From NCBI RefSeq assembly GCF_001186125.1, contig NW_014040178.1, positions 22,209-63,453 on the forward strand: DNA of 41,245 bases. Reading direction: 5' to 3'. The position numbers and the translations under genes are program-made. This stretch comes from Sphaeroforma arctica JP610. Its lineage: Eukaryota. This document shows, piece by piece, positions 1-41,245 of the stretch (positions are counted from its first letter, which is position 1; every line of letters starts with the position of its first letter). The notes under the pieces were generated by a model. It was not told the origin of the DNA and ran no database searches. It was given only the letters and a program-made list of their open reading frames with translations.

Positions 1-767
1 CGTATATTATATGTATACGTATATATATATAAGTATATATATACATATATATATGTGTATGAATGTATGTATGTATTGCAGAAACTATTCATGCAGTTGG
101 ATAGCGACATATACTTGCAAATCAATACGTGCATACATATATCTTGCATAATTAGATAGAGTGTGAAAAAAATATCTTCTTTGAGTGCAACATATATGCT
201 ATTTCTGAATCTTGTCGGGTTGTGACAATTGCCCGATGCTATAGTCTCTCTGGGCAACAAGTAGGATCTTCATTGATTTGCGCCATACGCAGAAACTTGA
301 CCTTACACGATTCGTTTAACAATATATGAATCTTGTGTGCGAGATCTGTCAATGAGGGTTAGACTTCTACACAGCAGCACTTTATGAGCCAGAACGCTAT
401 TAATACCATTCGAATTCAGAAAACTATTCTACGGTATAATGGAAAACTGCGCAAAACATAGACGCCTTGTCCATTGACCCTCCGAGCCACCTCGCGTTTT
501 CCATTTGAAGATCGAATGTATATGCAGGTGTCTATAAACTATATAGCTTGTGTTGCCATCTCGTATTTCTACATCACATCCTGGCGTGCATAACAGTATT
601 CACCGGTATCAATGGAACAAACATTACAAACATTACAACCAACTAGTTGCCAAGGCACCCTGCAATCTACAAGTGTTAAGGGACATCACCTGGTTCACCT
701 GGCGTGAGTACGACTAGAGAGGTTCACGATCATTCCCCCTAACTGTCGTTCTATCAATTACTTGTAG

Positions 768-887
768 GATGCGACTGATGAAGGTGTTTTAGTGCTCAAG
801 GGCCATACGCACCGTGTGGTGTGCATAGCGTGGAGCCCACATGTAACTGGTCGTCTCGCATCCGCTTCGTTCGACCAGACCGTACAG
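768..887 (+). CDS. GEMIN5: Gemin5-like exon (WD40 repeat)
   Basis: ttgtag| ... cag|gtatat, 120 nt, DATDEGVLVLKGHTHRVVCIAWSPHVTGRLASASFDQTVQ. Confidence 0.85.
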
Positions 888-3800
888 GTATATACTTGAA
901 CAAATGTGCATATATATATATATCTATCTGTGCGAATACCAGATAAGTAGACCTGTATGCATGACTATATTTCAATGATGGTTTACGTCTGACGGCTCAT
1001 TACTAACAACAAAATATATAGATTATTACATCACCTCTCCCGATAGAGGTATATTTTATAGTGTGTTTGATTAGTCATACCAGTCAGTTACGTCGACATG
1101 TGTACCCTGGATACATACTTTATGCATACAAATGCTTATGCAACCAGCTACGTGTGCCCCAAAAAACACTACCCCAATGCTGTCAAACCCTCGGATTGCT
1201 CGGTTCATTCAGTACTTTGATATATAAGCCGGAATCTTCCTTATTATCCCTTACATAAGCCCGAAACCCGTATTATCCCTTAAATATGCCCGAATCTTTC
1301 TTATTGTCCCTGTAGATATGGGACGTGCTCACAGAGACGGCCCTCTGCAACTATAGAGGGCATTTAAGCCGTGTGTATTCAGTTGCCTTCAGCCTGACAA
1401 ACGCCGATGTTTGCATCAGCGGTTCCGCAGACCAGACCGTAAGAGTATGGCATGTCAGTGCGCAAGCGCATAAGCGGCCCCCATCCAAAGCGCAAAAAAA
1501 AGGTACCGGTCCTGCACTTAAGTTGAAGAAGTCGGGCCCTGGTGAAGGTATGTCGTGTCGAGTATTCGATCCTAAGTCCAGCCCCGTTGTGGACATGCAG
1601 GGGTGGTGGTACAATTACAGCATCTTGGCATAGTGTGAGTTTGTAGAGCTGTCAGGTCTGAGCTCAGTCAAGATATTTACGCACCAGAGCTCATAGTGTT
1701 GTAAAGTGCACATGTGTACTGGTTGTATTGTTGATGAATACACCACACTGCCCATTCGATATTACTTATATAAATGTCCCTCAAGTTAACCTTTATGGTG
1801 CGCCGAGGTATATTTAAGAAGTGTAGGAGCTGAAGTATTGACATCAATGATAGCGTGTTGAGCTGTGTATACCTGTCTATATCATAGCGTAGACTGAGTG
1901 TCGATTTAACTCACGGTTGTAGGGGCGCCCGGTCAGGTACATTGTGTTAAGATGTGCATTTCGCTCAATTATACAGGCACACCCGTGATGGTCGGGGGAA
2001 ATCCCTTAAAATGGTAATTGCATAAATACATCATGCCGTGATCAGATCTCTCATGACCGATTCCACATGTACCCGAAACAAAAAACGTTAACTCCTTGTA
2101 ACCCAAGCATTGCAAATCTGGTCTGCAGTTAATAACCTAGAGACCGATATAGCCTCAAGCCGAGCGATGGCACACCCTCACACCAACGGCACCAAGTTGG
2201 CCAGTGTCACCCACTCTGGTTCTTCGGAGGCGATTGACAGTGGTCTCAACAAGAGTACGGGCAAGCGGAAGGAGCCTGTAGATGGCCCCTCGGCTGAGAA
2301 TGCGAGCCTTAAACGACAGTGTACGGCCGAGACCCGGGTTGAGAGCAGGGATAAAGACCGAGATGGGAGTATTCCAGAGAGTGACATGCTACGCATGAGT
2401 CAAATGAGTACGGGCAGTAACGTACAGGACGGGCCAACACACGCTCAAACGCGCCCACATACGCAGCCTAAAAGGCCCAAACTGAAAACCCTCTTGCGTT
2501 CATGCAATCTGGTGGATGGACACAACGGCGTGATGGTGGAGACTTGTGAGGACTTGATCTTCACGTACCTGCACAAGAAAATGCGAGCGAGGGCTGGCAC
2601 CAACTACCACACATCCGGGCCGAGGTCAGGAAGTGGGTGTGGGTGTAAGTGCGAGCGAGGCGCACAGACTGATAATGGGCACCTGGATGTGCAGTCTAGT
2701 GACACACCACAATCTACGGCTGAAAGTGATAGAGGAGTGCAAAAAGGAGTGCATAGAAGCGTGTCAGATAATTTTTGTAAACGCTTGTTTCTGAATACAT
2801 TTGCTGAGGGAACGTACACCAACGCACAGCTCACGAGAGGGCAGCGAATAGCTAGTTTAAAGCACACTCGCGCGCCACTGCATACACCACTACCACCGCC
2901 ACAAAGGCCGTCAAACGGAACAGATACAGTGCCCCTGACAAACACAAGGCTGCATGCTGATACAAATACACGAATGGATTCACACACGGAGACACCCGCA
3001 CCGACACCGCAACCACGGAGAGCCAGTGATGTGGTATATATGGTGGGGAACCGCGCGTCGATTCGTCAGCGCTTAGAGAGTGAGATAGACGACCTACAGA
3101 AGACACACACACACACAAAGCCAAATACGGGTGGGAACGAGAATGCGAATACAGACACAGGTAATCGTGCCACGAATTTGGCTTCCCAATCCGAATTAAT
3201 GTTTGAGAATCGGGATGGTAGCCTGAATTCGGGATTTTTTGAGTCTTCGAGTGTGGAAAAGGACAGGACCGGGATGCACTTGAGAGCCTTTTTGGGCGTG
3301 TATGCCGCACCTGACGTGCTTGTTGGGATACGAACGGGAACTCTTGAGACACCCCTTGATGACTTTCAGGTATCAATCTACACATAATTATACCTTGTTG
3401 GATATCGATATACACTGCCTATCCTCATGTTGAAAGAAATAGTCTTAAACACTATAACACTTCGATCTGGAACTGCAACCAGGTGAACGCATCCTTGTGC
3501 AGGTTCGTTATGTGATGGTAAAACAATAGTTCTGACTTGATCTCCACTCCCATACACTTGTGTCCAGGTTTCCATGGCTATGGGGTACGGGCGTGACACG
3601 TGGGTGCGTGTGTGTAAGGCATACGCACAGCAGTTAGTCAGGGACAAGCATGTGCACAAGGCTGTCTCATACTTGCTGCTCGCTGGAGAGGTGGTGGAAG
3701 CTGTCAAGGTGAGTCATTCATAGCTGTCAAAAGAGTATAGGTAGATAGTTACTGAGTTCACACACCAGAAGCGCGTTCGCAAGTTTTTAGCTTTGAATGA

Positions 3801-4022
3801 TATGCCTGCTGGCTTTAATACATTTTTGTTTCTTAGGTCTATGAACTCTGCACAGATTCGTTGCATTCCGGGATTATTGGGTTTGTATTCAGCCCAGGGC
3901 CGAACTATGCCATAAAGTAGTGCATAATGCAGCACCATTTAATTAATCAAATAACTCTAGCGCCGCTCCTGATTTACCCACATATCAACCATATGACACG
4001 TTGATCACATGTATATGAAGGA

Positions 4023-4068
<46 letters not shown>

Positions 4069-4126
4069 TGTGTGTGTGTGTGTCGTGTGTGTGTAGTGTG
4101 CATGAATATATAAGTATATATACAAG

Positions 4127-4165
<39 letters not shown>

Positions 4166-7100
4166 GTATGTAAATATATATATATATATATATATATATT
4201 CATATATATATATATATATATTACATATATATATATATGTGTGTGTCTGTGTCTGTGTCTGTGTGTGTGTGTCTGTGTGTGTGTGTGTGTTCATTAGCAT
4301 GTATGCTCATTTGCTGTCGTACATCCATGCACTACTGCAGGTGTACCAAAAGTGCCGTCTATACCGTGACGCATTCCTTCTCGGTCGGCTCCGGCTTCTG
4401 CCCACACACCCCCAACTGCAAGAGGTGCTTACAGATTGGTCCGCTCAGTGTGTCACCAAACAGCAATTCGCACAGGTAATATATTGTTTATGTCGAGTTC
4501 ATAATTCCGAAAAAGGTCTTGGGACTATTCCTTGATACGATGTCGGGAATGACCGCTGAATTAAAAACAGTATCGGAGATCCACTTGCCATCTGAGCACC
4601 TGCCATTATTCGGAATTTCATTATACAATCAAGTCAAACGAAGTTCTGCGATCCTCTAGACTGTCGAGTATACATGTAGTTTGTAGTGTGTGTAGCCATA
4701 GATTCATTCTATCATCCCATGCCATCCCAACCAGGCGGCGAAGTGCGAGATACTGCTAGGGAACACACGCACAGCAGCCGTGTACTTGTCTCAGTTTGGT
4801 GCGGGTCAATACGGGGCCGCGCTGTTGTTGTGTGACCAATTTCCGGGTAAGCTGCATGTCATGAATGTGTAGCACGTGCTTAGTGTGAGATCAGTGCACG
4901 CGTAGAGTGTGTGTAGTGTACGCGCAGTGTATCTCTAGAGCGTGCCTAGTGTATCGTAGAATGAGAGTGTGTGTAGCGTGTGAGCTGAATGAGTTAAGCG
5001 TCTACGTAGCTTGTGTGTAGCCGGCGTATAGTATATGCGAATCGTCTGCACAATGTGTTCGCAAGGGGTGTGCGCGATTCCATACTGGTTGCGATTGCGC
5101 ATGTGAGTGATAGTATGGGCATGGTACTATCGGTGAAAGGGTGTACGATCATGCTAAATAATATTCTGATAGAAAAATACACACATGTATCATAGAACTA
5201 GTGCGGAGGCTGCTGTATGTTGTTCTGTTTCAGCTCACTGGCGAGTGTAAATAGGTGCGTTTGTAGTAGTATGCTATATTATATACCTATGTGTGGCCAT
5301 AATTGCGTGCACGTGGAAATCTTTTCCTGTATGCTATCGTTTCCTCTTGAGTAGCTACTATCGAGATCGGTTTGTTTTCATGAGACATCTACATATACAC
5401 AGATGTAAACCACTTGCATTCGTGCAGGTTTGATATCGTCGTTCGAACTCTTTCGCGTTGAAAGTTATATAAACATTCGCCATCAACCACTACTATCTAT
5501 CTCTACATATACTGTTTTCGAGGCAGGGTCACTCCTGGTAAAGTTTGGGGTTTAGTTTTATTTTTAGTAGTATTAGTTACGTTACTGAATTACCGTGATA
5601 CCAATACAAAATTTATGTGTAGGATCACAAGTTAGCCGCACTCCTGTGCACTAGATTGTGTCTCTGGCGAAGTCCATGTGTTGTGTGGTTGCTAAAACCT
5701 AACCAGCACCACTGCTCTCAAATGAAGCCGTGGAGACGATGTTTCCAATAGATTGAGTCAGTGAGACTGCTACAAAGTGTATTTTAAACCCAACAACCGC
5801 GGTCAATGCTAACCTTGTGGTCACCATGTTCTTCGTACTTTTGCCTTTCACCAATTCAACCCAGATGCATTAGTAGCCGTCCACCTCCTTCAGTCGGCGT
5901 ATAACTACCATACATATATCAAGTACCTTAACTATATCCTTATCAGCACCATGTAAACCAATTAGTGTATGCTAAATTATGCATTGCAGCTCAAACTGAC
6001 TAAGCATTTGTCAAAGCTACTCGACGCACTGACAGTTCTATATCCATGGTTTCAATCAGAAGCTGGTCACATCCTGAAGCGTACTGAAATCGTCGAGGAT
6101 GCAATTGATTCAGACAAGATCATGTGCGTATGCACAAGCGCGTTGGCGAGAGAAATCAAGGCGAGGGAGTGGGAACGTGCACGTGTTCTAATGGATAGAT
6201 ACATGTACTGTGACCAATGCATCGACCATTCCGTCGAAGCAATTGGTGCTACTGAGGGGATGTCTGGGGATCATTCTCATGTTCCCGCGCATACCCACAA
6301 GGCAGAAGTGCACACCGCTGTGAGCGAAACGGATAGCAAAGAGGAACTCCCGAAAGGCGACGCACAGCAGGTAGTAGAGTGCACGCTGCACGATGGTGTA
6401 CGCAGTTTATATCCAGACGCTCACACAGGACCCATCGACATGGTGGATGCAGCCTTAAAGAGTTCTGGCAGTGATAAGTCGGACACGCGTCTATCTCAGC
6501 CGGCATCGAACAGCGCTTCAGATAAAAGCTCAACCGTAGAGGCTGGGGGAACTGCAACGACCAAGCTACTGAGAGGTGATAGTGTAGATACTGCAGTCAA
6601 CAAATCGGATACATCTGTGGGGAAGTCAGAGACAGATGAATCCGTATGTGAAAAGATAGATCGAAGCATGACAACTAACCACAATATGAGTGATGGTTGC
6701 AAGTCTTTACGCTCAATCCTTGCACCGTATAGCGCACTGTTGTGCACTGCTCAATGGCTAGCTATGTACGACGTACCCGTGGATGGTCATGCGGCTCACA
6801 ACCGGCTGTTTCAGAATCCTGCGAGGAATCACGAGAGCCTCCACTTCTCTGAAATTGAAACAGGGCAGACGAATGTGAGTACATGTACGTGCGCAAGTAT
6901 CGCTGGACGTATGCGTGCTTGTGTGTGTGGGCACGGGACCAATATTCCCGGCAACAGGTTTCTCGGACGATTGATAGACGCACATATAGTGCTTCTTCAA
7001 CACCAATGTAGTCCCCAAAGCACCCTGCAAAAGTCTGATAGTTCAGCCGTAGAAGTTCGTAGTCACAGTCTGAGTGCTTTGGCTATGCAATTGTCAGAGA

Positions 7101-7756
7101 TACTTGAGGCGCTGACCGCGGATGGAGTTATATGTGATGATATGGAACTGTTAGAGGTCACGCGTAAACAGGAGAAGTGCGTACTGGGGGAGAAATTGTC
7201 AAGCACATCCCACGCCCCAAGTGAGTATCAGGGTGATAACTTAATTCACACGGGTGATTCCAAGGTGCTTCCAAACAATACAAAAGTCTCGGGAACGAAT
7301 TTTGACACTACCTCCAACTCGAGAGATGGGAAGGCGGCCCTGCCATTACAGGCGCAGGTGCAGACGAAGGACTTGCAACAACATACCTTGCTGCTGCAAA
7401 ATGATACTCCGCTCGTTGCGATGGTAACACTAGGTGTATTGCAGTTCATAGGCGGCAGCGAACGATTTGTACACACTTGGTCACAACTGTTAATGAAGAA
7501 CACGCGGATAACTCCCGATTCGTTACTTATTATGCTGGATAGCGAGGCGCCAGAGCGCATGAGAACAGATGTTCACGTCGGAGCCAGAGGAGGCATGGAC
7601 AATCTGAATACTGTAGAGGTTGACGAGTCTAGTTGTGAACCCGGTACACGTGAGATGAAATCTGTGAGACATACGATTTTAACAAATCTATTGTTGGGTG
7701 CTGAGACGGTAAAGTTTTTGAGATGGCTGAGGGTAAAAATCGGCGAAAAGGGATAA
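768..7756 (+). CDS. GEMIN5: Gemin5-like WD40 + TPR-like protein (5' part not resolved), multi-exon
   Basis: Phase-compatible GT-AG exons 768-887, 1316-1547, 2129-3369, 3568-3708, 4341-4475, 4735-4846, then a terminal exon ~5990-7756. WD40 peptides (LKGHTHRVVCIAWSPHVTGRLASASFDQTVQIWD; NYRGHLSRVYSVAFS) and the helical module (GRDTWVRVCKAYAQQL..KAVSYLL..EAVKVYQKCRLYRDAFLLGRLRLLPTHP..W..AAKC) resemble the last WD repeats and TPR-like dimerisation domain of animal Gemin5. Splicing between 4846 and 5990 is not resolved. Confidence 0.85.
1316..1547 (+). CDS. GEMIN5: Gemin5-like exon (WD40 repeat)
   Basis: ctgtag| IWDVLTETALCNYRGH...SGSADQTVRVWH... |gtatgt, ends in phase 1. Confidence 0.85.
2129..3369 (+). 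CDS. GEMIN5: Gemin5-like exon (long, mostly disordered linker)
   Basis: ctgcag| phase 1 matches the previous donor; open for 1241 nt; cag|gtatca donor. Confidence 0.8.
3568..3708 (+). CDS. GEMIN5: Gemin5-like exon (TPR-like module)
   Basis: tccag| VSMAMGYGRDTWVRVCKAYAQQLVRDKHVHKAVSYLLLAGEVVEAVK |gtgagt. Confidence 0.85.
4021..4290. repeat. Compound (TA)n/(TG)n/(TATG)n microsatellite in an intron
   Basis: Directly visible. Confidence 0.95.
4341..4475 (+). CDS. GEMIN5: Gemin5-like exon (TPR-like module)
   Basis: ctgcag| VYQKCRLYRDAFLLGRLRLLPTHPQLQEVLTDWSAQCVTKQQFAQ |gtaata. Confidence 0.85.
4735..4846 (+). CDS. GEMIN5: Gemin5-like exon
   Basis: accag| AAKCEILLGNTRTAAVYLSQFGAGQYGAALLLCDQFP |gtaagc. 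Confidence 0.8.
5969..7756 (+). CDS. Long ORF, probable terminal exon of the Gemin5-like gene (acceptor ~5989/5990), or a separate gene
   Basis: 595-codon ORF on the same strand, candidate branch point ctaaat and ttgcag acceptor; no recognisable domain. Confidence 0.6.
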   Translation: MLNYALQLKLTKHLSKLLDALTVLYPWFQSEAGHILKRTEIVEDAIDSDKIMCVCTSALAREIKAREWERARVLMDRYMYCDQCIDHSVEAIGATEGMSGDHSHVPAHTHKAEVHTAVSETDSKEELPKGDAQQVVECTLHDGVRSLYPDAHTGPIDMVDAALKSSGSDKSDTRLSQPASNSASDKSSTVEAGGTATTKLLRGDSVDTAVNKSDTSVGKSETDESVCEKIDRSMTTNHNMSDGCKSLRSILAPYSALLCTAQWLAMYDVPVDGHAAHNRLFQNPARNHESLHFSEIETGQTNVSTCTCASIAGRMRACVCGHGTNIPGNRFLGRLIDAHIVLLQHQCSPQSTLQKSDSSAVEVRSHSLSALAMQLSEILEALTADGVICDDMELLEVTRKQEKCVLGEKLSSTSHAPSEYQGDNLIHTGDSKVLPNNTKVSGTNFDTTSNSRDGKAALPLQAQVQTKDLQQHTLLLQNDTPLVAMVTLGVLQFIGGSERFVHTWSQLLMKNTRITPDSLLIMLDSEAPERMRTDVHVGARGGMDNLNTVEVDESSCEPGTREMKSVRHTILTNLLLGAETVKFLRWLRVKIGEKG

Positions 7757-8180
7757 TCTAGGGCTTGCGGAAGAACGAGTGAGCACCTGTAAATAGCGAA
7801 CTGAAATTCGAATATCTAAAGCTATACTATCACGATGCACTATAATCAGACATACGTGGTAAATGATAAAGATCGGTAGATTCGCTTCAGGACAGTAAAT
7901 AGCTCCTGAAGTCCTGGACCGTCTTTGAATAGCTACTAAAGCACTCCTGGTGGTGGCCTCTTGGCCGTCCTCAGATTATCTTGTGCATCGTATGCCATAA
8001 TACATGAACTGATTAGCGTAGACAAATTGTAAAACATCCAACGTAAATAGCGTTGAATAAATATATAACATACAACGTAAATATGGTAATCAGATCGAGG
8101 CATAGCTTAATTTCGTACATGAAAGAAAGACCTTTATTGGAAAAGTATGTAGGATTCTGCTGAATTTATTTAGGGATCGC

Positions 8181-9146
8181 TTATTTGGATATTGAACTGC
8201 GTTTGAAGGCCTTACCTAAATAACTCCAGAAGCGTGACATCGAACTGGCCGGTTTTGGTTCCGAGCTAAAATCATTCTCCAAATGAACGTTTAAGTTGTA
8301 ACTCAAAAGATCGTAATTTGCATGCAGCTCGGCGAGGTGGCGCAAAGCTTCGGATATTAGCCCACAAGTCAATACGGTATTCCCGGCAGTGACGGTAACC
8401 TGTTGGTTTCTTCTTTGAGATTTTCTGAAAAGCTTCTCGTATGAACGTGGACTTGTGTTAACAGTGAATTGGCCCCCGATCCGTATTATACGAGAACCGC
8501 GTGTCAGCCCAGATTTCTCCCCCACACTCCCTTCTGCAACATCCAGAATATCACCATCTTCTGCGAATAATATGCCTATTTGTTCGGGAAGCTCGCCTCC
8601 TTTCATTCTGTGACTTTGCTTCGACATAGGAATTACATGCTGTGAGAACGCACTTTGATCAATAACTTCCAAAACTAGAATCATGGCGTAGTCAAGCTCA
8701 GATTTTGCCACCCGCACACCATTAGGCACACTCCTACACAAGTCTGAAACATTTACTCTATTAATACTGCAAATTTCGTCTCCGAATTTCAGGCCTGCTC
8801 TGTAGGCCGCTGTGTATGTGTCAGCTGTCGCGTATTTCTCTACATAAGCTATGAAAATAGCATCATCGAAACATAGTAGTGATGCACCAAAATCTTGTTC
8901 GGCTATTTTCTCTACTCTAATTTCTCGCTTTTTCGTGCAAGTTATATCCTTGTCCTCGACCTCGTCCACGCTAGACACTGGACATAACGATTTGGTAGGT
9001 TCGCTATTGATTAAATGCATGCGTACATTTTCCTCGTACTGTTTTCTAGTGCGCAATTGTGAAGCACATGGTGTACTGGACGTCGGAGATGTGAGGGTGT
9101 ATGGCAACCACCTAAACTCATTAGTTTCTATCGTTTGGCTACGCAT
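8181..9146 (-). CDS. Syntenin-like tandem PDZ-domain protein (intronless)
   Basis: 321 aa; REIRVEK...FGASL...IFIAYVEK...AYRAGLKFGDEICSIN (PDZ1) and IGILFAEDGDILDVAEGSVGEKSGL...IIRIGGQ...VTVT (PDZ2) follow the syntenin PDZ pair pattern; TATAAAT on the - strand near 9230. Confidence 0.75.
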   Translation of the reverse strand: MRSQTIETNEFRWLPYTLTSPTSSTPCASQLRTRKQYEENVRMHLINSEPTKSLCPVSSVDEVEDKDITCTKKREIRVEKIAEQDFGASLLCFDDAIFIAYVEKYATADTYTAAYRAGLKFGDEICSINRVNVSDLCRSVPNGVRVAKSELDYAMILVLEVIDQSAFSQHVIPMSKQSHRMKGGELPEQIGILFAEDGDILDVAEGSVGEKSGLTRGSRIIRIGGQFTVNTSPRSYEKLFRKSQRRNQQVTVTAGNTVLTCGLISEALRHLAELHANYDLLSYNLNVHLENDFSSEPKPASSMSRFWSYLGKAFKRSSISK

Positions 9147-9244
9147 TGTGTTTGAAATAGCGCAGTCATTTACTGAGCTGAGCGTTACTGATCGATTGGG
9201 TTATTGAGGTAGACTATATATACATATTTATTTATAAACAAATT

Positions 9245-9297
9245 ATATTCCACTGTCAGCTTCTACTCTCAATATTCCACTGTCAGCTTCTACTCTC
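9245..9297. repeat. Tandem duplication, 27-bp period
   Basis: atattccactgtcagcttctactctc twice, ~100 bp upstream of the PDZ gene start. Confidence 0.9.
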
Positions 9298-10537
9298 TGC
9301 TAAATAGAGTACATAAATAGTGACTAGAGCAGTCAGTAGAGTCGTCTACACTCTACTACATAGGCTCTACAGAGTCTACAGGCCTACATACACTCCTACA
9401 TACACTCCTACTGCACTGAAGTCTATGAGTAATTCGGATTTTCCGATTTTAGCAATCAGCATATCTCCAGATTTCTATTTCTGGTGGCTTTCTATTCTCT
9501 CTTTTGAAATCACTCAAATCTGAATAGAAGACAGAAATACACTCCCTGAGAGGCTGAGACTCTCAGAGTCCGAAGTCCGAACCCAGCCCCGTATAGAGGG
9601 GGTTTTTTTAAACTATTTATTTGTTTGTCTTTCACAAATTGTAAGGGATTGACAATATCCAGACAAAATGACGAATCATAATATGTACAATATTTGGGGG
9701 CGGGCGGGCGGCTCCAACTCCAAGACTATAACCTCACGGCTCAACGTTTAGGGCAATTTAGACTCACATATTGTATTTATAATTGTTTTCCCAATTTAGA
9801 CGTTTAACGGATTTTTTTTAGCTTTGCCACGTACTTGGTATATTTTGACCTGCATATTGCGGCCTGAAAAGTGCACCTATACTAAAACCTTTGGTCTCGA
9901 TATTTGATGTCTGAATGTGCAGTCAGGACAAAAATCTATCATATGTATATTCCAATTCCCTGACCTTCGGCAATCGGCACCACCTGGTGACCAAAACCAA
10001 TATAAACGTGTGATTTTCGCGTTTAACGGATTTTTTATTTGCGTTGCATATAACGATACGAGGTTTAACTCAAGTCCTAAAGCCCAACTTCCAAGCCCAA
10101 AGTCCCAACACAAACAACACACAACAGTACCAAACTGCCAACTGCCACAAGTGACAACCATGAACCAACACACACACTGATATTGCAAAAACACACACGG
10201 TCCGTACCTACACGCAACAAGAAAAGAGAAGCAAGAAGCAAGAGGCAAAAGGAGTGCCTTGACTACTTTCCCATATATTTAGTCCATCTTAAATATATAT
10301 CACTGGGTGTATTTATGAGGTCAAGTCATGGTCCTATTATGTCCTTGAATTTTGGCACAAGAATAGCCGTCAACATGACAGTAGAACCCGCCCGGTACAT
10401 ACTATCAAAATCTAATTTGATCTGTCGGTTTACGTGGTACGCTGCCGCTGATAGCGATTCTAGACGTGGTTTTCTTTCGTTAGAAATAGGTGCATCTTGC
10501 AACTTTGCAAGTATTATACCTATTTTATGTTGTTTTT

Positions 10538-10573
<36 letters not shown>

Positions 10574-10807
10574 CTCTCTCAACTTCTGAGTTGACTCCCG
10601 AAAGAGAACCCCAACTCCCTACATAAGTCCCAACAGGACAAGAGGTGCGATGACTGATGAGTGATCAGAAACATGTGTTGAAATTCCGTTTCTATTTGTT
10701 TGATTTGTTTCTGCAAAATAAAAGATTATACTTCTGATTTTATTTTATTTTTTGGGTCTTTTTTTTGGTATTTTTAGAACAAAACCAAAATAGAAAAATG
10801 TTATTTA

Positions 10808-10902
10808 CACGGCCCTTAGGCTCTGGAATAGGGTCGCAAGCAGAAATCAGGTTTCTTACGACGACCGTAAATTTAGCAGAGACCCTAATCCAGAGGGCCG
10901 TG
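10808..10902. mobile_element. 95-bp MITE with CACGG termini and a 7-bp TSD (P-superfamily-like)
   Basis: TIRs cacggccct[taggc]tctggaatagggtc / gaccctaatccagagggccgtg; TTATTTA on both flanks (10801-10807, 10903-10909). Confidence 0.8.
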
Positions 10903-11451
10903 TTATTTAGCAACGGCAAATTATATTTATTTTTTTAAGAGATAAACAGCAATTGGCTGTTTGATAACCATTATTTTTCCAATTACAGCACCAGTCACAT
11001 GGTCACAGAGACTCGCAGAGACAACAGTCAACACACTCACTGTGACTCGGTGACTCACAGCTGACGTCGTGTACATATAAGGTTGAACGTTGCCCGCTAT
11101 TTTTTCAATTTATAAACGGTTTAACTCTTACGAAATCTTTGCACTTTAGCACTTATAGTATAGGTGCTAATGTGCAAAATTAGACTCTATAACTAAAATA
11201 AACCAATGAAAGTCGACACATATATATATATTTGCTTGCTAAAAGGCATAGTATATATATTTATATATATATATATATATGCTGGCTAAATTTTAGGACA
11301 TAGTATATGACCTAAAAACTGCACCTAATTGGATGTTGTACATATGATTTAAAAAGTTGAACGTTAACCGTTAAACTAAAAAAAAATTCATTATAAACGG
11401 TTTAACGTAAAACATTTTGACTTTTGGACTCACAGTGAAGTGCTTCAATTG

Positions 11452-11508
11452 AGAGACTTGAGCCTTGAGACTTGAGTGAGTTGAGACTTGAGACTTAAGA
11501 CTTGAGAC
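11452..11508. repeat. Imperfect (GAGACTT)n 7-mer array
   Basis: Directly visible. Confidence 0.85.
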
Positions 11509-11576
11509 GAGCGTGTGAGTCTGACTGGAGTCTGTGAGACTGTATCGTGAGTGCCTGACTAAGCGGAGATTATTAA

Positions 11577-12103
11577 CGGTTAGTCCTCGCTACATGTCCC
11601 AGTCCGTCACAGCCTAAAATATGGACATCTAACAAGTGGACATCTGTTGGGGCCTTCTGATTGGCCGACCGGTTTTCGCGAGAATTGACTATGTACTGTA
11701 CAGTACCTAATAGACAGTATTGATATTTAGTGCTACTTTTGAGTGTGAGGGTGCGTTTTGTACACTCTTTCAATATGTGTGACTTTTATTCCGCATTGAA
11801 TCAATGTTCATTCAGTTTGTTGTGTTCTTAGGCTTAATAACGAAGAAGTCTGTCATGGCTTTCTGAGTTCGATTCATCTGTGCTAACCTGTCATATTCGC
11901 CTTCCACACGATGCAATTCTCGGCGTAGCTCGAGTACTTTCACATTCCCCGTCTCTGGTTTGATTAGTTTTATTGCGATATCTTTAATGTCCACGGATCA
12001 ACCCTCAACATATGATTATCGGCCGCTTGTACGGCAGGAAATGCCTTGGGTGAAAATACTGACCAATCATATTGCTAGAGTGGACATCTAACGAAACAAA
12101 CTA
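11577..12103 (-). mobile_element. Internally deleted pogo/Tigger-like DNA transposon remnant
   Basis: Degenerate inverted ends (tcgctacatgtcc / ggacatctaacga), internal ggacatct repeats; ORF 11812-11994 ends in the PIP-box-like QKAMTDFF typical of pogo transposase C-termini. Confidence 0.5.
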
Positions 12104-13382
12104 AATAAATAATTTTATACAAAATCTCGAAGAAAGTCCTTCTCGCGAAAAATCTCGCCCCTGATTTATTGGACACAACGTCACAACCTTTTCTTTGTTG
12201 AATGACCCAAAATTGATTTTCTCAGCAGCTAATGGGATATGGGCCCTGTCGCCCAGTCGGGCCTGGGCCTTGTGGGCTCTCTCTTCTACTCTGGAGTACT
12301 CTACTCTAGAGTAGAGAGAGTCTCCAGTCACTAGTCAGGGACTCAGGTGAGTCAGGGTATGTAGTCAGTCTGAGAAAGCTATGTGTGCTTCTCTGATTTC
12401 TCTGCTATTCTACTCTCTACAACGAGAGAGAGTAGTCAGGAGTTCAGGACTCAGCAGAGGCTTTCTCTACAGAGTAGAGAGATATATATATTCTGTTTTC
12501 TTAAAGCTTTAACTTTTTGGTGTGGATCACTGGAAATTGGACAATATTTGGAATCTAGATTTTGTTCAAAAAAAAATTATAAACCCCAATTTGCATATTT
12601 TTCAACTTCTCGGCCAAAATAAAACATTTTTTAACATACGTACTATTTTAATATTTGTTACAATGAAACACTCCTTATTCTGATATTTATTTAGTTGTTT
12701 TTCTTCTTTTATCATTAAAAAAAATGTACTATTAAAAAAAACCCAAAATAAAGTCAAAAAGGTCGTTTTTTAAATAAACTAAAAATCGGATTCGGATAAA
12801 TATAAAATCGGGAATCAGGGAAGCAACAGCTTAAATACAGCTCCAAAGTCCGATCTGAAAAAATTGTTTTTTCTTGTTTGTTTTATTTTTTATTACCGCA
12901 GTATTTTAAATTTTTAATACGTCCATAAATATACCAATCGGTTTGTTCGTTTTTTAACTGTTTTGTTTTACAGCAGGACAAATCAGAGCATTCTAAATTG
13001 TATTACTGTACACACACAAAAATATTTACATATTTTCTTCTTCTTTCTTTTCTTTTTCTTTTCTTGCGTCGCATCAAACCATTCTGGTGAGTTGTGAGTC
13101 TGGACTCTGGAGAAGGACATCTGAAGTGTGGCAGATTCAAACTCGTCTCAGGACTCAGAGTTACTGCGTCTCTCTATTATACTCTCCGCTCTGTATTTAT
13201 TTACACATATGTACATAGTGTCTGCATATTCCTTTATATATTAGTTTTCTACCCTCTCTCCCCGCGAGTCTCGCACTCTAGCCCAATAGACCTTTAAAAA
13301 AATACCGAACTGCCAAAATATATTGGGCCCTTTTATTTTTACATGCATTCAGTTTAGATGTTATTGAGCGCGTATATTAAAA

Positions 13383-15550
13383 ATGGGTGTTGATAGACTA
13401 AGACATGAGGTACTTGTAGGTGATGTGTCTCTGATCAAGCTGTGCCAAAAAGGCGAGCACATTTCGATTCTTAGACCTCAAACGGAAGAACGGAAGAAAA
13501 ACATTGTGTTACCGATGCGTCATTTCTAATTCGCATTGCATTAGCTCGTGCTTGTAAAAACTATAGGAATGCGGCAGAAATAGCTCGTAGAATTCACGCG
13601 CATAACGGTGGTGGTGTCAGCGATGCTTCGATAGATGTAACATTCAACATATTTACTTCCTATAGGGATTATATTATTTATTTCAAAAATGGCAAGTATG
13701 TATGATACAATGTACAAACATACGGTATGGCTCTCATAGTCGATGTAGTGGTTCAGGAAAGATTGATGGGAAGAAGTGGTCAGTAAATTCCCGTTTGAAG
13801 CTTGGGCCAAGTTAGTCGACAATGGAAGATATGTGCTGAGTCAATTCGGGCCGGTGTTAACAAAACACTGTTACAATCGAATGTTCCATATATTCGCTTG
13901 CTGACCTACTAAGTAGAGTACCCATCTCTGTGGTACGGAACGGATCTGCGCCGTGTAGTGCCGCGGAATGGTTTAGTGCAGAGTACGAAATACCGAGAAG
14001 GACCAGGTTATTCGTCATAATCCGGTCGAGAAGCGAGGATGGGGGTAAGCCAATGCCGCACCAGACCACGGATGAATTCGGTATGTGTTGGCTGGCCTGA
14101 ATCGGAAGTATCATAGGCGGAACCAACAAGCGCGATGATTTGGTTTGAACCGATATTTGGAAGTAGTACTTCAACAGCGTGATTAGCCAAGGTATAGGGA
14201 ACACCCGTTGATGTGTCAGGAACGGGTGAGGGTACGATGGTTCTTCAACATACTGGAGAAAAGATCCAAGGTGTTCGTGGAGGGTCCAGATACCGTGGAA
14301 GTCGTGGTACTCCTGTAATTGCTGAAGGAGGTCATGGCCAATGGGCGGCAGTTTCGGGCCTACCAGGATGCGTCGAATCAGTTATTGGATGCAGGTAAAG
14401 AGGCTGGTAGTGAACTCGTGGCTACCGGGGCAGACAGGACAGAGACAGTCGTCAGTGCGGTAGTCGAGCAATGTGAACATGTACGTATTCGTTACAATCA
14501 TAGCACAGAGCCAGATTGGTGCAGACTCGAAGCAGCGATTGAAGCTGTCGTGTCTGGCTGTGTCTCGGTTTGAGGTTGGCGGTTTACCCATAACCAGTTG
14601 GTAGTAGTATTGGCGCCGGGCCATTGCCGCGATCTTCTTGTTGGACCAACGTTTTGTTGAGTTCTTCCTAATGTCGTCACAGCGTTGGCGGAGGGCTACA
14701 TGGTCGGGTGAATAATGAACAACGATTTTCGATGAACAACGATTTTCGGATGCACACCTGTTTTTGTATTTGATGGACAGATTTCCCAATAGAAGAAGGC
14801 AGAACATGAGCGGCATTCGCAGGAAACAGAACATGGAATATAAATATAGTTGCGATTGGATCTTTCGTCACCGTGCGTTATCAACGATGGATTGCATCCT
14901 ATGAGACCGATAATCGAATTAAAACGTCACATGTAAAGTCCTTCATTTCAACACACGACTCGGATATGATCGTCTACGATAGCGGAGTAGATGTATGTTT
15001 CTATTTTGTTACAGAATGCGCTCACGGAAAACACACCACATTCATATACGGGTACATGTTCACCGTTTTAAAGTGTAAAGAGTATTCGGAGGTATTAAAA
15101 GTTGTGACTATATGAAGCGTTTTCGAAAGCAGGATTGTCTCATGTGTGGGCTTAAGAGGGAGAGGTGACTGCAGACATTATGCTAGCATATAGAGACGAA
15201 TCGGGCGACGGCATTTTGTTTACATTGAATTATTGTGCATTGGGTGACATTATGTATAACAAGTGTGAAAGTGCTTTCAAAGCAGGAATCAGCTCTTTCC
15301 GTAATGCCTGGCTATCCGACATTACACAAACTAAGTTTGCAACACTTCACGGAGATGACACAATATCAGACAGCAAAAAAATATTTCATAGGTGAGAAGA
15401 TACCCGATGGGAATATCATGAGCATTACACTGGCACATACAACCCTTTTAGTAGTCAGTGCAAACAACTGCCAGCGTATAGACTGCGACCAACTCCCGAG
15501 ACAAGCCTATCGAGCAACATATACTGCATCAATGCCTCGCCGTGAGTAGC
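13383..15550 (+). pseudogene. XPG/FEN1/EXO1-family (PIN-like) 5' nuclease pseudogene, split by a LINE fragment at 13663-14712
   Basis: Ordered motifs MGVDRL (13383), CVTDASFLI (~13505), FGCTPVFVFDG...KKAEHER (~14746-14815), WIASYETD (~14890), ISTHDSDMIVY (~14945), YCALGD (~15235); frameshifts and stops. Confidence 0.7.
13663..14712 (-). mobile_element. 5'-truncated LINE fragment (family A): RT C-terminus, zinc-knuckle-like motif, downstream ORF, 3' end
   Basis: Near-identical to 20790-21830; CPVCPGSHEFTTSLFTC. Confidence 0.85.
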
Positions 15551-15567
15551 ATCTATTCCCTATAGCT

Positions 15568-15940
15568 ACCCCCAACCACGCTCCTCAACCGAATTATGAC
15601 GGATAACCTGGTCCTACTTGGCATTTCTTACTCTGCACTAACCCATTCCACATCACTACACGATAAAGACCCGATCCGAACCACAGAGGTGGGTACGCAA
15701 TTTAGTAGGTCAGAAAGCGAATACGTGGCACACTCGATTGTGTCAGTTTTTTGTCAGCACCGGCCTGAATTGACCCAGTGCATATCCTCCATCGTCGACT
15801 CACTTGGTCCAAGCTTCAACAGGGAATTTACTGACCGCTTCTTCCCATCGATCTTCCCCGAACCACTACAACGGCTATGAGAGCCATACTATAAGTACAA
15901 ACATTGTAACTTAACTCCTTTGAGAAAAAAATATTATCCT
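15568..15940 (+). mobile_element. Short 3' fragment of LINE family A with candidate TSD TATAGCT
   Basis: MTDNLVLLGISYSAL...PSIFPEPLQRL matches the other copies; tatagct at 15561-15567 and 15941-15947. Confidence 0.85.
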
Positions 15941-17039
15941 TATAGCTCCAACTGATGAAACTAGGAAATTCTTTGGAACTGCAGCGTATGAAAAAGGTCG
16001 AACACAAGTTGCAGTACCAACATGTGTGTAAGTATAAATGGATAAACATAAATGTTGCTGCGTTTTTATCTAAGTCAAGTGTGCTTATACATGCAAGAGT
16101 GTCTAGATCCGCGGCTACTTCAACTATGCAGGCCTACGCTAAACTTTGGTACTAACCAGACCTCGACAAATTTATAGTATGCAGTGGGTATTTTGAATGT
16201 GGTCTATATTGTGGCGGGAAAGGTGTACATGTTGCTGCTACAGTGTGGAGTATGACTCAACAGGCATTATGGGCAGATGCCAATGACAATGCTCGTTATG
16301 AGTATGATTCTGTAGTAGCAGCAAACAAAGAGATGGTGGAGAGGGAAATACTTCTGTGCGCTAGTTTACTCTGCAAATCAAAAGTGCCGACGGATAACCT
16401 TACAACAGAGTTTCTAGAGCAAAATGGTCATCGAGAAATCAATGACACTAGCACGACGACAATATAGTCTTACAGGTGAAGTAGCGCGCAATGTGGCAGC
16501 GCAAACGAGTAAAAACTCCGATGCTACAAGTGCCGCTATGAAGAAAGCAGCAGAAGCTACTCGAGTTCTCTTTAAGCTTATAGGTAGTGCAGAAGGACTG
16601 CAAAAAGAATGATCAAACTTTCTTCAATTTGTATGATGAAATTAAAGCAGAGTGCCAATTACAATGAAGGTGTTGTACTAAATAACAGTAATTGATAGAT
16701 TATATCTAGCTAGACAAATAACCTATAGACACAAAGGACCGGACTAAATAATGGAATAGGGAAATTAGTGCGAATCAAACGTCATCATAATGTAGTATCT
16801 AGGAGACAAAAATCTGCGCTACGCTGTATTGACTACACTGATGCCTAAGCAAAGGAGTAGAACGCATGAGATCTCATGTTTAAAAAGTAACCATCGCCGT
16901 CTCTTGCTGTTCATAGTATATGAGTGTCTTTGTTTGAGGAGTTGTGTATATTGGCTTTTTGTCCGTGTTTTGGTAACACTCCTTCAACTCTTACAATATC
17001 CTGTGCGACCGCTCTTTGCGCACCTCTACATCTAGTTTC

Positions 17040-19850
17040 TTGTTCTGGCTCTACACGAATCAAGTGGGTACACCAAACCCTATCTGGTGACAACTATAAT
17101 CGCTGGGATGCCAACTTGTATCTCGCGGCTCTTAGCGACTACGAGTGGGATCTCAATCACATTTTAAACAACTGTAAATTACTTAAACCTCCTTAAAATC
17201 CCTTACGAACCCGCGCGTATTGCTGAAAGCACCATTATATTCCGCAACGCTAAGAAAGCTGTGGGATATTATCGCACCACCAGAAGTCTTCTCATCCGTT
17301 CACTTTTCGATGAACTTTGTGAGACATTCAGCAAAGTAACGATGATGAAAGATACTTGGACCTTCTCAATAGCCTGAGTATTTATTATGACTCATTTACT
17401 TGGACCTATTTGAGACGATAGTAGATGTAGGATATTATAAACTAAATTTTATGTTCTCTGAACTACTACTTACAGGTTTTGGTCTTCCCGCCAATCTCCA
17501 AAATCCAATACGTCTTTTTCTTTTTTTTAACTTTTCTTCAGAAGGAACTTTATTTATATTAGCTAATGTATTAACTTGCTGCCGCTCGCCGTCTCGCCGT
17601 TACACTCGCCTTCAGACAAGTGGCACGGCACCACTGTCCTCCGTATCCCCAACGCACATTATGGCCTTCTGATTGGCCTGTTCAAATTGTCTGGTTCTAA
17701 AATTAAAAGCAAACATAAGTATAGCTTAGCTTTCCCGCAGGTTTCGGTGTTTTCCTTGGACGAGAACCCAACTGCCCACCCGACACCTGGAGAATACAAA
17801 ACTTTGCTACACAACGTTAATTGTGTTCACGCGACGTTCAGCTTCTGCCCGATGAGCTCCCGCGGTAGAATGCATCTGGAAACGGTGCACGCGTTCTAGT
17901 ACTCTCTCAGGTTAAGTTATTCCTTCCAATTGGTATGAACTCGACTCTCCAATCACGGCTGTTGTCCCTTATGTCCCTGCTGCTTCTCCACCTGTCGCCA
18001 TAGATATGACAACGGCTCCTATTCAGCCTGTACCCTCGCTGCCGCCGTCTGCTGCTTCCATGTCAGGTGCCGCACGCGCACCAAGTACCACTGTTATTCC
18101 TTCCTACATATGAGACACACCTAAATGGCCACAAGGAGCCTCCAACCCGTCACACCTAGGACTCCCCGTGAATATCCGCTGCAGCCTGCATTTATCCTGC
18201 CACCAGTAGTTCCTCATTTCAATACCCCACCCCCAAGAGTATAATTACGAACTTCCAAGGCTATCTCGAGGATTGCCGCCGTCAGCGACTTCAGCCTACC
18301 CTCGCTGGACAACGTTCCTTTCCCTCCATCTCATATTCCTGTCAATAACATTTCCACCACCGCTTTCGATGGTTCTTAGTTAAACTACTCGGACACCGAT
18401 AACCCATCAGATTTTTCCGGCTTAATAGCTGATATTCCTACGTCACCGTTCCTGATGACGGAAACAACTCGCCGCAGCAACTTTCGGATCCGTCCGACTC
18501 TTTATTTGACGACGGAGTTAACACTCCTGAGACGTTCGGCGACTACACCGATCAGACTATGACTTCCTAAACTCACCATATCTATTTGTTCGTGTCGCTA
18601 CCACGGATGACATCACTATCCTTACCGTGCAGTATCAAGCAATGCCCGGGCTGCCAGTCTCAAACTCGACGTCTTTCACTTTGTCGTCAATACTGCTTAC
18701 CTCTATTCTTAATTAAATGTCCCAGTCTTCATGCACCCGCCCGCTGGCAGCGTAAAACTCAAATATTACCCCGCAGGTCATGTACTAAAGCTCAAACGGG
18801 GCCTTTATGGCCTCCGTCAAGCTGAACGTCTATGAAATATAGACATCGTTGGTAAACTATCACATTTTTGCTTCCAGCGTACAGACGCCGACAAATCTCT
18901 CTGGTTCCACGATGGCTTCAGAATCTTACTTCTCATCTATGTTGATGAAATTGTACCTGCCGTAACTTGCATGTCTAGACTTGAGCTCTGGCTTTACCGT
19001 GCCCTCAGTCTTCACTACTCTCGCAAGAATCTGGGTTTGGTTCGCCACCTTGTAGGTTTCAGTATTCGTCAATCTCCTTCCTCTGTTACACTCGACCAGA
19101 CGGCTTATGTTGAACACATGCTTGCCACGTTTACTAAAATTGATACCATCCCGAACCATACCCCGGGTAATAGTATTCACCCTGCCTCCCTTGAAGCTCC
19201 AGCTTATCATGGCAAGAACTACCGTCGTCTCCTGGGTGCACTTGAGATTGCCGCTAATTGACCCGAGTTGATATTGCTGCGTGCCTGAATTAACTCGCTG
19301 CTTTTGCTTCAGATCCTAACGAGCTTCATTATAGGGCCCTTACCCGTATTCTTCAATACCTTTCTGTGACAAAACATTGTGCATTGGTTTACAACACGGC
19401 CGCTACCTCTGATGAACTCCTCGCCGTAACACAGATAGTGACTGGGACGGCTGCCACGACAATCGACGTTCCCAATCGGGCACAGTACTATGCTTCAATG
19501 GTACTCCTGTCTTCTGGAAATTCTAGAAACGGAAGACCACTGCTCTCAGCTCTGCCGAAGCCAAATACGATGCCTCCTCTGAATCGGCTCGCAGTATTGC
19601 ATGGTTGAATAACATACTCACAGCCATGCTGTGCGCCTTCTCCCCGCAACGCCTCACTATCCTCCAGGCTGACAATCAATCAGCCATCAAAATTTCTTTG
19701 GGTACTGGTACCCCCAAAGGACTCAAACACAACGCTATTCGTTACCATTACGTTCGTGATTATATTCAGCAAGGCATGCTTATTCTTACGTGCGTCAGTA
19801 CTAATGACAACGTTGTTGACCTTCTTACTAAGTTTCTAGGCCGCGAGATG
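17040..19850 (+). mobile_element. Decayed Ty1/Copia LTR retrotransposon (gag start, SH3-like region, RT, RNase H; integrase core missing)
   Basis: LSGDNYNRW (gag), GVFLG..SRDV (post-integrase SH3-like), LKRGLYGLRQA and LIYVDE (RT), DSDW..RRSQSG, ALSSAEAKY, DNQSAI, KHNAIRYHYVRD, NVVDLLTK (RNase H). Confidence 0.9.
17367..17578. repeat. ~210-bp dispersed repeat, second copy at 39150-39362
   Basis: Direct-orientation near-identical segments (tatgactcatttacttggacctatttgagacgatagtagatgtagg...gctaatgtattaacttg). Confidence 0.9.
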
Positions 19851-20774
19851 CGGTTTTTGTCTTGCATAGTTACTAACTTATTATGCTTCTCATAATTACC
19901 TTAGTTACTGAACAGGGCCATAATTCTGTAAATACATACACACTTTTACTTATATATAAAATTAGAAATGTGAATAAAAGAATAGTTGTTTAAAAAAAAG
20001 TATATGATATTAGACCTGTAATGTCAACCAAGTTTACCTCCGATTTAAAACAATGTTGGTGTTGTAAGCACCGAACTGTTCGGTGATGTTCCTGAGCGTT
20101 AATAAGAGTGCAAGAACTTCTAAGTGTGGGCGATAACTTATAAGTGTGAAAACTAATAAGTTTGAAAAGTTCTAAGTTGTATTGTGCGGTTTGTTGGCAA
20201 ACGGCCGCGCAGACTCGAAAGAAGAGGAGGTTGGTGTACGATTGGTGCTTTGAGAACCGAAGTGCGAGGTAATATGAGCTGGAGGTTGGCAGATGACAAT
20301 ATATGTTGAATGGACTTGTAGGCTCGAAATTGAAAAGATACACGATTTGATTGGCGGCAGGATTCTCAAGGAAATCTTTTGGAGATAGTATAAATACGTG
20401 GCTTTGTTCATTCAAAAAGTTCATTCTGCTAAGGTAGACGTTTATTCAACAACCGAGGAAATAAACCTAAGTTCACCGTTACATTGTGTTTTGAGTCTAT
20501 CTAAGATTACAGACTTTATTAGTCTATCTTTTTTCTTCCCTGTTGCGCCAGTTGAATCTAATAGATATTTTACAAGTACTGGATATTAACAAAATGGCAT
20601 AGAAATTGCTAAGAATAGGTAACTGCATTGCGTTGTAAACTATATAGTGTCTTCACAATTTTCCTTTTTGAAGCAACTGTCTCTTGATAACTTTAGAATT
20701 ATTGAGGTATATAGTAGTTTAGATAGTGCAGGTTTATTTAAGCGTGAACGCACGATTTCTAGCTAAATACTAAT

Positions 20775-23130
20775 TAGGATTAAGGATAGTATTATTTATT
20801 TCAAAAACGATAAGTTACAAAGTTTGTATGTTACAATGTATGATCATATGGTATGGCTCTCATAGCCGTTATAGTGGTTCGGGAAAGATCGATGGGAAGA
20901 AGTAGTCAGTAAATTCCCGTTTGAAGCTTGAGCCAAGTGAGTCGACGATGGAGGATATGCGCTGAATTAATTTGGGCCGGTGCTGATAAATCACTGATAC
21001 AACCGAATGTGCCATGTATTCGCTTGCTGACCTACTAAGTAGCGTACCCACCTCTGTGGTACGGATCGGTGTACGCCGGGTAGTGCCGTGGAATGGGTTA
21101 GTGCAGAGTACGAAATGCCGAGTACGACCAGGTTATCCGTCATAATTCGGTCGAGGAGCGAGGATGGGGGTAAGCCAATGCCGCACCAGACCACGGATGA
21201 ATTCGGTATGTGTTGGCTGGCCTGAATCGGAAGTATCATAGGCGGAACCAACAAGCGCGATGATTTGGTTTGAACCGATATTTGGAAGTAGTACTTCAAC
21301 AGCGTGATTAGCCAGGGTATAGGGAACACCCGTTGATGTGTCAGGAACGGGTGAGGGTACGATGGTTCTTCAACATTCTGGAGAAAAGATCCAAGGTGTT
21401 CGTGGAGGGTCCAGATACCGTGGAAGTCGTGGTACTCCTGTAATTGCTGAAGGAGGTCAGGGCCAATGGGCGGCAGTTTCGGGCCTACCAGGATGCGTCG
21501 AATCAGTTATTGGATGCAGGTAAAGAGGCTGGTAGTGAACTCGTGGGCAGATAGGGCAGAGACAGCCGTCGGTGCGGTAGTCGAGCAATGTGAACATGAA
21601 CGTATTCGTTACAATCATAGCACAGAGCCGGATTGGTGTAGACTCGAAGCATCGATTGAAGCTGTCGTGTCTGGCTGTGTCTCGGTTTGAGGTTGGCGGT
21701 TTACCCATAACCAGTTGGTAGTAGTATTGGCGCCGGGCCATTGCCGCGATCTTCTTGTTGGACCAACGTTTTATTGAGTTCTTCCTGATGTCGTCACAGC
21801 GTTGGCGGAGGGCTACATGGTCGGGTGTACACCCGCCCGTGGTTTTGTGTACAGTTTTTAGGTGAGCATAGATACTGTACGGGAAGCGCAGTGATGGTTT
21901 ATCGTGGGCCCAGGCGGGTTGCGTCAGAGGGGTAAGTGGATTTGTGCTTGCCATTGAGTCGAGTTGTATTCCCAGGCAACCTCCGAGGTAGTCCGCGAAT
22001 GGTCGCGCGGGGAGCAGGCCGCAAAAGTGAAGTAAGTTTGTTTGATGTTTGGGAGACCGAGGGTATTTAGTGCCCGTGATGATGGCTGCTGCTTGGATGA
22101 GTGCTGAGTTAAAGCGCTCGAATAGGGGGTCCAACGCATTCTTCCATATAGGCGGAGCCCAGGCAATAAGGTTCAGCCCATATGTAGCCGTGGATAGGAG
22201 GAATGTTTTGAACATCACCAGTCGGTTGCGGGGGTGTCGCCAGCTGTAGCCATGGAAGCCATAAGCGCGGAAAGAGGCGATACCCAGTGACAATGCTGCA
22301 ACCAGGGATTCCATATGTTTAACGAGGTTGATTCCTGGTACTCCGTGAGAGAGTGGGAACCCCAGGTATTTGGAGTGTTTCGGTTCGGCATGTGTGGGCG
22401 CCAGTTTCAGGAGGAGGTAACGTGTGTTCCAAGGTGCGTCTGCAAACGTCGGCGTGATAAGCTCACCATTTATACAAAGGGTTGGCGCCGCGTGTCGCAG
22501 GTCGGTAGATCGTACTCGGGGTTTAATGACACCCTGTTCGAAGCCAGATTTGCGTCCCCGCGCATCAATGTCATCTAAGAAGGGCTGGAGCAAAATCGAT
22601 CGAGGGGCTTGGATCCGTGTGTCATCGACAAATAAATAAGAGCGGAGGAGCTTGGGCCGAAATTGTGCTAGCGTGACAGCTATGGAATACATGTAGATAA
22701 TAAAGAGCTGGGGGCCGACGATTGAGCCTTGTAAGATGCCATTCGTTCTATGGAATAGAGACAAGAGCGTGCCGCGGTATGTCACTCGGGTAGGGACCCT
22801 CCCAAAGCGTGGGAGAGTGACCTTGTCGTATGCCTTGGTTATGTCCAGACGGACGTCGTTCCACTCCTCTTTTGACTGTGTCTCAGATTCCATGGCGGCA
22901 AGTGCTTGGGTATGACAGGAGTACCGTGATTTGAAGCCAGCTTGGGTAGCATGGGTAGCAGAGCCGGGGTGGCTCGTAATCAGATTAAGAAAGCACTTTT
23001 CAAAGATGCGTCTGACTATTTGCGTAAGCGTGATGGGGCGGAAGTCGGTGGGGGAGGTGATATCTGCATCGGCTTTTTTGGGGTGCGCTGTCAGGAGGCT
23101 GCAGTTAATGGCTGCGAGGAAGGTACCCCG
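20775..23130 (-). mobile_element. Non-LTR retrotransposon (LINE family A), 5'-truncated; RT ORF 21457-22893
   Basis: DFRPITL, QAGF, LDITKAYDKV, GILQGSIVGPQLF, YLFVDD, KYLG motifs of non-LTR RT; small deletion in the zinc knuckle; shared 3' end. Confidence 0.92.
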
Positions 23131-23259
23131 AGGAACTTAAGTTTCCTAAATGTACTCTTAATAGTATGAGGAACTTAAGTTTCCTAAATGTACTCTTAAT
23201 AGTACGCGGAACTTAAGTTTCCTAAATGTACTCTTAATATCACGAGGAACTTAAGTTTC
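23129..23259. repeat. 38-bp tandem repeat, ~3.4 copies, near-palindromic core
   Basis: gaggaacttaagtttcctaaatgtactcttaatagta(t/c) starting at 23130, 23168, 23206, 23244. Confidence 0.95.
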
Positions 23260-23569
23260 ATAAAATGGGTTTTAATGGTTTTATTAATTAATACCTTTTC
23301 TCTTTTACATATCAGATATTTGGACGTGACCATTAAAAAGCCCCAGTAAAATACCAAACATAAGAGTTGGTCTAGTTCTATTAATAGAACTATATTTACT
23401 TTTCAACTTTATTCATATCCGAATACCTCAGTAGCGAGATGGCTCAGCCGAATATAGGTTTCTAGGGACTATTCACGTAGCCTAGTTGATCCTCCGATCA
23501 GCCAACCAGATGTACCAGTCTGATGAAGGCTAAGTCGGTTCACAGTCCATTTCATCCAGTATTCAGAAT

Positions 23570-26500
23570 AAATCATGAGTTCTAACACCACAACGGACAC
23601 GGCACACACAGATCAGTCAATGACTTCTGCTCCGTAGCAAAGAACAAAAGCAGCACAAAGGAGTATACGCACAGAAGTGAGCTCTACTAGCACATACACA
23701 CGAGGAAGCACCAGCTGTACAGCTTGAACTCGACCAGAACAATCGCATACAATGCCAGTGTCACAAGCTTCCTCACGCACTTTTACTCCAAACAATGGGG
23801 AAGGAGCGATGTACATGGATGATGAGCCCACACCAGCAAGAGCACCATTAGATCCAGCAATGAGTAAGTTCAAAGTGGTCATTGACACGACCATTTATGA
23901 TGGCAATGCCTATAGTATATGCATACTGGTATATAAGCTGTATGCACAGAAGTTGACATACAAGCACTCCATAAGCTCCGTAATGCAGTTCACACCCAAC
24001 AACCTAATAGATTGATACCAGAAGTCGATCAGCGGTTATCAAAACTATACAATAAAGCTGTGAAAGGCTGTGATAAAAGTGATCACGATGAGTGTATTGC
24101 AATCAATGGCTTAATGAGCGAGTTAACACTAATTAGATCCCATGTAGGGGATAAAATCTCAGAAACAAAGATGAACAAACTACTCAAGATGAGTGAGTTC
24201 TCTAAGTGGCCAACACACAAGTATGTGAGTATGGCTGATTGTCGTGATACACTTGAGTTTGTATCTGTAGTAAAAGACTTGTTTGCGAACACAAACATGC
24301 CATTGGTACAGTATCTATCACTCGTACAAGAACTGCCCCGACAAACAGCCACAACAGAGGTACCGCGCACAGCACTCAATAATACACGTAGTTCCCAACA
24401 GCTTTGGAAAGACTGCACTGATGGGGAAGTCTACAATATATTAATCATTGACAATTTGCGTCACACTCCAGTAAACTATCTGCTGGAGAAATGGCTCAAC
24501 GACTTCTATAATGCTCGACGAGCAGCACGATTGCGTCGCACAATGCTTGAGCTGGAGAAACGATGCAAGGGCACGGGGAGATAGTCCATTAACATGCAAT
24601 TTCTCAAAGTGTCACGTTATCAGTCACTAGTCATGTATGGACAACAGGCCGAGACTGATAGAATATTGAAGGCGCAAACGAAGCCTGATGGTAGTAGCGG
24701 ACCCTTGTCTGACATATCAGAGAAGATATTCCATGAACTCACTGAAGACTTTGTATCAGACAAGCAACCATAACACATGCTAATCACGATCGGTATCGCA
24801 AACGAGCGAGAACCGCACCCATCCCAGACCAGAGAGTCAATCGTCCAAGACTTGACACACCCCCAGGGGGTCCACCCAGAGAGATGGGTCAACCCAGAGG
24901 GGGGGGGGGCGGGGACCACAAGTAGGACAAGGCCGAGGTCGTCCTATGGGACAGGGTACTTACACCCCAACACCGCGAGGACCACGACCTTGTCCATACT
25001 GCCGTTCAGACCCTTCGTCACATGCGTTTAACAAGTGCCCAAAGAAGAAAGAAAGCAAACGTCAGAAGCAGCAGCTAGGGCAGCGCAGCAATCCCAACCG
25101 ATACATGTAGACCAGTTGACCATTACAAATGGCAACAAGGTGCAAGCGATGGATGAAGAATCTATAAAGCTTGGTGGGCGGAAGTTAATATGGTAAACAT
25201 GGTAGGCATTGTGAATGCACACACTGATGAAAAAACGTTGCTAAGAAATGCAAATGACATTGCTTACCCACCTTATTCTTTACTTTCTAATCCACGAGAC
25301 CAAAGATTGCACATAGACATACAAATGAATGGCACCACATACAACGCACTAGTAGATTCAGGAGCACAACGCTCATGTATGGATCGCAGTTTAGTAACTG
25401 AACTATACTTGTCTGTAAAATCACAACCTGGGTCTACATACAGATCGCACAATCAGATGTACGAGTACAACGCACAGGTTCCACAGACGTGTGTGATATT
25501 ACCTATGGCGGTAGATAAACATCAAACTGCTTTGGGGTACTCGACTTCCCAGACAAGAAATCACCAATCCTTTAGGTATGGATATTTTACCATACTTGGG
25601 CATATATCTAGCTGGGATAATTGATCCACTCAAACCGACATATGCTAAATGGGAATCACTTCTCACACCACATGAAGATGACCCTGAAAATGAGCGAGAA
25701 GGATTCAGAGAATCACTCTCAGACTTATTAGACCAGAACGGCCAGATCCCGCCGGATGTACACTGCAATTTGCCAGGATCGGTAGTGGAGATACCAAGTC
25801 AAGAGGTCAAAGCAAAGAACATTCGTCACGCTAAAGTGAACTTTGTTCCACATAAATACATGCCACAAACAGATGACAATGTTCAAAAATGGGTCAAAGA
25901 CGGGCACATATACAAGCGAATAGCACCCACACAGGCGAATCTACCATTACGGTGTGTACACAAAAATAGCCAACACTTTTAACTTTTTCTTGGAGAGGGG
26001 CACAATACTCATTCAAGTCAACTCCGTTTGGACTCCACTCGCTAACAGCACAATTTCAACGAGTGATGGCCAACCACCTCATCGACATTAAAGGGGTACA
26101 AGTATACGTGGACGACAGTAGAGAAACACAGACAAACAGTACGAGAAGTCATCAAAAGACTTAACGCAGCCAACTTCAGGCTAAATCACAACAAATGTGC
26201 GTTTGCAGTCAAGAAGTCGATATATTAGGCGTCAAAGTTACAACAAAAGGGCTCAAAACAGACCCCGAGAAACAAAACACATGATTGACAGGCTACTGCC
26301 AATAACCAAACGTGACCACATAGAGCAATCTGATTAGTAAACTACATGCAGGACTATATTCCCTAGTTCGCGCATATAACGAAACACTTCCGCAATCTCA
26401 TGAAAGGAAAAATGAATCAGAATATAGCGATTCTTCGGACACCAGAACTCATTAAGAAATAGGAATAACTCAAAGATGTTATTGCATGCTCCGCAATATT

Positions 26501-26600
26501 GGCGTATTCAGTAGATGGAGTACCGTTTCAAATCATGAACGACACAATCGCTGTCCCAAATCATAGATGGAGTCAGAAGGGATATACTCTATTTTTCAAA
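23570..26600 (+). mobile_element. Decayed Ty3/Gypsy retrotransposon (gag, protease, RT, start of RNase H), truncated at the Copia
   Basis: ALVDSGAQRSCMD protease (~25345), PFGL..FQRVM, YVDD (~26104), PFQI RNase H start. Confidence 0.88.
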
Positions 26601-28139
26601 GGGCTTAAAAGGTAACGGTTTGAAATGCGGTACTAGGAGGGGTTGTTGTGTGCTCTCCTGGAAGCTGTGTCGTAGTGTGTCCCGTATTGTGTGGTGATGG
26701 AGCTGAAGATGTCGTGTCCATGGTGGTATTTGTTGAACACTCCCCTGGAATAGAGGTATCGTCAGCAGGTTGATCCTCGATACCGTGTTTGTTTGCAGTG
26801 ATATAGGTTTGCATCTGGCGGGCGCATTGTCTCGTCATTCGCATTTTGTTAGGTAGATGCGGTCCATTGAGCGTGTACAAGTAAGAGACCGCGAAGGGCG
26901 CGTGATTCGGGATGTCGGGCAATGTGGGTTTGTAAAGTGTTGTTAATAGTGTCCTCCTTGTCTGGTGTCGCGGTCGATGGTGCTTGTGCAGTCGATGCAG
27001 TGTCGGGAGTAGGTAGGAGCGTGCGTGGCGTAGCGTATGTGGTTGGTGTGGGCAGGAGGGCGGTTTGAGCAGGTAGAGGATCCTGGTGTGTATCAGCTGA
27101 GATGGTGACATCGTCGGTCTGTGTGCCAACCGAGGAATAGGTAGGTGTTTGTGTCTCGCATGTAGTGTCTTGATCGAGGTGTAACGCCATAGTCAGCTCA
27201 CGGATTATGGGTACGTCCTTTGTGTCTGTGGCAAAGTGTGGGACGGGTGTGTTCCCAACCATAGTCCAAGTCGGAAAGACACGGTAATTGAATTGAACGT
27301 CGCTGGAGTGACATATTTTACCTGTCTTGAGGTTAAGTATTCGGCACTCATCGTGGCCTATATATACCCCAATATTGGCGCGGTCGTCTAGTTTGCCATG
27401 GCGTGACTGATTGATAAATGCTACTCGACATTCAAAGAGGCGCATGTTCTTAATGCGGTCAGTTGGTTTAAACCCCCAGAACACTTCCCAAGAGGATTTT
27501 TGGTCTCAGTTGTGTTTGTTGTCGTGGACAGAGTTCTTGAGAGCTGCGTATTGGATATCTTCGGCCCACATGTTGTCGGGCATCTTGGCTTGCTTCATAT
27601 CGCTGAGTATAATGTCATGTATGACACCATTTGCACGCTCGACTAAGCTATGTAATGCGGGCGTTGCAGTGGGCACGTAGAGTGTTTTTACATGTTCCTG
27701 CGTGTTAACCTTGTTGAATTCTTGAGAGATGAATTCCCCGCCACGGTCACATTTGAGCTCGCGTAGCTGTGCAAGTTTATCCTTCCCGATTTCAGTGTAG
27801 AATTGATCTAGTGCGCCAGTCGCGTCGTCCTTGTGCTGGAGGTTATAGACTAATGTGTAGCCACTGATGGCATCTACGGACTTGATATCACAGGTATAAC
27901 CACTAGGGGTTGTGGGCAAGCCCGTATGTAAGTCAACATGGAAAACGGTTCCAATAGGAGGAAGGTATCGACTCTTTGCTGGTATGTCGGACTGGTCTGC
28001 GGCGCATTTTCCCTTGTACACATGGTGTACAAGAGGTACGGTCTGTCAGGTAAGCGATGGTATCTGCCTCAGCTGTGAGCAGTTCTGCGGTGGGAAAAGC
28101 GGCATGTTTGATGTTGCCAAGTCGTGCTATGCAGATGTA

Positions 28140-28545
28140 GTGCCACTTAGGTAGGCCAACGACATTGCGCCCGTGTTCTAGGAAAGTCTCGAGTATTGTA
28201 CGTATGACCTCCGCATGAGAGTGTAACTGGCGTAGTGTTTGGTTGTAGTTCTTGGTGTTGGGTTGTAGTGGAAACACCGTCGTGACCAGGCCATTTTCAG
28301 TATCGAGCTTGGCTAGAGTCTCACGCCAAGTTTTGCGGCGAAAAGGTATGTTCCCGTAAAGGTGTTTATCGGGTTGATCCCAGGATTGCATAAATGCGTC
28401 TTGGAGTGGTGCGTCATCGGTGAGTCCACAGTACAGGGGTACTTGCGCGTTTTCTGCGTTGGCGAATAAATCGATATCTACTGGTCCAAAGACGTCTGTA
28501 ACATGTCGTTGAAAGAGATCCGGGAGTAGCATCCATTCGTTATGG
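28140..28545 (-). CDS. Dam/DIRS-type N6-adenine DNA methyltransferase-like domain inside the Copia integrase N-terminus
   Basis: NEWMLLPDLF..FGPVDIDLFANAENAQ..YC..DAFMQSW..LYGNIPF..LVTTVFP..TFLEHG..LPKW; uninterrupted frame from WHRRLGH to CTPC. Confidence 0.8.
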
Positions 28546-28638
28546 GAAGGTTTGGTGATTGTAGTAGAGGATATGTTATTAGATCGTAGTGTCTCGGTAA
28601 TTTTGTCGCTATGGCCGAGTCGTCTATGCCAATCCTCA

Positions 28639-28947
28639 GTGGACAGAGTTCTTGAGAGCTGCGTATTGGATAGCTTCGGCCCACTTGTTGTCGGGCATAT
28701 TGGCTTGCTTCATATCGCTGAGCATGATGTCATGTATGACACCATTTGCACGCTCGACTAAGCCAAGTAATGCAGGCGTTGCAGTGGGCACGCAGAGTAT
28801 TTTTACATGTTCCTGCGTGTTCACCTTGTTGAATTCTTGAGAATGAATTCCCTGTCACGGTCACATGTGAGTTCGCGTAGCTGTGCAAGTTTATCCTTCC
28901 CGATTTCAGTGTAGAATTGATCTAGTGCGTCAGTCGCGTCGTCCTTG
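28639..28947 (-). repeat. Duplicate of Copia integrase core segment 27524-27833
   Basis: ~310-bp near-identical direct repeat. Confidence 0.9.
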
Positions 28948-28949
28948 AC

Positions 28950-30000
28950 AATGAGTGGAATAGTGCGTCGGAAATGGCTGAAAACAGTATACATTAGTGT
29001 TGCAAGACTAAAGATTTTGAAGCATTTAGTGATTTGATACCAGTAAATCAGCCACATGTGAAGAAGTATCCTAACTACAAGCTTGCAAACTGTAATATTG
29101 AATCGAATGACACCCAAGCTTTCAGCAGTGCTCAAATTAGTAGAATTCATAGAATGTCTACTATCTTCATGGACCAGGAAGTGATGAAATGTCCCTCCCA
29201 TGTACAATTTTGAAAAGAAGTTCGGCCACTGTAGGTTGTGGAGTACTTCTTTTATTTTCAGTAGTAACAATCTGTCTTGCTCATATTGATAGTGACTTCC
29301 CTAAAGTCAAGGTATTTGCGGTTTTTAGTGGTATGTTCACCTGGGTGTCTTTTTACGTATCTAATTTTTTAATGTTCTCTTCTGTCTTTACGTGCCCATT
29401 TTTTTTAACGTTCTCTTCTGTTTATAGCATGCTGGGTAGTGCTCGCAGTGCCTATTACTCTGGTAAATGTTTAGGTATACTTCTGAATTGATTTTTCAAA
29501 TATCTACATGACATCGAAAGCGATGATGTCATCGTTCACTTTCTAAAAGAGGCTATAATATCAACAGTTATTCGCCATCGTAAGTACGACCTCCCATCTT
29601 ACGGTTCATATGCGTCATACGAGCAAGTACATATCGTTTTTCGAGACTCGAGAAGTTCACGATCACGTCTGGTTATAGGGTAGTGTCTTCCAGTTAGGTT
29701 CGTGAGCTTTCGGTATGGTACATTATTCACAAGGCTCGCAGAAGTGTATGAAAGTATTTATTCGCTTATCCTTAAGGTTGGTACTTTAAGTAGCTCAAAT
29801 ACTTACAGTATTTCCACTATACTATCGTCAGTTGAGAAATCAACCACGGCCTTAGCATTCCCAAGCTGTTTAATAAATCTTGGCTCAGCATGCCCTCGCT
29901 GCATACGCTCAGTGTTACGTGCTGCTTGCGTTAAGATAGTGTCAATTTATTTTTCTAAATATCAATGATTCATCAACACTCAAACTTTTAAACCCTCATA
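28950..30000 (-). mobile_element. Highly decayed Ty3/Gypsy fragment (RT N-terminal part)
   Basis: KIKEVLHNLQWPNFFSKLYMGGTFHHFLVHEDSR resembles the Gypsy RT FSKLDL..GFHQ..V..E.SR motif. Confidence 0.55.
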
Positions 30001-30283
30001 AGGTTCAAGTCAAGCAAGAGACGTTCCTCTACGCTTGCATACACATACGTATGTATCCGAATCGTGCTTGTCTAGCTTTCACTGTATCATAATTGTATAG
30101 TGATGACCTAAGTCGCGCTTACCAGGGTGACGTGGTAAGTGAGTGTCGATATTACGAGGCTCGTACGCCTCATCGAGTTCCATAAGATCATACATTCGTT
30201 CAGGGCTAGGTCTGTCCAAATAATGGTCTGTGACCGCTTCCGAGCAGTATAGGTTGAAACCTGGGTTTCTAGCCCCTTTTCTA

Positions 30284-30356
30284 GTATTAGTAGCACTAGC
30301 GGTTAATTTTCTTGCTGGTAATTGAGAAGGTCCCGGGTTCGAATCTCAATTGTTGA
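30284..30356 (+). pseudogene. Degenerate tRNA-like sequence (tRNA pseudogene or SINE head)
   Basis: A-box-like TAGCACTAGCGG (30291-30302), AGGTC variable loop, B-box GGGTTCGAATC (30335-30345); acceptor and anticodon stems pair poorly. Confidence 0.45.
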
Positions 30357-32037
30357 ATCAGATTTCTTCTTTGATATGGGTTTCAGTGACAGCGGCTATT
30401 TTGCTCCTTCAAGAACTCATCCACGGGACTCTTTTTGCGCCGAGAGTTCAAAGATCCGTCTAGCCGTTCCTGAGGAATGGGGTCCCCAACATCGGCCCCG
30501 ATACCTGTGGCAGTATCCGCAGACTGATGCTTGGCTTTCATATGCCGTCGGATTCGTGTTGATACCTCCATTCGTTGAAGAGTTATAACGTCCCCAACAT
30601 TAAGTTATTTGGCCCCAACATTCAATGAAATAGATACCTTAACACCGCCTAGGAGTTCCGTAGTTTCCGTAGTTGTGCGAAGCTCTGTATCCGAAGAGGC
30701 AGGCTCCAACAGTTCTTCGTCAGGTTTTTTCCTTGACTCGGCTTCTCCTCGACAGTTTCTTCGGCAGGCTTAAATGTCGAAGGACCAGGCGTGTCCTCTG
30801 GGACCTCAGCAGGCTTCGCAGGTTTAGCGCTGGCGGCCACATTCTTCTTATTAGGTGCTGTAGGCATACTTGATACTTGGCTTATCAAACGATAGTTGAA
30901 AATAGTGTTACTCTCGTCAGTTTACAGACAGCTATCGCTACTTTAAATGAGAATATGTAAACTTCAGAGGAAATATTACAAGTTCTATTATGTTGAAATA
31001 AACATTGAAGACCGGTCAAGTTAGTTAGGATTGAGCAGTTGTAGCTTGTGTAAGAATGATCAGGTTTGCCTCTTGGTATAAACCTTAACACCCGCGAGCA
31101 CACGGAACATACCTCTAGCATCTTTACTACTTGTTTTCACAAGAATTACTATGGGTTCATAGCTCACATAGCCTGATTGTACATAGGTGTTGGTGAGAAC
31201 CATGTTAATACTTTAGTAATTATAAATAAAAGTCCTTTTGAACAAAATTTTATAATAAATAGAAAAAGACTTTTCGAATGTTCGATATTGACGAGAGGAC
31301 CAACACTATAAGTAATAGTTCAGACTTCGTACAGTTTATTAATTACATCTGCTATTGTTTCCAAATAGAGTCAAGTATATGAATCTTGCCAAATACTCAA
31401 ACTATATGAGCTATAAAGTGAATTTGGAGCATTTTGGATCTATTGGAGAAATAACTTGTATAATTATTTAAATAGATAAGAACGAATGACTTCTCTTATT
31501 TGATCTTGAAATTTCAATCTAACCGGAGTGTTGAACTTGCTAAACTCTCTCTCTGCTTCTTTTTAGAATATGGGGTATAACTTCTAGTCAATGGCTAATA
31601 AAGTCATTGGCATGTTCGTTTCCAAGGTAGCATACTCTTGGTCTTGTGTGTCATTTGTTTCCTTTAGGGGTTTATTATAATTTCTGAGGTTTTGGTATTC
31701 ATATGTTTTCATGCAGACGTTACAGCATATCTGGCATTTAGTTGATCACGTTTGAAAATATGACCTGAGACATTTTTGTTAGTTTTTTTTGTTTTGTTTG
31801 TGGAATATACTTGTGTGGTACAGAGTGTACTTTAGTATGTCACATTTGTCTGACATTGATTCCATTTACTGCACAGTAATACTGTGACTTTTGAGCCAGG
31901 TAGATTGCAATGTATTTCCGGAGCTATCACTTAATTGGTTTCTAGAGTGACTCTCGAAATCCATCTTGTTCATGTCCTGGGTCATCCTCGTGTGGTGTGA
32001 GTAATGATTCCCGCTTTGCATCTGTTGATGTGAGTGG

Positions 32038-32038
<1 letters not shown>

Positions 32039-32131
<93 letters not shown>

Positions 32132-32228
32132 NNNNNNNNNNNNNNNNNNNNNNNNNNNNNNNNNNNNNNNNNNNNNNNNNNNNNNNNNNNNNNNNNNNNN
32201 NNNNNNNCGGTTCGTTCGTCGTAGTACG

Positions 32229-32282
<54 letters not shown>

Positions 32283-32285
32283 ATA
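32039..32285. repeat. (TA)n/(TG)n microsatellite enclosing an assembly gap (N 32132-32207)
   Basis: Directly visible. Confidence 0.95.
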
Positions 32286-33193
32286 TGCCTATATATGGGA
32301 TACTGCTCATACCTAGTAGTATAGGTGACTTTTTGTCTAGTTTGCTCAGTACTTTGCTGATATGCCCAGTACTTCGAAGCACTTTGAGGTCTTCCGCAAT
32401 CCGTATTCAATGTCATATACTTCAGTCGTGCCTGTCCGTTCGACGCTCGCATCTATTTGTGCCAGTAGTATATAGCCAGTTTGTGTTTGACTGATAGCTA
32501 TTGTTATGTTACTATACTTTATCCATGCACGAGCGTTGTGATTCTGAGTCTACTAGAACACTATATGTGTTTAAGTGTAATCTTTGATCTCGTGGTTTGC
32601 GAAGCAAGGATGAACGTTGGTAGTGATTATATTTCGCCTTTATTCCGCGCATCACTCATGTTAGATTATTCTATCTTCTCTGTAGAATTGGCAGCTTCCT
32701 TAACCAGCGCTGTCACCTTCATGGGGCATTGGTTAGGGTGATGGGAGACAAATATTCCTTTCCATTATGTACAAGCTCGCACTTCTCTTGCCTCTTTCTC
32801 ACCATGAATCTGATGTCGTTCTCTCGGACGTTTGGCGATTGACAGTACTGTATTTGTTGAATGGTTGACGTGCGATATGCTATGTCTCGCCTATACCTTT
32901 ACTGCAACGCGTATACATGCTTCTGAATTATCTAAAAAATACATTTTGCTTATGTTTGGTAAGTGTCTGTCACTTCCACAGGCTTCTTGCTCGCTTTAAT
33001 GATGTCATCTACTTTCTCTTGTTGCCCGTAGCAAGTGAATGCTTTATATCGTGCTACTTTGAGAAGTTGCACATGAATTGACTCTTTGTCTCTGTCTCTG
33101 TATCTCTACTCTAGTATTTTCATCGTTCGATACTTGCGCTCCGTAGGTACATAAATATTCAGTACTTTGTTCTCCATGTCGTTGTGCAACATC

Positions 33194-33459
33194 TCTGGTA
33201 GATAGTCTACAGGATGATGTCTTGGTCTGTCAAAGATGATTCTATTCAAATACTCTTGGTCGGCGGAATCATCTATATCATTGAGTACCCTCTTAGTCTT
33301 ATCTGTCATATCCAATAGTACTCTTTCTGGTAGATAGTCTACAGGATGAAGTCTTAGTCTGTCAATGATGATTCTATCGAGCTGCTATAGGTCGGTGAAA
33401 TTTCATTGAGTACCTCTTTAGTCTTATCTGTCGCGACTGTCTTATTCAATAGTACTCTT
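33194..33459. repeat. Diverged tandem duplication, ~132-bp period, in Gypsy gag
   Basis: tctggtagatagtctacaggatga... at 33194 and 33326. Confidence 0.85.
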
Positions 33460-33591
33460 ACAAGTAATTTCTTCAAATGCAGAACACAATCTGCCAGTAA
33501 TCTTGCCGCACTCTGTATTAGGCGTCCCTTAATACGACATTTAATATATAATGGACATAGAGTTCGATGCAGGCAGTTAGTGGTAGCTGAT

Positions 33592-33783
33592 TGTTGTTAG
33601 ACAAAAGTGGCTTTATTTACACCTCTTCTGAGGGCTTATATACATCACCATTTATTCGCCTATATATTCTGGCGGTGTATGAATCTTTTGGCGGGGTGTC
33701 ATATTTGTTGACACTGACAGTCCTGTGTACCGAACTGTTATTGCATTCCTGATATTCGCATATGATGATTTGTTATAGCCTAA
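33592..33783 (-). mobile_element. Probable LTR (3' LTR of the 33.8-38.4 kb Gypsy)
   Basis: On the - strand: PPT-like AGGGGAG (33786-33792), then TATATAA, AATAAA and a ...TAACA end; no partner LTR found. Confidence 0.5.
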
Positions 33784-33789
33784 TACTCC

Positions 33790-36700
33790 CCTGAAAATGT
33801 CAGAGTGTGAAGAGAGAGAATGCAATCATTGCATTTCATTCTCCCCTGGATTGGTTCTCGACTGTGTCACCATGCTCTGAGGGTACTCCAGTATGCATGG
33901 ACTTAGTGTGGCGCGAGTGTGTAGGGCGAGCGGTATACGGCTGTGCTGACGTAGTCTGCTTTGATGACACCTTCTTGTTCGGGTTCCTTAATCTGATGTA
34001 CCCGTATATTGTAGTTTAGAGCCCTAGGCGCCCTTGCACGATGCATACGCACAGTCTTGAAACCAACCCCATAAACACCTATATGGAAACATCCCGTTCA
34101 CGAAGAACGATTGACGCAAGACACTTTTAGGGTTTTAGGGTTTTCTATATTATGCGCACTAGAACCGTCAATCGGCGTTCCATTTGCGCCTTGTGTGTTT
34201 ATATGGTATGCATTTCTTATATGGCACATGCCCGATACGAGTACTAACGGTTCCATTGCGACATAGCAGAACTTGCTACCGTTATCAGAACATAATACAC
34301 CCATGGTCAGCGAAGACTTGGCAACATAATCCAGCCACATTCTACGTCATCGTGTCCTCTAGAAGATAAAACAAGTCAACCGTGACGTCATATTAAAAAA
34401 AAGTGGCATACGCAACGGCCGCCTGTGTGCTCAGACATAGGCAGGTCAACCATATCAATGTTGACCGTGCGCCATGGGACATCTTTGGCCACTTTCTTAA
34501 GCGGTGCGAGCTCATAACGTATGATCTGTTTAAGCTCACAGTCTATACATGACTGATATACTTTGGCAATCAAAGTTGTCAGCCTGGGATGCGCTATATC
34601 ATTTCGCTTAGCGTTTTCAAGAGCGTCTACTACATTTTGATGCTTCAGCTTACGATTTTACGTCAGCCAAGCGAGAATGTTATAATCATTCTGCTCTCCA
34701 GTATAAAGGTAGGGTGTTGAAAATCCATTTCCGTGTTCTCTACGTCTGTAGCGTTTTCAATCTTGTAGTGTTTTCAGACTCCTTTCCTCCTTTTGTTTGT
34801 GCGGCTTTAGTGCGCTCGTATACATTAGCCACACTCGACTAATTTAATAGTCGCATAATGAGTGTGTATACTCCAGGATTATCTTTCATTAATTCCTTTA
34901 GAAAAAGTCACTGAAAGACTTCGGGCTTCGACTTTTATGTTCTTAAATACAGTACAAGCTAGAGATTGACGCTTCTTGCCTGCAGTGCCAGTAGTAGATT
35001 GTATTCCTTGTGCACAGACTTCACGTGCTGTATTGCCCTTGCACTGATTTATATTCTATTTGTTGGAGGGTGAAATCTCCGACTCTGCGATCTTTTTAAG
35101 AAAGGTCTCAGATGGTGTCCTTGAGGTTGTTCCTTTTGGATGTCTCCAGTGCGTCTTTTGGATTGCTCGGGTACCCTGATCGAGGAAGGAATCTACTTTC
35201 CTATCTAGATATATTGGCTCGCATTGTACCTTGCTTATTAATTTATTGAGCCACGGAACTAATTTCCGTAAGGAGTAACGCAACATTATGGTGGCTTTGT
35301 GTGTATATATGAGCGTATTTTAATAACTGGGCAATTAACTGCCATGGTGGATTGGCCCACGCATTATGTTTAGAGATATCTATTTGAAAAGCTTCTCCTA
35401 AGGATGATTAAATGTTCTATATTATGGTGTGCAACAAACATATCGATTTAATGTGGCCAAACTATATTTTCAGCCAGCTCGAACCATCGTGGATTACACT
35501 TCTAATCGGTGGCGATGAGCTCTCGTACTTATTAAACCTGGAAAATATATCTGGAAAATTGTTATGCATTTCGGGTAAATGTTCTATATCAAAGTGGAAC
35601 TTAGAAGTTATGTCATCCCATATATTAAGTAACTGAGGGTCTGGCTTCATCTCTTTCATATAACGAAGAGACTTTGGTTACGCATCAGCGTAGAAGCTGT
35701 TCCATAGAGAAAATCTTTAAAGTGTGTCCTAGCTGTAACAATAACTAGTAATTATTGTTTAACAGTTGAGTAATTCAACTGTGATGAAATTCATAACTCG
35801 ACTAAAGAGTTGTATTCAACTCGGTTTGTTATCGATAACCTGATGTAGTACTCCTCCAAGTGCTAAGTCGGAGGCGTCGGTTGCTATTTCGAATGGCACA
35901 TCATCCACTGGCCCTTGTACTCAAAATGCCTCATCACACTCCTTAGTCCACAGTTCTCCTAACATATTTTTTTGTGACATCTTAATAGTCCGAAAGATTT
36001 TAAGTAATCTGCTAGGTGTGGTACTCTATCTGAAAAGGAGTTTACAAGCCCACACATACTATTGATATCTTCCCCAGTAGTTGTTGTTTGCCAACCTAGG
36101 ATATGTTCTACCTTTCTGAGGTCAATTTTTATACCTTCTCCGGATACGATATCCTGAAAGTTGTATTTCACTCATAACGAAAAGATATTTCATCTCGTTA
36201 ATCATGAAATTTTGTACGTTGAGTCTTTGAAGGACTTTCCTTACTATTGCAGCGTGATCTTGCTTAGTCTTTAGAAAAATGACTGTGTCATCGATATAGA
36301 CTTGAACGTTAGGCTGTCTGCAAACATTTCTTCCACTACTTGTTGGAAGAACGCAGGTAAAGAGTGTAACACAAAAGGTGCTCTTTTGAAACGTTATAGG
36401 TTCCTCTTCCATAATAAAATAAAGTATTTACGATGTGGCTCATATATCTTCATTTGATGTTATCTTTCTGTCAGGTCTATAGTTGTAAACACTGTAGCGC
36501 CTTTCATTATCTTTGATAACTCGGTTTGTATGCGGTAAGTGAAGGCTAGGAATAGGCAAAAATTTATTCATTGTGCTCATATCTAAACACACTCTGCCCT
36601 TCTTATTCTTAAATGAACCGTCAGAGTTATGTTAGTCAGCATCTAGTAACACCAAGCTAACTGGCGTTTGTTGATAGTTCATTCTATCTCTCTATCTGCT

Positions 36701-38450
36701 ACCCACTTGTCTACCTTTTCTTTTACTACAGTCTCATGTCTCCAAGATACACAGTTTCTTGATACACATTTCAGCTTGGTAAAGTCTACATTGGTTAAGT
36801 CAAGGCTGACATATACGTCATCAAAGTGAAACTTAGCCCAGTCACCAATATTAATCTCTTTATTTACAAGAATAAAGTCCATAATCTTGCTTTCAAAGTC
36901 TGGGATTAATTCCTTGACTGTATTGGACGGTGATACATATGATTTCATACAGTTATCGTTGATTTGTTCTTTAAATGATATACGTTGTTAAGTAAACCAG
37001 TAACGGTATGTGTACTTTTGTGACATCTTCAGTATCACAACCTGGGTTGTGATATTGCAACCATCGGCCACATACTTGGACGTCTTCTCATCTGCTACTA
37101 AAATAAGGTGAGTAGTTCGTGTTCTTCGTTCGATATCTTTTAAAGCAAATCGATCGGATATACATTTTTTTTAAATTGAGATCAGTCAATACAAGGACTT
37201 TATTTCCGATGCATTATACAGGGAGATTTACACACACGTTCATTTAACAGTTCGTTGTATTGTCGCTGTAGGGATTGCACCCGGTAGTACCTTCACTCCA
37301 ACTTGATGTTGGTTTTCTTGTCACAAGACTTAGCATGATAGTCATTAGTCTTGTCGCACATGTTAACAAAGTGCTTACAAGTTGGCATATGTCGCCCGTT
37401 CCAGTACCGTTCGAGGTCAATTGATACATATCGTATCCACACTTCATATGCACCACTCATCTCTTAGTATGCTTGTATGGTGTTTCCTTTTTAGCAGGCG
37501 TTTTCTTATCACGTTGAGGTTTCCGGACAGTATCCAACGGGCGTGCTGATGGAATCGAGTTGCTCTCGTGGTTTCCTGACTGACCACCTTTTCTTTTAAG
37601 GTGACACGGTCCAAAGGATAGAAAATAGTCTTATCATAAAACTGATCCCAACGGAGACAAGTCAAGTGGAACTTCTGTATTCTCTTGGCCATTGTCCTGT
37701 GTTTCTTTAGTATACTTGCGACGAAGATCGATGTACAGCTTTTTGCGATCATTGCTGCCAATGGTTATGCAGAACATATGCATGGCTAGCAACGCATACC
37801 ATCGCGACTTGCCATTAGTGGTTATGTCAGGTCCGACTAAGTCCGCATCGAGCTTCAATATAAAGCTCAATACGGCAGTGCTCGGTGGTGGTGGTGCCAG
37901 GATCGAACGTATAGTAAATTAGGTGAATAACTGAACCTACCAACCTAGTACTATTTCCCAACCTAGTACTATTTCACCTAATTTATTACAAACGTAGTCT
38001 TGGGCTTTGCATATCTTTGTTCAGCAAGAATATCAACAACAATCGTAGTAGTCGACTTTTTCTTGGTCATGGATATCATGAGCGATTTTCATTGTGACCG
38101 TGACTTCAACGGCAAATCCGTTAAGTACATCTACATCCGCAGATTGGAATACATTCTTCGCGGGTTAATACAACACAGTACGATCAACACGAGCAAACTC
38201 TAAGTCGTCTGCTTGTTTACGGAAAGCTTTAGTTATGTTCGTCACACAATTATATAGTGCGATCAAGGCTTGTCCCTTACTGGCTATTGTTAAGTCAGCT
38301 GAATTTAGTTTAAACAACGTCGCTTTCTCCCACTTGGGTACTTCTGGCAAAGTACCCTTGCCTGCCGCGGAGTCTATATTATCCTCGAGTATGGAATACT
38401 CATCTCCAGAAGAGAATACAACTGGTGTCAATCTCTCCTAATCTTTAGGT
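33790..38450 (-). mobile_element. Decayed Ty3/Gypsy retrotransposon (gag, RT, RNase H, N6-MTase-like domain, integrase)
   Basis: VYIDD RT (~36290), PFEIATDASDLALGGVL and HLPEMHNNFPDIFSR RNase H, CIDC..PWRTVNIDMVDLP and SDNGSKF integrase; 5' limit uncertain. Confidence 0.88.
35130..35490 (-). pseudogene. Frameshifted N6-adenine DNA methyltransferase-like domain in Gypsy Pol
   Basis: Reconstructed across frameshifts: SSW..FG/PH*IDMFVAHHN (IDMF 35436-35447)..GEAFQIDISKHNAWANPPWQLIAQLL (NPPW 35342-35353)..KATIML..PWLNKL..SFLDQG..HW. Confidence 0.8.
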
Positions 38451-39909
38451 ACTGATTGTCGAAGTGCGGGACCTCTGGAATCCCGCTGTCGGCTTGGCAC
38501 TCAGATTTCTATGCTCTGAATCGTCATTCTTTTAACGGCGTTTTGCATAGAGCTTGCAGTGATGTCGTCGGAGACAGTTTGTTTAAGTGCTTTGCTTTCT
38601 CGCCAGAATCATACATGCGATCTGTTTGATCAGCTACTTGCTTCTCCTATCGAGGTTCTCATCAGTCTACATGAGCATTGGTCCGGTAAACTTGGTTACT
38701 GAGTCGGTCTGGCCTTTAGGGCTTGATACTTTGTCATTTATCAATCTTTTACATACAGATGGTTCATTATCGCCTCGGGGTTTGACATCGATTGCTGGGC
38801 GACTTTCCTTCTAAATTTCCTTTTCAGAAAAAGCGCACAAGGGTAAGCCTTAGAACCACCACAAGTGTCGCTACTCGTTTTCATATATGTAAACTTCAAA
38901 GTAGAGGCAATAGTTGGCCCTCTAGCTCTCTCCTTGGTGGCGTTGCCTTATCTTTCTGCAAATTGTTGTCTTGACCGAATTCTCCAGCTACATCCATTTT
39001 TTTCTCGGTGTAGAAATACGGCCTACGGTCAGTCTAAAATATCAAGATCAAATGAGATAACACATTGGTTTTTATTTGTATTTAAAATATTTTAATTCAA
39101 GTTCTTTTTCCAATATTCCCAAAGTGCTCTAAATTCACTTTGATGGCTCCAATAGCTTGAGTATTTGGTATGACTCATTTACTTGGACCTATTTGAGACG
39201 ATAGTAGATGTAGGATATTATAAACCAAATTTTATAATCTCTGAACTACTACCTACAGGTTTTGGTCTTATTGCCGATCTCCAAAATCCAATACGTCTTT
39301 TTCTTTTTTTTAAACTTTTCTTCAGATGGAACTTTATTTATATTCGCTAATGTATTAACTTGAATTACGTTCTTATGTCTATCTACAAATTAGACATGTG
39401 GTCATGAACACTTAGTACTTCTTGTGAAAATTAGTCAATAAGGAACAGCTAGAGGTACGTCCTGTGTGATCGAGGATATTAAGGCTCTTACCAAGAGGCA
39501 GTCCCGATCATTCTTACACAAGCTACCACTGCAAAATCCTAACTGACTTAAACTGTATCTCAGTTCATATAACAAAGTTTAAAACATAGATATATCCATC
39601 GAAGTTTACCTCGGCTTCATTTACGTTGCTGAGATGGAGTAAAATCTTTCATCGTTATCGTACTTTAAAAGTAAGATTTGCACTATTTTCTTAAGCATTA
39701 GTCAAGGTAAGAGCTTTTTTTCTGTGGTAGTCGATATCTACTACACTTAATCAGCTCAAAAAGTCAATACTTTGCAGTTTTAAAATTTGTAAAGACCAGT
39801 CTCTCAAACCGATATTAACGTGCCGAATCTGTTTAAGAATTTGAAGTTTCTTGGAGTTCAATTCAAAAGTAGAATGTACAAAAGTAGCCGAATGATAAGG
39901 TTAGGTATG

Positions 39910-41188
39910 CCTCGTGCGTTAGACATGAATTACTGGTTGTAGCATTGTCCCAGGGTATCGCCCCTTTCCGCGCTTATGACTTCCATGGCTTCAGCTGGCG
40001 ACACCCCCTCAACCGACTGGTGCTGTTCACCCGACCATGTAGCCCGTCGCCAACGCTGTGACAACATTAAGACAAACTCAACAAAACGCTGGTCCAACAA
40101 GGAAATCGAGGTAATGTCCCGGCGCTAGTAGTACTACCGACTGGTCATTGGTAAACCACCAGCCTCAAATCGGGACAAAGCCAGACACGACAGCTTCAAA
40201 CGTTACTTCGAGCCTACACTAATCCGGCTCTGTGCTATGATTGTAACGAATACGTACATGTTCATATTGTTCGACTATCGCACCGACGGCTGTCTCTACC
40301 ATGTCTGCCTTGGTGGCCACAGATTCACCACCAGCCACTTTAGCTGTATTCAATAATTGATTTGATGCATCCTGGTAGGCTCAAAACTGCCGTCCATTGA
40401 CCCTGACATCCACCAGCAATTGCAGGAGCGCCACGACTTCTACGGTATCTGGACCTTCCACGAACACCTTCCTCAACACGATGGCTAGCAATACGCCGCC
40501 TCAGCTTTCTACGACGGACTCTTCAACGACAGGCAATGATATAAAAATGGCTGACATCGTCAAAGAGGAGAGCCCAGTAGTATTGACCGATGATGAACAA
40601 TGTTAGGACCAATGAGGATGACGCTCTTCAACCCACAAGGACTCAATATGGACAACGCAGCACATACAGATAAGTGTTTGAACGTTATATCGATTTTAAG
40701 TCAGGTTGATGTTATGTGTGTGGTTGAAACCTGGCATAACACCACATTTCTTAATTATATACACTCGAACACACGCTATCATATACAACATCACACTACA
40801 CGGCATAATATCTTACACCCTTCACACTGTGGTATTGGTATCTTTTCCAAACACCACCCATCGAATTTTCAACTTGTACACTCTTCACCGTACGCGGTGT
40901 TCTTTGTGTGCTTTGGCGTTCATATGGCCGTGTTCTACTTCCACTCAAATCGCTTACTGAAGAAGACGTCAGGCGATACATTAATCCCCCCGAGATTGGT
41001 GGTTTCCAACCAGATGTCGTGTGGGGAGATTTCAACTTCAAAGCTCGGAAGTATGGCCATGTATCTACAAATCACGGACTCCCATCAATCTTTCCTGAAC
41101 CACTACAGCGACTATGAGAGCCATACCATATGTTCATACATTGTATCATACATACTTGCCATTTTTGAAATAAACAATATTATCCCTA
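39910..41188 (+). mobile_element. Rearranged LINE family A copy containing an ORF1-like tail and an APE endonuclease
   Basis: 39910-40470 matches the RT C-terminal region; 40600-41070 has LFNPQGL, VVETWH, GIGIF, VWGDFN (APE family); 41080-41188 is the family 3' end. Confidence 0.85.
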
Positions 41189-41245
41189 ATGCCTTAGAAT
41201 AAATAAATGCGAACGTAAATTCTAAATATAGTGTAAAATCGATAT

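What the first reader, a model, noticed from the sequence alone, without database searches (positions are those of the whole stretch)
28010..28640. N6-adenine methyltransferase-like domain inserted inside the HHCC zinc finger of a Copia integrase
Seen: one uninterrupted - strand frame reads TEDWHRRLGH (28611-28631, upstream of the ORF-track Met), NEWMLLPDLF, FGPVDIDLFANAENAQ, DAFMQSW, YGNIPF (NIPF 28341-28352), LPKW, then SCTPCVQGKMRRRP. The second His and first Cys are 194 codons apart. Established: WHxRLGH and CxxCxxGK are the two halves of the Copia integrase HHCC (gag-pre-integrase) motif and are usually only a few tens of residues apart. W-x-L, DLFA, DAF-x-x-x-W and NPPF/Y are hallmarks of the Dam-like N6-MTase domain known from DIRS retrotransposons. 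Inference: this Copia family splices an MTase fold into the integrase N-terminal domain, so it would travel with the intasome and could methylate, or simply bind, cDNA or target DNA. NIPF departs from NPPF, so catalysis is uncertain. I do not know of this architecture in Copia but cannot verify novelty.
Basis: partly seen in the sequence, partly recalled or inferred. Interest (0 to 1): 0.92.

Follow-up and report, generated by a model that had tools for sequence, protein, structure and literature searches.

The report
Methyltransferase splits a Copia integrase finger
A broken copy of a Copia-type jumping gene carries an adenine-methyltransferase-like domain inside the zinc finger of its integrase, a layout shared by distant relatives and apparently not described for Copia before, which would let the element mark its own new DNA copies as it inserts them.

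Summary
Confirmed, and not a one-off. One open minus-strand frame (27933-28709) reads His-x4-His, a ~146-residue Dam/PCIF1-like N6-adenine methyltransferase domain, then Cys-x2-Cys-GK. A D,D(35)E integrase core and a Copia-type SH3 domain follow across breaks. The insert folds confidently; its best structural match is the cap methyltransferase PCIF1 (Z 11.4). A public Sphaeroforma arctica protein only 30% identical keeps the whole layout with almost the same His-to-Cys distance (194 vs 193 residues), and six more keep parts of it. NIPF is shared by relatives and resembles the NIPY of active Erm enzymes, so it does not exclude catalysis. This copy is dead: frameshift, stop codon, duplicated core, no protease or RT. 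A May 2026 preprint describes Dam-carrying LTR elements, all Ty3/gypsy; 'copia' does not occur in its main text. The scan had noted gypsy cases in other genomes and no Copia case. Untested: reassembly of the zinc finger, linkage to a Copia RT, and any activity. All full or partial relatives found come from one species. Verdict: new variant of a known kind.

The parts
28545..28638 (-). N-terminal half of the integrase HHCC finger (WHRRLGH; His codons at 28626-28628 and 28611-28613) plus the following helix/loop
   Evidence: Pfam gag_pre-integrs E=0.0022 in the ORF, 0.045 alone, both under the cut-off. Relative P0006 matches profile positions 21-65 of 67, E=0.064. His-x4-His in P0001, P0003, P0006, P0008; Ser replaces the first His in P0030.
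28107..28544 (-). Dam/PCIF1-like N6-adenine methyltransferase domain (aa 33-178): DLFA 28472-28461, DAF 28400-28392, NIPF 28352-28341, PKW
   Evidence: Pfam Dam E=0.0047 alone. AF2 pLDDT 87-98 per 10-residue block over aa 41-200. PCIF1 6irx Z 11.4, rmsd 2.8 over 138; T4 Dam Z 8.4, rmsd 2.8 over 110.
28035..28088 (-). Predicted helix (aa 185-202) linking the MTase domain to the CxxC
   Evidence: DSSP on the AF2 model, pLDDT about 90. Same-length segment in P0008, P0004 and P0002.
28008..28031 (-). C-terminal half of the finger, C-x2-C-x2-GK
   Evidence: Sequence. The same motif follows the Dam domain in P0008 and P0004. No Pfam hit for this 40-aa piece alone.
27509..27964 (-). Integrase catalytic core with intact D,D(35)E, out of frame with the finger; ends at a stop codon at 27506-27508
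   Evidence: Pfam rve E=8e-5, below cut-off. D2-E spacer 35. 71% identical to P0003 over 112 aa.
27272..27457 (-). Copia-type SH3-like integrase C-terminal domain, followed by a Thr/Pro-rich tail to about 26600 where other repeats interrupt the element
   Evidence: PF25597 40.9 bits vs cut-off 27. A decayed gypsy element on the + strand reaches 26543.
28639..28947 (-). Duplicate of the integrase core fused directly upstream of the HH; a lesion of this copy that replaces the protease
   Evidence: 94.5% identity to 27524-27833; junction. A zero-difference contig covers 28736-28902 in run X10. Relatives have a protease tail here instead.
33992..34126 (+). Second, decayed 45-codon fragment of the same Copia-type Dam domain, also NIPF but with different codons
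   Evidence: tblastn 58% identity, E=4.5e-12. Frameshift-aware score 129 vs shuffled maximum 41, n=12. 74% identical to P0003 over 34 aa. pS 0.83, pN 0.28 over 42 codons.

Best explanation
This is a decayed member of a Copia-type retrotransposon family whose integrase carries a Dam-like N6-adenine methyltransferase domain between the His and Cys halves of its zinc finger, and the domain likely rides with the integrase onto new cDNA and would deposit 6mA there. Shown: the layout, its conservation down to 30% identity, the MTase fold, the retained motif I (DLFA) and motif IV Asn, and that this copy is broken. Inferred: (a) the domain entered as an in-frame insertion at the ancestral CxxC, probably from a co-resident gypsy DAM-LTR or a DIRS element; (b) its two ends lie close enough for HH and CC to rejoin around zinc; (c) it cannot be cleaved out without splitting the finger, so it stays in mature integrase, in the particle and in the intasome; (d) it methylates cDNA or the RNA:DNA intermediate so that the new insertion enters the host's 6mA-marked, transcription-permissive chromatin. 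Step (d) is the model that the 2026 preprint proposes for gypsy DAM-LTRs. I put the family-wide layout at about 0.9 and the whole mechanism, catalysis included, at about 0.45.
For: Whole layout in P0008: query 2-223, 30% identity, E=2e-10; His2-to-CxxC spacer 194 vs 193 here, against a canonical 23-32 (PMC5384227). Partial layouts in P0002-P0006 and P0030, 40-59% identical to P0001 over their matched parts. All seven are named Sphaeroforma arctica hypothetical proteins. Divergent contigs bridge Dam to CxxC (X20 record 30, 27973-28246, 18 differences) and post-HH helix to NIPF (X16 record 22, 28294-28599, 31 differences). Fold matches are N6-adenine MTases. The motif IV Asn is kept in 5 of 5 Copia-type proteins that reach it (NIPF x2, NI then frameshift, NQP then end, NPIW) and in the window's second fragment. 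Erm's base-binding pocket is described as NIPY (PMC9386465; that paper also writes NPPY once). Codon-position mismatches 16/7/33 between the two window copies. Insert and core share base composition. S. arctica has AMT1-type 6mA, and its DAM-LTRs are more often methylated and expressed (preprint).
Against: No activity data. The preprint's eukaryotic Dams gave no 6mA gain in dam-deficient E. coli, and Iyer et al. judged DIRS1 MTase domains likely inactive (PMC4738411). No Copia-type row has the NPP triplet, which 32 of 67 scored rows have. AF2 left HH (aa 2-29) and the CxxC region (aa 201-235, block pLDDT 45-55) unresolved, so rejoining is not shown. No full-length relative with a Copia RT was found. 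All relatives come from one species and are fragmentary gene models; P0003 and P0004 have out-of-frame stretches. One low-depth contig (X16 record 22, depth 3.4) stops matching at 28599, and its 30 loose letters do not read as the HH motif. The pS/pN figure comes from an HSP selected for protein similarity.
Confidence: 0.45

Rival explanations
1. Same conserved layout, but the domain is a non-catalytic binder. It would read adenine or 6mA, or dock on RNA polymerase II chromatin, and steer the intasome to active, 6mA-rich regions, as a chromodomain does for chromoviruses.
For: The NPP triplet is altered in every Copia-type row. Negative E. coli assay for related Dams. Iyer et al. propose inactive binding or mimicry for DIRS1 MTases. 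A position inside integrase suits targeting.
Against: Motif I and the motif IV Asn plus aromatic residue are kept across subfamilies 26-54% identical. Active Erm enzymes use NIPY.
Confidence: 0.25
2. The domain is active on RNA (the element's genomic RNA, its cap-adjacent A, or the primer tRNA) inside the particle, and its place in integrase only reflects where the polyprotein tolerated an insertion.
For: The best structural match is the RNA cap MTase PCIF1 (Z 11.4), well above DNA Dams (8.4), and KsgA/Erm RNA MTases follow. Iyer et al. place DIRS1 MTases in the PCIF1 clade.
Against: A shared fold does not show the substrate. Only the catalytic core aligns (model residues 31-177). The preprint's phylogeny derives these domains from prokaryotic DNA Dams.
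Confidence: 0.15
3. The insert destroyed the zinc finger or is a tolerated passenger; the family spread anyway, using a rearranged metal site or integrase supplied in trans.
For: Rejoining was not modelled. A Cys or His sits 22-26 residues after the second His, directly before the Dam start, in 5 of 5 Copia-type rows vs 3 of 35 other Dam rows, so a local HH+C/H site may exist apart from the downstream CxxC.
Against: Both halves and their distance are conserved at 30% identity. The Dam fragment shows excess third-position change.
Confidence: 0.09
4. The host element is not a Copia retrotransposon (for example a Ginger-like DNA transposon or a chimera), or the layout is a one-off recombination product in dead copies.
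For: No Copia RT, LTR or primer-binding site is linked here. This copy has a recombination junction right at the HH. gag_pre-integrs and rve scores are below curated cut-offs.
Against: A protease-like segment directly precedes HH in P0003, P0006 and P0008 (read from motifs, no Pfam protease hit; Atlas feature neighbours of P0008 carry Pol_BBD and gag_pre-integrs at scores 0.76-0.77, a lead only). PF25597 passes its cut-off. The layout recurs in three subfamilies.
Confidence: 0.06

Closest known systems
DAM-LTR retrotransposons (Fernandez-Moreno et al., bioRxiv 10.64898/2026.05.21.726589), especially the ichthyosporean lineage in Sphaeroforma arctica, Abeoforma whisleri and Pirum gemmata
   Same: Same PF05869-type Dam domain in an LTR-element polyprotein, in the same host group as the closest relatives of this protein. 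Nearest tree neighbours are gypsy-linked Dams. A decayed gypsy RT-RNaseH-Dam-integrase element lies at 34176-37071 of this window.
   Different: All LTR lineages described there are Ty3/gypsy-like and were classified by RVT_1; 'copia' and 'Ty1' occur 0 times in the main text. In the gypsy proteins seen here Dam sits between or after intact domains. Here it is in a Copia-type integrase and splits the HHCC finger. Motif IV is NIPF/NPIW, not NPP(F/W/Y).
DIRS1-type retrotransposon Dam-like methyltransferase (PCIF1 clade of Iyer et al. 2016, PMC4738411)
   Same: Same domain family and motifs (W-x-L, DLFA, DAF-x3-W, motif IV); many phmmer hits have the RT-RNaseH-Dam order.
   Different: DIRS use a tyrosine recombinase and place the MTase after RNase H; here a DDE integrase contains it.
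Ty1/Copia integrase with HHCC finger (Pfam gag_pre-integrs PF13976, rve PF00665, SH3_retrovirus PF25597)
   Same: HH and CxxC halves, D,D(35)E core, SH3-like C-terminal domain, protease-like segment upstream in relatives.
   Different: Canonical H-x3-7-H-x23-32-C-x2-C (PMC5384227) becomes H-x4-H-x193-C-x2-C. A screen of 4,811 Copia consensuses from 121 plant genomes reported no domain gain in Copia (PMC9289625).
PCIF1/CAPAM cap-specific N6-adenosine methyltransferase
   Same: Best solved-structure match: Z 11.4, rmsd 2.8 A over 138 residues; Foldseek E=1.2e-4.
   Different: 12-14% identity; only the core aligns; cellular enzyme acting on mRNA caps.

Membership tests
Ty1/Copia LTR retrotransposon | Integrase with D,D(35)E core | tested here: met
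   rve E=8e-5, below the curated cut-off; D2-E spacer 35
Ty1/Copia LTR retrotransposon | Copia-type SH3-like domain after the core | tested here: met
   PF25597 40.9 bits vs cut-off 27; that this domain marks Copia integrases is recalled
Ty1/Copia LTR retrotransposon | Protease directly upstream of integrase (order PR-IN-RT-RH) | tested here: inconclusive
   Absent in this copy (replaced by the duplicate). Protease-like segment before HH in P0003, P0006, P0008 by motif reading; no Pfam Pol_BBD hit; Atlas lead 0.76-0.77
Ty1/Copia LTR retrotransposon | RVT_2 reverse transcriptase and RNase H downstream of integrase | tested here: inconclusive
   Element is cut at about 26600 by other repeats; no full-length relative; no genome held
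Ty1/Copia LTR retrotransposon | LTRs, primer-binding site, target-site duplication | not testable with these tools
   Both ends of this copy are lost; no flanking LTR pair among the repeats; host genome not available
Ty1/Copia LTR retrotransposon | HHCC finger with canonical 23-32 spacing | tested here: not met
   Spacer 193 here and 194 in P0008; this is the feature of interest, all four ligands are present
Eukaryotic retroelement Dam-like N6-MTase (PF05869) | Profile similarity to Dam and to DIRS/gypsy Dam domains | tested here: met
   Own hit E=0.0037-0.0047, below cut-off; phmmer neighbours such as P0007, P0011, P0012 and P0029 pass the Dam cut-off
Eukaryotic retroelement Dam-like N6-MTase (PF05869) | Rossmann N6-MTase fold | tested here: met
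   AF2 mean pLDDT 80.5 with 40 sequences; PCIF1 Z 11.4, T4 and E. coli Dam Z 8.4
Eukaryotic retroelement Dam-like N6-MTase (PF05869) | Asn-Pro-Pro catalytic triplet with following aromatic | tested here: not met
   NIPF; Asn and aromatic kept, first Pro replaced; 3 of 67 scored rows have NIPF; NIPY lines the pocket of Erm
Eukaryotic retroelement Dam-like N6-MTase (PF05869) | Adenine methylation activity | not testable with these tools
   Needs biochemistry; related domains were negative in E. coli
DAM-LTR lineages of Fernandez-Moreno et al. 2026 | Ty3/gypsy-like RVT_1 and organisation | tested here: not met
   Integrase is Copia-type, with no RNase H upstream in relatives
DAM-LTR lineages of Fernandez-Moreno et al. 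2026 | Dam domain branching with gypsy-linked Dams | tested here: inconclusive
   P0001/P0002/P0006 clade 97/91, sister to gypsy P0007 83/84; the split of Copia+gypsy rows from the other 22 has 69/71; AU p=0.14 for a gypsy-only clade
DIRS retrotransposon | Tyrosine recombinase instead of DDE integrase | tested here: not met
   A DDE core follows the domain

The most novel reading that the evidence does not exclude
An old Copia lineage has built an active N6-adenine methyltransferase into the zinc finger of its integrase. The intasome itself writes 6mA on the inserted DNA and seeds host AMT1 maintenance, coupling integration to an activating epigenetic mark in a single protein.
Probability: 0.3. 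Interest if true: 0.88.

Novelty: new variant of a known kind. Interest (0 to 1): 0.66.

Why it matters
It extends Dam capture to the second great LTR superfamily, as an independent event that an RVT_1-based screen would not classify, in a group reported to resist domain gain. It shows that the HHCC finger, involved in integrase multimerisation (PMC8487063), can tolerate a ~165-residue insertion over long evolutionary time, a natural site for attaching domains to an integrase. Its position ties the methyltransferase to mature integrase. That makes an open question testable: whether retroelement Dams act on cDNA at integration or on RNA in the particle, in a cultured organism whose 6mA map already exists.

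Tried and rejected
Word-index protein searches with P0001 found nothing. The profile search of longer proteins (691-2000 aa) found 2 of 6033 candidates, both RVT_1 elements and neither Copia. Viral contigs: 0 relatives. Metagenome contigs: 1 locus of 49 pattern matches, L001, whose ORFs are unrelated, judged chance. PDB by sequence: one irrelevant hit, only RT/RNase H-type hits from flanks with A5, none with A2. Single-sequence AF2 failed (pLDDT 34). Atlas feature hits for P0001 were under 0.9, leads only. I first read two short matches at 34315 and 34433 as extending the second fragment through the CxxC. Rejected: the stretch scored no better than shuffles and lies inside an unrelated gypsy integrase on the other strand. 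No contig joint skipping the insert was listed, but contigs cannot show absence, and summed depth was not used as copy number. No RNA holder listed. Donor of the domain unresolved: AU tests rejected neither one Copia clade (p=0.30) nor a gypsy-only clade (p=0.14). The careful tree used 33 of the 76 proteins with a Dam-profile hit, chosen by me, with P0077 left out as a long branch; its bootstrap had not quite settled. The complex predictor was not available, and a second, finer contig lay was not obtained, so finger rejoining and the per-copy state of NIPF in the sequencing runs stay open. No host genome was held. Literature searches listed no paper on a Dam domain in Copia; the library lacks most subscription papers and Repbase reports, and the preprint's supplements could not be seen.

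Full report
Observation. The second His is residue 10 and the first Cys residue 204 of P0001 (window 28640-27936), 194 codons apart. The canonical integrase finger is H-x3-7-H-x23-32-C-x2-C (PMC5384227, passages). Pfam gives gag_pre-integrs (E=0.0022) on the His pair and Dam (E=0.0037) on the insert, both under the curated cut-offs. It gives rve on the next frame and SH3_retrovirus above its cut-off after that. The core keeps D,D(35)E.

State of this copy. It is dead. The core is out of frame with the finger from about 27964, and a stop codon lies at 27506-27508. A 310-bp duplicate of the core, 94.5% identical, is fused directly to the His pair where the protease should be. Downstream the element ends near 26600 against other repeats, so no RT is linked. 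The junction at 28638/28639 raised the possibility of a one-off chimera, which became the main thing to test.

The layout is a family trait. phmmer against 1.84 billion representatives gave 76 hits at E<=1e-3. P0008 matches residues 2-223 at 30% identity and reads protease-like tail, His-x4-His, Dam, CxxC-GK. Its His-to-CxxC spacer is 194, against 193 here. P0003 and P0006 carry protease-like tail, HH and the first half of Dam; P0030 is a near-copy of P0006 with the first His lost. P0004 carries the second half of Dam, CxxC and the core; P0005 the second half and the core; P0002 Dam alone. Pairwise identities point to about three subfamilies. All seven are named as Sphaeroforma arctica hypothetical proteins, so the window most likely comes from Sphaeroforma or a close ichthyosporean; this is inference. 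They are fragmentary gene models, and two have out-of-frame stretches. Contigs from 4 of the 24 listed runs include divergent copies that bridge Dam to CxxC (X20 record 30) and the post-HH helix to NIPF (X16 record 22). Against this, the X16 contig (depth 3.4) stops matching just after the HH, and its loose end does not read as the HH motif. The window holds a second, decayed 45-codon fragment at 33992-34126, 58% identical, with NIPF in different codons and mismatches of 16/7/33 by codon position. My attempt to extend that fragment through the CxxC failed its controls and was dropped.

The insert is a Dam/PCIF1-type domain. With a 40-sequence alignment, AlphaFold2 gave mean pLDDT 80.5, confident over about residues 31-200. 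Foldseek ranks PCIF1 first (E=1.2e-4), then KsgA, Dot1 and RlmJ. VIA-align over 48,161 chains gives PCIF1 Z 11.4 (rmsd 2.8, 138 aligned), with T4 and E. coli Dam at 8.4 among KsgA/Erm entries. The HH and CxxC segments were not resolved, so whether the finger rejoins is untested; the complex predictor was unavailable. One hint on the insertion point: a Cys or His lies 22-26 residues after the second His, immediately before the first Dam motif, in 5 of 5 Copia-type rows (three subfamilies), against 3 of 35 other Dam rows. In P0006 the gag_pre-integrs profile runs through that Cys (positions 21-65 of 67, E=0.064). This suggests that the domain landed at the ancestral CxxC, leaving a possible fifth ligand.

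Catalysis. Among 67 rows with a full motif IV (of 80 aligned; P0079 dropped as a near-copy), 31 have NPP(F/W/Y), 23 have FPP-x and 3 have NIPF: this protein, P0002 and a gypsy chromovirus, P0007. Every Copia-type row that reaches the motif keeps the Asn, but none has NPP. The pocket of the active rRNA N6-methyltransferase Erm is described as NIPY (PMC9386465, two passages; it writes NPPY once), and the motif IV aromatic stacks on the target base (PMC11789486, passages). NIPF therefore does not exclude activity. Against activity: Iyer et al. judged DIRS1 domains likely inactive (PMC4738411, passages), and related Dams gave no 6mA gain in dam-deficient E. coli.

Origin. In a careful tree of 33 Dam domains, P0001, P0002 and P0006 form a clade (97/91) next to gypsy P0007 (83/84), while P0008 is a long branch. 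AU tests reject neither a single Copia clade (p=0.30) nor a gypsy-only clade (p=0.14). A gypsy donor is plausible, since a decayed gypsy RT-RNaseH-Dam-integrase element lies 5 kb away, but it is not shown.

Mechanism. Because the domain lies between the zinc ligands, it would stay in mature integrase and reach the cDNA and the target site. My preferred reading (0.45) is that it writes 6mA on the new copy so that the insertion enters the host's 6mA-marked active chromatin, as proposed for gypsy DAM-LTRs. S. arctica has such a methylome, and its DAM-LTRs are more often methylated and expressed. The rivals are a non-catalytic reader or tether (0.25), an RNA-directed enzyme (0.15), a passenger with a rearranged finger (0.09), and a non-Copia or one-off origin (0.06).

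Novelty. Earlier notes of this scan pointed to a May 2026 preprint. I read its abstract, all results, discussion and methods, and passages of the introduction; its figures and supplements could not be seen and might hold some of these S. arctica proteins among its 46% 'orphan' Dams. It describes five DAM-LTR lineages, all Ty3/gypsy-like or mixed with DIRS, classified by RVT_1, and never mentions Copia or Ty1 in the main text. De Mendoza 2018 (PMC5890265, passages) notes that Symbiodinium Copia lack a DNMT domain. A screen of 4,811 plant Copia consensuses reported no domain gain in Copia (PMC9289625, passages). Eight searches listed no report of Dam in Copia, within the limits of the library. 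The scan's own index had six gypsy cases and no Copia case. The finding is a real, apparently undescribed variant of a newly described kind: a new host superfamily and a position inside the finger. It is known so far from one species, its RT linkage is unproven and its function untested. Interest 0.66.

Noticed in passing
window 34176-37071 (-): Decayed Ty3/gypsy element with protease, RT, RNase H, a Dam domain (NPPW near 35350) and integrase; 34-64% identical to P0082 in pieces, best E=2e-74. It fits the ichthyosporean DAM-LTR kind of the 2026 preprint and lies 5 kb from the Copia-type copy.
   Followed up: partly
window 28544-28542 (aa 33 of P0001) and the matching residue in P0003, P0006, P0008, P0030: A Cys or His at the canonical first-Cys distance from the second His, directly before the Dam start, in 5 of 5 Copia-type rows vs 3 of 35 other Dam rows: a remnant of the ancestral CxxC or a fifth metal ligand.
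   Followed up: partly
window 23937-26543 (+): Another decayed gypsy element (gag-like ORF, aspartyl protease, RT pieces) that cuts off the 3' end of the Copia-type copy.
   Followed up: no
window about 17700-19895 (+): A different decayed Copia fragment (SH3-like piece, RT and RNase H pieces by motif reading); no Dam or HH/CC match seen upstream.
   Followed up: partly
window 13694-15920, 20818-23136, 39927-41202: Several copies of a LINE-like element (RVT_1 in 21457-23136, E=1e-15; endonuclease-like ORF at 40597-41202 by motif reading), 82-97% alike, in both orientations.
   Followed up: no
window 23091-23279: Four tandem copies of a 38-bp unit at the 5' end of the LINE-like ORF, possibly a monomer-type promoter array.
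   Followed up: no
P0007, P0015, P0058, P0047, P0082: Gypsy-type proteins place Dam in at least three positions: between RNase H and integrase, before the protease, and after integrase. P0007 shares the NIPF motif and is the nearest non-Copia neighbour in the tree.
   Followed up: partly
window 8181-9200 (-): 339-aa uninterrupted host-like ORF that looks like a tandem-PDZ (syntenin-like) protein by eye; not scanned.
   Followed up: no

What the first reader, a model, noticed from the sequence alone, without database searches (positions are those of the whole stretch)
28010..35490. Candidate system: integrase-coupled 6mA modules shared by Copia and Gypsy in one host
Seen: two unrelated LTR superfamilies ~7 kb apart both hold the same MTase class at the integrase N-terminus, in different positions. 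Their C-terminal tails are similar (Copia ETFLEHGRNVVGLPKWH; Gypsy DSFLDQGTRAIQKTHWRH). Inference: independent capture or exchange between co-resident elements, favoured by host biology. If the host marks active chromatin with 6mA, as several unicellular eukaryotes and early-diverging fungi do at ApT, new insertions could pre-mark themselves to evade silencing. Alternatively the fold could read DNA to steer integration, analogous to chromoviral chromodomains. The function is speculation; the co-occurrence is observed.
Basis: inference. Interest (0 to 1): 0.85.

Follow-up and report, generated by a model that had tools for sequence, protein, structure and literature searches.

The report
Methyltransferase nested inside Copia integrase
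Two broken retrotransposons here each carry an adenine-methyltransferase domain: the Gypsy one belongs to a kind described in 2026, while the Copia one has the domain inserted inside its integrase zinc finger, an arrangement we did not find in print, which would likely carry the enzyme to each new insertion.

Summary
Both domains are real Dam-like (PCIF1-clade) N6-adenine methyltransferases in decayed LTR relics, likely of an ichthyosporean host.

The Gypsy one follows RNase H and groups with an Abeoforma element. This scan met a Gypsy case before on other DNA.

The Copia one is absent from that preprint's main text. It sits in frame between the His and Cys pairs of the integrase zinc finger. 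Seven Sphaeroforma arctica proteins on separate contigs, in three subfamilies, carry the Copia-type domain. A relative only 30% identical has almost the same His-to-Cys spacing (194 against 193 residues). One segment shows purifying selection between subfamilies, but near copies decay neutrally.

The two window domains are only 16.5% identical, and the shared tail is common to LTR-type domains. Direct exchange between these neighbours is therefore not supported (AU p=0.036). A third, inverted Copia-type fragment lies inside the Gypsy integrase.

Likely mechanism, untested: integrase-tethered methylation of new copies. A binding role or an RNA substrate remains open. Verdict: new variant of a known kind.

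The parts
27936..28709 (-). Open frame holding the Copia GAG-pre-integrase His pair, the inserted methyltransferase and the Cys pair of the integrase zinc finger
   Evidence: gag_pre-integrs E=0.0022, Dam E=0.0037; His 28/33, Cys 227/230
28098..28544 (-). Dam-like/PCIF1-clade N6-adenine methyltransferase domain, SAM-side motif DLFA, catalytic-side motif NIPF
   Evidence: 99.7 bits; model pLDDT 83.5; best fold match PCIF1/CAPAM Z 11.6, rmsd 3.1, 140 aligned
27506..28045 (-). Copia integrase catalytic core, in a shifted frame
   Evidence: rve E=1.3e-4; best PDB hit a 635-aa integrase, 7z0h_W, E=1.8e-5; recalled as Ty1 integrase
26849..27505 (-). SH3-like integrase C-terminal domain and linker; no RT found downstream
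   Evidence: (SH3_retrovirus E=1.1e-9)
28639..28947 (-). Duplicate of the integrase-core end (94.5% to 27524-27833) standing where the protease should be
   Evidence: a different upstream sequence in another copy, table 7
33992..34126 (+). Third, Copia-type methyltransferase fragment with two stops, inverted inside the Gypsy integrase
35140..35513 (-). Decayed Gypsy methyltransferase (DMF and NPPW motifs), three frames
   Evidence: (77.0 bits)
35537..36520 (-). Decayed Gypsy RT and RNase H directly upstream of the methyltransferase
   Evidence: RVT_1 E=1.2e-7, RT_RNaseH_2 E=4.7e-6
34130..34650 (-). Very decayed Gypsy integrase (CxxC and first catalytic Asp region)
   Evidence: tblastn with the P0007 integrase, E=0.014 only; no Pfam hit

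Best explanation
A Copia lineage carries an adenine-methyltransferase domain inserted in frame inside its integrase zinc finger, so the enzyme would stay on the mature integrase and likely methylate the element's own new DNA copy, which the host's 6mA maintenance would then keep in active-type chromatin. SHOWN: the domain, its fold, its position in several subfamilies, and past purifying selection on one segment. INFERRED: (a) protease cannot free the domain without destroying the zinc finger, so it travels with the particle and the integration complex; (b) the compact domain lacks a target-recognition part and would get its substrate by being tethered to the cDNA; (c) it was likely acquired from a Gypsy-type DAM-LTR, not from the neighbouring Gypsy relic; (d) activity and host AMT1 maintenance are taken from the preprint's model and are untested. 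The Gypsy relic is an ordinary decayed member of the known ichthyosporean DAM-LTR lineage. The two elements do not form one system.
For: ARCHITECTURE. His-to-Cys spacing is 193 residues in the window and 194 in P0008, which is only 30% identical. The usual spacing is about 23-32 residues (recalled). His pair then domain: P0003, P0006, and in part P0031. Domain then Cys pair: P0004. Integrase core after the domain: P0003-P0005. Seven S. arctica proteins lie on contigs of seven different lengths. The P0006 N-terminus matches the Copia protease Pol_BBD (Atlas structure TM about 0.7), giving the Copia order protease then integrase. FOLD. Model pLDDT 83.5; the top matches are mostly adenine methyltransferases. 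SELECTION. Window domain against the third fragment: pS 0.87, pN 0.21 over 32 sense codons; 24 of 38 differences at third positions. ORIGIN. All 12 LTR-type domains form one branch (92/88); Copia A+B (99/97*) lie next to Gypsy P0007 (93/76), which shares NIPF. HOST. The preprint reports 6mA after transcription starts in S. arctica and more methylated DAM-LTR copies.
Against: No activity has been shown for any such domain: heterologous expression in dam-minus E. coli gave no 6mA, and Iyer et al. judged DIRS1 versions likely inactive. The Copia motif departs from NPP[FYW] in all three subfamilies (NIPF, NQP, NPIW). The best fold match is an RNA cap methyltransferase. The model does not show the zinc finger re-forming (residues 1-28 have pLDDT about 45-50). 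Near copies differ neutrally (11 of 40 listed differences synonymous against about 26% expected, one stop; 22 more were not shown), so no active copy is in evidence. No intact element and no RT in cis was seen. A Gypsy donor is not proven: Gypsy-only monophyly is not rejected (p=0.098 and 0.216), and bootstraps had not settled. The codon test covers 34 codons of a segment first found by protein similarity.
Confidence: 0.5

Rival explanations
1. The domain is a non-catalytic or weak binder. On the integrase it steers integration (to 6mA or ApT linkers, or to the transcription machinery) or holds the element's nucleic acid, in the manner of a chromodomain.
For: The catalytic-side motif is altered in all Copia subfamilies. 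There was no activity in E. coli. Iyer et al. proposed inactive, RNA-binding or PCIF1-mimic roles for DIRS versions. An obligate place on integrase suits targeting.
Against: The SAM-side DLF motif and the Asn of motif IV are kept across subfamilies only 30-50% identical. NIP[YF] is a working motif in Erm-type enzymes (recalled). The preprint's enrichment is of 6mA on the elements themselves.
Confidence: 0.22
2. The domain is active on RNA or on RNA-DNA hybrids inside the particle (cap-adjacent or internal m6A on the genomic RNA), aiding RNA stability or reverse transcription rather than marking chromatin.
For: The best fold match is PCIF1/CAPAM at Z 11.6, above T4 and E. coli Dam at 8.7. KsgA/Erm-type RNA enzymes fill the Foldseek list. 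There was no activity on E. coli DNA. In DIRS and Gypsy the domain follows RNase H.
Against: A shared fold does not show the substrate. Relocation into integrase points to the DNA stage. DAM-LTRs track AMT1-bearing hosts, 9 of 13 species.
Confidence: 0.16
3. One reading: the two neighbouring families exchanged the domain directly and form a shared module in this host.
For: Both domains fall in the LTR-type branch. The inverted Copia-type fragment inside the Gypsy shows that DNA of one family can end up in the other.
Against: 16.5% identity, lowest of 59. AU p=0.036 against an exclusive clade. The Gypsy domain groups with Abeoforma P0037 and P0011 (98/88*). The fragment is antisense and broken.
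Confidence: 0.07
4. The domain is a chance insertion into a dead Copia copy and had no function there.
For: Near copies decay neutrally, and the region holds nested fragments.
Against: It is in frame at the same place in subfamilies 30% identical, and pN is far below pS between subfamilies.
Confidence: 0.03

Closest known systems
DAM-LTR retrotransposons, ichthyosporean lineage (Fernandez-Moreno et al., bioRxiv 10.64898/2026.05.21.726589; whole main text read, figures and supplements not seen)
   Same: Same domain family. The window Gypsy has RT-RH-DAM-integrase order and groups with an Abeoforma whisleri protein. Same proposed link to host 6mA and AMT1.
   Different: The preprint names only Ty3/Gypsy-like recipients; copia, Ty1 and RVT_2 occur 0 times in its main text. 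Here a Copia lineage carries the domain, inside the integrase zinc finger rather than between domains.
DIRS1-type retrotransposon MT domain (Iyer et al., PMC4738411, passages read)
   Same: Same family; most of the 75 hits are RT-RH-MT proteins or free MT domains.
   Different: Tyrosine-recombinase elements, with the domain after RNase H and a tail usually 2-3 residues longer. No AMT1 association in the preprint.
PCIF1/CAPAM cap-specific adenosine methyltransferase
   Same: Best structural match (Z 11.6, rmsd 3.1, 140 aligned, 14% identity).
   Different: A cellular RNA enzyme recruited to RNA polymerase II by a WW domain. The Copia domain is a bare core on an integrase.
Chromovirus chromodomain integrases and DNMT-bearing retrotransposons (as summarised in the preprint's introduction; PMC5890265 seen only as a listing)
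   Same: An epigenetic module captured by a retrotransposon polyprotein.
   Different: Chromodomains are appended at the integrase C-terminus (recalled; also P0007). Here the module splits the N-terminal zinc-binding motif.

Membership tests
Eukaryotic DAM-TE methyltransferase family | Dam-like domain (PF05869-related) grouping with retrotransposon DAMs | tested here: met
   below the Pfam cut-off; 99.7 and 77.0 bits
Eukaryotic DAM-TE methyltransferase family | Asn-Pro-Pro catalytic triplet | tested here: inconclusive
   Gypsy NPPW met; Copia has NIPF, NQP, NPIW, with Asn kept and a Pro changed; effect on activity unknown
Eukaryotic DAM-TE methyltransferase family | Adenine methylation activity | not testable with these tools
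   not shown for any member in the preprint
Ichthyosporean DAM-LTR (Gypsy relic) | Ty3/Gypsy RT-RH with DAM, no chromodomain | tested here: met
   RVT_1 and RT_RNaseH upstream of the domain, no chromodomain hit in the decayed downstream frames; decay weakens the absence
Ichthyosporean DAM-LTR (Gypsy relic) | DAM in one clade with Abeoforma/Pirum/Sphaeroforma elements | tested here: met
   98/88* with Abeoforma P0037 and P0011; 91/87 in the 28-row tree; Pirum not sampled
Ichthyosporean DAM-LTR (Copia element) | Ty3/Gypsy organisation | tested here: not met
   protease directly before integrase, GAG-pre-integrase, SH3_retrovirus
Ty1/Copia | Order protease then integrase, with Copia-type protease and GAG-pre-integrase | tested here: met
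   in relatives P0006 and, by alignment, P0008 and P0003; the window copy has lost the protease
Ty1/Copia | RVT_2 reverse transcriptase downstream of integrase | tested here: inconclusive
   none in cis in this truncated copy; a separate RVT_2 relic lies near 18650-19890 (+); the relatives are short gene models
Ty1/Copia | LTRs, primer-binding site, target-site duplication | tested here: inconclusive
   no LTR pair around either relic among the repeats found; no genome held
AMT1-bearing host with ApT 6mA | Host encodes AMT1 and marks active genes | not tested
   no genome held; rests on the preprint's S. arctica methylome and on the inferred host

The most novel reading that the evidence does not exclude
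Ty1/Copia is a third retrotransposon class to have captured the DAM module, from a Gypsy-type donor. It did so by threading an active methyltransferase through the integrase zinc finger, making a single integrase-methyltransferase enzyme that writes the host's active mark on each new copy as it integrates.
Probability: 0.35. Interest if true: 0.75.

Novelty: new variant of a known kind. Interest (0 to 1): 0.5.

Why it matters
DAM capture was described for DIRS and Gypsy elements only. A Copia lineage would show the module crossing LTR superfamilies in a 6mA host, which strengthens the case that it is selected. Its position is informative. A domain that cannot be cut away from integrase favours action on the DNA copy or at the target site over action by RT-linked routes, a question the preprint leaves open. 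It is testable now with the public S. arctica nanopore methylome named in the preprint. If these Copia families fell below that study's screen (inferred from their weak Pfam scores, E 1e-5 to 5e-3, and its RVT_1-based classing), they may sit among its 'non-DAM LTR' controls.

Tried and rejected
GENOME AND DATABASES
- No whole genome was held, so no census, no AMT1 search and no intact copy.
- Word-index protein searches gave 0 hits, 1 hit, and only two already known proteins.
- Viral contigs: no relative in 3 scans.
- Metagenome contigs: one locus, L001, a 30-residue match in bacterial-looking genes, rejected as chance.
- No Copia-type DAM outside S. arctica turned up among the 20 of 75 hits whose source I looked up. 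The rest were judged by domain content only, so this is weak evidence of a narrow range.

STRUCTURE
- The single-sequence fold of P0008 failed (pLDDT 30.7) and was not used.
- The Atlas feature search of the window protein gave only low scores (0.78).

EXPRESSION AND COPY NUMBER
- No RNA holder was listed; this is no evidence on expression.
- Contig depth over the Gypsy domain is far above unique DNA and over the Copia domain only a few-fold. The tool states that this is no copy number, so it is a hint only.

TESTS
- Copia monophyly including P0008 is neither recovered nor rejected (p=0.295).
- Tail similarity as evidence of exchange: rejected.
- A Cys/His-rich stretch between the Gypsy domain and its integrase gave no Pfam hit.

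LITERATURE
- Six paper searches listed no paper whose title or abstract start reports a Copia-borne adenine methyltransferase. Only three papers were opened. Subscription journals and the preprint's supplements could not be seen.
Full report
CONTEXT. No genome is held for the window. The right half of the window is a field of decayed retroelements: a non-LTR RT, a Copia RT relic, a second Gypsy, and the two elements in question. The nearest relatives of the Copia domain are all Sphaeroforma arctica proteins, so the host is likely this ichthyosporean or a close relative (inference).

THE COPIA ELEMENT. The frame 27936-28709 (-) holds WHRRLGH, then a Dam-like domain (DLFA, NIPF), then CTPCVQGK. 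Pfam gives GAG-pre-integrase E=0.0022 and Dam E=0.0037, both under their cut-offs. The integrase core (E=1.3e-4) follows in another frame, then SH3_retrovirus (E=1.1e-9). The domain therefore lies between the His and Cys pairs of the integrase zinc finger, 193 residues apart; the usual distance is about 23-32 (recalled). The copy is truncated. A 310-bp duplicate of the core end stands upstream, and no RT follows. A loose end, read by hand, suggests that another copy has a linker like that of P0003 at this place.

IT IS A FAMILY, NOT AN ACCIDENT. A phmmer search of 1.84 billion representatives gave 75 hits at E<=0.001. I looked up the source of 20 of them. Seven are S. arctica proteins on contigs of seven different lengths, one is from Abeoforma whisleri, and the rest are unnamed or metagenomic. 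The seven fall into three subfamilies: A (P0002-P0005, with the window), B (P0006, P0031) and C (P0008). P0008 is 30% identical, yet has the His pair, the domain and the Cys pair in one frame with 194 residues between them. The N-terminus of P0006 matches Copia protease (Pol_BBD) models at TM about 0.7, which gives the Copia order. The best solved match of the window core is a 635-aa integrase, recalled as Ty1. No relative shows RT in cis; all are short gene models.

FOLD. With a 50-sequence alignment the model has mean pLDDT 83.5. The domain is confident and the His segment is not. Foldseek returns KsgA and the cap adenosine methyltransferase. VIA-align ranks PCIF1/CAPAM first (Z 11.6, rmsd 3.1, 140 aligned), with T4 Dam and E. 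coli Dam at 8.7. This agrees with Iyer et al., who place the DIRS1 domain in the PCIF1 clade and think it likely inactive (PMC4738411, passages).

THE GYPSY ELEMENT. RT and RNase H relics run to 35537. The domain follows at 35513-35140 in three frames with stops, and scores 77.0 bits on a profile of six relatives. The integrase lies about 500-600 nt further on and is barely recognisable (E=0.014; no Pfam hit). An inverted 135-bp Copia-type domain fragment interrupts it at 33992-34126. It matches P0003 at 74% over 34 residues.

RELATIONSHIP OF THE TWO. The tree has 60 rows: the two window domains plus 58 hits, namely those covering at least 95 of 143 profile positions and the partial P0003 and P0006. 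Shorter ones (including P0004, P0005, P0031, P0066) and a duplicate were left out. All 12 LTR-type rows form one branch (92/88, unstarred). The window Gypsy joins Abeoforma P0037 and P0011 (98/88*). Copia A+B (99/97*) sit next to the metagenomic Gypsy P0007 (93/76). P0008 is a long, unplaced branch. The bootstrap had not settled. The other rows are DIRS-like or unclassified by domain content. On a 28-row subset, AU tests gave: Copia A/B plus window Gypsy, p=0.036; all Copia, p=0.295; Gypsy-type only, p=0.098 and 0.216. Direct exchange between the neighbours is thus disfavoured, and a Gypsy-type donor is likely but not proven. The two window domains are 16.5% identical, partly through decay of the Gypsy copy. 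The quoted tail has the same length and pattern in other LTR-type domains.

SELECTION. Between the window Copia domain and the third fragment, pS=0.87 and pN=0.21 (32 sense codons of 34; 24 of 38 differences at third positions). The segment was found by protein similarity, which biases this test somewhat. Among near copies in public contigs, 11 of 40 listed differences are synonymous against about 26% expected, with one stop; 22 further differences were not shown. The domain was selected while the lineage was active; the sampled copies are dead.

WHAT IS KNOWN. bioRxiv 10.64898/2026.05.21.726589 (whole main text read; figures and supplements not seen) describes DAM-LTRs, including a Gypsy-like ichthyosporean lineage in S. 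arctica. It reports an AMT1 association in 9 of 13 species, more 6mA-marked copies and higher expression, and no activity in E. coli. It never mentions Copia, Ty1 or RVT_2; its supplements may still hold such elements. PMC12695648 (passages) supports 6mA on active genes in ichthyosporeans. Six searches listed nothing on a Copia-borne domain. One earlier scan note describes a Gypsy case in another genome and names the same preprint, which I had already found.

MECHANISM. Shown: an N6-adenine methyltransferase-fold domain embedded in Copia integrase and conserved across subfamilies. Inferred: it cannot be cleaved off, so it is carried with the cDNA into the integration complex. As a bare core it likely relies on this tether, and likely seeds 6mA that host AMT1 keeps (0.5). 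Rivals: non-catalytic targeting or binding (0.22), RNA or hybrid substrate (0.16), direct exchange between these neighbours (0.07), neutral insertion (0.03).

VERDICT. The Gypsy half is known. The shared-system reading fails. The Copia integrase-embedded form is a real addition: a new variant of a known kind, interest 0.5.

Noticed in passing
window 33992-34126 (+): Inverted, broken Copia-type methyltransferase fragment inside the Gypsy integrase; how it got there is unexplained.
   Followed up: partly
window 28639-28947 and 27524-27833: 310-bp duplication of the Copia integrase-core end (94.5%), replacing the protease region.
   Followed up: partly
window about 34940-35030 (-): Cys/His-rich decayed stretch between the Gypsy methyltransferase and integrase; could be a zinc finger. 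No Pfam hit.
   Followed up: partly
proteins P0007, P0051, P0066, P0015, P0057: Metagenomic LTR-type proteins carry the domain at other positions: between RNase H and integrase with a chromodomain, after the chromodomain, and before a protease-like region (the last read by eye). The domain seems to move freely within LTR polyproteins.
   Followed up: partly
window 21457-23136 (-), with related pieces at 13663-14710, 15567-15945, 39917-40470, 41063-41190: Non-LTR-type RT (RVT_1 E=1.3e-15) in several copies; the ORF at 40597-41202 (+) looks like an endonuclease by eye.
   Followed up: no
window 23937-26400 (+): Second Gypsy relic (protease, RT) with no methyltransferase piece detected in the six-frame scan.
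   Followed up: partly
window 18650-19892 (+): Copia RT (RVT_2 E=4e-18) and likely RNase H relic; link to the DAM-bearing family unknown.
   Followed up: partly
window 23091-23279: Tandem repeat of 38-bp period, about 4-5 copies, next to the non-LTR RT.
   Followed up: no
window 8184-9146 (-) and 1316-7756 (+): Host genes: a two-PDZ protein and exons with a WD40-like repeat (by eye).
   Followed up: no

What the first reader, a model, noticed from the sequence alone, without database searches (positions are those of the whole stretch)
35130..35490. Hidden NPPW-type adenine methyltransferase between RNase H and integrase of a Gypsy element
Seen: right after the RNase H end (HLPEMHNNFPDIFSR) the - strand gives, over about three frameshifts, SSW..FG/PH*IDMFVAHHN..GEAFQIDISKHNAWANPPWQLIAQLL..KATIML..VPWLNKL..DSFLDQG..HW. 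A linker and the integrase CxxC/core follow. The catalytic stretch is too short to appear in the ORF track. Established: [DNS]PP[YFW] is the amino-methyltransferase catalytic motif, and an RNase H-then-MT order is typical of DIRS elements. This element, however, has a DDE integrase, a PPT and an LTR-like end. Inference: a Gypsy lineage with a formerly active 6mA writer in Pol.
Basis: partly seen in the sequence, partly recalled or inferred. Interest (0 to 1): 0.85.

Follow-up and report, generated by a model that had tools for sequence, protein, structure and literature searches.

The report
Dead Gypsy retrotransposon with adenine methyltransferase
This is a broken copy of a Gypsy-type retrotransposon whose polymerase gene carries an adenine methyltransferase domain between RNase H and integrase, a real combination already described in a 2026 preprint, and the domain likely marked the element's own DNA.

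Summary
Observation confirmed; the kind is already in print. The - strand at 35516-35140 encodes a Dam/PCIF1-like amino-methyltransferase (NPPW at 35353-35342), broken by 3 frameshifts and 2 stops. An intact relative, P0081 (1376 aa, one ORF: RT-RNase H-Dam-H2C2-rve), is colinear with 37143-34182. The methyltransferase is 62% identical (78/125), against RT 54% and RNase H 53%. RT and Dam trees agree and place the element with integrase-bearing Ty3/Gypsy proteins, apart from DIRS-like rows, so it is not a nested DIRS piece. This copy is dead (19 frameshifts, 13 stops, integrase cut short); its LTR ends are unverified. The host is likely Sphaeroforma. bioRxiv 10.64898/2026.05.21.726589 describes such 'DAM-LTR' Gypsy elements, also in S. 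arctica, and this scan noted the kind before in another genome (e1-9950609). Activity is inferred only: the preprint's E. coli assay was negative, and the closest solved fold is the RNA-cap enzyme PCIF1. Less known: the same window holds a Copia-type element with a Dam between the HH and CC halves of the integrase zinc finger (28709-27933). I found no paper on that.

The parts
35140..35516 (-). Dam/PCIF1-like amino-methyltransferase domain, pseudogenised (3 frameshifts, 2 stops); SAM-binding-type IDMF motif near 35447-35436, catalytic NPPW at 35353-35342
   Evidence: 78/125 identical to P0081 583-715; P0081 hits Pfam PF05869 E 7.4e-6, 26.2 bits, below the 28.1 cut-off; profile 40 bits vs null max 18; motif roles recalled from amino-MTase literature
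36179..36634 (-). Reverse transcriptase (YIDD), broken
   Evidence: PF00078 E 6.4e-9; 81/150 identical to P0081
35924..36178 (-). RT connection region
   Evidence: 55/85 identical to P0081
35537..35923 (-). Ty3/Gypsy-type RNase H, broken
   Evidence: PF17919 E 1.4e-6, PF17917 E 1.8e-4; 67/127 identical to P0081
36635..37143 (-). Protease C-terminal part and pre-RT region of Pol
   Evidence: 75/170 identical to P0081 1-195; the protease active site was not identified
34688..35139 (-). Linker between methyltransferase and integrase
   Evidence: 44/150 identical to P0081
34508..34687 (-). Integrase HHCC zinc finger (CxxC kept, first His lost)
   Evidence: 18/60 identical to P0081, whose 913-959 hits PF17921 weakly, E 0.043
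34182..34507 (-). DDE integrase core, two Asp kept; cut off before the Glu; C-terminal part missing
   Evidence: 46/109 identical to P0081; no alignment beyond P0081 residue 1077
33992..34129 (+). Antisense inserted fragment of a Copia-type Dam (YGNIPF), close behind the integrase break
   Evidence: 58% aa to the window's Copia-type Dam ORF, E 5.9e-12; 85/127 nt identical to 28444-28315
33786..33847 (-). Two candidate polypurine tracts followed by an LTR-like start; unverified
   Evidence: purine runs of 9 and 7 nt; no 5' LTR partner above shuffle level
37634..38437 (-). Possible gag remnants; unverified
   Evidence: two ORFs of 94 and 90 aa upstream of pol in the same orientation, no credible Pfam hit

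Best explanation
The segment is the methyltransferase domain of a dead Ty3/Gypsy retrotransposon whose intact relatives make one Pol polyprotein (RT-RNase H-Dam-integrase), and the domain likely put N6-methyladenine on the element's own new DNA. Shown: the anatomy, the shared descent of Dam and RT, many related copies in the runs laid, and intact NPPW and DMF motifs. Inferred: Pol is packaged and cut in the particle, so the enzyme would sit beside the reverse-transcription product. It would use SAM to methylate adenines in the cDNA or RNA-DNA hybrid, and the host's AMT1 system would then keep the mark after integration, so new insertions land in 6mA-marked, transcription-permissive chromatin (the preprint's model). 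This copy can do none of it. Anatomy and class about 0.95; DNA-6mA mechanism about 0.55.
For: Colinear intact relative P0081; the Dam is 62% identical against RT 54%, RNase H 53%, integrase core 42%, linker 29%, which fits selection on the domain. Three more metagenome proteins have RT-RH-Dam-rve in one ORF: P0006, P0080, P0082. Dam tree: window sister to P0081 (100/98), in a clade with P0010, P0080, P0035 (98/96), the same partners as in the RT tree. Summed contig depth in run X1 over the MT bins is 47,549 and 66,460, against about 140 for single-copy contigs, 30,505-52,091 for three RT-region bins and 12,419-23,990 for two integrase bins (not a copy number). The AF2 model of the P0081 domain (pLDDT 91) matches only SAM-dependent methyltransferases among the rows shown. 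Preprint, whole main text read: DAM-LTR insertions in S. arctica, A. whisleri and E. gracilis are more often 6mA-methylated than other LTR elements, and are more expressed in the two ichthyosporeans.
Against: The preprint's expression of eukaryotic DAMs in dam-deficient E. coli gave no rise in 6mA, and its 6mA link is a correlation. The best structural matches are PCIF1/CAPAM RNA-cap methyltransferases (6irw E 3.9e-5; TMq 0.58-0.64 over the top five rows), ahead of M.TaqI (E 0.021). Iyer et al. (PMC4738411, passages) place DIRS1 MTases in the PCIF1 clade and call them likely inactive. P0081 falls below the Pfam Dam cut-off. One AU test, with the window held on the DIRS-like side, was not rejected (p 0.164 on RT, 0.142 on RT+RH). 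One single-copy contig joins 35086 to 35613, across the whole domain. The host assignment is indirect.
Confidence: 0.55

Rival explanations
1. Same anatomy, but the enzyme works like PCIF1: it N6-methylates RNA, for instance the cap-adjacent adenosine of the element's own transcript or of the packaged template, to change its stability, translation or recognition.
For: Foldseek top hits for both Dam models are PCIF1/CAPAM, followed by KsgA/DIMT1 rRNA enzymes. Four relatives also hit Pfam PCIF1_WW weakly: P0011 and P0022 among 30 scanned, P0070 and P0075 among 27. Iyer et al. put the DIRS1 domain in the PCIF1 clade. An RNA substrate would explain the negative E. coli DNA assay.
Against: The domain is about 135 aa against about 490 in the PCIF1 structures, at 12-15% identity, so PCIF1's extra parts are absent. 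The PF05869 name and the 6mA enrichment of DAM-LTR insertions point to DNA. No structure of a PF05869 DNA enzyme came up, so the library may favour PCIF1 by default.
Confidence: 0.22
2. The domain is kept for binding, not catalysis: a SAM- or nucleic-acid-binding module that positions template or integrase, or mimics a host factor; the 6mA on DAM-LTR copies would come from host AMT1 alone.
For: Iyer et al. hold DIRS1 MTases likely inactive; negative assay; the Copia-type and P0006 versions read NIPF or NPIW instead of NPPW.
Against: NPPW is exact in 6 of 8 Gypsy-group rows, the window included; the other two have NPPY and NIPF. The D and F of the DxF motif are invariant or nearly so in a 33-row alignment.
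Confidence: 0.19
3. The MT segment is a DIRS fragment nested in this one Gypsy copy, or the RT/RH belong to a DIRS element.
For: RT-RH-MT order is the DIRS pol order (PMC3266345, passages); one contig joins across the domain; the weak AU constraint was not rejected.
Against: P0081 has the same order in one open frame and is the window's nearest row for both RT and Dam. Best tblastn bits to the window's RT region: P0081 228, six other Gypsy-type rows 55-85, best of 19 DIRS-like rows 34.7. Window plus its best DIRS-like row as a clade is rejected (p 2.5e-8). The weak constraint only moves the window to the base of the Gypsy side. The skip also removes the last 26 or so RNase H codons, so it is not an empty ancestral site.
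Confidence: 0.02
4. The motif is a chance reading stitched from three frames, or an assembly artefact.
For: No single frame hits Pfam Dam; two database searches with a stop-read-through frame found nothing.
Against: Scores lie far outside the shuffles; contigs with 0 differences bridge RNase H to NPPW in 4 of 4 runs.
Confidence: 0.01

Closest known systems
DAM-LTR retrotransposons, Ichthyosporean lineage (Fernandez-Moreno et al., bioRxiv 10.64898/2026.05.21.726589; whole main text read, figures and supplements not seen)
   Same: Ty3/Gypsy RT, a Dam-like domain with the Asn-Pro-Pro triplet in Pol, DDE integrase, no chromodomain hit in P0081, and a likely host in one of the three species named (S. 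arctica).
   Different: No difference in kind was found. This copy is dead. The text does not say where the DAM sits in the ichthyosporean elements, and I could not compare sequences, so membership of that exact lineage is untested. The word 'copia' does not occur in the main text.
DIRS1-like and PAT tyrosine-recombinase retrotransposons (RT-RH-MT pol; PMC3266345, passages)
   Same: MT directly behind RNase H; homologous domain, 28-33% identity in short stretches to DIRS-like P0009 and P0014.
   Different: RT groups with Gypsy; a DDE integrase follows in the same ORF; no tyrosine recombinase or inverted ends were seen.
PCIF1/CAPAM cap-specific adenosine N6-methyltransferase (PDB 6irw, 6irx)
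   Same: Closest solved fold of the P0081 domain model.
   Different: 12-15% identity; about 135 aa against about 490; embedded in a retrotransposon Pol; substrate unknown.
Cytosine-methyltransferase retrotransposons (de Mendoza et al. 2018, PMC5890265, passages)
   Same: A retrotransposon that carries a DNA-methylation enzyme.
   Different: A C5 cytosine enzyme, structurally unrelated to Dam-like enzymes according to that paper.

Membership tests
Ty3/Gypsy LTR retrotransposon | RT groups with Ty3/Gypsy rather than DIRS | tested here: met
   100/99 with rve-bearing rows; P0081's best PDB hits are Ty3 7q5b and 4ol8. The 19 DIRS-like rows were labelled by architecture only; one of two AU constraints was not rejected.
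Ty3/Gypsy LTR retrotransposon | Pol order PR-RT-RH-IN with a DDE integrase | tested here: met
   RT, RH and IN are colinear with P0081. The window copy lacks the catalytic Glu and the integrase C-terminus; the protease site was not seen.
Ty3/Gypsy LTR retrotransposon | Two LTRs with PBS, PPT and target-site duplication | tested here: inconclusive
   Only short purine runs; no 5' LTR partner. The copy is old and interrupted, and no genome was held.
DAM-LTR (preprint class) | Dam-like domain with the NPP triplet inside a non-DIRS LTR-element Pol | tested here: met
DAM-LTR, Ichthyosporean lineage | Dam and RT fall in the preprint's ichthyosporean clade | not testable with these tools
   The preprint's sequences are in supplements that are closed. 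The host is inferred from seven S. arctica proteins among the relatives of a neighbouring element.
DAM-LTR (preprint class) | Raised 6mA and expression of insertions | not testable with these tools
   No methylation data. Two guessed-RNA runs held nothing and one held contigs of relatives at about 82-90% identity; this shows neither expression nor silence.
DIRS1-like retrotransposon | Tyrosine recombinase and DIRS-type RT | tested here: not met
   RT is not DIRS-like. No recombinase family was hit in the element's frames scanned or in P0081; not every frame of both strands was scanned.
DNA adenine methyltransferase (active enzyme) | Catalytic [DNS]PP[YFW] and SAM-binding motifs on a class I MTase fold | tested here: met
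   NPPW and DMF are present; model pLDDT 91 with MTase fold hits. Motif roles are recalled.
DNA adenine methyltransferase (active enzyme) | Methylates adenine in DNA | not testable with these tools
   The only published test seen was negative.

The most novel reading that the evidence does not exclude
The 'Dam' of these LTR elements is a minimal PCIF1-like RNA methyltransferase that marks the element's own capped transcript, and in Sphaeroforma it moved on from Gypsy into Copia elements, where it landed between the HH and CC halves of the integrase zinc finger. The Copia part alone (real and not yet reported) I put at about 0.6; the RNA-substrate part at about 0.22.
Probability: 0.15. Interest if true: 0.75.

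Novelty: already known. Interest (0 to 1): 0.3.

Why it matters
For the finding itself the gain is modest: it is one more, dead, copy of a class that the 2026 preprint says it reports for the first time, most likely from a species it studied. It does add an intact single-ORF candidate (P0081) with the RT-RH-Dam-IN order for the enzyme test that has so far failed, and a structural hint (PCIF1) that RNA substrates should be tried. If the neighbouring Copia-type element holds up, adenine methyltransferases have entered a second LTR superfamily, by a route that the preprint's RVT_1-based classification would likely miss (my inference). That would strengthen the case that hosts with 6mA select for the domain.

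Tried and rejected
No genome was held, so sister copies, LTR pairs and target-site duplications could not be pulled. Two homology searches with one window frame read through its stops found nothing (98 and 60 candidates); the frameshifts explain this. Pfam on single frames missed the domain. A pairwise search with the Copia-type Dam did not detect the Gypsy domain (best E 36). Self-blastn and local alignment found no 5' LTR. Rfam had 0 hits in 30000-41245. No RNA holder was listed; runs X22 and X23 laid nothing. The first AU constraint was uninformative. The last block returned only zeros (a script fault) and was redone. VIA fold searches and Atlas look-ups did not complete, so there is no independent structural or Copia-label check from them. 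Rows dropped from trees: RT, 5 cluster members at 90% identity plus P0079, and also P0086 and the LINE row; Dam, 38 rows used where 73 full domains were found, keeping those with a known architecture. P0013 was labelled DIRS-like, but a protease-like motif follows its Dam, so that label is doubtful. Literature searches gave no paper on Dam in Copia; subscription papers, Repbase and the preprint's supplements were not seen.

Full report
Observation. The - strand from about 37150 to 34180 is a decayed pol gene. RT (PF00078, E 6.4e-9) and Gypsy-type RNase H (PF17919, E 1.4e-6) are detected directly, but none of the three single frames over the finding hits Pfam Dam, and the bare motif occurs 3 times in the window's six frames. 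Significance therefore needed homologues.

Finding homologues. Two searches with a window frame read through its stops failed. A second, unbroken Dam-like ORF at 28709-27933 (PF05869 E 0.0037) served as query and returned 77 representatives. A profile from 65 of their domains, run with frameshifts allowed, gave two peaks in the window: the query itself (125 bits, circular) and 35395-35143 (40 bits; 200 shuffles, mean 9.9, max 18.0). One hit, P0010 (RT-RH-Dam), led to three long proteins among 1817 candidates. One of them, P0081, is an intact close relative of the window element: 1376 aa, one frame, RVT_1, RT_RNaseH, Dam, H2C2 (weak) and rve.

Anatomy. P0081 aligns colinearly from 37143 to 34182. 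Identities: pre-RT 75/170, RT 81/150, connection 55/85, RNase H 67/127, methyltransferase 78/125, linker 44/150, zinc finger 18/60, integrase core 46/109. The methyltransferase spans 35516-35140 and scores 334 against a shuffle maximum of 58. It is as well kept as the core enzymes and far better than the linker, which fits selection while the family was active. The copy has 19 frameshifts and 13 stops over the aligned length; 3 and 2 of them lie in the domain. Homology ends just before the integrase's catalytic Glu. Close behind lies a 138-nt antisense fragment of a Copia-type Dam (33992-34129). The PPT and LTR claim could not be verified: two purine runs of 9 and 7 nt, and no 5' partner above shuffle level.

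Not an artefact, not a one-off. In 4 of 4 runs a contig with no differences spans RNase H to NPPW (35341-35883). Summed depth at 80% likeness over the two MT bins is 47,549 and 66,460 in X1, against about 140 for single-copy contigs. Three RT-region bins reach 30,505-52,091 and two integrase bins 12,419-23,990; other pol bins are lower. These sums are not copy numbers, but they show that the domain is repeated at the level of RT. Against: one single-copy contig joins 35086 to 35613. It also drops the end of RNase H, so it is a later deletion or a poorly aligning copy, not an empty ancestral site.

Placement. In RT trees the window is sister to P0081 (98/95 with a LINE row, 99/96 without) inside a group of Gypsy-type rows (100/99), apart from 19 DIRS-like rows; the bootstraps had not fully settled. 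The DIRS-like label rests on architecture, not on named references. Holding the window on the DIRS-like side was not rejected (p 0.164 and 0.142), but that constraint can be met by moving it to the base of the Gypsy side. Pairing it with its best DIRS-like row, chosen, was rejected (p 2.5e-8). P0081's best solved relatives are Ty3 Gag-Pol and Ty3 RT. In the Dam tree (38 rows) the window is again sister to P0081 (100/98), with P0010, P0080 and P0035 next (98/96), as for RT. Domain and RT have travelled together.

Host. Seven proteins (ranks 1-5, 7 and 29 of 77) are Sphaeroforma arctica JP610 proteins, among 10 looked up. They are relatives of the neighbouring element, at 29-59% identity. The window is therefore likely Sphaeroforma; this is indirect.

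Mechanism. The P0081 domain folds confidently (pLDDT 91, pTM 0.87). Foldseek's best matches are PCIF1/CAPAM (E 3.9e-5), then KsgA/DIMT1, with M.TaqI weaker. NPPW is intact in the window and in 5 of 7 other Gypsy-group rows. I commit to the preprint's model: a Pol-borne enzyme that would methylate the nascent cDNA or hybrid so that host AMT1 keeps new insertions 6mA-marked and transcribed (about 0.55). All catalytic steps are inferred. The preprint's evidence is a correlation and its E. coli assay was negative. Iyer et al. place DIRS1 MTases in the PCIF1 clade and think them inactive (passages). An RNA substrate (0.22) and a binding-only role (0.19) stay open.

Known or new. Fernandez-Moreno et al. 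(bioRxiv 10.64898/2026.05.21.726589; whole main text read; figures and supplements not seen) report DAM domains in Ty3/Gypsy elements, with at least four transfers from DIRS and an ichthyosporean lineage that includes S. arctica. The finding matches this class. Whether it is that exact lineage needs their sequences, which lie in supplements I could not see. A place look-up and a sequence look-up gave nothing.

Beyond the finding. The ORF at 28709-27933 reads WHRRLGH, then a whole Dam, then CTPCVQGK, and is followed in another frame by rve (E 1.3e-4) and SH3_retrovirus (E 1.1e-9); the HH part hits gag_pre-integrs (E 0.0022). S. arctica proteins show the same layout: P0007 has HH, Dam and CC in one sequence at 29% identity, P0002, P0005 and P0029 have HH-Dam, and P0003 has Dam-CC. 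The Copia label rests on these Pfam hits and on recalled motifs; no RVT_2 is linked to this copy. These Dams group with Gypsy Dams (98/87), which suggests a Gypsy donor, but all rows descend from a search with this query and the tree is unrooted. The model folds like the Gypsy domain (pLDDT 84). The preprint's main text has no 'copia', and searches gave no report of it.

Verdict. Real, correctly read and correctly placed, but already described as a class. Interest 0.3, part of it owed to the intact relative and the Copia-type neighbour.

Noticed in passing
window 28709-27933 (-), with rve 28045-27506 and SH3 27505-26849: Copia-type element with an unbroken Dam-like domain (YGNIPF) between the HH and CC halves of the integrase zinc finger. 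The same layout, whole or in part, is in S. arctica proteins P0002, P0003, P0005, P0007, P0029. Few related copies (depth 300-730 against about 140). No report found in my searches.
   Followed up: partly
window 33992-34129 (+): Fragment of a second Copia-type Dam copy inserted antisense close behind the break in the Gypsy integrase; a short TTTTAGGG doublet lies next to it near 34130-34148.
   Followed up: partly
window 28639-28947 and 27524-27833: The Copia-type integrase core is duplicated (95% identical) upstream of the HH-Dam-CC block, where the protease would be expected: a local rearrangement.
   Followed up: no
P0045 and P0013 (database proteins): Other Dam positions in LTR-like polyproteins: P0045 has H2C2-rve and then Dam at the C-terminus; P0013 has Dam upstream of a protease-like motif.
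   Followed up: no
window 23937-26540 (+): Another decayed Gypsy-like element (gag-like ORF, aspartyl protease PF13975 E 1.9e-6, RT remnant) that ends near the Copia-type element.
   Followed up: no
window 18836-19895 (+): Copia RT remnant (PF07727 E 1.5e-6) and RNase H-like ORF; not linked to the Dam-bearing copy (other strand, about 7 kb away).
   Followed up: partly
window 21457-23136 (-), 13663-14712, 15567-15942, 20779-21831, 39917-41190: Several copies of a LINE-like element (RT PF00078 E 1.3e-15; endonuclease PF03372 at 40597-41202), 80-97% alike.
   Followed up: no
window 1316-7756 (+) and 8181-9200 (-): Host genes: a WD40-repeat gene in several exons and a single-ORF tandem-PDZ gene.
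   Followed up: no
window 23091-23279; 33194-33459: A 38-nt tandem array (about 4 copies) and a roughly 130-nt tandem duplication downstream of the candidate PPT.
   Followed up: no
window 39023-39549 and 31018-31528; 39150-39362 and 17367-17578: A high-copy repeat sits where the Gypsy 5' LTR would be and has partial copies elsewhere in the window.
   Followed up: partly
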